A stretch of 63,636 bases of DNA, filler included, from Licmophora abbreviata (GCA_900291995.1; 15 parts of 15 records of this genome joined end to end with filler, not necessarily neighbours in it); one strand, 5' to 3'; shown: positions 1-63,636, counted from the first letter of the whole stretch. Notes: generated by a model not told the origin, from the letters alone. Translations and numbers: made by a program.

Positions 1-28
1 ACGAGGGCTCCGTGTACGGCTCCGACAG

Positions 29-2201
29 GTGTGTAGCGCACTACTTTTTCTGTCATTGATCGTCCTTGTGTGGTGCAGCTATTCGATCGCAGTAAGCTGG
101 GCACCCTGGACAGCACCTGTTCAGAGGAGCGAATACTGTGATCCTCTTGATGAGACGGAGTGCTTCTTGCCGTTCCCGTCATTCCGACACATGAAACGTG
201 ACTCGACTACGGCCACTGGCTGGCGCGTGAATCTCCGCAGCGATGTTCTGCCACCGCTCAGAGGAGGGCAGATGATGGAGACCGGCTATATGAATGAGCT
301 TGATGGCTTTAGTACGATGGCGCCGCTCATGTTTATCTGAATGGCATGAAAGAGGCAGACGAGGCGGGCACGGGCACAGTCAAATTACAGGGCATGCAAA
401 GCATAGCATCGTCCACCACAGAGGAGTCTGTCACGCTACTATTGGACGTCGAGAAAGGAACATTGGTACCTCATGGAGCCGAAATTGACCATCTGGATAG
501 CGACCGGCCGCTGGTTTTGGTATTTCCGGCGAGGCCGCTCAGGCACGACGCTCACTACGCTCTTGCGGTTGTCCATGCTTCTGACGTCGGTGGTAATCGG
601 TTGTCCCCTACGTGGGGGATGCGTCAGCTGCTTGAAGGGAACGGAGACGTAGGGTCTGGTGATCGCGAGCGGCGAAGGCGGTATGAATCCGTGTTGATTC
701 CGTCACTGCTGAAAGCTGCACCGGGGATCGACTACAGGAACGACTCTAAGCTGCTCCAGCTGTTGTTTGACTTTCAGACGGTCAGTGCAGCCTCGCAGCT
801 TGGGCCTGTTTGCGCTGTACGAGATGCTACCATGGAGTACATTGAGAGCTCCAAGTGGGGAGACTGGAAGGATCGAGTGCGTGTCGTTAGACAGGACGAT
901 TTTCCCTGCGTCCTGAGGTGGAAATTCTCTATGCTCGGACTATACATGGCGAGATGGACGTACCATGGTATCTGGAGGGCTTTGGTCGCGGGCACAGAAG
1001 GTCCTATCTGGACGCCTCTGCAGTCGCTCGCCCTAGCCCTGTGACAATTGGAACGGCTAAGCTCGTGGTGCACATCCCGTGCTCGCTGGAGGCCGCGGCT
1101 CTTGATGGAACAAGCGGCAAGGAGCTGCGTTCCGTGATGGAGTTCGGACACGGGCTTTTCGGGAATCGAATGGAAACCAACGATCTATCGGTCCAAAGGT
1201 GAGTTTGGGTGATGCTTGTAGCTCGACTTCGACTCCAACGCTGACATGTGACAATTTTGACCAGACTTGCTAACGACAATGGGTTCGTCGTAACTGGAAT
1301 GGACGCGCGTGGCATGTCAAGGTTCGATCGACTCCCAGTTATAGAGTCGCTCATGTCAACACCTCGTCACTTTCAATTCGTTCGTGACAATCTTATTCAA
1401 GGTTTCTCTTACCAGCTCGCGCTTCAGCATTTTTCTCGACACAGAATGCTTGATCTCCCATGGTTCAAGTTTCAATCAATGTCCGGAAAGAAAGGATCGA
1501 TACCATCGTATGAGGGAAACTTCCGTCCTTTACATACTATGGCACTTCACAAGGCGGAGTACTTGGCGCAGGGTACTCCGCCCTATCAGGTCCTACCGGT
1601 CTTATCGATCGAGCCGTTCTTACATCTGCAGGTAGCTCCTTCTCGCTCGTTTTGTCCAGGTCGGAAGCGTTTGGGCTTAACGATGGAGTTTTACTTTCGC
1701 AACTTTTACAACAATCGACACGTCCGGCTTTTTATCTCGCTGGTACAAATGGCTTGGGACTCTGTAGAAGCTGCAGGCGTGTTGGCGGAATCAATCGAAC
1801 CATTCCCTCCAACCCTCATGCAAACCGGACTTGGTGACTCTACAGTCAATTCGATCGCGGCTGAAGTTCTGGCAAGAGCCTACGGCGCGTCCATGCTACC
1901 CAACAATCCTCGCAAGGGTGTCTCTGGAATCCCTCAAGCCTCCGTATCATCGAATGTATCATCGAATGTATCTATATCGAGCTCGACAGCATTCTTCACG
2001 GAACTACTGTACGAGGAGGAGTACCGCAGCTTGCCCAAGAGGAATGAACTTGCTCCACTGAATGAGGTACATGTATGTACGCGAAGGGACCCTATCCTCC
2101 GCACGCAGGTGAACGAGTTTCTTTCTACTGCTCGCATAGTCGACCCGTGTTTGGATGACGGTTGTCGACCCAAAAAAGTGAACTGTTGGAAAGCAACTTG
2201 A
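29..2201 (+). CDS. Secreted or membrane-anchored alpha/beta-hydrolase (lipase-like) of an uncharacterised family; 5' end may lie outside the window; several apparent single-base indels
   Basis: ORF pieces 29-340, 346-~910, ~918-1198 and 1265-2201 join through one GT-AG intron (1199-1264) and single-base shifts in short homopolymers (~335, ~909, ~1517, ~1697). Hydrophobic N-terminus, CDPLDETECFLPFPS...NELDGFS, FGHGLFG. A GxSxG elbow (YYGTSQGG, GTSQGG at 1541-1558) lies in a frame missing from the ORF track. Candidate catalytic Asp (GLGDSTV) and His (NEVH). Confidence 0.6.
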
Positions 2202-2833
2202 GAGTCTTCGTCGAACACCCGATTGACAAGCTGCATGGCTCGCATGAACGTCAACAAGGATTCGCCCGTGTGACGCCTATGAGTTCCGAGATCTGTCGGG
2301 ATTCTGGCGGGGATGACGGGGTCGTGAGACATACTATGTCGTACAGATGCCTCTGACGCCGCTGGTGTTCTGCAGCCAGTATTTCACAGGAGGCAACGTT
2401 GCTGATAGTGCATAGTCCTTGCTAAGTCACAAGCAAGTCTTTTTCTCTGTGGTTGCCATCGTCGCAGCTGGAGAGCAAAGTGAAACCGGCGACCCAGAGA
2501 CATCACTGACAGCCACCAACGGGCGATAGTGACTAACAGTCATGCAACGACAGCGTGGAGGTCGCTTGGGCACTAGCAAGACGAGGCCTACCTTTTTCAT
2601 GAATTGAAAGTAAGAAGAGCATGCCGCAAATAAAATGATATATGAAGAAGAGTATCATCCTATTTCAAAGTTTAGAACATTTTGCGTGTATGTATTGTTG
2701 TAGTCTATCGGACTGCCCCGCGGATCGCGTTTCCTTCCAAAGTTTCTGTTCGTGCATCCACAACAATAGCAGATTTGCGAAGACAAGTACATCTCATTTA
2801 CCCAACCCAAACTATGCACCAGTGCTGTCCCAT

Positions 2834-3263
2834 TCACTGCCATCCATAATGGTCCTCGCGTTTGCATTTCTCATACCGATCTTGGGCCAGATAGAGACGC
2901 TCCTCTAGTTCCAATGTGTCCCCGTCATCGTAGTGGACCATGTACTTACCACCAGGCAACACATGCTCAACCGTACCAAAAAAGATCCTCTCCTTGCCTT
3001 CGTCGTCTAAAAAGAAAGGGATTGCAACTCGGGAGCCACTCGAGGCAGAGTTCACGACTTTTCTAAGATTGCTTACGGCAACGGCCCGCTCCTTCTCAGT
3101 GTCTGCAAGCTTGGCGGTAGTGTTCTTCAGTGCCCTCTCTAGACGATTGATCGTAGTCTTTCCTTCATTGTTGAGCGCTGAGTTCTTCGAACGCAGGGGA
3201 GCCTCGACTCTTGCAGCTCGCTTGAGGACACTCGCAACTTGGGTCATGTGTTCGGCTCGCTCC
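2834..3263 (-). CDS. Coiled-coil plus Tudor-like (PTM/DIR17-type) domain protein, 5'-truncated by a gap
   Basis: Heptad-rich segment followed by RVAIPF...IFFGTVEHV...KYMVHYDDGDTLELEE, a typical Tudor-like pattern. Confidence 0.5.
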
Positions 3264-3363
3264 NNNNNNNNNNNNNNNNNNNNNNNNNNNNNNNNNNNNN
3301 NNNNNNNTTAATTAATTAANNNNNNNNNNNNNNNNNNNNNNNNNNNNNNNNNNNNNNNNNNNN
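3264..3363. other. Artificial contig linker / assembly gap (first of 14)
   Basis: 44 N + TTAATTAATTAA (stops in all six frames) + 44 N. Identical linkers at 6292-6391, 8350-8449, 14202-14301, 15633-15732, 27329-27428, 34824-34923, 40675-40774, 44032-44131, 45273-45372, 49344-49443, 52223-52322, 53789-53888 and 61715-61814. Confidence 0.98.
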
Positions 3364-3933
3364 TCATCTCCCATTGAGGCAATTTGTTCCACCCCGACTC
3401 GCCAGATTCGGTTGAGTGACATGCCTAATCGATTCGAGCACAATCCTCATGCCAAGCTATCGTCGTGGTGTCGTCGACGTCGTCCTCTGGAGGACAAGTT
3501 CAAGTCTACAGGTATCAGCGAAGTACTTCTGGTTCGATCGATTCGCAACGTGAGGGCCGACGGTGCTACTCTGAACTCTATTCAGCTATTGGAAGGGCTG
3601 ACATCGAACGTCTTTGTGGTCTATCGTGACGGCACGCTTCGCACAAGTGTTGACGATCAGGCCGTCTTGCCTGGTTTTGCCCAGAAGTTAGTCATGGCGT
3701 GTGCTGCAGACGTCGGTCTCGACGTGACGTTTGAGCCCATCCTGCTAGAGGATATAGACATGTGGAAGGAAGTGTTCGTAACTTCATCCGTCAAGTTGGT
3801 TGTCCCTGTGGCAAAAATATGGAAACTTTCGAGTGCTGACGAAGCCGCAATCAGACACGTGTGCTGGGAAGGATCGACGAATTGCATTTCGAACTTGTTG
3901 TTTGACAAGGTAATGTCTGGGTTGCAATTGTGA
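3364..3933 (+). CDS. Class IV PLP-dependent aminotransferase-like protein (BCAT/DAAT/ADC-lyase fold), 5'-truncated
   Basis: PHAK, LLEGLTSNVFVV, VLPGFAQKLV and EVFVTSSVKLVVPV match fold-type IV motifs. Confidence 0.8.
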   Translation, partial: SSPIEAICSTPTRQIRLSDMPNRFEHNPHAKLSSWCRRRRPLEDKFKSTGISEVLLVRSIRNVRADGATLNSIQLLEGLTSNVFVVYRDGTLRTSVDDQAVLPGFAQKLVMACAADVGLDVTFEPILLEDIDMWKEVFVTSSVKLVVPVAKIWKLSSADEAAIRHVCWEGSTNCISNLLFDKVMSGLQL

Positions 3934-4166
3934 ATTTTGGATTAAGACGTTCGCCAAATTTCACGTGAAAGGTGCTCAGTGTCTCGAGATAGAGAATATG
4001 TGGGTACACCGGAACAAGCAGCGCGACGGAATGGTAGCACGGCGTAGTTTATTCTTCTCCGAATATCACGCGTGAAGAAGTTCGGACGAAAGGCAATATT
4101 AGATATTTACTAAAGAAGCTTGCTTATTCTCATTCCCTGCCTTAGCGCCCGTACCCGTCGGACAGC

Positions 4167-5899
4167 CTACGACATTTGAGCTTCCACGTCCTCCAAGTAC
4201 GCAGCTGCCTCTCGAACAAGCGAAACATCAACGGCTTCGTCGAGGATTCTCGCGCACGCCATTAGAATATCTTCGTGGCTCAGCTTGGAAGCAAACAGTA
4301 ATGGGTATCGCAATCGGATGTCGAGCGGGTACTGTTCTAATGGTTCTATTGCATCGGAAGTAATATTTGCATTCCTTGCAAAAGATTCGTCCACTTCTTC
4401 GTACGGGACGACGACTGGGCCGTCCGAGTCGCTCTCCACTGACATGTTGGAGTCCTCAGTATGTTTAATTTGCTGAAGCGTTTCTCTATAGCACTCTACT
4501 TCCTTGTTAGTGTCGGCTTCAGAATTAACTTCGTCTCCCCGTGGCGAATCGCTGTTTGAGACAAACTCATCCATCAGGGCCGGAAATCGATTAGACAATA
4601 TCCGCATCAAGGATGAAAGAGTTGTCTGGACGTCGTCGTTGTTGACGTTGGAGCAAGTATTGACAAGACGTTTGAGTGCGGGAGCAAAGAATGTATTCTC
4701 GGAGTACTCCACATCCTGCAGAGAAGAACAGTGAGAGAGAAGTCACTAGATGAGCGTTCGAAGTCTCTAACGCCTAGCTTGCTGCATACGGCGCAGCTCT
4801 CACCTCGAAGAACTCGTTCTCCATCGTGGTCAGCTGCATCGCAAGTACTCCTAGCAGGTTGACAAAAAGCCCCGCATTTTGATCAACTTGTTCAGATCGA
4901 AGCAACGACAGCATCGCAACTAGATCTCTCCTATGAATAAGATGTACATGGAGAGGCGATTGAAACTTCAGTAGATTCAGGTACACATACCTGTAGACGC
5001 ATCGAGAATATATATACCATGACACTCGACACTTACCAATGCTCCAACGAGGAAAGGCAATGCATATGAAGAAACATAGTATAGGAAAGTTGAAGGTCGC
5101 CAATTAGGTCTTGCCAAGTCGCACCGTAATAGCGATCCAAGACGTCCGCAAGGACATCATCCGAAGGGCTTGGCGAGAGGAAGAGCGTCGTCCGTTGCGT
5201 CGGTGACAAACGAGAAAGATACCGCTTTGTTCCAACATGTTGTGTATGATGGCCATTCCTGCCTCTGTCGATGAACGGAATGGGAGGATACTTAATTGAT
5301 GTTCCATCCACTGCTGAAGCGTCACTAGGATTTGCCGCCATCGCAACAGACGGCTGATCAGTCTTCGCCTCAGAATCATCGTACGAGCCAGGAAGCACCT
5401 TGTCGCCGTGATCCAGACCTCTTCTCTGCAGCAGTCGACGAGAAATGAAATTTGTTTTCCATTTCCAACTGTCCTTTTCCACCGAAGGAAGGATTCGATT
5501 ATAAGAAATCACCCGCTGTTGTTCCATGCGACCACTGCGGACGTGCAGAAGCAGATTGTCGGTCGTAGTCCTGTCGAGGGGAATTGACGAGAGCTCCTCC
5601 GTCTGCCTATCGTATCGCCTTGCCAGGATCCATTCTGATTCTTGATTTGAAGGCGCAATAATAAGTCCGGTCACCAAGGACGGTTCCTGTTGGGAGCTTC
5701 CGTTTGTGCCACGAGAGGCCGCTGGTCGCACTGTTACCAAGTGGAACTCATCATTCGCTGCTGGCACGTGGTCGAAGCCGACGAAATCGTCTCGTTGAAG
5801 GACCACCGAATGTCCATCGATACTCAGTACCGTATTCGCTGGCAAATCTAGCAGCGCAACGATGCCGTGAGACGCAGACGACAGACTCCGAGCCGTCAT
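4167..5899 (-). CDS. AAR2: U5 snRNP assembly factor AAR2
   Basis: N-terminal LLDLP...SIDG...FVGFDHVP; C-terminal LIGDLQLSYTMFL...SSLEHWRDLVAMLS. GT-AG introns at 5036-4931 and 4803-4716 join three exons in frame. Confidence 0.8.
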
Positions 5900-6136
5900 C
5901 GTAACAAGACCAAGTCATCATGCCATGGCGGTGATGGATGAATAGAGACGAGTTCAGAAGGGTGTCATATTGACGTCACATCCGAACCGAGAGGCTAGCA
6001 TAATTTACAGGATCCGACTTCTACAACTCTCCACTCGAGACTACAGCTCACTAGCAGCTATACTAGTCCGCAGGTCCACATTAAGAGAGCAGGCACGTCC
6101 ATGGACAGTCGTTCCAAAATCGACAAGAGCATGCTT

Positions 6137-7012
6137 CTAAAACTCCTGCCATCGCAGTATTGTCCGACAGCTCGGACAGTTCCTGTTTTGTTCAATCCAC
6201 TGGTACAAACATGGCAAATGAAAGAACGTTTTGTTCTCGCCGCATCCACATATGGTCGGCATTCTCGGATTAGTTGCATCGAAGCCTTCCANNNNNNNNN
6301 NNNNNNNNNNNNNNNNNNNNNNNNNNNNNNNNNNNTTAATTAATTAANNNNNNNNNNNNNNNNNNNNNNNNNNNNNNNNNNNNNNNNNNNNACATATGGT
6401 CGGCATTCTCGGATTAGTTGCATCGAAGCCTTCCATACAAATAACACACTCATCACCGATCTCCTCCATTGATTCGCGGATGTGTGCTGCCATAAGCTTT
6501 TGGAGGGCAGATCCAGGCACGACGATCTCTTCTGGATTGATGGCAGGGGTGTAACTCGCCTCCTGGAAGCTAACAGCAGTGCGAAGCGGTGAGCTGGATA
6601 CTTTGGTTCCAAGCGTATCCATGGACTTTGGCTTGCTACTCCCGAGATTGCTGCTTCGTCGAAACACTCCAAATGGACCGTCCGATGCAGCCGTCAGAGT
6701 CGGGGGTGGCGGAACAAGAGATGACGGACCCTCTAATGAGCCGTCGGGCGAGACACGTTCCAGTGAATCGTATTTCCTCAAGCTATTACGTAAATTTCTC
6801 CAAAATGAGTGCAGCGAGGAGAGTTCGTCGAGCTCATCCTCCTCATCTGCCGGTCGACAGCAGTCGTCATCGCGGCTCTCGTCGTCATGCGCCGACTCCG
6901 AATACCGTCTCATTCCAAGCGGTGGTCGAGGAGGATCGTATGAGTCTTCGAGTTGTTCTTCCTGATCTTCTTCAAAACAACTTCTTAGCAGACAGTGCAT
7001 AATGGATCTCAT
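6137..7012 (-). CDS. RING-type zinc-finger E3 ubiquitin ligase spanning a false gap
   Basis: Collapsing the 44-bp overlap (6248-6291 = 6392-6435) gives CVICMEGFDATNPRMPTICGCGENKTFFHLPCLYQWIEQNRNCPSCRTILRWQEF-stop (TAG at 6139-6137). Confidence 0.85.
6248..6435. repeat. 44-bp direct duplication flanking a linker (unmerged contig overlap)
   Basis: 6248-6291 is identical to 6392-6435. Confidence 0.95.
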
Positions 7013-7621
7013 CGTGAACAAGCTGTTGAAGTAGTATGAAATCTCTAGTCTGGCGTTTACGTGTCGTGGCGGACAAAAAGGAGTTACGCTGCGTCAAAGA
7101 CAAGTCAAAGAGTGTAGGAGAGTAAGCCACGTGCGATGTTAGTCCAGAGCCTCAAACCTACAAAGGGGGGAGGAGCGCTGATGAAGGCAACAATGAAGCG
7201 ACTGATTTCCGTCGTGTTCTTCGTTCTTTTTGTGGTCATGGTACTTCACAATCACAGCGGGCACATTTCACAAACGGTAGTTTCCGTAGTCTATTCTTCA
7301 TAAACCCTATTCCAAAAGGATTCAGCAACACGACTCAGCCATCGAGTTGAGACGCCGTCCCTAAATCATGCAGCTGGACCAGTCCAACACGACACTATGC
7401 GGATACATACTACTCACGCTTTAGAGGTCGCCCTGAGTGCCGCATTCTCTGTAAGACAGCGCGCTCGAAGCAAACAGTGGAGTGTTCAGAATGATGATAC
7501 GGAGACAGCTACGATACAGTGATGTGTTCTCACGAAAGATCATCATCAACGAGACAAGTCTGCGATTCCGGATTCTTCCATGACTCACTCGACTTGAATC
7601 GACTTAGCCGACTAACTCACG

Positions 7622-10025
7622 ATGGCAAATTCAACACTGAAAAGAGGCGGCGACGATGGCGCTTTGAGCCGCCGCAGCGCTTTGCATTGTCTCTGTAACA
7701 AAGCCAGGGACTCGGTAGACCTAGTTTCTTGTCCTTTCCCGAGGAGCGTATTTTCGGGACAAGAAATGGCGAGGACAAATCGTAAAGATGTCCTGGAGGC
7801 AGCGCAGCACTCAGCCAGCGTTGATGCCCTCGACGATCTCAATCTCGACGATATGTTCAACGACGGACTTTTCGATGAATTTGTTGATCTTGATGGCATG
7901 GGAGATATTGCAAACACGAACAAAAATTCAGATCCAAAACCTCAACAAGATTTCGATGAAATAAATCTCGATCTACTAGGAGGAAGTGATGTACTCGCGG
8001 CGACAACTGATGGTGTGCCCTCTGCTCGACGAACCACCAAGCGAAAGATCAAGTCTCCCTCTTTCCCTTCCCTTGACAGCGACGATGAAGAGTATGAACC
8101 GACCAAGAAACGACGACGCTCGGCGGCGGCCAAGAAGAAAGGTGCCAAGGCTGCGGCAGCAGGGAAAAGGACTGCCGCTACACCCAACGTGAAAAAGAAA
8201 GCTGTGCCTGGAAAGACCACCAAAAGTTCTCCTTCTGGGGTTTTGGAGACAGCGAGCAAGGGCAAGAAAATAAGAGGGACGGCCCCTCATACCTCCTCAC
8301 AAGGCACGGTTCGGTCTGAATCAAATAACTTTTGTGGGCTGCACCCTTCNNNNNNNNNNNNNNNNNNNNNNNNNNNNNNNNNNNNNNNNNNNNTTAATTA
8401 ATTAANNNNNNNNNNNNNNNNNNNNNNNNNNNNNNNNNNNNNNNNNNNNCCTCGGAGACAGACCCTATCTTGAATTTACTTCTGGTTGACGACCAGCCGT
8501 CGGCATCCTCCGCTGGAGGGAGCAGCGATCCCACACAACGACGACATGCTCTCGGAAGCGCAGTTGAGCAAGCACGACAGGCCGTCCAGCGCTCCGACAA
8601 GGCGGGGCTGGTTTCGGACCTGCAGTCTGTTTGCATCTTGGTGAAAAAGCAATTTGAATTCCTAAGCCAGAGCCTTGACAACATGGAACGTTGGAGCCGA
8701 GACAGCTTCAGCGAGCAAGATCATGTTGCAATTTACGGATCACTTCTCCCTCGTCATGCCGGACGAAAACACAAGTCGTCGCTGGATGGAGGTGTCGGCG
8801 TTACTTCGTTGGGTGGAAGGTTGGGCGTGGTTTATTTCGCAACAACATCTTCAAGGTCAAGATAAAATGTATTGGATTCAAGGCACCCAAACAGTCTAGG
8901 CCATTGTTGGCCAAGCTACCTCAGCGTGCAGGAGCTGCGTCGCAGGCAGCGTCTTCTAGTGTCGCTTCCAAGACAGAAAAGGGTACCAAGAAGCGCCGCT
9001 CATTAAGTACAGATGCAAAGGTGACGAGCGTCACTGTAGCGGTGGAGGAGAAAGCTGTTGCGTATGCTCAGCTGAAGCCATGGCAGCGACGGCACCGTGT
9101 CACGGAAGCAATCAATCAACGAGCCTTTAAGCTTGACATGCAGCACCGTGAGGCTGTAGAGAAGCGACGTCGAGTAGTGGAGCGTCAAAATACGGATTTA
9201 CAAAAGATTGTTGACGACGACGTGCTAGAGCTTCCAAACACAGTAGCGCTTTGGAAATGGATCGAAAAGTCAGCCTACTTTTCAGAATTTTGTAACGATG
9301 ACGTGACCGAAGTTCTTAAAGATCTGTGGGAGTCAATCTTTCATGAAAGGGAAGCCAGTCATCCGCTACTGTCGGCTGGAGGGCACCCGAGCAGTCTCGT
9401 CGAAGTTTCATACGGCACCGGAAACAAGGCGACGATCAACAGACTGCAATCTCTGTTGGTTGACGTTGCTTCGGACAGCGAGGATGAGGAGGACACTTTC
9501 GCCGGCGACGACGACTGGGATTCGACTGATACGCTCGATTTTTTACCGAAAGCCTTGTTCGACCTCTCTGGTTTTTCTATGGAGGAGAGAGCGTATTTGC
9601 ATCTTCGTGCAGCTGGGCTTGTCAGAGGGCCAGTCACCCCGAAGTCGATTGCACCTGGTGTTGCGTCCGACGATGCAAAATCCACTAGCGAAAGGAGCGG
9701 CGCAGAGATGCCGCCTCAGCCATCGGAGGAAAACAACGGAATGGGAACATACATCGTTAACAACACGGCCCGTGATATCGACGATGCTATTGATCGAATG
9801 CAAGAGGCGCTGGTGGGACAAGTTCGTACCAACAATGAGCGAGTGATGTTCCTGGAATCGGCTGCACGCTCCCACGGCGCCGAAGTGCGAGCAGGGAAGA
9901 AGAAGCGCGACGAAGAGGCGTTACTCATCTCCCGCTACAACCAGCTGCTCAAGAAGCAGAAAGAAACGAAACGGACCGCTCGACAAAAGACAGCGAAGAA
10001 AGATGAAGACTGGGTTCCTTGGTAG
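7622..10025 (+). CDS. Nuclear low-complexity protein with an ADA3-like C-terminal region (possible SAGA/ADA subunit); spans a gap, with a frame change near 8830
   Basis: Basic NLS-like tracts (PTKKRRR). C-terminal FSMEERAYLHLRAAGL ... DIDDAIDRMQEALVGQVRTNNER resembles the Ada3 pattern 'LEERxxxELxxxGL ... DDEIxxxLRxLQxxL'. Recognised by eye only. Confidence 0.45.
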
Positions 10026-10277
10026 ACTATTATTGCTAAGATTAAGCATGCACTTGTCCACTTGCGGTAGATCCTTCTTCATCCAAAGGCCATGACGGTC
10101 TACCAACAACAAATTGTCGTTCTCGAGCAGCGTCTAGATCTTTTGCATTTCTCAATGCTTGTGCGCGAGCCCTCCTCCGTGGTGACGCCAACATCTGGTC
10201 TTCTGGTTGGTGTCGGGCAACGCTGACTGTCGAAATGTCGCCGATCCTCTGGTAAGCTTCTGTGCGCTGGAGGCGTT

Positions 10278-13200
10278 TCAACATTTGCCATTTGCAATTT
10301 GCAGAGCAGCCTTCCGTGACAGGTTCTGGTTGAACTTGAGACACTGACTGCAGTGAAGGCAAGCAGGACATCCTCCAGAGTAGCGCTTATCGACGTCACA
10401 GGAAGGACAGCTTGTCAGGAGATCAATCGCAGCGTCAAGCAGACCGTTGGGAACGAACAGAAACTTCCACAGTTGTGAGCATGTTCCAGCTCCTCCGGCT
10501 CTGACATCAAAAAGCATAACTCTTGTGCATTCGACGAAACTGTGATCGCAATCGATGTCTGATGTTGAGCAAGGCACGAACAAGGGAGCGACCGCAAGCA
10601 GTGCATGCGACAACGCATGTACGCCTGCATCATAGTCGGGTATCTGAGAGGATAGAAGGGTTGCTTCCGTGTCAATCCAGAAAGCATAAGTGTCGAATTC
10701 CATCGGGGGGAGCGATATCTCCGATCGTGATATCTCCACACGTGTCACAGGTGACAGCTTCTTATAGCCGTGTACCTCCCGTTTAATAGTGACTATGCCG
10801 TTTCCTGCGAGGGAATCGAGGTGTGGCGGCTTCTGACCGTCGGCTTCACTCGAATCCACGGCAAGCAGAGTTTCCCGGGCTATATCTACCCTTTCCATCT
10901 GTTTTACGATTGTAATAATCATTGAGCTAAGCGGTCTCGTAGAATAACGTGCTTTCGTCGGTTTGGCAAATGCAGCTAGACTGCAGTTTCTAGCGCAAGC
11001 TCCACGGGAGGCAATGAAGGCTGGGGGTCTTGTCATACATTGAACTTCGTATTTCTTTCCTCTGAGGATGACGAAAGGGTATATAACCTAGTTGAGCGAT
11101 GTCTACGGAACGTTGACACAGTTAGGACCATCCACGCTATCCCCTTACCTGTGCATAATGATCGCTCCCGGAAATGCATGATAGAAAACTCGAGAGTACG
11201 GGATCGTGTCCAGAATGGCCTTATCTCTTACAACATCCATCTTGCCGCCTTGAAGAGGATGACTGATATCGACGATCGAATAGTTGACTGCCTCGATAGA
11301 GCGAATAGATGTTCGACCCCACGGCTTTGTCACAGACTGTAGTTGAGCACACGGTTAAGGAATGTGAGATTGGAAACCCGGTATCTGCTTTAGTGTTGTC
11401 GGAACGTCTACGTACCGGATGGGCCTTCATCACGACAACCTGCCCTCTTTCTGTGCCAGGCGCCACGACGGTCTCTTCAATGAGGGAGCCATTCGATGAA
11501 AGGGTGGCGATCGATTCGCGATACGGAACCTCCGACCCGAGTAAGTCGACGTCGTTCAAGGTGTCACCGTCTTGACCGCGCATAAGATGCCCTTGAACGA
11601 GCTTGCACGCGCCATATTTACCTGTCAGAGGAAACTCATCCGCAGCGCAAAGCAAGTGCCCTTGTAAAATGCTAGGATTGATCGGAATAGATGGAGGGAC
11701 TGAGCGTCCACGAGACAAGAGGCTCTTAGGATATCGCCATATGTGCTGTTCGACGGGCGAGTTGAATGATATCATGATCGCAAGTGAAGATCTACCGTGG
11801 CATGCTGCCCCTCTTCCAGCGCGCCCGGCGCTCTGAAGCAACGAATTGTGCGACGATGGGTATCCGCAATGAAGCGAAACATCGAGACCACCAATATCGA
11901 CGCCAAGCTCCAGCGCGGAAGTACCAACGACTCCCAACAGCTCGTTCCGGAAGAGCCGACGCTCGATGGATCGTCTCGCCTCTACTGTGTAGCCCCCACG
12001 ATATGACTCAACGCGGGAAATGAGATGACTCGTTTCAGAATTACTCTGCAAGGTGGAAACCGTTCGCTCAAATATCCATTCACAAAGGCTCCTGGTCTTC
12101 GCGAACACAATGCAGCGGATATCGTTTGACACGGCTCGAGCGAGAAGGAGTGCCGTCTCATCCGCCGCATGCCGTCGATACATCTTGGTACCTGCGGTAC
12201 GTGCTACGGCATTCAACGATCTTGCTCGTCTCTGCTTGACACTGGTCATACTGCGATCTGAGACAGACCGGACGGGCAGGTCGACGTCGTCGTCATTGCC
12301 AAATCCAGCAATAAAATTCTGCTGCAATTTCTCACCTTCCCGCGTATCGTCCCCCAACTCTTCCTGGTGCCGCGGCCCTGCGGAAATCGTTACACGCCCA
12401 GTGCTCGTCCCGTCTATGTTCATGATGGGAGGATTCCACACGAAAAAGTGTTTGGGGGAGCGCGGAGATCCGTCGTCCTCGTTAGCCACAACCTTTACCG
12501 GAGCGTCTTTTCGAATCGGACAAAGCAGGCGGAAATGATGTTCCGGGTATGTCATGGTAGCAGAGCATGCCAAAAATGTCGGTAGAGTTGTATTTGGGCA
12601 ATCTTCTGAATCCTGATTTCTTGTCGTTGAGCAAACCATACACAACCTCATGAGACGTGACAGAACGAGCGCTACATGTGCGCCAAACACGCCTTCATAC
12701 ATATGCGCTTCATCAATGACGATATACCGAACTCGCTCCAACATGGACCGATACACCTTTTTCCATCCGGGAAGAATAGCAGCATGAAGAGTATCGGGAT
12801 TGGTCATGACTATATTGCACTCTTTGGCTACTTCGGCGCGTTGAGCATGAGGTGTGTCCCCGTCGATGATACCTGGGGTTATACGGCTTTGGAGATCAGG
12901 GTATTGTGTGAGAAGGCTCGCAAGTTTCGTCATTTGATCCTGGGCAAGAGCTTTCGTAGGAAACATCAGGAGCGACGTGCCAGAGGAGCCTGCATCGCCC
13001 GATGTACCTGTACTCCCCATTGCCGCAGTCAAAACCGGAATCAAAAAACACATCGATTTTCCAGACCCTGTTCCGGTGCACACAATCGTATGAGTGCCAT
13101 CTATGGCGGAATTAATAGCATCGGCTTGGTGACTATACAGCTTTCGACGCGCTGCGCTGCTCGTTCTTGAAGGAGAGCCGCCGCTCGGTGACTCCAGCGT

Positions 13201-14049
13201 GAATGCGTTGTACAAGACCGGCGGAATCCTCGCTAGCGCAGTCTCAGATAGTTTTCCGTACGCCGACTCCCGCCCACAGTTAGACCCCGCATAAGATGCC
13301 TGTTTCTTCAGAATGCAGGATACCCCCCTCGAAGACTCATTGGGAACTTGCGATGTTTTTGGCGTAGCCTGAAAACGAAACATGGAGCTTAAAGACAACC
13401 TCGCTGCCCTTTCCTCTTCGAGGATGGGCTCATGAAGGTGTTCGTCGTCAATGACATCCGCATCGGATCGCGTTGAAGATAAATCCTCCCAGAGTTTCTG
13501 TGGCTCCACATCAGTATCTTCTGCTTCGCTCATCGCCACTGCATTGCCGGTAGAGGTATTCGCTGTGCCCTCAGAAAATCCGGGGGTCGATTTAAGACTT
13601 CGATTCAGAGCAGCGAGCCGTCGTTTCGCCGCCACGTTTGTGCTGCCGTGCAATGCTCCATGTTTAGCCGAATTTCGATGTGTATCCGTTTCATGCAGAG
13701 ACGGAGGTGGAGGAAATCCTACGAGAATGGGATCGTCCCAGCAAAGTGCGTCGGCTGGTGTAGAGGGATTCTTGCTATCCCGACTAAGTTGCAGTATTCC
13801 TCGCCGCGCAAGCTCAGTGATGTGAGCAAGAAGATCATCACGCTGACTACTTGTCCCTGGGAGTGCAGCGCGAAGTGTGCACATAGGAACATTGGGCTTA
13901 CCAGTCGCTCGCGTTAGGAACTGCAAGATGGGATCTAGTCGTCTCAATGACAAGACAATCTCAGGCGCCTCTGAAGAAGCGGTGCGGGGTCGCTTTTTCG
14001 GCCGACCAGTGGTGCTTTGTGTTTGTCCAACAGCATCCTCTTGTTGCAT
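10278..14049 (-). CDS. HRQ1: Hrq1/RecQ4/MrfA-type DEAH helicase with C-terminal DUF1998 Zn-binding domain
   Basis: LYSHQADA, TGTGSGKS, FPTKALAQDQ, TNPDTLH, DEAH, SAT, YRGGY, TSALELGVDIG, QSAGRAGR, HALSH, GGAG, CPSC...GCPAC...C. GT-AG introns at 11415-11337 and 11148-11062 restore the frame. The true stop may be further downstream (~10042) if there is an indel. Confidence 0.9.
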
Positions 14050-14563
14050 TGTACAAATCTTTTCTCCGTGCGGCGGAGTATTATCGATTCAGCTTTCAGA
14101 TTACTGCACTGCTGTGGCGCTGCTCAAACCACATCGACAACGCAGGTTCATGGTGTCGTCGTGCGTCGTTCATTGTCTTGAATTCAGAAATCCCTTCGCT
14201 ANNNNNNNNNNNNNNNNNNNNNNNNNNNNNNNNNNNNNNNNNNNNTTAATTAATTAANNNNNNNNNNNNNNNNNNNNNNNNNNNNNNNNNNNNNNNNNNN
14301 NGGTGTCTCTCTCGTTACCTGGTACCACGGGGGACTGAGGGCTTGATACCACTCATCAGTAAAACACATGTACCAGCATTCAAGTGGAACTCTACTGTCG
14401 TGTAGCGCAGAAGGGTTCAAGGGTGCTGTTTGATGAGAGTATCAAAGTCATCTAAAAGGTCATTTTGATAGTTTTAGATTTATGTTCCGCATACATGGGG
14501 GCCCGAAGTGAGCATCAAACGCTCACAAAATAGACCAGTCCGTTCGCGCCTCTGCTCGATATC

Positions 14564-16449
14564 ATGTCCAACGATGCGGAGCACTTGCTCCCCCTTCTTC
14601 AAGGTAGCGAGGGTGAATCTTACGCGCTTGATCACGATGGATGGGATGATGAGACTCCTGGTGCGTTCTACAAAAAATGCTGCGTCAGTGACATACACTT
14701 AATGCGGTATGTGCTCAGTGCTCACTGGCCATGTACCGATTTACCATGTCAATCCATTCCCAGTCTGTAGCTGGTACGGAGTTACGTGCGACTCGTCAGA
14801 TACTGTTGTAGAATTGAATTTGGCATCTATATCTCCTGCTCTGTCAGGAACAATCCCGGCTTCGGTGGGTAAGGTTTCAAGCCTTTCTCACATGTTCTTG
14901 CAGTCTAACGCGTTCGAGGGCACGGTTCCACTCGAAATAGCAGCTATGCCTAACTTGAGAACGATTGACTTAAGCCATAATACATTGAGTGGACAAATAC
15001 CTTCATTCCGATCTGAGACGGTTGAGGAGATCTTGCTGTCCCACAATCGACTCTCGGGAACCTTGAGCTCGAACGTTTTTAGAACGCGCGACAAGCTGAA
15101 AGTTTTCGACGTCAAGTACAATCTAGTGACAGGAACGATTCCTTTTCTCAATGCCAAAGATCTCGTGGAACTCGACCTGAGCAACAATAAACTGAGGGGT
15201 AAGAAGACAACATGTTCTGTCGCTGCCCGTGGTTGCTCTGCTGAATGCTCAGCTCTTGTTTCTGTCTCTCTCTCCTCCCCCCCCCCACTTGGCAGGTACG
15301 ATCCCCGGTTTTTTTTCGCAACAGAAGACCTTACGTCGGCTTTATCTTAGCAATAACAGACTGAGTGGTACCGTTCCAACTCTGAACACTGTCAGTGCCC
15401 TGGAGGAGCTCTACCTTCATGGGAATGGATTCTCAGGAACTCTCAGCCCCGAACTAGCAGAGCTACCAAAGTTAGCTGTATTGTTTATCGATGATAACAA
15501 AATCACAGGCACAGTGCCAAAAGTGAGTTAAAGTTGCCTCGTACTCTCCTGGAATGTTCATCGCGTCAACTCGGGTAAGTTCTTACCACCGGTACCCCTT
15601 CAATGTTCATCTATTTTTGAAGGAACTATGTGNNNNNNNNNNNNNNNNNNNNNNNNNNNNNNNNNNNNNNNNNNNNTTAATTAATTAANNNNNNNNNNNN
15701 NNNNNNNNNNNNNNNNNNNNNNNNNNNNNNNNAACCTCGCAAACTTTGGCTTGTCTGGAACCATCCCGCCTGATGTTGGTTTCTTGCCCGATTTGGAGGT
15801 TCTTAACCTCTCGGGTAATGAGATCGGTGGCAATCTTCCTGCTGACCTGCATTTCGCTCCACTCGAGCTATTCGATATTTCAGACAACAAGATCACCGGA
15901 TACGTACCGCGTAGTCTATGTCAAAAGCCGGGAATCAATGGCAATGGTCTAGATGGACTATACACATGTGACACTGTCGCCTGTGGGCCTTCATATTATA
16001 GTTCGATTGGAAGGGCCGAAGCCGGAACTGGAGGTGTGAAGTGCATTGCGTGTAGCGACGAAGAGAACTCAGACGGCTTTCTCGGTAGCACTATGTGTTA
16101 CAATACATCACCGGCGAGCAATTCTATTACTCCTTTTGGAGTTACAGGCGAGATCATTTTGTGCGGTATGGCAATTTGTTTTCTCGTCGTGCTGGGCTGG
16201 TTGTGGACGAGATCCGCGGTGACCCAACGGTATATTGCCGATCGCGTTCATGGGGATCGAGCTGATGAGCAAGACAACCGCCGTATGGACGACGCTATGT
16301 ATGACGAGGAAGAAGTCGACCGCTCAGTCATTGGGATGGGCGCCGTTGACGCTTACCCCACGGACATACAAGTCAGAGTCAAGGACGAGTGGTCGAGTAG
16401 TAAAGAGACAAGAAACGAAGTATGGTTGGATGTCCCGGCGATCCAGTGA
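14564..16449 (+). CDS. LRR receptor-like protein 1 (LRR-NT, plant-type LRRs, Cys-rich repeat, single TM, no kinase); spans a gap, start uncertain
   Basis: CSWYGVTC cap, LxLxxNxLSGTIP repeats, CGPSYYS...C..C, hydrophobic IILCGMAICFLVVLGWLW. Introns at 14661-14763, 15199-15295 and 15523-15622. Confidence 0.8.
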
Positions 16450-16677
16450 GCGCAAATGATATTCCTAGTGTCAAGACAAGCATCGTATTTATCCTTCAAT
16501 CATATTCTTACTAGTGTTACTACCTTTTCGAACATGTTTGCATTTTTCCGCGAGATCATATTCGAATGCCTTGTGGGTCATCGCCACACGGGAGACATGG
16601 TCATCACACTTATGTCCATTTATTTTGTCATTCAGCCCAACGCGCAATCTTGAAATCTCTTACAACACCATCACATT

Positions 16678-18917
16678 ATGCTCTCCATTATGTTAAGTTG
16701 GGTGTTGCCAATTATAAGTTCCGCATCAAAAGTATGAGCAGTATTCGGCCTAGAGCCGCAATACTTTCGCTCATTCAGGGGGAGGAAGGAAGATCCTGGG
16801 CAGCCTCCCGCGTCGGGTGGGATGAAACGTCCAAAGAACCTTGTGAGTTCATTGCTAACCTCGCGGCAATGTAAAGAGATGCATTTGTTTCTCACTGATT
16901 CTCGGTATTGTATCTCGACCGCTCCTTGTCTCGTTGTACAGACTGCGACTGGGATGGGATTGTATGCGACCCGGTAGAGGAGGAGATCCTCTCAATTCAT
17001 CTTCCAGGGTCAGATCTGTTTGCGAGACTTCCTTCCGAGCTTGGCGTCCTATCGTCTCTCCGTGTTCTGGACATGAGGCACAACCTTCTGACAGGAACAA
17101 TACCCGTGGAGATAGTATCGCTACCGAACCTTGAGCAGGTTCTCTTCGCCAATAATCGTTTAGAAGGGGCACTCCGACCGTTTCGCTCAGTTGCATTGCA
17201 GAACTTGGACTTGAGCCGCAACTTGCTGCATGGGCAGCTTCCCACCGATTTCTGCGCCAATAACGCCGCACTGACGAATCTAGATCTCCAGCAGAACGAC
17301 ATAACCGGACAAATTTCTAATGAGCTTATGACTCTGGAGCTCCTAGAGTCACTGTCATTGACAAGCAACCGCATCACCGGAACTCTGCCGGCCTCCCTGG
17401 GATCGATGCCGTCGCTAAGGAATATTTACCTCAGCGATAACTCACTAATGGGGACTTTGCCTGGCGAATGGGCACATCCCGAGAACGGTGGAGACTTCAC
17501 CAGTCAACTCACAGAGATCTGGCTACACAACAATATGCTAAGCGGGACGATCGCCGAGTCTTTTGGCTTATTTCCAAACCTAGTGGACTTCTTTGTCGAC
17601 GGGAACAAGTTAACTGGGAGAGTACCGATGGCCGTTTGTGCATTGAAATTGAATGCCGATTTCAGTGACACCAATGAAGTAGGGTCAGATGAAAGTGATC
17701 TTCTCTGTGATGCGGTATCCTGTCCAATAGGTACTTTCTCGGATGAGGGAGTGCACCCTTGCAGCCGTTGCCAGTCGACACTTCATCAACCATACATTGG
17801 ACGAACTGGTTGTCAAGACATGACAGAATCGACCATTGTTCGAACACTATTTTCTTCTCAGGACCCAAGTCCATCCACTCTAACTAATTCACCGTGTGAG
17901 ATCTCTGGTATCTCCTGTAACGCCGATGGATTGATCAAAAGCATTGATCTTTCGAACGAAGGGTTAAGTGGCACGATCCCCGACGAACTTGGTTTTCTGG
18001 CGCATCTCGAGGAGCTAGATCTTTCTGACAACGCGTTCACCGGATTTCTTCCTTCCGGGCTGCGATTTGCACCGCTGAAGCGTCTCAACCTCTCCGGAAC
18101 CCGTCTCCGGGGGATAGTGCCACCCTTGCTCTGCGAAACATTGAGCGTCAACAACAACGGTAACAGCGGTGTGTACAGCTGTGACAACATTGCATGTCCA
18201 ATGGGCACATACAGCGAAACGGGGTATGGCATATGTATCCCTTGTACACAAGGCGGGGATTTCCTTGCTGGAAAGGCTTGCATGATATCATCTACGGACG
18301 GACGTCCCTATGGTGACAGCCCGTCTTCGTCAGACAACCGGAGATCTGTCATGACATATGTTATGTTGTCACTTTTTGCGCTTGCCGCCATGGCGCTTAT
18401 AGCAATTGCTGTGATGCGATGGAGACGCAGTAGACAACGACCAATGCTTTCGCTGCAAACGCAATGGATCGATCAAGGAGATTCGGAACACCTACCGCAT
18501 GTCGAGGAGCTCAAGTCACGGTTGCGAGCACTCCGGGGGGTGCCCAGCAGGCGATCGTGGCTCAGCCAACGACTGGGTCGTAGCATGAACCTGGTGATAA
18601 ACTTGGGCGAGCATCGAGGCGGATCAGATCGAGAGCTTGATGTCGCAAGCAGGGCGAACGACGCTGGCGCACCCTATCACGACGACGTATCACTTGACAG
18701 CCGTCTGTCTCAAAGCTCGGATTTGGAAAGAGTAGTCCACGAGCAAGCGAGAAATGTGGTAGTTTGGAGCTATCCAGATCCACTGGAACGAGTGCCGTCC
18801 ACGTCAAGTAGCGCGAGTAAGTTTCACGATGAAGAGGTTAGTAGCAGCGACGAAGATGAAGTGGATGCTATCTACTGGACTGGCAAGAGACCTTCCGATC
18901 AGCAAGAGAATCGGTAA
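16678..18917 (+). CDS. LRR receptor-like protein 2, tandem paralogue (two LRR-NT/LRR/Cys modules, TM, cytoplasmic tail)
   Basis: CDWDGIVC cap, many plant-type LRRs, CPIGTFS..G..PC..C and CPMGTYS..G..C..C Cys repeats, TM YVMLSLFALAAMALIAIAVM followed by RWRR. First exon (IQGEEGRSWA...GWD) resembles that of LRR gene 1. Intron at about 16843-16941. Start inferred through one probable A-run indel near 16730. Confidence 0.85.
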
Positions 18918-19274
18918 TAGATAGAACAGATCCCTAAAGAGGTATAATGTAGAAGAATTAGGCGGCGAAGCTTTTGATCTTCTGCTGGTCGAGCTTTGGC
19001 GGGAAACACGGTTCGAAAAAATCGTCTGGCGTGCGCCTTCTATGACGCGATTGCGAATGAATCATTCGCGACGACTCGACTGACTCGACTCGGCGCGACG
19101 AAAGACACTGTTGATGATGACGATGAACACGGCACAGCCATTCCTAACATCACAAGGGCTGACTATGGAGGTAATCACCTGGCAAGAATCGTCTCGTCAG
19201 CTCAAATCTAATTTTGCTTGTCGAGTAGTCCCACAGTCGCGAGAAAACCGAGAGCGGCATTTCCCCTAAACGGA

Positions 19275-21611
19275 ATGGAAGCCGTACTTCAAGCTGTCAA
19301 GACAGCTAGATACAACGAAGCTGTCGTTGTCAAATTGGAGACAGACGACCCACAAACTGAACCGAGGGAGATGATTCTCGTTGCCGTGCTTGACGAAGAA
19401 AACGGGGGCGTGGTGTGGAGAGATGTGGCACAAGAGCCGGACTTCTCGGACGACGTCCGGATAGTGCGTCACCTTCGAACAAAGAGGTGGATGTTGCCTA
19501 TGTTGAATGATACGCGACGGAACCAACTGTACGGGCATGCCATCGAAGCTGCGACTGCTGAGGCGGTCCGCCGATCTCGTTTGGATAAGGGAACTTTCAA
19601 TATTTTGGATATAGGGTCTGGATCGGGCCTCTTGGCGATGCTGGCATTGAAGCACACAGACGCCGCTCTCAGCGCGAATCGCGAAAGGAACCAAAACGAT
19701 AGTTCTGCTGTACCGGTTCAAGTTACGTCGCTTGAAATGGCGTCCGCCATGGCATCTTTAGCTAGGGGGGTCATTGCTTCCAATGGCATGCAGGATCGAA
19801 TCAAGATTATTGAGGCTCACTCGGGTGAGGTATCATTATCTGACAAATCCCGCCTATGCACATCCGAACTTCTCGAAAGCGGGTTATTGGGGGAAGGAAT
19901 CTTGCCGGCGATGCGTGATGCATGGGAGCGTCACTTGCATCCAGATGCAGTTGTAGTGCCGCAGCGAGCTAGAGTCTATGCGCAGCTGGTCGACAGTGAT
20001 TTTGCGGGGAGATGCCATGGCCCCGAGACGGTAGTGGGAAGTGATGGCGATACGCTTCCACTACGGTTGCACATATCGTCAGACGAAAACGACGTTATGT
20101 TAGGTCACCGCAAGATCATGAACGGAGAGGGGACCACTGTACCTGTTCATGTCGAAGCGCTGTTGGACATCGCGACCCGTACTGAAGATGGAAACTCAGG
20201 CGTGCGGACCATGACGTCCGCGAGAGCGCTTAATGAGCCAGTCTTGGCGATGGACTTTGACTTTTCTTCAAAAGAGGCGTTGCCACCGTCCACAGGGCGA
20301 TCCAAAACGATCCCATGTATGTCTCATTCTTTTGGTGTTGTCAACGCGATTCTTTTCTGGTGGGAACTCGACTTGTATGCTGGTTCAACTTACTCCACCA
20401 AACCTGGAAGCGAATGGCAGGATCATTGGCACCAATGTGTTTACATACTCCCATACTCGCACAAAGACTGCATACGAGTTTCCAAAGGCGAAACGCTCGA
20501 GCTGATATGCAGTCATTCCGACTATCGACTTGATTTTGGTGTCACTAGGCTGATCCATAGCGAGGAACCAACTCTCAAGCGTAGGCGCTTCACTGCCTCG
20601 TCGTTGACAGAGCCATGGATCACCAGCGACCGTGCTCTGCAGCTGAACGACAGACATCGCATTTGTCTTTTGCGCCGAGGTATTGCTACAGCTCTCAATA
20701 TGCAAGACCGTTGCGCCCCCGTCCTGGACCTTTCCGACTTTTCACTCTGTGCCATCATGGCTGCGCTCGAAGGTGCTATACTTGTTACGTCGGTCGAAAG
20801 CAGTACTGGCAGAGTGCCCCAGCTGTCAGCGCGAGTAGCCCAAATTGCCAATGGGCTTCCTTTGCCGGCTAAAAAAGACGTCGAGCCTCGGTTTCAGATT
20901 CTACAATGTCACGCTGAGAACCTTTCTCTTCCTGCCATGTTCGATCGCCGCGCGTCGATTGTAGTGGCAGAACCCTTCTACGAGATTCTCGAGGGATGGC
21001 ACTTGCAGGAAGCTCTACAATATCACTATCTTGTTCGATCGCTACGCAGAAGACAGTTGATTAATGAGACGGCAGTGGCTGTTCCGTCCTACGCGGCCGT
21101 CATGGCCTGTGGTGTGCAGTGCTCGCAGTTGTATGAAGCGTACCGTGGAGTTGGCAGAGAATCTGGTGGGTCGATATGCGGCTTTGATCACTCACTGGTA
21201 AATGAGCATGGAGATTTGTACCACAACCATGATCTTTCCGTCCGCATGTGGGAGTATCAGCACAGTGTTCTAACCGAACGTGTCGAGCTTGCTCGGATTT
21301 GGTTCGAAGGCCCATCCTCGATAGACGGAAATGGTGAATGTCAAGCGATGGCTTTCGCTCGCGAGGGGACATGTCACGGGATGTTATGCTGGATTGAGTA
21401 CGGCATACGCGTCGGTGAATCAGAGGGAAGGACTTCTTTTGAACGACTATCGACGTTCACCACTTCTCATCGGCAAACGTTTCGCATGCTCGCTTCTCCG
21501 GAGAATACATCGGGAGACGATAAGGGAAGTCGCCGCCGACTTCTATGCAAGACTTTTCTGGGTGGACTGGGTAGTCTAGAAGACCACGACTTTGAACTCA
21601 CAATAGAATAG
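19275..21611 (+). CDS. PRMT7: Protein arginine N-methyltransferase 7
   Basis: MLNDTRRN, ILDIGSGSGLLAM (SAM motif I), SELLESGLLGEG (double-E loop), WQDHWHQ (THW loop), then a degenerate second PRMT module (LNDRHR...VAEPFY). Confidence 0.9.
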   Translation: MEAVLQAVKTARYNEAVVVKLETDDPQTEPREMILVAVLDEENGGVVWRDVAQEPDFSDDVRIVRHLRTKRWMLPMLNDTRRNQLYGHAIEAATAEAVRRSRLDKGTFNILDIGSGSGLLAMLALKHTDAALSANRERNQNDSSAVPVQVTSLEMASAMASLARGVIASNGMQDRIKIIEAHSGEVSLSDKSRLCTSELLESGLLGEGILPAMRDAWERHLHPDAVVVPQRARVYAQLVDSDFAGRCHGPETVVGSDGDTLPLRLHISSDENDVMLGHRKIMNGEGTTVPVHVEALLDIATRTEDGNSGVRTMTSARALNEPVLAMDFDFSSKEALPPSTGRSKTIPCMSHSFGVVNAILFWWELDLYAGSTYSTKPGSEWQDHWHQCVYILPYSHKDCIRVSKGETLELICSHSDYRLDFGVTRLIHSEEPTLKRRRFTASSLTEPWITSDRALQLNDRHRICLLRRGIATALNMQDRCAPVLDLSDFSLCAIMAALEGAILVTSVESSTGRVPQLSARVAQIANGLPLPAKKDVEPRFQILQCHAENLSLPAMFDRRASIVVAEPFYEILEGWHLQEALQYHYLVRSLRRRQLINETAVAVPSYAAVMACGVQCSQLYEAYRGVGRESGGSICGFDHSLVNEHGDLYHNHDLSVRMWEYQHSVLTERVELARIWFEGPSSIDGNGECQAMAFAREGTCHGMLCWIEYGIRVGESEGRTSFERLSTFTTSHRQTFRMLASPENTSGDDKGSRRRLLCKTFLGGLGSLEDHDFELTIE

Positions 21612-22213
21612 ATTTAGTCATCTGTGAGTCTTTTGTCTTAATTGTTACTCGGTATTCGGTATGTGATGTTACTGCTGCCTGTGAGCTCAAAAGTGTAACT
21701 TTCGCCGTCTGTACCAACGAAAAACGAATTCCTCATTGCAGCCGGCACTCCGCTTCCTGTCGTCGTGACTTCATGATCCGAGCAGTAGTCTGAGCTGCCA
21801 AGGATGACCACATGTTCAATGTTGCTTGTTTTGAGTTCGAACCAAGAAAAAAGTGAAGACAGAGGGTGGAAGAGAGAAGACGGCATCCTTGAACAGAGTG
21901 TCTCGTGACGTGTTTTGTTTATCGCAATGTCGTTCGACATCGTCACCGTTCGGAGTTGACAACATGCCTCAGTACGAAACCCGTAGAAGTCTACGCAAAA
22001 GTGCATCATGGCCATTCGCTCAAATTCGAATTTGGGTTTCTCCTCGTGACGCCGCATGACACGCCATCAATCAACAAAAAGCACGATCACCTCTCGAGAT
22101 TCTCGCTACAAATGCACCACAGTTGAGAGCAGGGGAGGCCGTGTTTGTTCCTCTTTCGCCCTGAATCTTGGTTCCTTTGTTGTTTCAGGTCCACCCTAGT
22201 CTCAGTAAGCAGT

Positions 22214-23534
22214 ATGTTTTTCCTTAGGCCGCTGGGTATCAGTCGCCATGCTCCGCCTGGGCAGAATTTCGCAATGCGCCTATTCTCGTTGTCGCGACCG
22301 TCCCAGTCGCGCCGAGCGAAGGTGCTGGTAGTAGGAAGCGGAAGAATGGGAAACATCCGTTCGTCTCTTCTTTACGCCAACCCCAAGTTTCAAATGTGCG
22401 GGATCGTTGACGTTCACGTCGAAGGAGCGACCGTCCTTGCGGAACAATATGGAGTAAGAGACATGTGACGCCATCTCCGTCGCCAGTTTCTTGACACCTC
22501 GCTGACACCAGTGCCATCAACATGTTTTCTCTTACGGGTCATAGACTAATGCCTATGATTCACTTGACCAGGCCATTGTCTCCAACGATTCTTTGGATGG
22601 CATCGTCGTGAGCTCTCCGACTTTTACTCACGAAGCTATCATCCAGAAAGCCGCCCAGCATGGCCTCCACGTCTTTACCGAGAAGCCGGTCGATGAGACT
22701 GCCGACAAGATCACCGCTCTGTTTCAGGTCGCGGACAATTCTAGAATCTCTCTTTGCTGTGGTTTTCAGCGTCGATTCGACACGTCGTACGTGGCTGCCG
22801 CGGATGCCGTTCGATCTGGCCAGGTTGGGACACCGGTTCAAGCGCACATCTTCTTCGCCGACCACCCGTGTCCGCCGAAGGAGTTTCTACTTTCCGGGGG
22901 AAACATTTACATGGACCTTTCTGCTCATGACATTGACTACATCACGCAAGCTCTCGACGACGAGGTGCTGAGCGTGTTTGCCACGGGGACGTCGTCGACA
23001 GACGATCTTGCTAGGGCAGGAGTGCACGACAATGCCACCGTATTGATGCAGTTCCGACGAGGTGAGTTCCTTTATTGTGGTGAGTCGTGGCTTGTGCTTT
23101 CCTAGATTGACAAAGGCTCACTGAGAGAATGCTGACAATGTTGCGCCACAGGAACCGTCGTTACATTGTTCATGAGTCGGTCAGCTGCCTATGGTTACGA
23201 CCAACGATGCGAGATCTTCGGCGACAGAGGCTTGGTGTCTGTCGGCAACGAGTCCACCAACTCGACAGTCTTGTCAAATAGCCATGGTGTACACAGCTCC
23301 AAGCTGAAGCACTCATTTCCGCAGCGCTTCAACCAAGCGTTTGCGTCAGAATTGGATGCGTACGCTGACACGCTCTTGGATGGAACGCCGTGGCCTGTCA
23401 GCGCCCAGGACTGCATTCGTGTCCAGAAAGTCGCCGATGCAGCTCGGCTGTCGGCAGAGATCAAGGCGCCTGTAGAAATTGCATACGATGCGACTCCTGA
23501 CATGATGACGGAAGAAGCCGTTGCCTATATTTGA
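22214..23534 (+). CDS. myo-inositol 2-dehydrogenase (Gfo/Idh/MocA family), probable mitochondrial presequence
   Basis: Arg/Ser-rich N-terminus, VVGSGRMG, SSPTFTH, FTEKP, GFQRRFD, SGGNIYMDLSAHDID, YGYDQRCEIFG. Introns at 22454-22544 and 23062-23151. Confidence 0.88.
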
Positions 23535-23903
23535 GCGAGCGGATGGCAAGCGTGTAGCTTGAAAAGATTGACATGAAAATTATAGAATACGTGCCACGGA
23601 GAATATGGTCATTAAATTAGAGTGCTTCGTGTTTGTGGGATTGTGTTACGTTGTGCAATGAGCGGCTTGAACATACCGGAGGATGGTATCGTATTATGTC
23701 TACCAAAGCAGGGGTACATAATATTATGTGTCATACGAGGGAGCTCGTACACCTGTTGCCATCGTGTGCCACCGCCAAGGAAAAGGCTGGCGAATAAAGA
23801 ATGGCGCGCCCAGGCGCGATCAACGGCGACGCGGCTCGCTCGCGGGCGCGCCATATTTTGCTTGGACTGTGAGTTCCAATCAGAAAGCACCACACATTCG
23901 AAC

Positions 23904-23911
23904 GCGGGAAA
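23904..23911 (-). promoter_or_regulatory. E2F-like site TTTCCCGC upstream of the cohesin STAG gene
   Basis: GCGGGAAA about 25 bp before ATG 23937, with GGCGCGCC boxes at about 23803 and 23845. Confidence 0.35.
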
Positions 23912-23936
23912 GCCACATCGAAAGATACTTGCGACC

Positions 23937-26900
23937 ATGACGGGAATTCGCAGGTCTTCCAGAGCCAAAAGGCAAGCTACATCGATCTATGATGATGCTA
24001 AAAGGGACATTGAAGAATTGGAGGGGTTGAACTCCGATACTGAGAGGTGAGAAATCATGAATTTGGTCTGGGGTTTTCGTGTCATTTTTCTCGCGTGGAT
24101 GATGGTTGAGCACTTTGCCCTGGCTTGAAATTGGGGTGGTTCAACAGGGAGATGCGATGGATGACAGAAATAAACCACGTACTCATCATTCTATTCTCTG
24201 GCTGCTGCTACACAGGATGTCGGACGACGAAGATAACGACAGTGACGAAACCGAAGCAGAATCTCTTCCCTCAAACGTGGACGAGCAGGACGACTCCTCT
24301 GGCGAGAACAATCCCAAGCCAACGTCATCATCCCGACGCTCTCCACCATCGAAGCCTCAGAAAAAGAGCGGTAAGGGCGGAGGCCTGAACAACTCCGAAA
24401 AAGTCCGACGAGGCCGCGACGGAGCCAATGCGCGACCTGACATGATTATCCCGAATCGTCGCAGAACTCAGACCGCTTTAGCGACGCTCTCTCGCAAAAT
24501 CCTTGATGACACAGAAGACTCTACTAATTCCTTGGTCGCAGCGCTGCTTCAGTCCGCCAAGAGGCCGGCTGGTTCTAAAGGCCGTGGCACACGAGCCAAC
24601 GATCTTTCCGTCTACACACAGCGGCTCCAAGCGATTGCACGCGGAGTAGTCGACGAACACAAGGACGACCCGAACAAGGCGCAGATCGGCCTTCTCAATA
24701 TGTTGTTTCGCTCGGTGGGTGGAACCATCGAATCAGGCCTCGATCCGAAAGAAAATATCTTGGAGGAGATGACGGGCGACGAGTGGGCTACTGTTATCAC
24801 TGAACTAGTGGACGATATGTGTCACACTCCTGCCGATTGCGTTCTGTTCTGCGCCGACCCTAATGGAGCCGTTCACGCTGCTGCTGTCGAATCCAGCAAG
24901 GGAGTGTCAACCGACGAAATCGATACAACTCCTTCTGCTGCGGGTGTCCGCGAGTACCGTCACATTTATGAAGAATTCTGGTATGTCCTTGGCCGTGAAG
25001 CGCTTTCGGGAAAGTCGGCCGATGCTGATGGCGACGAAGAATCGGAGGACTCCAGTTTCGCTCAGGCGAATTCTTTTGGCGCCGAGATCGTCCGCGAACT
25101 AGTCACGCGAATGACGGAACTCATCACTGTGGGGCAGCCAGACATTCGTGCAGCAGCGACGGTTGCGGCCTTGCAACTCGGTCATGCGCTTCTCAACCGA
25201 ACACTGGAGCTCGGGAACGAGTTAGAGGCTGCCGCACGACAGTTTCAAACTATGGGCGGCGGAAAGAAAACCAAGCATTCTTCCAAGGCTGAGATGCTTC
25301 GTGACCAGATGGGTTCGCTAAAACGGCTGCGTGCGGATCTTGAAGAAATTGTTCATTCGACCGTCGTCCAAGGAGTGTTTATGCACCGCTACCGGGATTC
25401 CAATATGTACATTCGTGCCGCCTGTATCAAAGCTTTATCACGAATGTCTCTCCAGCGCCCAGATTTGTTCCTCGACGACAAATATCTCAAATACTTTGGC
25501 TGGATGATGAGTGACAAGGCGGCATGTGTCCGAGTAGAGAGCCTGGTCGGATTGAAGGCGCCTTTCGACGCGCATCGCAAAATCGCAGAGGGATCTTTGC
25601 GACGGGGAGTATCTTCCAAGATTGATCCTCGGGCCATGGAGAATCTCCTCACCCGATTTCTGCCTCGTATTGTTGATTGCACGATTGACGTCAGTGTCCG
25701 AGTCCAAGAAGAAGCTGTCGCGCTGCTGCGTGCTCTTGTCCCCCATGGTATCATGGAGCATCTTGACGAGGATCGTCTGTGGCAGCAGCTCAACTCTCGT
25801 GCGCTTGCTAAGGATACAACTGCCAAAGTACGTCGCGATGCGCTGTACCTCGTGTTGGATCAGCTCGATTCTTTCGACGAGCGCCCGACGACTATGGAAA
25901 ATCATGACAAACCATTGCGTGAAGAGCTGGCCGAACATCAGCTGGATGCATTGACATCATGGTATGTGCCCCAATTGGAAATACGAATTCCTTGTCGTGA
26001 TCCCCAACACTCACTCCGCGTGCATCTATCCTGTTAGGATTGCCCACACCTTGTGCGACGGGTCCATCCCGATTGAAAATATCAGCATTGACGTGGTGGA
26101 CTTCGTGGTCCAGTCTTTACGAACGATGCCGGAACACAAGGCTCTTGTCACTAATTGGTCGGTGATTCTTAGCGCTATTTCGGAAGATTCTACCGCGACA
26201 ACCGCCACAGATAAACGAAGCCAAGATCGAACTGACGTTGCCAAGCACCGGGTCCTTGTCCGACTTCTTTCGTCGGCTGCGGAAGCGGAAGTGGGAGCTG
26301 TTTCTAATACAGCCTTCCTTGGTGGCGACATTGACCCCGAAATGTATGAATTGCAGCAAAAGGAATCAACTGGTGAAACCAGCCAGCGAGTAACGAAGGC
26401 CTCGAAGTCCTACTCTCCAGGTATGGCCCACGAAGAGCTTTCGGTCGCCTTGCTCAAGTCGCTTCCCGAACTCCTAGTCAAGTTCAAGGGAGATGATACT
26501 CTCCTTCAAAGCATAACGATTCTTTCGCGCTACCTCTGTAAGTCATGTGACCGTGGTCGCGTCGTTCCTGCCATGTATGCTGCCTATTCTGACATCAGCT
26601 TGCTGACTCTGTACCTCGCTCTAGTACCGTCCGTTTGTGGCCTGTCTCAGCGCCAGAAGGACTTTGCTGATTTGCTCAAGAATCTTTCAAAGGTCTACAT
26701 GGACACGTCCGATGAAATCGTGATGCAGAACGTAGCCTTATCACTTTCCTTCATGTCCAAGGACGGTCAGACTCGGGGGCAGGAGGCACGCAAGTCTCTC
26801 AGAAGTCTCGCCATTGCTCTATGCGAACGAGGCACCAACCTGATGGAGGCGCCGAACTCTGATGCCTCGGCACTTGGGAACAAGCGAAAGGCCCCGAGCG

Positions 26901-29260
26901 CAAGACGTCCTTCTAAGAGAAGCCGCGGGGATAGAGGGTCTCTATCGAGTGATGACTCTTCTCCCTCTGTCGACTCAGAGCCTGCTTCGCGGTCTGGCGA
27001 GAGGAATTCGGCTGTCGCCCTTTGCTTGAAGAGGCTAAAAGTATTATCGAAACGGGTGAATCTGAAACTTCTGCTTCGCAAGGATGATGGCGATTTTGAC
27101 GATGAGTCTACCACCCTCGATGATCTCATCAACGCCGCAGTCAAGGAAGCGGCTACTCAGCTGGAAGCGCGACTGACGAGAGAGGATGGACCCGTTTCAA
27201 ACATATGGCGTAGTAGGAATTATCAGGAGCACGCGTCAGTTGCCAACTTCATCAGCGAGACACTGTCGTTTCTTTTAAGCTGCGTTGCTTGGAAAGTTTT
27301 GTGTGGTTCACGGTGAAGACGGAGTACTNNNNNNNNNNNNNNNNNNNNNNNNNNNNNNNNNNNNNNNNNNNNTTAATTAATTAANNNNNNNNNNNNNNNN
27401 NNNNNNNNNNNNNNNNNNNNNNNNNNNNTTGCCAACTTCATCAGCGAGACACTGTCGTTTCTTTTAAGCTGCGTTGCTTGGAAAGTTTGTGTGGTTCACG
27501 GTGAAGACGGAGTACTTCTGACTGAAGACAGCGACTTGACTTCATCAAATGCGGAAGATGTGGAAGGCGACGAGCTGGAGGACCCTCCTACTCTTGTCTT
27601 GCGAGAGCAGCTTGTAAAGCTGCTTGAACTCTGCTTTTCGATTCTTCCGGAAGAGAGCGAAGGGGCGGGAATCACGAAGGAGCAGATTGCCTTTTCGAGC
27701 CAAGTACAGACGAGTGCGCTGAACTGCACATCCGATTTGAGAGTCTTACTGCCGCGACAGTGGGCCGACGCATCGTCGGTGTCGCTCCGTGCATGCGCTC
27801 TTTTGAACGATGGACATTTGATCGGGGGTTCTTTACGCTGGTTCAGAAAACAGGAAGAAAAAGTAAGTTTCTTGTGTCGAACGTTCAACCATTGGGCTAA
27901 GCGCCTCTCTGACGGTTTCCTCCTGTCTGCCACGTAGCTCCTGGATATTGGGAGGCATGGAGAGGAGAATGTCGATCTAACCAGGAAACTGCTGCTCCCG
28001 CTGGGTCGTTCCGTAGCCATCGATTGGCGCAATGGGAATCGAAGGGAGGCCGGAGTGTTGTTGTCGCACATCGCCGGAAGCGGCCACGAAGCTTCGCAGC
28101 TGGTCTCTTCCATCACTCGAGTCCTCAAGAAGGTAAGCAGTGCTATCGGCTCCGGCCTGTTATGGAAATATCGTCTCACGCTTGTTTGGAATCTTCGCCT
28201 CTGCAGCAGAATGACCCCGTCCGCTTGTTGGAAGCTCACATGGCCTGCCTTATGCAATGCTTTGAGGATTGGATCCAAAGTGAGCCTGAAGAGGTCGAGA
28301 GTGATCGACCCACCGACGAAGAAATGGCAGCGTTTGACAACGCGGAACGCAAACACGTCGAGCGAGTAAGTTGGTCGCGTACCTCATCAGCAGCAGTCGT
28401 TGTGTACACTCACGCCTTTACTACCGCTTCTTTCCATTGAAAATAGTTTGCTTTGTTCGGTCGAATGGCTACACGACAATGCATGTCATTTGGAGTTGGA
28501 GCCTGGAACGATCCGAAACTCTCATCAGGCATCCTCAATTTCCTGCGTAAGGGCATTTCGTATGCTTTCTCCAACAAGGAAAACGATGATTTACTTCTTG
28601 GGTGTCGACTTCCGTTCCTTGTGATCCTGAACAAGTAAGTCAGTTGCTACGTATTAGCTCGCTTTCGCATAGACGCGATCATTTCTCACCACTCTGTCGC
28701 TACTCGTCAGGTATATTGCTCGTACTCGTTCTGGTTGGACCATTCAGCAACAAGACGAAATTGGTCTTGTCCTCAACGAGCGAGAGGCCGAGCTTCGCGA
28801 GCATCCTGACTTTTCGGAAGTCCACGAAGACGACCTGGCCTCCATTTCTTCGTTTCGTTCGGCAGTCGGCCTCAAGGATGACGGACCAGTACCGATTTCT
28901 CCCAATAGTGACTCTCGAGATACGCTGAGCGTCGGTGACGATTCTCTTGGCGAAGGAACAAGCATTCGGGGCATGGCTCCGACTCCGTCGAGTCATTACT
29001 CAACCACGTCACGCAATCGCCATTCGAAGGGCAGCAGCGCTGGTAGCGTTAGGTCTCGGCTTTCTTCCGCGCAACACTCTTTGTCACCTTTACTCGAGGA
29101 AGATGGTGGAAGCAGCAGCCCGTCGCCGTCTTTGCCACCTAGGCGGGGAAGGAGACGTCGAAAGGGATCGTTCGAGGGTAGTCAGACCTTCTCAACGCTC
29201 GGCAAATCGATCATCGCTGAAGGGAGCGAAGCGGGCGACTCGGAGGACGAAAGTTTCTAA
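23937..29260 (+). CDS. STAG: Cohesin subunit SA/STAG/Scc3
   Basis: DIRAAATVAAL, VFMHRYRDSNMYIRAACI, FLDDKYLKYFGWMMSDKAACVR (STAG/SCD domain). Seven GT-AG introns: 24047-24215, 25962-26037, 26538-26624, 27863-27937, 28133-28206/9, 28366-28446, 28635-28710. Continues in frame across the overlapping gap. Confidence 0.92.
27240..27516. repeat. 88/89-bp direct duplication flanking a linker (unmerged overlap with a one-T discrepancy)
   Basis: 27240-27328 equals 27429-27516 except AAAGTTTTGTG versus AAAGTTTGTG. Confidence 0.95.
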
Positions 29261-29557
29261 GTAAGAATTACTAGTTAGTCTGCAGGGGATTTCTAAACTG
29301 GCCTTCCTTGTTGAGATCTTGTAAGAGTAGTGTACGCAAGGAGACATGACCCCTTGAAGTCATGCCACTGCAATATTCGTAAATGTTTCATTCCATGGGC
29401 GGAAGGAGGACAAGAAAATTAGGGTGATACGATAGCAAAGAGCTCGGTCGACTACTGTTGCACACTTTCAAACATGCGGGGCGTCTGCGATGTGTGACTC
29501 GCTAAACCTCCGAGCATACCGGTACCAGAGAGATCGGTGACATTGGTCCATGCGACT

Positions 29558-31892
29558 CTAGCGAGAACACAGTGCGAACAATGAGGATGGAATGGCATCG
29601 GTCTTTCGGAGGTTACCATCCTCTTCGGTCTGCAAAACCCCACGGAGCGCCCTTACGCAAGTCCGATAGTGCTCTAATGCAGTACGGATGAGATCTTTCT
29701 TGACGCTTATCTCAGTCGCTCTTTCGGGAGCCTCAATCAGGGATCTCATAATTGCGAACTGTCTAGTCTGACCACCTTTCAACAAGCTAATCGCCGTTCC
29801 CTTTCGTCCAGCCCGTGCAGTACGCCCGCACCTGATACATGCGTCAATGGAGAGACGTAAGAACGGGTGGAAGCTATTGCGGAAATTGCACTCAACCACT
29901 CCCATCTTACCTATGAACATATGTTTTTGCAAAACTTGGTACATCATAGTTGAATATGCATGGTACAGAAAGATCAAGTCCGCGACTCATCCCGTCGGAA
30001 CAGACCACCACGGAGACTGTGCTCTCGCCCGACCCAGCGCAACACTCCATCAAGGCGGAACGCTGTGACTGGCTCAGGGCACTGGAATACTCAACGACTG
30101 CTGTCGGTGGGCCGATTCCGACGGACGCCCATAGAAGCTGGAGCAATCGCGCAAGTCGATGGGTCGAATCCAAGCTTGAGGTGAACACAACCATCGTATT
30201 CGATTCTCCCTCAGATTCCACTTCTAGATACTCAAGCAGCAAAGCGAGCAAGATCAGTGGTTTTTGCTCAGCAGTGCATTCAATAGTGCGCTCTGATAAA
30301 CCGCTCGGCATCGAATATCTATGTGGTGCATCCGCGGTACCTTCCTGCAAGCGATGAGCGTCGAATTGCTTTGGATTAACCAGTCCAAGAGATGAGAGCT
30401 TTTGTGGATCCCTGGTCATTGTTGCCGAAAAGAGCAACTTCCTTAGCTGCACAGTTTGATGAATCGTCGGTTCTGGCGATAGACTGCCCGTATCGTTGCC
30501 CTCATCTCTGGCTCGTCGCCATGTTACGGGGTCAACGAGACAGGATGTACCTGCTGGTGATAGTTCCAGAGCTGATCGTTCCGTCGCGGTCCTCAATCTT
30601 GAATGCACAGCGGTCATCACCCGAGAGATGAAACTGTGGTAGGACTGATTCAGGAGGCGATCGGCTTCATCAACGACAAGAAAGTGCAAGTGTTGCAATG
30701 TGAAACCCGGCGTCCGATCCATATGATCCACGAGGCGACCAGGCGTCGCCACGAGGATGTCGACCGCACTCACCCCTCCCAATGGCATCCGACGTGCTGC
30801 ACTGTGCTGTTCAAGGTCACCCGCACCGGGGAATGCTTCGAGGGCGAGGTGGACATTGCCTGGATCAAACAGGTAGCGTTGGTGTGCGTGTAAAATGCTC
30901 GGCAAAAGACAAGTCGTATTCGACCCAACTGTCAGTGCTTTCTGCTCCGCCTTGAAGTCCGATTGGCCAACAGCCAGTCCGACGCGCAGGTTAGACCCGT
31001 GTGCGTATCGCTCAAAGACTTTGTGCACTTGAAGTGCGAGATCGCGACTTGGAAGAACGACCAGTGCCCGCAGTCGACAGACGGTCCTGTCGGCAAGCGC
31101 GTTCAGCAAAGGCAAAACAAACGCCAGGGTCTTTCCACTTCCAGTAGGCGACGCCACGCACACATCGCGAGCACGAAGGAATCCATGGCGCTGCGATGCA
31201 ATGACGTCAGGGATAACGAGTGCCTGGATCGGAAAGAAGTGATCGTAACCATCCCGCTTTAAGTTTGCAATGAGAAATGGGGCCAGCTCCCAAGATGCAG
31301 CCGCTTGCTCGATTGGCAAACTCGACATGTGTAGTGCCGCCCGAACCTCATTAGTAAGTGTAGCAGTGGTCGTATCGTCCGTGTGCCCCTCTAACTTTCC
31401 CTTGTTGTCCTCATCCAACAAGAGTTCCATATCGATGTCGAAGTCGTCAAAGGCTTCGTCTGTCCCACTTGACTTTAGGCTTGTACTACCAGTGGCTGGC
31501 TTGGCTTCTTCGGCGATGACCCGCAGAGTCGATGTTTCGCCCTCGTCGACTTCCTGTCCGGACAGGCTGGTGCTCGAATCCGATTCCGACGATTCCAGCT
31601 CAGACGAATCCTGTAAATTTTGTTCGGTGATGGAGGCATCGCGTCGTGAATACATCTTCTTCTTCTTCTTCCCCTCATCCTCTCGAGTTCCGATCGTCAG
31701 CTTTTCTTCACGTACTTCTGCTGGAGCATTACAAGAAGCTTCCGATTGGCCGCGTCCATGCTCTGAGCTCATCTGTTTCCTCTTACGACCATCATTCTTT
31801 GCAGCGCGTCTCTTTCGCGTAGAGCGAGGATGTTTGTCTGTCTTTTTGGTGTCGTCCGGCGCCCGGGGATCGAAGCGGCCAACTTGAAACAT
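29558..31892 (-). CDS. DDX51: DEAD-box RNA helicase DDX51/Dbp6 (60S biogenesis)
   Basis: FFPIQ, SPTGSGKTLAF, RLRALVVLPSRDLA, ATPGRLVDH, DEADRLL, LFSAT, SDGMSRGLD, YVHR|CGRTARAG across intron 29910-29832. Confidence 0.9.
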
Positions 31893-32251
31893 CAGTGACG
31901 AGACGTATGATGAGATGTGTTGGGATGGGCGATCGCGGCGAGATCTATCGGCCGATGTAATGGCTGGGGATTGAAACCAATGTGTTGTCAATTCGAGTTA
32001 CAGTTTTCAGAACAACATCGTCATCTCAACACAAAGGAGTATGCTGTGCGGGTGAGCGTCGTCATGGTTGTGTGTGGTCATGGGGTCGGTTGCTACGTAG
32101 ATCCAGCGTAGCTTATTCGTATTGATTTTTGGAACGTCGCGCCGTCGCCGGTGATGTGTTATGGTCTCAATACATTCACATTAGACCCGGGTATGATACC
32201 AGTTATACCGTCATCGCATTGACGAAGAAGAAGATTAGGAGGTATCTCACT

Positions 32252-33193
32252 ATGATCATCAGCGAGAGGCAGAGACTCCAGGATGAGTGCGCAGTGCTGC
32301 GGAGTACATTAAAGAGCATACAGAGACGACGGCGGGATGCGCGGCGCCAGTTGGAGAATGGTACGGCGTCAGAGCTTGCTCGCGCCCATGAAAGTCGGAA
32401 CGAAGCGTCTCGAGAACGAGCTCGGGCGGTCGACGAGTACGAATCGCAGATATGTGCGCACCGAGTAGCATCGAAACGACTGAACGAGGCGCAGAAGTGG
32501 AATGTGACGAACGACTGCTTCTTCATTTGGCATAGAGGGCCATTTGGAACAATCAACGGACTGCGACTCGGAAGTGCCGTCGCGCTTGTCCCCGCGGACT
32601 CGGACGAGCCTCTTCACACCCCCACTGTCGCTGAAAAGAGTACAACGCTCGGAAGAGTCGGTATTCGGGGTTACACTCTCGGCTTTTCATCATTGGACAC
32701 GCCCCCGCCCCCGACTCCTCTACAGACCTCGTCGGAAAAGGTGCCATGGGTCGAGATCAACTCGGCGCTGGGCATGGTGGCGTTGCTGCTTTCCACTCTG
32801 GAGCGGAAGCCTCACAGTGGCATACACTTTCACAACGAAGTTGTACCGCTTGGAAGTACCAGCAGAATAGGCATCAGAAGCGGCCAGTCTGTTGCATACT
32901 ACGAACTCTTCTCAGATGACGGAGGATTTCAACTCTTTGGCAAACGAAGCTTCAACATTGCCTTGACAGGTCTGCTGAGGTGCGTCGCGGATGCTGCGCG
33001 GGCTGTTCAAGAACGAGATAGGACCATTGTACTTCCACATGCGATTGATATTCCAGCCCGTGGGGACGGGACGATTGCGGGTTTGTCCATTGCTTACGAC
33101 CCAGACGGAGACCGATGGACACGCGCCCTCAAGTACCTGCTGCTGGACCTCAAATGGCTCGTCGCTTTTACCACGAAGCATGTCGATCGATAA
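32252..33193 (+). CDS. ATG6: Beclin-1/ATG6 (coiled coil plus BARA domain); N-terminus short or unresolved
   Basis: NVTNDCFFIWHRGPFGTINGLRLG, WVEINSALG, FNIAL, WTRALKYLLLDLKW. Confidence 0.88.
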   Translation: MIISERQRLQDECAVLRSTLKSIQRRRRDARRQLENGTASELARAHESRNEASRERARAVDEYESQICAHRVASKRLNEAQKWNVTNDCFFIWHRGPFGTINGLRLGSAVALVPADSDEPLHTPTVAEKSTTLGRVGIRGYTLGFSSLDTPPPPTPLQTSSEKVPWVEINSALGMVALLLSTLERKPHSGIHFHNEVVPLGSTSRIGIRSGQSVAYYELFSDDGGFQLFGKRSFNIALTGLLRCVADAARAVQERDRTIVLPHAIDIPARGDGTIAGLSIAYDPDGDRWTRALKYLLLDLKWLVAFTTKHVDR

Positions 33194-33282
33194 ACTCTTG
33201 TCGACTGATTAAGAATCCTTATAACATTATGGCTTGCTATCTACTGTAGTTGCACCGGCATGCACTTGTACTACTTCATCAT

Positions 33283-34823
33283 CTACGGTCGATGTCGCCA
33301 GCTGCGAACATTCGCTGTCCAGTGTTCAGGTACAGCTGCATTCTCACCGCCAACTCCGAGTTGTGCTTTTAAATTGCCTGGGAGCCTCCGCTGAACATGT
33401 TCCAAACCTTGCTTACTCACAAGCCCCCTACCACAACACTGCCGAAACACATCTCCCAGCAATCGGCACTCTTCGTTTCGATTCAATGCCAGGTTGGAAC
33501 ACGCTCTCATCATGGCTAGGAAAGTCAGTTCGTTCGGTTGCTCAAAGTCATCAGAGCTCTTCATCTGCTCAAACACGCGAATGGCCGTTTGTAATGCTTT
33601 CCTTTTCTCCTCTGGCTTGTGAACCAGCCTCCCACAGGCGTTGATGCATGCAGTACATGCAAAAGCATCAGGCCTGAGTTTCTTATTTCCGGCCTCGTAA
33701 CCGTCTATCATACGAGCCAGCGTGGCATATGCTCGATCCGCTTTGTTTCGCTCCATACTCTTTGCGAACGCGTTAATGACTGACGTGTACGTCACCTTGT
33801 CGGGAGCAACGCCGCTTCTGCCCGAGCGCGTCATTTCTTCCATGCGATTCAGGAGCGCCTCAGCCTCTGTTGCATTTCCTTTTCGTCCCTGCTTGGCCAG
33901 AGCGTCAATTACGCTGTTGTACGAAATTGTATCTGGATAAGGCAGGTTGACTTCTCGTTTCGATCCTTCCTTCTCTAGCCGACGAAGTAAGTCCAGAGCT
34001 TCGGCTACCTTTCCTGTGCGAGAGTAGGCATGCAAAAGACTGTTGTAGCTGTAGAGATCGGGTTGGCAAAACTCTTCCAGGCGATTTAAGATCGTCTCCG
34101 CACGCTGCGCAGACTCAGGGTGGTTGCTATTTGCCCATGCAGCAATGAGGGCATTCCCACTTACAGACGTGGGCTTAAAGTCGATGTCATCCGTTTCTTT
34201 GTAGAGATCAAGCATTCGGTCCAGCAGCTTCTCCGCATTTTCCGCAGCGTCGGGGGTCTTACAGCGCGACCAAGCCGTGATGCATGTCGTGAAAGCAATA
34301 CAGTTCGGTTTGACCTCTCGCCCCTCGCGATACAAAGATTCCATTCGATCAAGGATTGCGGCTGCTCGACGAGCCGCAAGTTCGGTCTGCTCCTTGGAAG
34401 GACAGTTCGCCCACGCATCCATTACCAGTGAAAGTGTGCGTGTATCCGGAGTCAGTCCAACGTCGTCGTCATCCATTTCGTCCACATCACCAAGCTCCTT
34501 CGTCTCATCAAGAAGCTCCATTTGCTTCAAAAGCGCTTCGGCATTTTCCGCGGCAACCTGTCCTCGCTTGCTCCTGACCCACGCGAGAATTGCGCTGTTG
34601 AAGACAATGCGATTCACCTTAATCACAGTTCCTGGTGATCGAGACGTACTGCCTTGGAGATAGTCCCGTCGCTTGTTGATCATATGATTTAGCATGAGAC
34701 CGGCTCTTTCTTCAGCACCGGTGACCCCGCTTCTTGCCAACGCATCAATAACTGCGGCCAAGCTTCGGGCTGTGGGTACGGCGCCCTGGAAAGGAGAATT
34801 TGCGTCGGAGCACTCAACTAGCC
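33283..34823 (-). CDS. Pentatricopeptide repeat (PPR) protein, 5'-truncated
   Basis: Repeated P(N/D)xxx(F/Y)NxxIxAWA...AE.LL..M units (e.g. PDTISYNSVIDALAK, PDKVTYTSVINAFAK). Ends in VPEHWTANV. Confidence 0.9.
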
Positions 34824-34923
34824 NNNNNNNNNNNNNNNNNNNNNNNNNNNNNNNNNNNNNNNNNNNNTTAATTAATTAANNNNNNNNNNNNNNNNNNNNN
34901 NNNNNNNNNNNNNNNNNNNNNNN

Positions 34924-35929
34924 AGATCTTGCCGCCATGGCGTTCTTAGCCTTTGGGACCCACCTTATATTTTCCGTATTCTACAATCAGATTCTCAACA
35001 AGACACTATGGAGAAATCATCCTCGAGACTTTGAGGTTTCCAAGACCTGTCTCGCTGGGAAGTTGTTTTGTCAAATTGGCCAACTCGCGCTTTGGGTCTA
35101 CGCCGGTGAAGAATTCATCATTTTTCTGAGCGCACTGGGTGTGCCGAGGCTTGAAAACAGCCCCCAACTGTTTGGATCCTGTGTTTATGCCGCATGGACA
35201 GCTACGAAGCTTAGCCATTTGAAAAACTCCCTCCTTGACCGAGCAATCGCCCGATACCCCAACGCACGCAAGCTGTCTGCGCGCAAACTGATCTACACTC
35301 GTTTCCTGGATGCTGTCATCTATCTCATCGGCACTTTGCTTTTTCTCGACGCTAATAATATTGATATCGGAGTTGCCTTCGCCTCGTTGATAACGCTTGG
35401 CGGTGTCTCTTCAGTTGTCATCGGTCTGGCGCTCAAGAGCCCCATGGAAGATATAATACAGGGAACAAGCCTCTTGTTGGCAGACAAGTTCCGCCCTGGG
35501 GATACCATTCGGCTAGGAGATGGGACGGCTGGAAGTGTGACCGATATTCGGTGGACGGACACACAGATACGTGGGCTAGACGACAGTTTCGTTCGTATCC
35601 CGCACTCTCAACTGGCCAAGACCCGTGTCGTCAACTTGTCGCGGACGAACCGATCGCAAGTGAAGCAAGAGATCACGCTACCGATCAAACAGATAAGCAA
35701 GGTTGAAAAGCTAATTGACGACATCAAGAGTGAAATTCGTCAAGCCTGTCCCGAACTCATTCAAGACGGCGCACTCCCTTTTCGTGTTCATTGGACGGAC
35801 TACAACCGCGACAATATCGTCCTGACGGTTGACTGCAACTTTCGGATCAAGCGAGTCTCCGAAGCTTACTGGGCGAATCGACAGAACGTTCTGATGGCTA
35901 TTGCACGGGCTATCAAGAAGAATGAGTGA
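34924..35929 (+). CDS. MscS-family mechanosensitive channel, 5'-truncated
   Basis: TM segments, LGGVSSVVIGLALK, KFRPGDTI, GSVTDIRW, FVRIPHSQL...VVNLSR. Confidence 0.88.
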
Positions 35930-36722
35930 GGAGGTCGCATGAACGAGCACGCCCTACGACATCGATCGAGGCGAGTCGTAAGTTGGGCTTTAGATATGAC
36001 CCACTATGTCGTTAACATATTCGAAAAAAATTAAGGGAAGCCAGATTAAAATAGTGTCCCTATCTAGAGAGATTCGTCGTCAACCGCTGGTAGGTTGCAA
36101 TCACCACTAATGGGAGGCGATCACGTCAAGCTACATCGTAGCGACTAGTCTAGCCACGAGCTAGAGAGTCTACACCGGTCCGTTGCGGGTCGACAACGCA
36201 CAACATCCAGGAGTCCACTCGCAAAGACACAGAGAGGCGTAAACACAATCATATGTAATTGGCTTGCAAGCCATAGTTGGATTTACCATAATGCTACTAT
36301 TCAGGCTGTGTTTCGGGCATTGTGATAGAAGGGCGCAATTTCCATGTTCGATATCATGCCTTATTGTCCTGGAAGGTCAGAGCATGAACAAATGACGTAA
36401 TGTCGCAGCTACTTATGGAAGTTGATGGCGACAGCAATCTTCTCATTTTGTACCACAGAATACTCTCACTTCTACGACGTGTTGTGGGGCGTTGGCAGCG
36501 ACGCTAAGTACGCACTCCTGACAGGGTACACTTTGTGACCTCACGGTGACCCACTCAGGACGCCAATACTTATGGACAGGCATCATCCCATCTTCTCGCA
36601 TGGCGCCAAACATCAAAGTTGCCACAACCCTTTCAAGATTGCACATGGACTGCCTAGTCTTTTGTATCCATACTGACTGAGTCTCTCATACGCCTCACAT
36701 ACCCAACGAGAAGCACAACGCA

Positions 36723-38635
36723 ATGTCATTAAATCCAGTTACCAGTAGCGACAGTCAAACTCAACAGAGCCTCATCCCAAACGCCAAATCTGTCGATTCC
36801 GCCGACGCCCCGCTTACATCAGAAGCGAGATCTCGAGAATCTCGAGACGCCGGGGGGATGCCCCCTCCAGCGGGGGATGCCTGGGCTTCCTCAACTCTGA
36901 CAACAGCTGTGGAAGCGGCATGTCCACTTAAGGATAAAGACGAGACTCCAACTCCATCCCTGACTCGTCCTGCCAGTCTATCTGATGCAAAACCGACACG
37001 ACGAACGTCACAGTCCACATCTGACGGCGACGATTCTTCATCGGGTACGAAGAAGAAGCCTGCGAAGCTGGATCGGTCGAAGCTCCGCAAGGGAAAGTGG
37101 ACGGTAAGCTCAAAGTCTGTGCAATCGGTACAGTGTAGTAGGTAGATGGCTTCGTTCATCGATTACTAACTCCTCGTCTTATACGGATGCGACGACACCG
37201 ACAGGTGGAGGAAGAAGAGTTTGCCTCTCGTATTATTCAATACTTTAGCACGGGGCTCTTGAATCTACCAGACGGAAAGACACTACGCTCTTACCTCGCT
37301 GATACGCTCAACTGTGACCCGATGCGCATCACCAAGAAGTTCGCCGGCGCGTCCTGTCTTGGCAAACGCGTTTACCATTTGTGTGATCGAACGAGACATG
37401 CAGCTGCCGATGTAGAGCTGGCCAAAGCAGAACTGGTCCATCTAGAAAAAAGGTATCACCTTCGCGTCGAGCATGGTCAAGTGGGACTCCCACTTCCGTC
37501 GCAGGCAGACCTACTCCCAGCCTTGCCTGGTGCGGCGTTGTTCTCCCAGGGTAATTCAGCAGCTGCCTTGGCTACCTCCGCATGGCTACAAAACATCGCG
37601 TCGATGTCGGGCTCTGCCCCAGCACCAGCTTGCTTTGGAGGGTCAGCTGCGGTCGCTCTACCCCCAATGGCGACTCTTGGCCAGCAGATGATTGCCCCCA
37701 GCCCTGTTTCGTCCGCACCAAGCCCTGCGGCGCCGCTGATGAGCACCCTGGCGTAAGTTTCGACAGCTCAATGTGAGACCTTTAGTCGAATTTGCTGATG
37801 CACCACTCATCATCCTGCTTTCTTTGTGCTGCGTAGACCTTCGGGAACCAACGACGCTATTGCAAGTCTAGCGTGGGCGCAAGCTGTATCCTCGTTGACG
37901 CCCGCTTTGTCGCAGCTTGCTGCTGCAAACATGCAGCATCACCAGAAACAGCTCCAAACGGCAGTCGCTTCCCAATTGAAAGCCAACCTGCAGCAGGAGC
38001 AGCTTAGGATTGCGTATGAAGCGCATTTGCAGACGAAAACAAAGTCGCCAGAAAAGTCGACTGTCGCCACTGCTCCACCAGCGCCGATTACCAGCATGTC
38101 GACCAGTCTTGCGCAACCGACGCAGGTCAAGGCTCATCGTCTACAGCCTCAGCCGCCTGTACAGCCAGTATTACATTCTTCGACTCATTCTTCATCAACT
38201 AAGATGAGTGCGAAACCCGGATCCACTCCCTTGTCGTCGCCGACGCGATCCAAAGAGGACGAAGATGCCGGTTCCATGTTGCTCGGTTTCATCAGCTCTC
38301 TTCGTCAGAGTTTTGAAGAAGCGAAAGAGCGACGTAAAGAAGAGGAGGTCATCCAGTCAGGAGCAGAAACGTCATCAGGTACTACAACAAATCCGACGGA
38401 TAGCTCATTCGGCGATTCGGATTTGTCTGAAAACGACAAGGGGAAGGACATTTCATCGGCGAGCGAAGAGTCCGACAAGGAGGCCAGCGGAGAGGGACCG
38501 GGCAGAGGTCCGCCTCGGAAGCGGCTCAAAACGAGACATTCCGATTTCACAAGAAGGAATGTTGCGGAGCACACTACCAGGATGGATGCCCTGCATGCCC
38601 GAGAAGAGAAGAGAGATTCTCCTGAGGGATTGTAA
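36723..38635 (+). CDS. Myb/SANT-like putative transcription regulator of a stramenopile-type family
   Basis: LRKGKWT|VEEEEFA..II..F..GLL.LP.G.TLRSYL...LNCDPMRITKKF across intron 37104-37204. Second intron 37753-37836. Q/S-rich tail and an NLS (PPRKRLK). Confidence 0.7.
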
Positions 38636-38873
38636 ATAATGATCGCAGAGTCAAAAGCCGGCAGAGCAAGTAAAAACAATAGAGCCTGGCTTATGTTTAT
38701 GCGATCAGTCTAAAGACTTCTCCTTCCCGCGTCGCTATATGTTGATGTCGTCAATCGAGAGCCACACTCATGTAGCCTGGCATCACAATTCATATCGACA
38801 TTCGAGTCGAGCAGTCTCACTTGGTACCAGGTACTCGTGGGAATAGCATCACCACATCGTGGAATTCGATCCA

Positions 38874-40440
38874 TCAAGACGAAGATGCCGACGAGCTCGT
38901 TCCATACTTCTCCCTGTAAAAGTCATTTTCAACTTTGATCTTCCTCTCAAACTTGGACTGGAATACGTTTTGATTCTTTTGAATTCTGCCGACGATACTT
39001 CCAAGATTGAAGTTGCTTGGGCTCCCGATCCAGCTGAAGATTCCCGCCTCCCTAGGGTACTTGTACCGATGCTTGTACCGGTCTCCATTCTCGTGGTGGG
39101 CCGCCACTCCGATATCGTCACTTTGAGTACCATGTACAACCTCAGCAATGTCCAATGAAGCTATCATTTCAGGTGTTATGTTGTACGGAGCGTCAATCAG
39201 CACGTCGTCAATATATCGACAGCTCAGGACACTGAGAACTCGTTCGTGAAGATTCATCAGGGGGAGGTTGGTTCCTCGATGTCGATTGACAACGGCATCA
39301 CCGTGAATTCCAACAATTAGATAGTCTCCGCGCTAAGTGTTTGAGAATTCCAACGCCAAGTTAGACGACGTTCGTTGCATTGGAAAACTTGCGCGCACGC
39401 TCCATCCCGCATACCTCTTTGGCAACCTTCAGAATCGCGACATGACCACAGTGGAACATGTCCCAAGCCCCGTCAATGTAGATTATCCGCATCCCCTCGG
39501 CAGGAGGTCTCGTGCCAGCACTAAACAGTCGCAAAAGTTGACCAGTGGTAAGAAACTTCGATTGTCTCCCCAGCAAAGCCGTCATCATGCTGTCCTCGTC
39601 CTCCGGCGACGTCGCCTCGTTCGTACTAGCATCATCGTCGTTGTGATAGTGGTGTTCTTTTGTCATGAGAAGCATCCGCCCAACAATGTCCGTCGTCGAC
39701 ACTCCTTCCGTGCGAGGAATAGACCGGAACTTCCCTGCAGCCTTGGCTGAAGCGTACACATCCTTCCCGTCGACTATGCAAGGGTCGTCACCGTGGATAA
39801 CGTAGTCAATGTTGTATTTGACGATCACATATTCGAGATACTCGCGATTCATAATGTATGGACATCCTGGTACGACCTCGTCGACAAATTTACAAGCATG
39901 CACCATTGTCAGTCGCTCTTGATCGCTCATTAAGGGCGCCCCGCCCTTGCAAGTCTTGATGCTTTCGTCGGAATTGACGCCCACGACGAGATGCGTCCCT
40001 AACGATCGCCCAAGCCGAAATGCATTCATGTGGCCGTAATGTAGGAGATCAAATGCGCCGTCCATAAAGATGCGAATCTCTTTGTTGCGTCCTGCAGACT
40101 CATTTTGGTTTCTGAGTTTCTCCTGCAAGTATTTTAATTTGGCTTCAGCTACCCGGAGCTCAAACGCAAGTCTTTGTCGTCGTTGTACATGGCGATTTCC
40201 AAACAAACAGTAGTAAACGAGAAGCGTCACAAGCATTGCAATCAAAGACCGGCATACCGTCAACGCTGTTGGATAGTGCTGTGACGGTACACCAGCCGCT
40301 TCTAGAACGACATGTAGGTAGTGAACGACTCGTAACATCCATTCGGACTCACTGCATTGCTGGACATACGATTCTGCTTTTTCGATGAGCAGCGCCACGA
40401 AACTTTCGGGTGTCGCTGGTGCGTTGCATTGTTCTACCAT
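38874..40440 (-). CDS. PECT1: Ethanolamine-phosphate cytidylyltransferase
   Basis: Two cytidylyltransferase domains (DGAFDLLHYGH and DGAWDMFHCGH), RTEGVSTTDIVGRML, N-terminal TM. Intron 39414-39333. Confidence 0.93.
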
Positions 40441-40776
40441 GGCGAGTTATCGTCGAGGATTGGTCATGGTGTCTTTATCTCTGATCTTCCTACTTCTACC
40501 CTTTCATTGCCGATGGAGCAGTCGGCAGCGGCGCGTCACACGCGACGGTGCCGTGAATATTGAATAATGACAAAATGGGCGAACCACCGTGCACCTCCGG
40601 TCTTGCTGGCGTGATGAGTATTCAAATGCTACCGTCCTGAATACACATTAATACAGGCTTGACTCATCCAGTGCNNNNNNNNNNNNNNNNNNNNNNNNNN
40701 NNNNNNNNNNNNNNNNNNTTAATTAATTAANNNNNNNNNNNNNNNNNNNNNNNNNNNNNNNNNNNNNNNNNNNNAG

Positions 40777-41304
40777 ATGGGATTGACCATGACCTGCCGG
40801 TTTCCCGTCACCATGACACGCCCGTTTCTTCTTGTATTGATCTTGGCGATTGTTTCCCTTAGATTTATCGACGCCAGTGTTCGCATCGTGTCGCCAGAGG
40901 AGCTCGCGAAGCGGAATGGCAAGGGTCAGAGCGGTGAAATCTGGCTGTCGATTCTAGGTGAAGTCTACGATGTGACCAGTGGCAGCTCTTTCTACGGAGG
41001 CGATGGGGCCTACAGCGTTTTTGCCGGAAGAGATGGATCTGTTCCCTTCATCACGGGTGTTTTCACAGAAGAAGAAGCGAACAAGTCCACGGATTTTTTG
41101 TCGGGGGCGCAGCTGTCGGCGCTTGAGCATTGGCGCCAGTTTTACGCGGACAATGACGAGTATCCTTTTGTAGGACTGCTAGAGGGACGATTCTATGACA
41201 AGGTCGGAAATCCTCAAGACGAAATGAAGAGCGTAAAGGAGAAGATTGAAATCTTCGAGACCGACAAGGAAGAGAAGAAGAAGCAAAAGCAGACTGAACT
41301 TTGA
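40777..41304 (+). CDS. Cytochrome b5-like heme/steroid-binding protein (MAPR/neuferricin-like) with signal peptide
   Basis: IWLSILGEVYDVTSG..FYG..G.Y..FAGRDGS..F, W..FY...YPFVG. Hydrophobic N-terminus. Confidence 0.88.
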   Translation: MGLTMTCRFPVTMTRPFLLVLILAIVSLRFIDASVRIVSPEELAKRNGKGQSGEIWLSILGEVYDVTSGSSFYGGDGAYSVFAGRDGSVPFITGVFTEEEANKSTDFLSGAQLSALEHWRQFYADNDEYPFVGLLEGRFYDKVGNPQDEMKSVKEKIEIFETDKEEKKKQKQTEL

Positions 41305-41356
41305 GTAAACCGTATCGTATTGACAACTCGTATAGTACGACTTAGTGGGTAGTACA

Positions 41357-42760
41357 TTACGTCCTCTTGCGTGACAATTCTATTAAAAGTCCTTCCTGGA
41401 CACGTTCAAGCGCCCTTTCTGTCGCTGTGGTTCCATGGAGGTTCGCGTCACCAGTCACAGTGAAGTGATCTGAGTGTCGAGCAATCGTCTGTGCCATGCT
41501 GGACGAACTCACACTCGGAATGTAAGCATGCTGACAAGCGAGAGCCATCTCGAGATCGTTATCATCGTCACAAAGGCAAATTGCGTGCGACGCCAAAACA
41601 AGCTCTGACTCAACACCACTGAATCTCTTGGCCAAATACAAGCAACTGCGTCGGTAATCAGGAGAGGGGAGATGTGAGAAGCGTTATGAGAGCCCAAAGG
41701 TGTATAGGCTACAATACGACTTGGCAGCGTACCAATTCTTTTTTCCGCTTTCGACAGGGTAATAGTCGACGCAACCTAGGTTCGTACTCGTCGCGATTCC
41801 AAACGGATGTGCAATCTTTCCAGCCAGTAGCTCATTGAACATGCCATCCGTCGCCTGCGCTTGCTGCTTCCGGTTCACTCTAAAGCAAGCCGAGTAACCT
41901 TTCGTATCGATGACGTATCCCTGGCTATCCAGCTGCCTGCAAAAATCCCATAGCAAACCTCTACGTTCCTTCCAAGGAACAAGCGATGGAGCTGGTGTGC
42001 TCTTGATATCATTCCCGAAGTACCCGTCGCTTCCCGCCGCGTCCATCCTCTCCATGCGACGCCTCCACTCCATATCTTCGACTATTCCAAAAGGATCAGA
42101 GACGCTTTCATCCATTCCAGGGTATCTTTCTGGTGTAATGAGAGGGCCGTCGTAGTCGGAAGTCGGCTGAATTGGATAAAAGATGCGGCCGCCCGCTTCA
42201 CTGCAGTAAGCGTCTGCTCTAGGTAAGAAGGGAAGCCGTTTCAGTAGCGTCGACGTTCGCATTCCACTAACCAACACAAATCTTTGGCCATGATTACGTC
42301 GCAGGACTTGACACTGTTGCAACGTCGGCGCCGAAATTACCCCTTGCATCCCAGTGGCGCTGGGAGGGAGTTTCAGAACGTCGCTTGGAAGGTCAGACGA
42401 ATCTGAAGGATAATGAACAAGCGTACCATCCACATCACTGAAAACGACTCGAATATCATTCTCTTGCCAAGCGATACGCCTCCCCGTGGCGAGGTCTGGC
42501 ACTGTCGATTTGGACGACTTGGTTTTAGTGTTCGGCATGCTGCTGGTCGCCGCTGCAATCCGCTTCGATGCTTGAGACCCCGTTGTCGATGGAGCCTCTC
42601 CTTCGACAAGTTTTATCGACGGGCTCGTGAAAGTTAGGAGCAGCCAATATACAACAAGAATCTTCGGAATCTTCGGCCACTTCCTCACGAGCTGGTGAAA
42701 CGTGGAAGTTCGGTCGTACAAATGACGATCGCACAGAGGACGCGCTCGTTTGTCGATCAT
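41357..42760 (-). CDS. HAD-superfamily hydrolase (Cof/sucrose-phosphatase-like)
   Basis: VFSDVDGTLV, LVSGMR, SEAGGRIF, SGK, CLCDDDNDLEM. Intron 41732-41646. Start uncertain (42760 or 42538). Confidence 0.82.
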
Positions 42761-43281
42761 GCGTGATCGCGGAGCCACAGTATTTTTCTCTTTATATCTA
42801 CCCACGACAGCACAGTCGAGACTGCACTCGCGAGACGTTCATACCGCTCGTCATTCAACCCACATTACAGCATGTCATGGGCAACAGCGCACCACACGTT
42901 TGACAGTATCAGCGCGTGATAGAAAAAGCCGAAGAGGACCGCGATAATTCCTGAGTTAAGTAGGAGGTTATGAGCTACACGAAACGGATCGCACGAAGTG
43001 AATGATTGATTGATTCCTTCTGCAATCGGAAATGCACGACTATTGTGAAGTTAACGATATTTAGTTAAGCTAGATCAATGTAGCGACTGGAGACTGAGGC
43101 ACAGACCGTGCAAGCCGAGCATGGCTTAGCTTTGACCCCCAGCAAGAATACTAGCAGCGTGCAGGTTGTACAATCTTCGCATTTGATCCCTTGCGCTTCA
43201 GCAGAATGGTGGTAATTTCGACTCTAGCAGAATCGAACAGCATGAGCCACATGGATCATCAAAAGACAATGGGGTGCGCGA

Positions 43282-43788
43282 TCAATATATGTTTGTGTAC
43301 AAGAGAAGACAAAATCGACATGCTGCTGGACAATTTCCGAGCATGAAAACTCGATTCGATTCGCACTCGTTCACGGAAGCCCAAAATGCACAGAGCTCAT
43401 GATTGTTAAGGCTGCAAACACGGAAGACACAGTTCTTGCTTGTCAGTGGCCAGTCATTGAAACACATTCATGAATCGCTTCGCTTGTTCACTTGCCATTG
43501 CCCTCTAATTTCCTCATAGGCTGGTTCAGCCAGCAGCTCATTGACAAAGTAGTCTCTCTGCTTTCTTAGTACGATCCGTACATCCTCCTTTTCCTGTTCG
43601 GTGCCGTCGATGCGTTGATGCACGCCTGCGTAAAACATGGAATCATCATACGCCCGACTCTGATATGTGCATCGGAAGACGTGATCCGAGTCTCCGACGC
43701 ACATACGCGGGTTATCACATAATACTGGCAAGGATTGTAAGGACGCGAGCAGCAGCAGACACCATCCAATCCCATGCATGTTACGCAT
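43282..43788 (-). CDS. Small secreted ShKT-domain protein
   Basis: Signal peptide (IGWCLLLLASL). C-terminal C-LNNHELCAFWASVNECESNRVFMLGNCPAACRFC, with the first Cys formed across intron 43495-43412. Confidence 0.8.
43412..43495 (-). other. GC-AG intron (84 nt)
   Basis: Donor TG|GCAAGT, acceptor TTTGCAG|C. This junction gives the first ShKT Cys in frame. Confidence 0.75.
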
Positions 43789-44590
43789 GGTGCAGACACT
43801 AGCACCACTGCCGCGGCGGCGCGATCTCTTCATTTCTTTTTGACAGCGCTCGGATGACAGATTAGGCAGCAGCAAGGCAGCGTCAGTGGAGAGGGGCAGG
43901 CTTCCCTTATTGACAAGCGATGCCATGACCATTGAATCAATCACCGCTGCGGAGTGAGACTGAACCTTACGGTCACCCGAATATCAGTATCAATCTCAAT
44001 ATCTCCCATCTCCCATCTCCCGTACTTCCAANNNNNNNNNNNNNNNNNNNNNNNNNNNNNNNNNNNNNNNNNNNNTTAATTAATTAANNNNNNNNNNNNN
44101 NNNNNNNNNNNNNNNNNNNNNNNNNNNNNNNGTGCTTGCAGGCTGCGTCGCGAGCGAGCCCTGCTGTCGTTGCCTTTCTCCGGCTTGCGGTTGAACAGAA
44201 AGTCGACCGGCAGTCCAGGACATTATTCACGTCTTGATTCTATTGGAACAGAATACCACGCCTGTAAGAAAGGATGCAACAATCACCGATTGTGGAAAGT
44301 CCTCGTCGACATGGTTGGATTGATCTGCGCTGTCAGCTAAACTTTCGTCTACTTATCGTAAGCAGACTTTGACGGCATAGATTAGCTCCGGTATGACATA
44401 CCGATTTTACTCTCTTTGAACAGAACACTAGCGTGGGGGAGGTCAAACAATAATGCTATAGACTATTCCATTCTTGATGCTGTCCTCGTCGCTGTGCAAA
44501 CGGCTCTCCAAACTTCGTTCTGGCTCACCGTTGGCCGAACTGGATAGTTGCTACCGGCAGCACCACTTTGTTTGAAAACCATCGAGCACT

Positions 44591-47500
44591 TTACAACCAC
44601 GATTTTGCAATGGGTGACAAGAAGTCAGCCGTGAATACTGGCGCGTCCCTCGTAGCGAAAGGGTCATTCGCCGGAGGAGACATTACCGACACAATTGAAG
44701 CTTTCACGTGGGTGTCAGAAGAACGAGCTGCTCTACGGCCAGAGTCCCCGAGTTGCTCTCTGTGTTCAGCAAAACCAGCCACGCGATTGATCAGTCTAGC
44801 GACACAGATACCGGAGTCGGCATCGAGTCTTCGGTTCTCTCTCAAAAGGCGCACAACCGCTTGTTGTGCTTGCTTCTCGCATGTCGAAATGATTTGATCC
44901 TCTACTTGCGCAGAGAGGCGACGTTGACGACGACTGAGCCATTGGCGGGCTTGACCCTGTAGCCGCGTCGCTGACTCCTTCTTCAGACGATACAATCGAA
45001 CGCACTGGTAACGACGAACATCACACTGTAGGAGCACGCTTGCGCCATGTCGAGGGTACGCATCAAAGAATCGTCGTCCAAAGAGGGCCCTCCTCCAGGC
45101 GAGCTGGACTTTGATAGCAGTGCATCGCAGTTTGAAGAACCAAGCTCGAATGAACCTACCTCGAGCAACGGCCTGCAAGATGATGGTCTGTGACCGAATC
45201 ATTTTGTATCGGCGCTGGTAAAAACGGGTACGAAGTACTCCAGTATTGTCTGAATAAGAGTAGCTGCCAGAANNNNNNNNNNNNNNNNNNNNNNNNNNNN
45301 NNNNNNNNNNNNNNNNTTAATTAATTAANNNNNNNNNNNNNNNNNNNNNNNNNNNNNNNNNNNNNNNNNNNNCAGTCGAAAAATGCTCACCGACTTGTTG
45401 AGTTGTGTGGCGGCCTGGGATAGGGCGAATGTGTCCGGGAAAATCAATAGTCAAGCTCGGACCCGTGTCTTCAAGCGGCTTTGCAGGATCCCTAGGTGGA
45501 AGCGAATGCAACAAGATGGCCGCACAGAATGGCTTAGTTCTGTTCTGAGCGATCATTCGTCGAGTCGCACATTGAATGACTACAGCTGCTGCGTGTCTGG
45601 CAGTCTCAACTGCCTGGATCCAGGAGAACGAAAGCGACATCACACTCAACGCAACTGGTGACGCTTCTTGCTTAAGTGTCTCCCCAACTCTGTGAAAAGT
45701 ATAAAGAGCGCGCGATCCTAAGCACTCGTTGATGTGCGTCAACGCAAACCTAGCAGCCGAGCGCGAAAGTTGTCGCTTTGAGCTGCGTTGTAGAAGGACG
45801 ACCGATGACTCAAGGCTGAGAAGGACGAAGTCCATTTTCCAGCTTGCGTAGACTACCTGAATGAGCCTAGCCGCGTCATCAGCTCTACCCATGTCGACAT
45901 ACACAGGGCCGTACCAGTTAGCCCTTTGCCAATGGAATCGAAACGCAGATTGTATCTTCTTTGCCGCAGAAAGCTTTCCACGTAGCCTCTCCTGACAGAG
46001 GAATCGTCTTGTGGTTGACTGAATCACAGTGGCTGCATATCTCAATCTCTTCTTCTGGCGTCGCGAGCAGTAGGTCGCCCAGGCAATTTGAATCCTTTGA
46101 GCTGACGCATGGGACCACTTAAGGCGACGGCGCCAATTGGTCCCACGAAAGAGAGCCTGTATGCAAACAATGGAGTCGATTCTTCTTACGGAGTAAGTAT
46201 CGCGCCAGGCATACTGTCTTAGTAACGCCGCACGTTCCATCTCTATCAGTTGTCGGTCCATCGTCTGTAACGTTGCCGTGTAAGAACGATCGACAGCGCA
46301 ATCCTTCCTAGTCTGCATTTTCATCGCAGTAATTGGACGATGTCTTGCCTGCATAGCCGCCAGCTCTCGACGTTCCCTGTACCGGGACTGTAACGATAAA
46401 ACACCCAATCTCAGGAGCTTAAACGCAATTGCAGAATGCAGCCCCCTCGACACACTCTGGATCATCACACATGCAACTCGAAGCGAGACAAAAGCATGTC
46501 TTGCACTTGCGCCTCTCCAAATTGATTGGATCACAAGTGCCGCGCCTTCCCGTCGCTCCAGCCGAGCCGATATAGCGTGATTCCGTCGGCTTCGCTCTGC
46601 CAGGAGTTTCGTGTATCGGGAACGTCGCACGAAGTGTTCGCAATACCTTAAGATTATTCGGGTCGCAATCTCTTTCCTTGACTCCACCAGGCGCCGCATA
46701 ATCGTGTCGCGAGCTAGATGTCTTCGATATACCGACTGAATCATGATCGAGCATATGCGACATGTCACGTACGGCCGACGAACAACTGCGCAGCGCCACG
46801 CCGACTGGACCTTGGTCGCGGAAAGAACGGATTGACCGTGTGTCTTGCGTCCTCGCACTCCACGGTACAGCCCCTGAAATCGTATGAAACCACTTCGCAG
46901 CACAGTGAGCCGCATCATATGAGCTCTTGCACGTTGCCGAGATTGAATGGCGATAGAAGCGCATCGCATAATGAGGAAACGTTCACGTTCACGGAAGGCC
47001 CGCCACCCCGCCTGAATCTCTGTCGCATATTCTTGTTGATTCTCACTACTGCTTTGTGACGCTAGACCTACTGATGATCTATACGGTTCTCTTGAAACCT
47101 GAGCAACATCGCCCTTGTAATTCCTCTTTCGGAAAAGTCGCTGCACAGATTGAGCACTTCGGACAGTCTCCATGAAGCAGAGACGGTCAGATATCATACG
47201 ACCCCAAGCTTGAATTGTTGTCGCCGCTAGAGTATCAAGCGCTTGTTGTTCCAGTCTGAGAGCGTGTCCTAGTTGAGTCTTGACTGTCAGTAGTACGTGT
47301 TGCCGTCGCCGCCAGGAGCTCACAAGTGGAGATCTCCGCGTTTTACATTGAAAGTATACATAGCAACTCTCCAACTTGGGAACACCTCTGACAAAGAAAT
47401 GAACTCCTATTTCTTTCTCCCAGAATATTCGAAGCCCCTTATCTACCAGCGGGGCACCTTCAGTAAGCGACCAAGAGTCGACGCGGCCGACCGCCTCAGA

Positions 47501-49032
47501 AATTGCGCACACCTTCAACCGCGCGTCAAGAGTCCGCTGGTGACATACTCCGCCTCGACAAAAACAGACTGGAGAGACCACGACTCTACAAGCGCAAGTG
47601 CGACCGCAAGTTGTGCTAGATGAACTCTCCAAGCATTCTGAATAGTGATAACTGCTTCGCACTCGCGCCGCAGTGCGGCCAAATGTTGCAAGAGCTCGTC
47701 CTCTTCCTCGCCACGCGCCGAGTGTGGATTGTACAGAAAGCTGTCCTCACTCTCCACCAGTGCCTCGGTCAATAGCCATTTCCGGACGGCTCGCTGAATT
47801 CTAGTGACGAAGAAGTCCTTGCGTATGTGTTCGAGCCTTGTCTGAAGTATATGATCGCTATTGAGGAAAAGCGCCGAATCTGGCGTAAACTTTCGGCCGT
47901 CGTCCGGTATTAAGAAGTCGGCAATGACTTCTTTGGCGGATCGAGCTCGGGATGATGCCGATGCCTCACCTCGACTATCAGCTCTAAACAATATGTCTTC
48001 ACCACCTTTCTTTTCCACGGGCTTGCTACGCGGCACTGTTGACTTCATTGTATCGCGGCGGGTCGGTCGCCTACGTTGAGCATTAGACTTTGCCATCAAT
48101 GACGACGCCGATCGCTTTTCCCCTCTGTGAAGACGCTCAAATATGGAATCTGTTGAAAGATTCCTACTTTGTCCCGTATGGAGTGACTTTGGCTTTATCG
48201 GCGACAAAGGTTCTACCCCTTGAGCGGCTGAGATCGACGGCCGTCCGACGACACGATTCTTTTGTCGGGCTGCAGGCGGTGTGTAAGCAAGTCGTCGCTC
48301 CAGAGAGGCTGAAGCTGAGAGCGTCCGGTGCATCGCTCGCTTACGATGCGATTCATTGCTAGCAACATTTCGTCTTCCACTTTTCGGCAGCGGGGTACGT
48401 GTTCGTTTCTCATTGCGGTACAATCGATCAAAGACAGACTCTGACGATGAAAGTGTCGAAATCGTCGATTCATCGACACTTCGAGAGGGAGTTTTACGAG
48501 ACGCTTCCTGTCTCACTTTGGATTTCGCATCTCGGTACAAGCGATCAAAAATAGACCCAACAGATGGCTCACGAAGCGATTGGCGTCTCCGCAGCTTTCG
48601 GTCTGGAGTCTCGACAATCGGGACAGGCACTTGCACTGGCGGGCTTCGTCGGCTCACCGCCGCATTGGAGGTTATCGATTCCCTCGAATGAACCTGAGCG
48701 CGTTTAGCCTTTCTAGAGCTTGAAACTGACCATCGCTCCTCCAGGTCTCGTAGTCTATCATGGAGAGGTTGGGAGGGGGTGCTGATGATTGTCGCCATGT
48801 CGTTTTCCGCTTCGTTGCAGTCACGAGAATTTGTATCGCATCCCGGTCGCGCCGATTCACTCGATTGTCCATACCTGTATCTAGGGGACCTGGGAGGTTT
48901 GGTCATTTCCGTGGATAAACTCGTAGACGCCGTCACAGCCAGAGTGGACTCCGAAGCAGAGGAACTCTTGCACGTTCTGCCGAGCTCTTCTGATTTGACG
49001 TATTCTGACATGAGTTCTGATAAGTTCATCAA
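44591..49032 (-). CDS. Large IQ-motif rod protein with N-terminal SxF(D/E)RL(Y/H) repeats (ASPM-like rod, no CH domain seen); spans a gap
   Basis: Ser/Arg-rich N-terminus with SIFDRLY, SVFDRLY and SIFERLH, then many IQxxxRG motifs (IQAWGR, IQAGWR, FQGLYRG, IQSIWRG, IQALFRG, LQAVARG). Frame change in a T-run near 47560. C-terminal end uncertain. Confidence 0.7.
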
Positions 49033-50523
49033 AGTGAAGTAAAGTTAGAGGCTCTGGGACATGACCTGTCGCACAATCGATAAAAGGATAAACAGCAATT
49101 GATAGGCTGGTCCTTGGTGTCGTAGCAAAGATCTCTCAGACGCTGAAAGGGCGAAATGTGGTTATCATTCATCATGGCGATGATCATCGATCTCCGCTGT
49201 GATAAGGTGCTGAGGGTGCCCGCGCTCCCATCGACTCACTCGACTCACTCATTCAGACTTTCGCTGGTACTCCGAGTAGGTCGCACCAGGCATCGTCAAA
49301 TGGGGCATACCAGGTACGTGTGTGCTCTAAGCTCCGCTCCTCTNNNNNNNNNNNNNNNNNNNNNNNNNNNNNNNNNNNNNNNNNNNNTTAATTAATTAAN
49401 NNNNNNNNNNNNNNNNNNNNNNNNNNNNNNNNNNNNNNNNNNNGGATATTCTTTTTTCGTCTCGTCCTTTAGGTTGTATCGTTCGTCCCGCGGAGGTCCC
49501 CTAGCAACCGTCTTACTCGTAGAGAGTTGAGTCTCGCGCGGAAGTGCGCTGTTCGGGGTGTTCGTAAAAGACGTCATAGTTACTCGTATTCTTCTAGAAG
49601 AGGTGGAGAGTGTATTTTCAATTTAGGTTTCGCGGTCGCGGGCAATCGTGCACCGGGCACCGGCAGTATGACAACATTCCTTGTACGCCCCAGCCGCATC
49701 CACAATTTTGCAGGTCTTCTATCGATAAACCAGGACGAGAAGCAGTGCTAGAGACTTTGTAGATCAGGTGAGACTACCGGGACGAGTAGACTACGAACGA
49801 CAAGCGAAGAGGAGAGGAATGACAGATCTCAAAGCTCTTTGGACGGTAGTCCAGTCCGTCGAGTTCTTTGATTGAGGCCCATTTGAGGTGTGATATTGCC
49901 ATCATGGAACAGCAACAGGGCCGTGAGACTTTGCGCTTCCATAATGAAGAGTGACATCTTGAAAAGGACTTATCTAATACTCGGAATATTCAGAACGCGC
50001 GTAACTGCCTGTTCGACCAAGTGAAACGCGGAGATTTGGAATCGGATATACCTGAATTCGCCACAGCTATCGCCACGACATGACCGACCGTCGGCTTCGA
50101 GACGATGCTATGGATGACGCCGAAATCTAAACAGAGGAAGACGTCATATCAGACGCTGTGATGCGATCAGCCTTTTCTCGAGAGCGACATGCAAATGATG
50201 GGTGAAGAGTTGACTAGGTAGAGCACGGCTCCGGACCAGTTGAAGAAGAAATAACCTTTCGTCATACAACTTCTCAAGGAGGTCGAACACCATTGATCAT
50301 CCCAAGCGTTTTCCTCTTTTCGAAGGTGATAGATTAGATGAGAGAATTACCAATTAGTGAACTCTTTAGTCCTCCTTATTTGTTGACCCTGGATACTGAT
50401 GAAGTTTTGATAGAACGTGACCGTGTCTGTCGTCCTGTAGGTACTTTATGTCTTGGACATGATCGCAAACGAAAGGACACCCTCTTGACAGGAACAAACC
50501 CCGAACTTACGTATCTAGCAGGT

Positions 50524-53500
50524 TTATTTCTCTACGACGGAAACAAGATTATGGAGTGTTCGTACCCCTCGCTTGAAGTCCGCATCCTTCTCCGACTTGC
50601 GAGTGCGTCCGCCCATAGATTGCCTACCAGCGCTCGACACTGACATCTTCCGCATGCAGAGCGAATATACTCCTTTGAGGCGTTTGACATTCTCGGTGGA
50701 CGCGAAATCCATCTGCGATCGAAGGAGGTGAGAGAGAAACTGTTGAGCAACGGACAAGGGCAGCAGATATCAACAGTGTCTGTATCAGGCACGTTGTTCG
50801 AGATTCTCCATACCTTCAGGCGACTACTGCTTGTGACGACCAAGCTCAACAAGGTGACGGATGAGTAGAAGACGTTCTCCTTGTCGCGAAACATTTGAAC
50901 AAGGTCCATAAAGAGCTCTGCGGAGTCAGTCGATGCGACCCGAGGGAGCAGGGATCTGTGTCTGACTACATTCCGAAAAGTCCAAAGAACATGACCCAGA
51001 AGTTCAATGTGTGGAAGGCTTCGGTTGCATGTGCGGATAAGCGAAAACAGAATTTCCGTGGCGTCACATTCCGTGAAGGCAACACAGCATCTCCATGACA
51101 GCCGAGTGCTCATCTCAAGCGTCTTGACGGAGGACATTATTTCTGAGAGGCTCGTGCTATCCTGGAGTACAAGTAGGGCCGCCGCTGTGCGCGCTCCCAG
51201 GCGCATAGAAGGATCCTTACGAGCCCGGATAGTGGCACGCTGGACTCGACGAGCCACGAGCACTGCCTTCTTCGGTCGGTGAACTCGAACATAGTGTCCA
51301 CGAATAGCACTCTGCAGGGTTATAGCGCCGATCCTCATGCTGCGTAGTACTGATCTTGTCAAGAATCCTCGTGCAGCAGCCTGCACGCAGGCAATGTGTC
51401 CGTGTATTCGTCGAAGCAACAAGAACCGACGGAGCGCAGCCTGAATCTTGGATGCCTGCGCGTCAATGAACATAACTTCGACAGTCATAAGCAGCTCCTG
51501 TCGACGCAGCTGGGCGACAAGTCGTTTCGCGGAGACAACACGGAGGACAGATTGCATTCGAATCGTAGCAATCATCGTAGCAGTAAAGTTTGTTTTGGCT
51601 CGGTATCCCCTCCAGATACGTTGGATTTCAGATGCTGCGAAGTGACGGAGGTCGAGATCAAGTCTGGCAACAAAGCCTCTCGAAGCACACTGAATGCGTA
51701 TTGCCGCAGATTTGAGAAGGCGAAAGTGGCCCGACGCGATCAGACATCGTACGCGAGCTTGAAGTTTAATAGCTGAAACAGTTTGATCTCGGCGCGTCAG
51801 CCACTGCCGTGTCACCGCCTGTATGGAGATCGCGGCGAACACAGAGCGTCGAAAGTGGGTTGAAGCCTGAAAACGACGAACGGAAGATTGGATCGCAATC
51901 ACCGACAGAATAAGAAGCATATAATCAACGTGAACATTGAAGCATCGCCATGTCTTCTGAATCCTCGCAGCTGCTCCATGACGTTTGACGAGCTCCCTTT
52001 CCTTCTGGACATCCACCTTGTGCCGCCAACATCTGGCTGTGCGTTGCAGAAGTACAACGGCGGCAACAGAACGTCCACAGCGAAGAATCGCGAGACGTCT
52101 ACGGATGATACTCTGAACAGTGATGATGTCAATTAGAAGCAGGTGGTAGCTCAGTTGCGTGAGAAATCCTCGAGTCATCCGTTGGATAGTAATACTTTTC
52201 TCTCTCCGATTTCGCTGCAGGGNNNNNNNNNNNNNNNNNNNNNNNNNNNNNNNNNNNNNNNNNNNNTTAATTAATTAANNNNNNNNNNNNNNNNNNNNNN
52301 NNNNNNNNNNNNNNNNNNNNNNACAAGACGATTGGCTTCGCGTTCCTGGCGCAAGCGAGACACACAGCGAACAGCTACTCGCACGCGAGCCTGGCATTGA
52401 AGACGCACAATAGAATCCTGACATCTTGCGAAACGTTGTACAGCAAGATGTCGTCGACCAAAGCTCTGGATGGTGATGAGATCTTGGACGACAAGGCGAT
52501 ACCTGACAAAAGCTGAAACTCCTCGCCATGCGGTCTGAATAGCTGTGGCACAGCGGTTCAGAAGAGTGACTCTCTTACGAGATACATAACCACGCATGTT
52601 GGCTTGCATTGATACTGCAGCGGTTCTCGCAGATTGGTAGGCCATCAAGCGATACCACGCCCGCCATCTAGTCTGAATCATTGTTGCGCTGTTGGCGAGA
52701 CGTCGAATCTTGCCAGCAAGCTTTCGATTTAGATGAACCCGGATCGATGCCTGGATAGCTGTTGCACATGCGTTGAGGGACATGATTTCAAGTCGAGCTC
52801 TTCGTTCGCGGTATAGCGACTGGATGGCTGTTGCAGCACCTTTCGATATCAACAACTTGCTTCGTGCGAGGAAGGCCCTCCATGACGTCTAGATGTGAAA
52901 GGCAAGATTAACTCAGTGAGCACAGACATGGGCGCGCTCAATGAAGTTCGAGCATTTAAGCAGTACATACCTGAATAACGACTGAAGCCTCACATAGATA
53001 CCTCGCCTGCATCGCTACTTGCAATACTACGACATACTCCCTGGAGCTACGGGCTCTGAAAGCCGATTGAATTAGGGTAGCTGCCTTCGCTTGCGTTATG
53101 TTCCGCTGTCGGAAGGAGAGCTGACGCCATCGGCTCTGAATGATGATGGCTGCGAGATTTCTGTGTTGCCGATGATATAGGAGCTTTCTCGCACGTGTCT
53201 TTCGGACTAGTGTCTGGAGAAGAGTTGCGGTAGGTTAGATTCGCAAGCTCGTTCGTCGAAGTAGATTTCGGTCTTTACGTACCTGTATCACAGTGGCTGC
53301 TGTCGATCGACTTCGATGCCATTTTTCCACAGCAGCTATCGTTGTCGCACGAGACTTGGCGAGAAAGAGGCGACAAGCGCGTTGAACGACACAGACAGCA
53401 CAGGCTCTTCGCTGAAGCTCTTTGTAGGCTAATGTCCGACGAACAACGCTCTGCACGGCAATTACGTCCATGAGATCGACTTGAAACTGGAGCTGAGTGC

Positions 53501-56500
53501 GGAAACCACGCCATACACGCTGGATTTCGGTCGCCGCCTTTGCCGCTACGATTTTGCTTTTCCGCTGAAGGTATCTTCGAGCGAACGTTTGAATCCGCGT
53601 CGACGCCAAACGCTGCACGAGGTATTCCATGCTCTTGTATCTTCGCCATACCTGCTGAATAAGCACTGCGGAGTGTCGATCGATCATCGATTGTTTCGTG
53701 CTTTGTTGGACGACGAAACTGCGCCACAACGACTGGATTCTGACCGCAGCACGAAAGCAGAGTAGAGCAGGTAGTGCTCGCCTTTGGGNNNNNNNNNNNN
53801 NNNNNNNNNNNNNNNNNNNNNNNNNNNNNNNNTTAATTAATTAANNNNNNNNNNNNNNNNNNNNNNNNNNNNNNNNNNNNNNNNNNNNTCGAGCAAGCCG
53901 TGAGATACGACGTAGTGAAGGGCGACACGCTTGTACTCACGACGCGGTCATACAAGGAACGTACCTGAAGGCGGACTGCAGCTCGGTTTCTGTCGTGCTG
54001 CATAAGTCTCTCTCTGCGCATTCTCTTAAGATTGTGCCGGAAGGTGATCAAGAATGCTTCAATGGTAAGGACTGAGCCGCGGAAGTTGCGGCGCTGTTCT
54101 TCGAAATAGCGAGTTCTGTTCATTCTCCAATGATTCCAGATAACACTTGCGGCACACAGTTTCCTTTCAGTTTCGAGCAGTCGCTTAAGCCGACGGAACC
54201 AGCTCTGAATCGCAATACTCGCAAGGATCTCTCGACTTGATTCCACCAGACGAGAACTCAAATAAGCAAGGCAGAGGAGCATCGATTTTTCTTCTGGCGT
54301 CGATTCTGTGTCCGCCACTGGAAGCATCCTTGGAATTCCACCAAGGTCACTCATCCTTGCATTCGCCAGCTCAAAGTTGCGTCGCTCTCTCGCGAGAGCC
54401 TGATTTCGTGCGTCATTCGATACGTCGACAGGAAGATGCATCGTAGTTGGATGGATAGCTTCCAGGGGGATCAGGCTCGGGTGATAGTAGTTTACAAGTA
54501 GACAGAGGACAGTACCGTCTGCGAAAGAAGTCGTCAGATTAGAAACGGAAGCGCCATAGCACGAACAGACGGCGTTAGTCCATCGAAGAAGGAGTGACTT
54601 GTATGTTTCATTGCTATCTCCGCCTGGCAGTGCGTTCTCAACAGTCGCCACATCAGAAGACACGGAGAGGCCCCTGGCCAGCTTCCACTTTTGCCGACGT
54701 CTGGCTCGTCGCACGGTTTCTATCTCTGTCTCGATTGACTCACGCCGTAGAATATGTCCAAGACCCCAGTGGGATAAGACAAGCCACATCAGCTTCAAAA
54801 CCATTTCTCGATGTCCGTCGACGAGGTGATGGGGTGCGACATCTTCGATTCCATCAACACCATGGCCCCGCAGAATTTCGAGTACAGTACCAACATTGTG
54901 AAGCTTCTGTAGGCGGGAGACAGCGGGAAGACGAAGCCGCGTCAAAATTACTTTCGCGCTCTGTTTCGTAAGAATCTCAGTCAACCTTGCCAAGCGAACT
55001 CCGTCGCGAAGGTCCGTCGCCAAATTTGAAATCGTAAAATCAACCTCATCCACAGGCTTCTGACTGTAGGTTGGTTTGAGACCGATGCGAGCAAGGTGTT
55101 TGATGATGTCGCCTTCCGACGACAAGAAATCGCGACAGAATGCCACTAGTACGTCTCTGGTCGACTTCACTTTGGAGCCCTTCACAAACAATCGCGGTTC
55201 CTTGTCGATGATATTGGCTTCTTTCGCTCGATCGAGGAAGAAGATAAGGGTTAGCAGCCGACGGAGCGCTAGACTTCTCGTCTCCGCACGGTACTTCTTC
55301 TCAAAATTGCCTGACGGAACTTTGCAGCGACCTTTCGTGTACTTCCTGAGAGTAGCTGGATCAGACAAGACACGGTTCACGATGAAGTGCTTGAGAGTCA
55401 ACTTCATGCGACTCAGTGGTGACTAAGCGAGAGAGATACAAGCGAGCAGGCATTAGTCGAGCACTTGACAGTCGGTATGGTCTCAGATCGTCCTTACGTA
55501 CCTTTTCCGCTTTTGCTCGCGCCGAACCAATAATGTTGAATTTCTGAGGGGAAAATTGATTCGGAGATTCAGGCAGAATGATCTCTCCAAAAACTGTTTC
55601 GAGGCCCAAGCGGAGCCATGGTGTCGAGTACGAGAGAAGGAGCGAAGTGATCTGACCTCTGAGCGTAAGATCGGCATACATGTCGCGGTCCTCTCGCAGC
55701 GCAAGACGCTTTCTCGACACCTCAGCGTGAATACTACGAACTGCACCTTTCATGGGCTTGCTGCCAAAGAGGTCAAGTGCCTTCGATCTAACTTGGGCCA
55801 TTCGTCGATGAAGGATTAAAGTGCGTAGAGCTGTTCGATCCATTGTCGCGCCGTCTAGACAGCTCGCTTCGTGATCTCGATCCTCCGTAGGTTGAAAAAG
55901 ATAGTTCAGCCAGGTGGCGAACGCTTCGCACTGCTGTCCTGCCCAGTCACCATCACTCGACACTTGAACTTGGGTGTGCCTACGCGCCGCAGCGCTCTCG
56001 GTACTGGGTCTGGAGATGGACATGGCAGTGGTTTCGAGCGACAAACGAGCAGGAGTCTTGCGATCAGCATCGGGCTCGTTCTGGACGGTCGCAGTAAACA
56101 TTGCGGAGAGGTCCATCTGCACTCCATTCCCACGTGTTCGATAAGGCGTCGACCCTATAAATTGTGGAGTTGCCGCTGAATTTTTGCGAGCCGTGGAATA
56201 GATGCGACGCAGGCGGACAAGAGATCGTGGTTTCGCGTTGGGGGCTGCGACGGCGCAACCGGCCGAGGAGTCGATCATACTCTCGTCCCTCAAAACCATG
56301 GCGACGTGATCCTCCTGTGGGAAATCAACGGGTACCGTCGGTGCGAGCACATTCAGCGGGGCTGGAGACTCTTCAAGAACCGGCTCGGTATCCAGCATAT
56401 CAGTTTCGACGGTCTGGTTTGTGGGTGAGATCAGTAGACTTTCTTCCGCGTCGTGAAAGTCGTTGAGCTCCGTGATGAGAAGTGACTTGGGTGTCCTGGG

Positions 56501-56857
56501 GGCCTTCGCGATTCCTGCACTTCGCTTTGCACGAGTGGACAAGCCGGTCGATGCAAGCAGAGGACGACCGCGAACGGGGAGAGTCTGCAAAGACTGTTGC
56601 TTGTCCTGCGATGCGTTGTCCTTGTCACGGACAGAAGGTGACATCATGGTGGCGCGCAGAGACCGGCGGAAGGAGCTGACGGACGTCTGTACATTCTCCT
56701 TTTCATCTGTTGACGCTGAGGACAGTCCTGGAGTCTGTTTCGATGGCTTTCGAGTGTCTTTACGATGAGATCTTTCATCACGATTGTAGGACGTCAGCGG
56801 CTCAAAGGCGACACGTCTCCCTTGCGGCCGAGCCTCTCGCCGACCAGCGTTCTTCAT
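50524..56857 (-). CDS. ASPM: Abnormal spindle-like microcephaly-associated protein (ASPM/Asp); spans two gaps
   Basis: FATWLNYL, LLSYSTPWLRLGLETVFGE, LIFFLDRAK, CH1 (NLATDLRDGVRLARL...SRLQKLHNV...VDGHRE), CH2 (NLTTSFADGTVLCLLVNYYHP), long IQ array, C-terminal LIRTCNRSLPH. Last intron 50813-50713. Start uncertain. Confidence 0.93.
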
Positions 56858-57420
56858 TCTCGCTCCCACAGAAGTTTACACTAGCAAACGAAGCAAAGTC
56901 AAGAGATGTCCAATACTCGTATGGACTGCAACTGGACGCAGAGTGATGCTGAGACGAGATTGAAGATCTGGATGACGACGACAAGAGGAGCTTGTCGTAT
57001 TCCAATTCAAATTCCTAACAGTAATTCATGCATGGATACGATATATAACAATTCTACAGGAAATCAGTACTGATATCTACGCATGCCTTTCATTCGAACG
57101 GGGGTTCGCGCGCCATCTTTTTCCTCGCGTACCTCGCGCCAATGACAGAAAAAGGCGGCACAGCGCTATATTACTGGTATGATACAGTGAGTACACGGTG
57201 CCGCACCATCATCATCAAGCTGTATCATAGTCCAATGCAACTTGAAACTGCGATCCCCAGAAGAAGTCTTGCATAGTGCGGGACCGTGAGACGAAGCAAG
57301 AGCTAAAGACGGAAGGGAGGCGATTGAGCCAGACTTGCTGGAACTGAACGGTCTCGCTATTCGAAACGACCGGTATCAGGCAGTCGGAGTCACTCTCATC
57401 GTCACTCATCGCTCTTCGGC

Positions 57421-59130
57421 ATGACGACCTCGAATGCACCGCTCTCTGATCCACCACGGACTGTTCTGAACGAGGGGGGTGAGGAAATTGCCAGTGATCT
57501 TTTCGAGAAAGCAGATGCTGCACTTTCCGTCAGCCCGGACGCTACACCGCAACCGATTGGCCTCCCCGCCCAATACTCCCTTGCAAGTAAAGACAGGCGG
57601 CACACGCCGACATCCTTTGCCTCTCCCGCATCCTTGGTTCAAGACGACGAGAGTGTTGGTATTTCGAGCATACTCGCTTTTCTGAGTCGACTCGAATCAC
57701 CTGATACGATAGCAACGAATCAGGATTTGTCCACTAGCCCGACGACCCAGTTTTCAGTTCCCGAAGTGTCCCCGATGTCTTCTGTCGGCAACCGCAGCGC
57801 CGTTGATTCGTCGACTGCTCAGCTCTCTCCTCTCCCTCTGGCAGACTACACGAATCGAGCTAATCCGAAACTTGCGGCGTGGAAACAGCTACTGCATGGC
57901 AGAACGGCAACAGAAGCCTCGTCGTCGCGGAAGCAGCCACTTCTGGCAACTACGCCACCGACGGCTCCCAAAGGCACTGCCCCCACTCCTGTTTCGACAG
58001 CGGCATCCAGAGTGAGCCATGAAGATTCACCGACTCCCCACGAGCCCTTGTCTGATCAGGACCAGCGCCATGACATGGACACGTCTTCCTGTGAAGAGTC
58101 GCCGCCACTTCGTACGACGCTGCCGCATCAGACACTTTCCACAACATGCGATTCGGCAATGCTTGAGGTGCTGATCGATGAGGATCCTCAAGGCGGCCAT
58201 ACCATAGAGAAACGCGTCAGAAATATTCTCTTGGAGGCGCACCGAGAACGCGAGTCTGTTCGATCCTGGGCGACTGCAATGCGAGAGTCAGTTGAAACCT
58301 GGGTGCGAGAGCAACGAGCTCTGGTGCAGTGCGAGAGGTTGTGCAACGCAGATCAGATGGAGGCACTGTTGAATACTACGCGCCACGTTGCGGCTCTCCA
58401 GGAGGCGCTGGAGATCGCGAACTCTGAGCGGGAAGCAGCCTCGGCAGATCATCGGACGGTCGAACTAAGACTACGAGACTTGGTGCGGAAGCAGGAGGCA
58501 GAGATCCGAACACTTCAAGAAAGGATGTCCTCCATGGAACAACACAAGACGGATTTGCATCAGCCTACCAAGAAGGAATCAGTACTTTCCGTTGCGTGCG
58601 ATGAACTTGAACCTCAGCGGGATGACAATCTGCCAAGAAAGTCTTCCTTTCGAACCCAACGAGAATTTAGGTCTGTGACGTCTCCTCCTTCGGATCAAGG
58701 AGATAGCGCACTTCCTCGTCAATACCGGTGTGTTCTTGAAGACGGCAGTACTGTGGTGGTCTTTCGGAACGGCGTGGAAAAGCTTCGTCGTACCGACGGC
58801 TCGACCATTGTGAAGTTCGTGAACGGGGACATGAAAGAAGTCTCACCGGATGGGGTAGTCTATTACTATCACGCAGCGCAAAAGGTGAGTTAAGGCGTTG
58901 CTCGTCTTTTCTACCCTGAAGAATTGCTGTCATTCCTCAGCGCGGGCCTTACCTTCGTCGTCGTTTTTGTGCTTCAGACAATCCATACGCGCGACAACAG
59001 TGGGCTCGACATCTACGAATACCCGACCAGACAAGTGGAAAAACACTATCCAAGTGGCCAGAAAGAGGTTGTCTTTCCTGATGGAACTGTCGAACGCATC
59101 TCTCCCACCGGGGAACGAGCAAGAGGATGA
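57421..59130 (+). CDS. CENPJ: CPAP/CENPJ/SAS-4-like protein (coiled coil plus C-terminal Tcp10/G-box domain)
   Basis: Coiled coil, then VVFRNGVEK...DGSTIVKFVNGDMK...DGVVYYYHAAQK|TIHT...GLDIYEYPTRQVEKHYPSGQKEVVFPDGT across intron 58885-58977. Confidence 0.85.
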
Positions 59131-59459
59131 GGGCTCAGCTTGACAGTTGCTTCGTCGGCAGACGCTGCAATGTCCCGTCATTTCTACTGCTACATAGTTC
59201 TACTAAAAGGATCAGCAAACGAGTGGGACTACAACTTAGAATACAGAGCGTCGGCTATGCTTTAAAGCTAGGGAGAGAGGTGACTAAAGTGAGCAGTGGT
59301 CCGTTATGTTGTCTGTCCGTCATATCGTGAGATGCTTGTCACATGTTCTAGCAATGTATAATGCCGAGCGGTCGTACAACACATTTCTACCATTGATCAT
59401 CGAGTCGTTATAATACGTAAATATACAAAAGTAGGATATTCTGAGGGCGCGCAATCGGC

Positions 59460-59481
59460 GAGTCAGTCAGTCAGTCAGTCA
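59460..59481 (+). repeat. (AGTC)n microsatellite upstream of a gene, possibly initiator-like
   Basis: GAGTCAGTCAGTCAGTCAGTCA about 150 bp upstream of ATG 59630. Confidence 0.6.
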
Positions 59482-59629
59482 TCACCTCTCGCTCATCACA
59501 GTTGCTGTAAGTTGCCTCATGATCTCATGATGGCTCTCGTCCTCGTCGTCTTCGCCAAAAGAATCGAATCATCAGGGTTCTGCTGTTCTGTCGTTGTCGA
59601 GACTTCCCATTTCCCCACATTAGAATTTA

Positions 59630-61714
59630 ATGATGGAGGATTCACCCCTCCGTGTAGATCTGTATTTTCCAGGAGACGTGATCAGAACAAAGTTTGGCGT
59701 CGGAGTTCTGACGGCATGTCCCAATGGCACCAATATCCACTACAGCGTGAGACTTTGGAGGATTCCGGGCAAGTCTATTGCGTCCTCGAGCATGGCATAC
59801 TTGCAGCAAGACTCGGTATGTCATCAAACTTAACTTTTTGCGCACAGAAATTCCACGTGCCTTGATTTGTTCTAACTCTTGAATGATCACGCGATGTAGA
59901 TCCTCGGTACGCTACCAGCAGCCCCGGGCCTTGTGACCGCTTTGAAGCGTGATCCGGGAAACAGATTAATGGTCTGTTGCTTCTATGATGCCCAATCTCT
60001 TTTTTTGGTGTCTCCTTTGAGCGGGAACGACAACTTGCAGCCCAAGACGGTATTGTCGCCAAAATCGGACGACGAGCCCGATACACATGCCTTGAACCAC
60101 GACACGTGCTTTGACGTAGCACCGGATGAGTTGGTGAATGCGACGAGTGCCAAGTTCTATCCGCTTTTGGACGATCTAATGAGCAGGGGGGATAATACTG
60201 CATCTGTGACTGCGCATTTCGTGAGGAGCGACCAGGTGGCAAGTCTGGTGAAGAAGTCGAAAACCTTGGTAGATGCGGCGGAATCGCCGAGCGCGATCGA
60301 TGCTCTTTCACCAGATGACGTTCTGTCGTCTGTCAAGACTGTGATACCAAGTGAACAAAATGTCAAAGACGTCTTTTCGATGCTCAAAGATGAGGAACTC
60401 ACTGTGCTACTGGAAAAGGGGAGAGACCGTTTGAAGCAACTCGTCGAGACAGACATGCCGGAGGCGACGGAGCTGGCCCTGCAGAAAGCGGGGATTTCCA
60501 TCATCTCTGACAATGACTCCTCTTCCTTCTCTTGTGCAGTCGCGAAATCGAGAGAAGCAGCCTTATTGGCTCTGGAAAAGCTGATGGATGAAGTTGACGT
60601 CGACTCAGCGGACCTGCAGTCGATTCGCGTGCATCTCGAGGGGCATTTCACAACTATGTTCGATTCCCTTTCGCAAGCTGCCAAGTCAGACCGAGACCTG
60701 AGTTTAATCTTCGATACAATATCAGGAAAGACATTTGCATGGCAAGAATCTACTGGAAGGCTCATGTCAACAAAGTCAGTTGGGCTCTTCCTCGAGGGTG
60801 CGAGTCGTTTTCAGGCGCGCGCTGCGCATATGTTTTCGAGGGAGCACATGAACTGGGCAGGAGAGATTGCAACGAAAGTTACCAAAGCGTTCACTGAGCG
60901 GGACGCTGCTGTCGCTCGACTGAAGTCGCTGGAGCTAGGCGATGCTGTACGGGCTCGTCTCGTGGACGCAATCGAAGTTCGAAGTGAAGCGCATGGCGGA
61001 CTGGATGGGATCATTGCAGGAGCCCTTACCGCTGTCACGAAGGCTGGCGACGCTTCGGGCGAGCAATTACAGAATCTTTTCAAGGGGCTGCAGCAAAGAG
61101 CAACACTGAGTTCCACTGAGGCGCACGAGACGCTGATTTCCGTCCTATCTCATCGAAGTCGGTATCGCGATGCCGCCCTCCTTCGAGTTGAACTTGTCTT
61201 GTGCAATTTGGAGTCGCAGCTCGGAAATGACGTATCTCCGAGTCAGATTGCAGCCCTGGCTCGTGGCGAGGGTGGTACTGCGAGTTTGTTTCAGCCCATT
61301 GCAGACCGTGCGGCGAAGGAAATTGAAAAGCAGCTGCATGCTGCGGAAATTGCTATTTCAGATCCCACAATCCTTGGTGCTTTGGCCAATGTTCGCAAGA
61401 TCATGTCCGGTGAACTTTCTATTGAGGGGCTCTTTGAAGAAGTCGTGAACTTACTGAACGACGATTCTGTGGTTGCTGCTGGTGAAACGTTTGTCAAACA
61501 CGGTGAAACTGTATTGGATGTGATCGAAGGCGTTTCCGGAAATAAGGTTGTGGGCGATGTAATTGAGATAGCTGAGAAAGCAGGCATTACGAAGGACTCT
61601 GTGATAAGTCAAATGGAAACACTTAACGTGAATGACATCTTGGTAAGCAAGTTGTTGCATATGTTGAAGGGCCGTATGAAGCGTGTATTCAAAGATTCTA
61701 TTGCTCTATCGACA
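59630..61714 (+). CDS. Uncharacterised protein, 3'-truncated by a gap
   Basis: Exon 1 (YFPGDVIRTKFGVGV...YSVRLWR) splices via 59816-59899 into a long, mainly helical open frame. Another donor lies at about 61643. Confidence 0.65.
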
Positions 61715-61814
61715 NNNNNNNNNNNNNNNNNNNNNNNNNNNNNNNNNNNNNNNNNNNNTTAATTAATTAANNNNNNNNNNNNNNNNNNNNNNNNNNNNNN
61801 NNNNNNNNNNNNNN

Positions 61815-62080
61815 AGCGTAAGTCGGTGTCTTCTATTCAGACAATGGGCCTGTTTGGTCTGGGCGCTCCGGAGATTGCTGTCGTCCTGGTGGCGGCTGCC
61901 TTTCTTCTCGGGCCTCAAAAGCTAGCCGAGCTGGGCAAGGACGCTGGAAAGATCGCCGGGGAGCTCAAGGAGGTACCGAAAGAGTTTCAGAAGGGATTGT
62001 CTGAAGGCGAAGAAGAAGCTAAGAAAGCGATTTCTGGAGAAGTGTCTGATGCCGAAGTGACGAAGGAAGACAAGGCATAG
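61815..62080 (+). CDS. Thylakoid Tat translocase TatA/B-family subunit (Tha4/Hcf106-like), presequence cut by the gap
   Basis: QTMGLFGLGAPEIAVVLVAAAFLLGPQKLAELGK...EFQKG. Confidence 0.85.
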
Positions 62081-62780
62081 TTGAGATGGTATTCGTTGGC
62101 CCGGTTGCGTCGATGTACAATGGACTTTGTTCGGTGCGAGCCAGAGCGTTCGTTTATGAGTGATAATCTGATAATCTAGGTTGGGTTACATGTTACGTCC
62201 CACAGGCATGGATGTTGCTACCTGAAGAAATCCTCCATGCGAAAGGATGGGGCGCAAGAGCCACGAGCGAGGATTCGCCCCATCTAAAAGTAGTAGACGG
62301 GAGCGCTGGTGATGATGCAATTAACAGGCTTAGCTTCGCGGATTAAAATGATGTCGACCGTTGTCAGATGAGATGGCTGCATGCGGTCAAGGTGCCTTCT
62401 CATCATACATTGTAGGCGCCACACATAAATCACTGTCTTTGTGAAACCTATTCATCCGCGCGACTTGTCGACGCCTCTTTGTGCGCGCGGCGTGATGACG
62501 TGACGATCACACATCAGAACAATTGAACATCAGCAACACACATCATCATGTCAATCGCATACGGAGACATACATCGACGATCGACGACGTGGAACAGAAG
62601 CCTCGACCTCAACATACAGCAATCCTAAAAGCTCCAAAGCGCCACAGTGCTGTAACCTTTGGTGTTGTTAAACGCGATCTCATTATCTCTCCGAAATCGG
62701 CGACGTCGCTCACTCGCAGTCTGGCTGCAAAGTAGTTTTAAGTTTTCCCGCGCCATCAGCCACTCGTCCTGCCCCTGGAA

Positions 62781-63230
62781 ATGAAGGCCTTCGCATTATT
62801 AGTCGCTCTCATAACTGCTCTCTTAACGAGGTCGACGGATGCGTTTGCTCCTCCATCGTCAAGGATTGAGGGAATTGTTCAGCAAAACAGAGTTTTCTGT
62901 AGGAATCAGAAAGCTTTCTTTCGAGGCCAGAGTGTTCCTGCTTCCTTGCGTCGACAAAGAAGATCTGTCGCTCCCATCCAGACAATGGGCCTGTTCGGCC
63001 TCGGTGCACCTGAAATAATCGTGATTCTAATTGCGGCCGTGTTTTTCGTTGGACCGCAAGCGCTCGGTGAAATGGCAAAGAGTTCCGGAAAGATGGCAAG
63101 TGGACTAAGTGATGAAATCAAATCAATCCCTGAAGAGTTTCAGAAGGGTGTGGAAGAGGGCGAAATAGAAGCTCGCTCTCGAAAAGCAAAGAAGATCAAG
63201 CCGCTGGGGCCAGACGAAGACAAGGATTGA
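62781..63230 (+). CDS. Second plastid-targeted TatA/B-family subunit with bipartite presequence
   Basis: Signal peptide MKAFALLVALITALLTRSTDA|FAP (ASAFAP-type), transit peptide, then QTMGLFGLGAPEII...FVGP...EFQKG. Confidence 0.88.
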   Translation: MKAFALLVALITALLTRSTDAFAPPSSRIEGIVQQNRVFCRNQKAFFRGQSVPASLRRQRRSVAPIQTMGLFGLGAPEIIVILIAAVFFVGPQALGEMAKSSGKMASGLSDEIKSIPEEFQKGVEEGEIEARSRKAKKIKPLGPDEDKD

Positions 63231-63636
63231 TCCAGGTTTCGCACAGGAAGTTCGACCAAGGGCAAAACTCCGAAGCCCGGATACGAGTGACCATATGCCT
63301 AATTCGATTACAGTAGGCCTCGTATGTAGACAGCCGCGTATCACTGTGATCTTATCTCAAGGCTCTATAGTATGAGTTTGATGCTGTTTGATCTGCCCCT
63401 TCAGCATTCTAATAGGGTCTGTCCAGTCAAAGTCCAGACAGCAGGTAGGCATCCACCGTAGATTGCGTCGGGAGGTGAAAGCTTCCGATCAATGGCGGGT
63501 CCGGCATTGTAGCACCGGGAGAATGGTAGGAAAGAAGATTCAATATTGAATATGCAACCACCTTCCAAGTTATCGTACGTCCAAGTAAATCCAGTACCCG
63601 GTGTTTCGGCGACAACGACTCTCCAACTGTCAGGGC

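What the first reader, a model, noticed from the sequence alone, without database searches (positions are those of the whole stretch)
44591..59130. Candidate spindle-pole gene cluster: IQ-rod protein + ASPM + CPAP/SAS-4
Seen in sequence: three neighbouring genes encode an IQ-rod protein, a full ASPM and a Tcp10-domain CPAP. Established: ASPM (MCPH5) and CPAP (MCPH6) are both spindle-pole/centrosome proteins, and diatom vegetative mitosis uses acentriolar polar structures. Inference: this may be a co-regulated module for the diatom spindle pole. Caveat: one linker (49344-49443) separates the IQ gene from ASPM, and three genes can be adjacent by chance.
Basis: partly seen in the sequence, partly recalled or inferred. 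Interest (0 to 1): 0.7.

Follow-up and report, generated by a model that had tools for sequence, protein, structure and literature searches.

The report
Conserved head-to-head ASPM and CPAP genes
Two spindle-pole and centriole genes, ASPM and a short CPAP/SAS-4 relative, sit back to back around one short promoter region here and in two distant relatives, while the third gene, an IQ-repeat protein, is probably only a chance neighbour.

Summary
All three genes are real. However, the window is a scaffold of 15 contigs joined by 100-bp N/TTAATTAATTAA linkers, and four linkers lie inside the finding, not one.

- **ASPM** (minus strand, 56857 to 50535) has two CH domains, an IQ array and a C-terminal region. 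It has no detectable ASH domain and two assembly gaps.
- **The CPAP-like gene** (plus strand, 57421-59130, two exons, 538 aa) has a coiled coil and a short G-box. The G-box matches only CPAP/SAS-4 structures and keeps most STIL-binding residues.
- **The pair.** ASPM and CPAP are head-to-head on one gap-free contig, with 563 bp between start codons. The same arrangement (285 and 260 bp) occurs in both related metagenome contigs that have enough upstream DNA. These two contigs lie on different branches of a well-supported clade of seven.
- **The flanks.** Flanking genes are mostly not conserved.
- **The IQ gene** (49029 to 44594) belongs to a conserved, unnamed CH-less IQ-array family. It carries an apparent frameshift and is not next to ASPM in any of three relatives.

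Verdict: a conserved divergent ASPM-CPAP pair, probably sharing a promoter. The three-gene module is not supported. Co-expression and the diatom assignment could not be tested.

The parts
44591..49029 (-). CH-less IQ-array gene (the 'IQ-rod protein'). It reads as three ORF pieces: 47518-49029 (N-terminal, Ser/Arg-rich), 45374-47746 and 44594-45271, with the stop at 44591-44593. Linker 45273-45372 interrupts it.
   Evidence: Pfam IQ 56.9 bits. A loose IQ pattern counts 15 motifs. A full HMMER scan found 261 proteins at E<=1e-3; the best is P0131 (2143 aa, E 1.8e-81) and is colinear across non-IQ regions. The N-terminus of P0138 matches 48049-48813.
47204..47566 (-). Conserved non-IQ domain of about 110-120 aa, specific to the IQ-gene family.
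   Evidence: 36-40% identity to P0131, P0138 and P0152. No Pfam family. The AlphaFold2 model has pLDDT 64.9, too low to classify.
47560..47580 (-). Apparent frameshift joining the N-terminal ORF to the main ORF of the IQ gene.
   Evidence: The relatives read straight through this point. The DNA leaves no room for an intron. This could be an assembly error or a real lesion.
49344..49443 (.). Scaffold linker between the IQ gene and ASPM. The join is not verifiable from the sequence.
50532..56857 (-). ASPM orthologue. ATG at 56857-56855 and stop at 50532-50534. Intron at 55423-55501. Further short introns lie near 53235-53300 and 52889-52958. Linkers at 53789-53888 and 52223-52322 fall within the IQ array.
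   Evidence: CH 72.8 bits, CAMSAP_CH 39.1 bits and IQ in four pieces. The best database relatives (63% identity) are named abnormal spindle-like microcephaly-associated protein. The C-terminal region is 42.8% identical over 479 aa to the ASPM of L002. GT..AG intron. A loose IQ pattern counts 19 motifs.
56858..57420 (.). 563-bp region between the two start codons; the putative bidirectional promoter.
   Evidence: Start codons located. The equivalent regions are 285 bp in L002 and 260 bp in L029.
57105..57142 (.). Inverted pair of E2F-like sites: TTCGCGCG at 57105-57112 (+) and TTGGCGCG at 57135-57142 (-). This is a lead only.
   Evidence: It is the only close pair among 23 window matches, but the motif as such is not enriched (18.6 expected). 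One site lies in the L029 intergenic region and none in L002.
57421..59130 (+). CPAP/SAS-4-family gene, 538 aa. Exon 1 is 57421-58884, the intron 58885-58977 and exon 2 58978-59130. The G-box spans about 58729-58884 plus 58978-59115.
   Evidence: Tcp10_C 51.6 bits in exon 2 and 26.4 bits in the exon 1 tail. PDB matches are only CPAP/SAS-4 G-box structures: E 3.5e-7 for exon 1 and E 3.1e-19 for exon 2. GT..AG intron read.
59900..61714 (+). Conserved gene of unknown function (605 aa visible, runs into linker 61715). It is also near CPAP in L029.
   Evidence: No Pfam family reaches its cut-off. tblastn against L029 3-1565(-) gives E 4e-78.

Best explanation
The core of the finding is a conserved divergent gene pair. 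An ASPM orthologue and a short CPAP/SAS-4-family protein (disordered N-terminus, long coiled coil, half-length G-box) are transcribed away from each other across 563 bp on one uninterrupted contig.

Shown:
- Both genes belong to their families by domain content.
- The head-to-head arrangement, with 260-285 bp between start codons, recurs in two distantly related contigs. ASPM CH-region identity to the window is about 48-49%.
- The genes on the outer sides of the pair mostly differ.

Inferred:
- The pair predates the clade.
- It is kept together because the short shared region acts as a bidirectional promoter, perhaps cell-cycle (E2F-type) regulated. ASPM (microtubule minus-end and spindle-pole organiser) and CPAP (centriole or basal-body assembly through a STIL-type proline-rich partner) would then be made together.

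The CH-less IQ-array gene downstream of ASPM is a real member of a conserved, unnamed family. Its position next to ASPM is most likely a lineage-specific accident or a scaffold-level adjacency, not part of a module.
For: - **Gene identity.**
- **CPAP in relatives.** Pfam Tcp10_C scores 50.0 bits (L029) and 52.1 bits (L002). PDB matches are E 2e-12 and 1.6e-22.
- **Structure.** The AlphaFold2 model of the L002 protein has a helix at 168-286 (pLDDT 95-98) and a beta-meander at 357-462 (pLDDT 84-92). Its 11 best Foldseek hits are all CPAP/SAS-4 TCP domains (E 4e-9 to 2e-6, rmsd 2.0-3.2 A for the zebrafish entries).
- **STIL-binding residues.** PMC3776556 (passages) names the zebrafish residues F978, Y994, Y996, H1003, T1005, F1015, Q1019 and E1021. 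In the HMMER alignments, 6 of 8 are identical in the window protein, 6 of 8 in L002 and 5 of 8 in L029. F978, Y994, Q1019 and E1021 (the human MCPH residue E1235) are kept in all three, and position 1015 is always aromatic.
- **Linkage.** tblastn with the window's CPAP hits only L002 and L029 among 80 ASPM loci, each upstream of ASPM on the opposite strand. These are the only 2 of the 6 clade loci with upstream DNA; the other four have 0-53 bp.
- **Clade.** SH-aLRT support is 100. L002 and L029 lie on different sub-branches.
- **Flanks differ.** The ASPM 3' neighbour is the IQ gene in the window, an unknown ORF in L002 and ANAPC4 in L029 and L005. The gene beyond CPAP is down605 in the window, an FAD oxidase in L002, and peptide deformylase followed by down605 in L029.
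- **No scaffold join.** The window pair lies on the gap-free contig 53889-61714.
Against: - There are no expression data. No RNA holder was listed, so co-regulation is purely inferred.
- Only two relatives could be tested. Both are unnamed metagenome contigs and they are phylogenetically non-independent.
- Outside the clade the pair is absent. None of 7 distinct loci with at least 3.6 kb upstream (L006, L008/9, L011/27, L022, L024, L026, L032) has a G-box ORF, nor does any of the other fetched loci.
- The three intergenic regions share no conserved block; only one 7-mer is common to all.
- E2F-like sites occur in 2 of 3 intergenic regions, and the motif is not enriched in the window (23 found against 18.6 expected).
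- Short head-to-head pairs tend to survive rearrangement simply because a break would damage both genes.
- CPAP co-occurs with centrioles and basal bodies, which diatoms build only in sperm (PMC3144413, passages). That would predict a different expression pattern from ASPM.
- No tubulin-binding PN2-3 region was detected, and the N-termini are not conserved.
Confidence: 0.6

Rival explanations
1. The ASPM-CPAP adjacency is an ancestral accident kept by inertia. Two genes with a very short shared upstream region are hard to separate without damaging one of them, so the pair persists while the flanks turn over. No co-regulation or functional coupling is involved.
For: Only 3 lineages were seen (window, L002, L029). 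The pair is absent in 0 of 7 out-of-clade loci with room. There is no conserved sequence block in the intergenic region. The E2F-like motif is not enriched. Another mitotic gene, ANAPC4, is the 3' neighbour of ASPM in L029 and L005 but not elsewhere, so mitotic genes can be neighbours here without being conserved.
Against: Both genes belong to families that act at centrosomes or spindle poles (established for animals; PMC3776556 passages). The pair is the only adjacency kept in all three lineages, whereas outer adjacencies are kept in only 1 of 6 pairwise comparisons. Head-to-head pairs are reported to be co-expressed more often than other neighbours (abstracts of PMC1487180 and PMC7817982 seen in the listing).
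Confidence: 0.3
2. One reading: the IQ-rod gene, ASPM and CPAP form a three-gene co-regulated spindle-pole module.
For: The three genes are consecutive in the scaffold. The IQ gene carries ASPM-type IQ repeats. The three intragenic linkers join pieces in the right order and orientation, which makes the 49.3-kb join plausible.
Against: The IQ gene is not downstream of ASPM in 0 of 3 clade relatives with downstream DNA. Its specific domains hit none of the 80 ASPM loci. It lies in tandem, about 1.5 kb beyond the ASPM stop and across an unverifiable linker. Nothing links its family to the spindle. It carries an apparent frameshift.
Confidence: 0.07
3. Assembly artefact: the apparent neighbourhood comes from wrongly joined contigs or a collapsed or duplicated haplotype.
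For: There are 14 linkers in 63.6 kb. The IQ gene has a frameshift. The IQ-ASPM join cannot be checked.
Against: ASPM's 5' half, the intergenic region, CPAP and down605 lie on a single contig without N. The IQ gene and ASPM share no DNA similarity and only repeat-level protein similarity, so the IQ gene is not a haplotig of ASPM. The ASPM pieces across two linkers are colinear with single-ORF orthologues such as L005.
Confidence: 0.03

Closest known systems
ASPM / Drosophila Asp (MCPH5 family)
   Same: Two CH domains followed by a long IQ array and a conserved C-terminal region. The best database relatives carry the ASPM name.
   Different: No ASH domain is detectable in the window or in its clade relatives L002, L029 and L005. 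Out-of-clade relatives L006, L024 and L032 have one. About 2,000 residues are visible, with two assembly gaps.
CPAP / CENPJ / SAS-4 (MCPH6 family)
   Same: C-terminal G-box (TCP) beta-meander preceded by a long coiled coil. Only CPAP/SAS-4 structures match by sequence and by fold. Most of the STIL-binding edge is kept, including the residue equivalent to human E1235.
   Different: It is much shorter: 538 aa, against roughly 1,300 aa for human CPAP (figure recalled, not from a call). Its G-box covers only about positions 11-126 of the 184-192-residue zebrafish construct. No PN2-3 or other tubulin-binding region was detected, and the N-terminus is disordered and unconserved.
Conserved head-to-head (bidirectional-promoter) gene pairs
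   Same: Divergent orientation, less than 1 kb between the genes, and conservation across lineages. The abstracts of PMC1487180 and PMC7817982 (listing) describe such pairs as conserved and often co-expressed.
   Different: Co-expression is not shown here. To my knowledge (recalled) human ASPM and CENPJ lie on different chromosomes, so this linkage is not the animal arrangement.
CH-less IQ-array proteins P0131, P0138 and P0152 (unnamed family)
   Same: The window's IQ gene shares their Ser/Arg-rich N-terminus with repeated 'FDRLYR.EKR'-like motifs, the conserved domain of about 110 aa, the IQ array and a conserved C-terminal stretch.
   Different: P0131 and P0138 carry the conserved domain twice (read from the sequences), and the window gene has it once. 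The window gene has a frameshift and a gap.

Membership tests
ASPM | Tandem calponin-homology domains | tested here: met
   PF00307 at 72.8 bits with 2 stretches, and PF11971 at 39.1 bits, in 53890-55422.
ASPM | Long array of IQ motifs after the CH domains | tested here: met
   PF00612 above its cut-off in four pieces. A loose IQ pattern counts 19 motifs. Two assembly gaps hide part of the array.
ASPM | N-terminal ASH (ASPM-SPD2-Hydin) domain | tested here: not met
   No PF15780 hit at E<=5 in the window's N-terminal ORF, nor in L002, L029 or L005. It is present in L006, L024 and L032. The domain may be diverged rather than absent.
ASPM | Conserved C-terminal region after the IQ array | tested here: met
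   42.8% identity over 479 aa to the ASPM of L002, and 33-36% to L004, L005 and L029. It was not compared with animal ASPM.
CPAP/SAS-4 | C-terminal G-box / TCP domain (single-layer beta-meander) | tested here: met
   Tcp10_C at 51.6 bits. PDB matches to CPAP G-box structures at E 3.1e-19 and 3.5e-7. The model of the L002 orthologue matches 11 CPAP/SAS-4 TCP chains first. The domain is about half the animal length.
CPAP/SAS-4 | STIL/Ana2-binding edge residues | tested here: met
   6 of 8 residues named in PMC3776556 are identical in the window. F1015 is replaced by Y and T1005 by R (alignments). Binding itself was not tested.
CPAP/SAS-4 | Coiled coil before the G-box | tested here: met
   The L002 model has a helix at 168-286 with pLDDT 95-98. 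The aligned region of the window protein is conserved.
CPAP/SAS-4 | Tubulin-binding PN2-3 and microtubule-binding region | tested here: inconclusive
   There is no PDB sequence match outside the G-box for the window, L002 or L029 proteins. The N-termini are unconserved. Short motifs could escape these searches.
CPAP/SAS-4 | Co-occurrence with SAS-6, STIL and CEP135 and with centrioles or basal bodies in the organism | not testable with these tools
   No whole genome is held and the taxon is unknown.
Bidirectional (head-to-head) gene pair | Divergent genes less than 1 kb apart | tested here: met
   563 bp between start codons in the window, 285 bp in L002 and 260 bp in L029.
Bidirectional (head-to-head) gene pair | Correlated expression from a shared promoter | not testable with these tools
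   No RNA holder was listed. The laid runs gave only short contigs.
   The ASPM-CPAP linkage holds in 2 of 2 testable relatives. The IQ gene-ASPM linkage holds in 0 of 3.

The most novel reading that the evidence does not exclude
A CPAP/SAS-4 homologue with an intact STIL-type binding edge is transcribed together with ASPM from one cell-cycle promoter. It works in every vegetative division at the acentriolar spindle-pole or microtubule-centre structure of this lineage. A core centriole-assembly protein would then have been kept and reused for an MTOC without centrioles, and the conserved gene pair would be the genomic trace of that coupling.
Probability: 0.15. Interest if true: 0.75.

Novelty: new member of a known kind. 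Interest (0 to 1): 0.45.

Why it matters
ASPM and CPAP are two of the classic microcephaly and centrosome genes of animals. A lineage in which they share a short divergent promoter region, kept while the surrounding genes were reshuffled, offers a compact and testable handle on how spindle-pole genes are co-ordinated in a protist.

If CPAP is expressed with ASPM in vegetative cells, a centriole-assembly protein would be acting at an acentriolar microtubule centre. If it is expressed only during sperm formation, the pair shows that a shared upstream region need not mean shared regulation.

I found no paper on this linkage in the library searched. The IQ gene adds a conserved, unnamed family of CH-less IQ-array proteins.

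Tried and rejected
- **Whole-genome search.** No genome is held.
- **Word-index homologue search with the CPAP conserved half.** 1572 candidates, none at E<=1e-3. This reflects the word index and is not evidence of absence.
- **The same search with the IQ gene.** It returned only 5 weak IQ-level hits. The full HMMER scan then found the real family.
- **Taxon assignment.**
  - Cluster look-ups returned no organism names except Mucochytrium for P0088.
  - Two Atlas searches gave only IQ/myosin or fungal CH clusters below 0.9.
  - The window's other genes are ordinary eukaryotic housekeeping genes.
- **Earlier findings of the scan.** Nothing by place, sequence or words.
- **Sequencing runs.**
  - No RNA holder was listed. 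The best holders were marine metagenomes with 0.04-0.14 of the words.
  - Laying reads on the gap-free contig 53889-61714 placed 25 short contigs (151-479 nt) from 4 runs, 19 of them at least 99% alike. None bridges ASPM and CPAP and none is informative about expression.
- **HMM of the three CPAP proteins against all six-frame ORFs of the 80 loci.** Only the two training sequences scored. The next best was E 2.1.
- **Shared promoter motifs.** Only one 7-mer is common to the three intergenic regions. E2F-like sites occur in 2 of 3, and the MSA, CHR and CCAAT patterns are inconsistent.
- **AlphaFold2 model of the IQ-family domain.** pLDDT was 64.9 from a 4-sequence alignment, too low for a fold search.
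- **Haplotig idea for the IQ gene.** Rejected: it has no DNA similarity to ASPM.
- **Intron as the explanation of the IQ-gene frame change.** Rejected: there is no room.
Full report
**What the sequence is.** The window is not one continuous assembly. It consists of 15 contigs joined by 14 identical 100-bp linkers, each 44 N, TTAATTAATTAA, 44 N. Four linkers fall inside the finding:
- 45273-45372
- 49344-49443
- 52223-52322
- 53789-53888

At the three linkers that fall inside genes, the pieces follow each other in the right order and orientation. The ASPM pieces are colinear with orthologues that are single ORFs, such as L005. The linkers therefore behave like scaffold gaps. The join at 49.3 kb lies between genes and cannot be checked this way. 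No whole genome is held.

**ASPM.** The gene lies on the minus strand, from the ATG at 56857 to the stop at 50532-50534.
- Pfam finds two CH domains (72.8 bits), CAMSAP_CH (39.1 bits) and IQ motifs in four pieces. A loose IQ pattern counts 19 motifs.
- A 79-nt GT..AG intron lies at 55423-55501. Two more short introns in the IQ array are read from the ORF breaks.
- The best database relatives reach 63% identity, and JGI names them abnormal spindle-like microcephaly-associated protein.
- The nearest relatives with an organism name are a labyrinthulomycete (38%) and an oomycete (32%). This supports a stramenopile. 'Diatom' was not verified.
- No ASH domain is found at E<=5 in the window or in L002, L029 or L005. 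More distant relatives L006, L024 and L032 have one.

**The CPAP-like gene.** It lies on the plus strand. Exon 1 is 57421-58884, a GT..AG intron is 58885-58977, and exon 2 is 58978-59130. The protein has 538 aa.
- Tcp10_C scores 51.6 bits in exon 2 and 26.4 bits in the exon 1 tail.
- By sequence, only CPAP/SAS-4 G-box structures match: E 3.5e-7 for exon 1 and E 3.1e-19 for exon 2.
- The orthologues on L002 and L029 match at E 1.6e-22 and 2e-12.
- An AlphaFold2 model of the L002 protein shows a disordered N-terminus, one 119-residue helix (pLDDT 95-98) and a beta-meander (pLDDT 84-92). Its 11 best Foldseek hits are all CPAP/SAS-4 TCP domains.
- PMC3776556 (passages) names eight zebrafish residues that contact STIL. 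In the HMMER alignments the window protein keeps six. F1015 becomes Y and T1005 becomes R. The residue equivalent to human E1235 is kept in all three proteins.
- The G-box is about half the animal length.
- No tubulin-binding region was detected, and the N-termini are not conserved.

**The IQ gene.** It lies on the minus strand, 49029 to 44594. It is not a copy of ASPM: there is no DNA similarity and only repeat-level protein similarity.
- A full HMMER scan found 261 proteins at E<=1e-3. The best is P0131 (E 1.8e-81).
- P0131 is colinear with the window gene through a conserved non-IQ domain (47204-47566) and a conserved stretch near the C-terminal end of the main ORF. P0138 also shares the Ser/Arg-rich N-terminus.
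- The N-terminal ORF and the main ORF are joined by a frame change near 47560-47580, where an intron cannot fit.
- The family has no Pfam domain other than IQ.
- A model of its conserved domain was too uncertain to classify.

**Synteny test.** I fetched 80 metagenome loci that encode ASPM relatives.
- In a quick maximum-likelihood tree the window falls in a clade of seven (SH-aLRT 100) with L001-L005 and L029.
- Only L002 and L029 have DNA upstream of ASPM; the other four clade loci have 0-53 bp.
- In both, a G-box protein lies directly upstream on the opposite strand, with 285 and 260 bp between start codons. The two loci sit on different sub-branches of the clade.
- The outer neighbours are not conserved:

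| Lineage | Gene beyond CPAP | ASPM 3' neighbour |
|---|---|---|
| Window | down605 | IQ gene |
| L002 | FAD oxidase | unknown ORF |
| L029 | peptide deformylase, then the down605 homologue | ANAPC4 |
| L005 | no DNA available | ANAPC4 |

- Outside the clade, none of 7 distinct loci with at least 3.6 kb upstream has a G-box ORF. None of the more distant loci has one either.
- The family-specific parts of the IQ gene hit none of the 80 loci.

**Reading.** The robust result is a conserved divergent ASPM-CPAP pair on a gap-free contig (53889-61714). A shared bidirectional promoter is the simplest reason for its persistence, but that is inference.
- The three intergenic regions share no block.
- An inverted pair of E2F-like sites in the window (57105-57142) has one counterpart in L029 and none in L002, and the motif is not enriched overall.
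- No RNA data could be used.
- CPAP co-occurs with centrioles and basal bodies and is lost with them, and diatoms make basal bodies de novo in sperm (PMC3144413, passages). CPAP may therefore serve only gamete formation.
- The alternative, a role at the acentriolar vegetative pole, is the boldest reading left open.
- The three-gene module is not supported.

**Literature.** Searches for diatom ASPM, CPAP/SAS-4, centriole-protein evolution and head-to-head pairs found no report of this linkage. PMC10454807, on diatom microtubule-centre components, contains no occurrence of CPAP, SAS-4, SAS-6, CENPJ or ASPM (term search).

Noticed in passing
L029:13793-16242 and L005:8123-10186: In two clade relatives the gene convergent with the 3' end of ASPM is ANAPC4, an anaphase-promoting complex subunit. 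This is another mitotic gene next to ASPM. The window has no homologue of it.
   Followed up: partly
window 55364-56875; L002, L029, L005 versus L006, L024, L032: The ASPM of the window's clade has no detectable ASH domain. ASPM relatives outside the clade keep one (28-33 bits).
   Followed up: partly
window 47560-47580: The IQ gene has an apparent frameshift. Orthologues read through this point and there is no room for an intron. It could be an assembly error or a real lesion.
   Followed up: partly
window 48049-48813 and P0138 residues 30-325: The IQ-gene family shares a Ser/Arg-rich N-terminus with a repeated motif of the type S.F(D/E)RL(Y/H)R.EKR. Its function is unknown.
   Followed up: no
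window 59900-61714; L029:3-1811: A conserved protein with no Pfam family lies beyond CPAP in the window and in L029 (E 4e-78). In L029 a peptide deformylase gene is inserted between them.
   Followed up: partly
window 24103-27313: A cohesin SCC3/SA (stromalin) gene lies on the plus strand in two ORF pieces. It is another chromosome-segregation gene in the same scaffold, about 23 kb from ASPM.
   Followed up: no
window 10281-14088: A DEAD/DEAH helicase is followed by an MrfA-type zinc-binding domain (MZB) on the minus strand. A second DEAD-box helicase lies at 29910-31997.
   Followed up: no
L011:525-1454: In one out-of-clade locus a three-repeat Myb gene lies upstream of ASPM on the same strand. 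Three-repeat Myb proteins control G2/M genes in plants (recalled).
   Followed up: no
window 14703-18914: Three consecutive plus-strand ORFs with leucine-rich repeats, split by linker 15633-15732.
   Followed up: no
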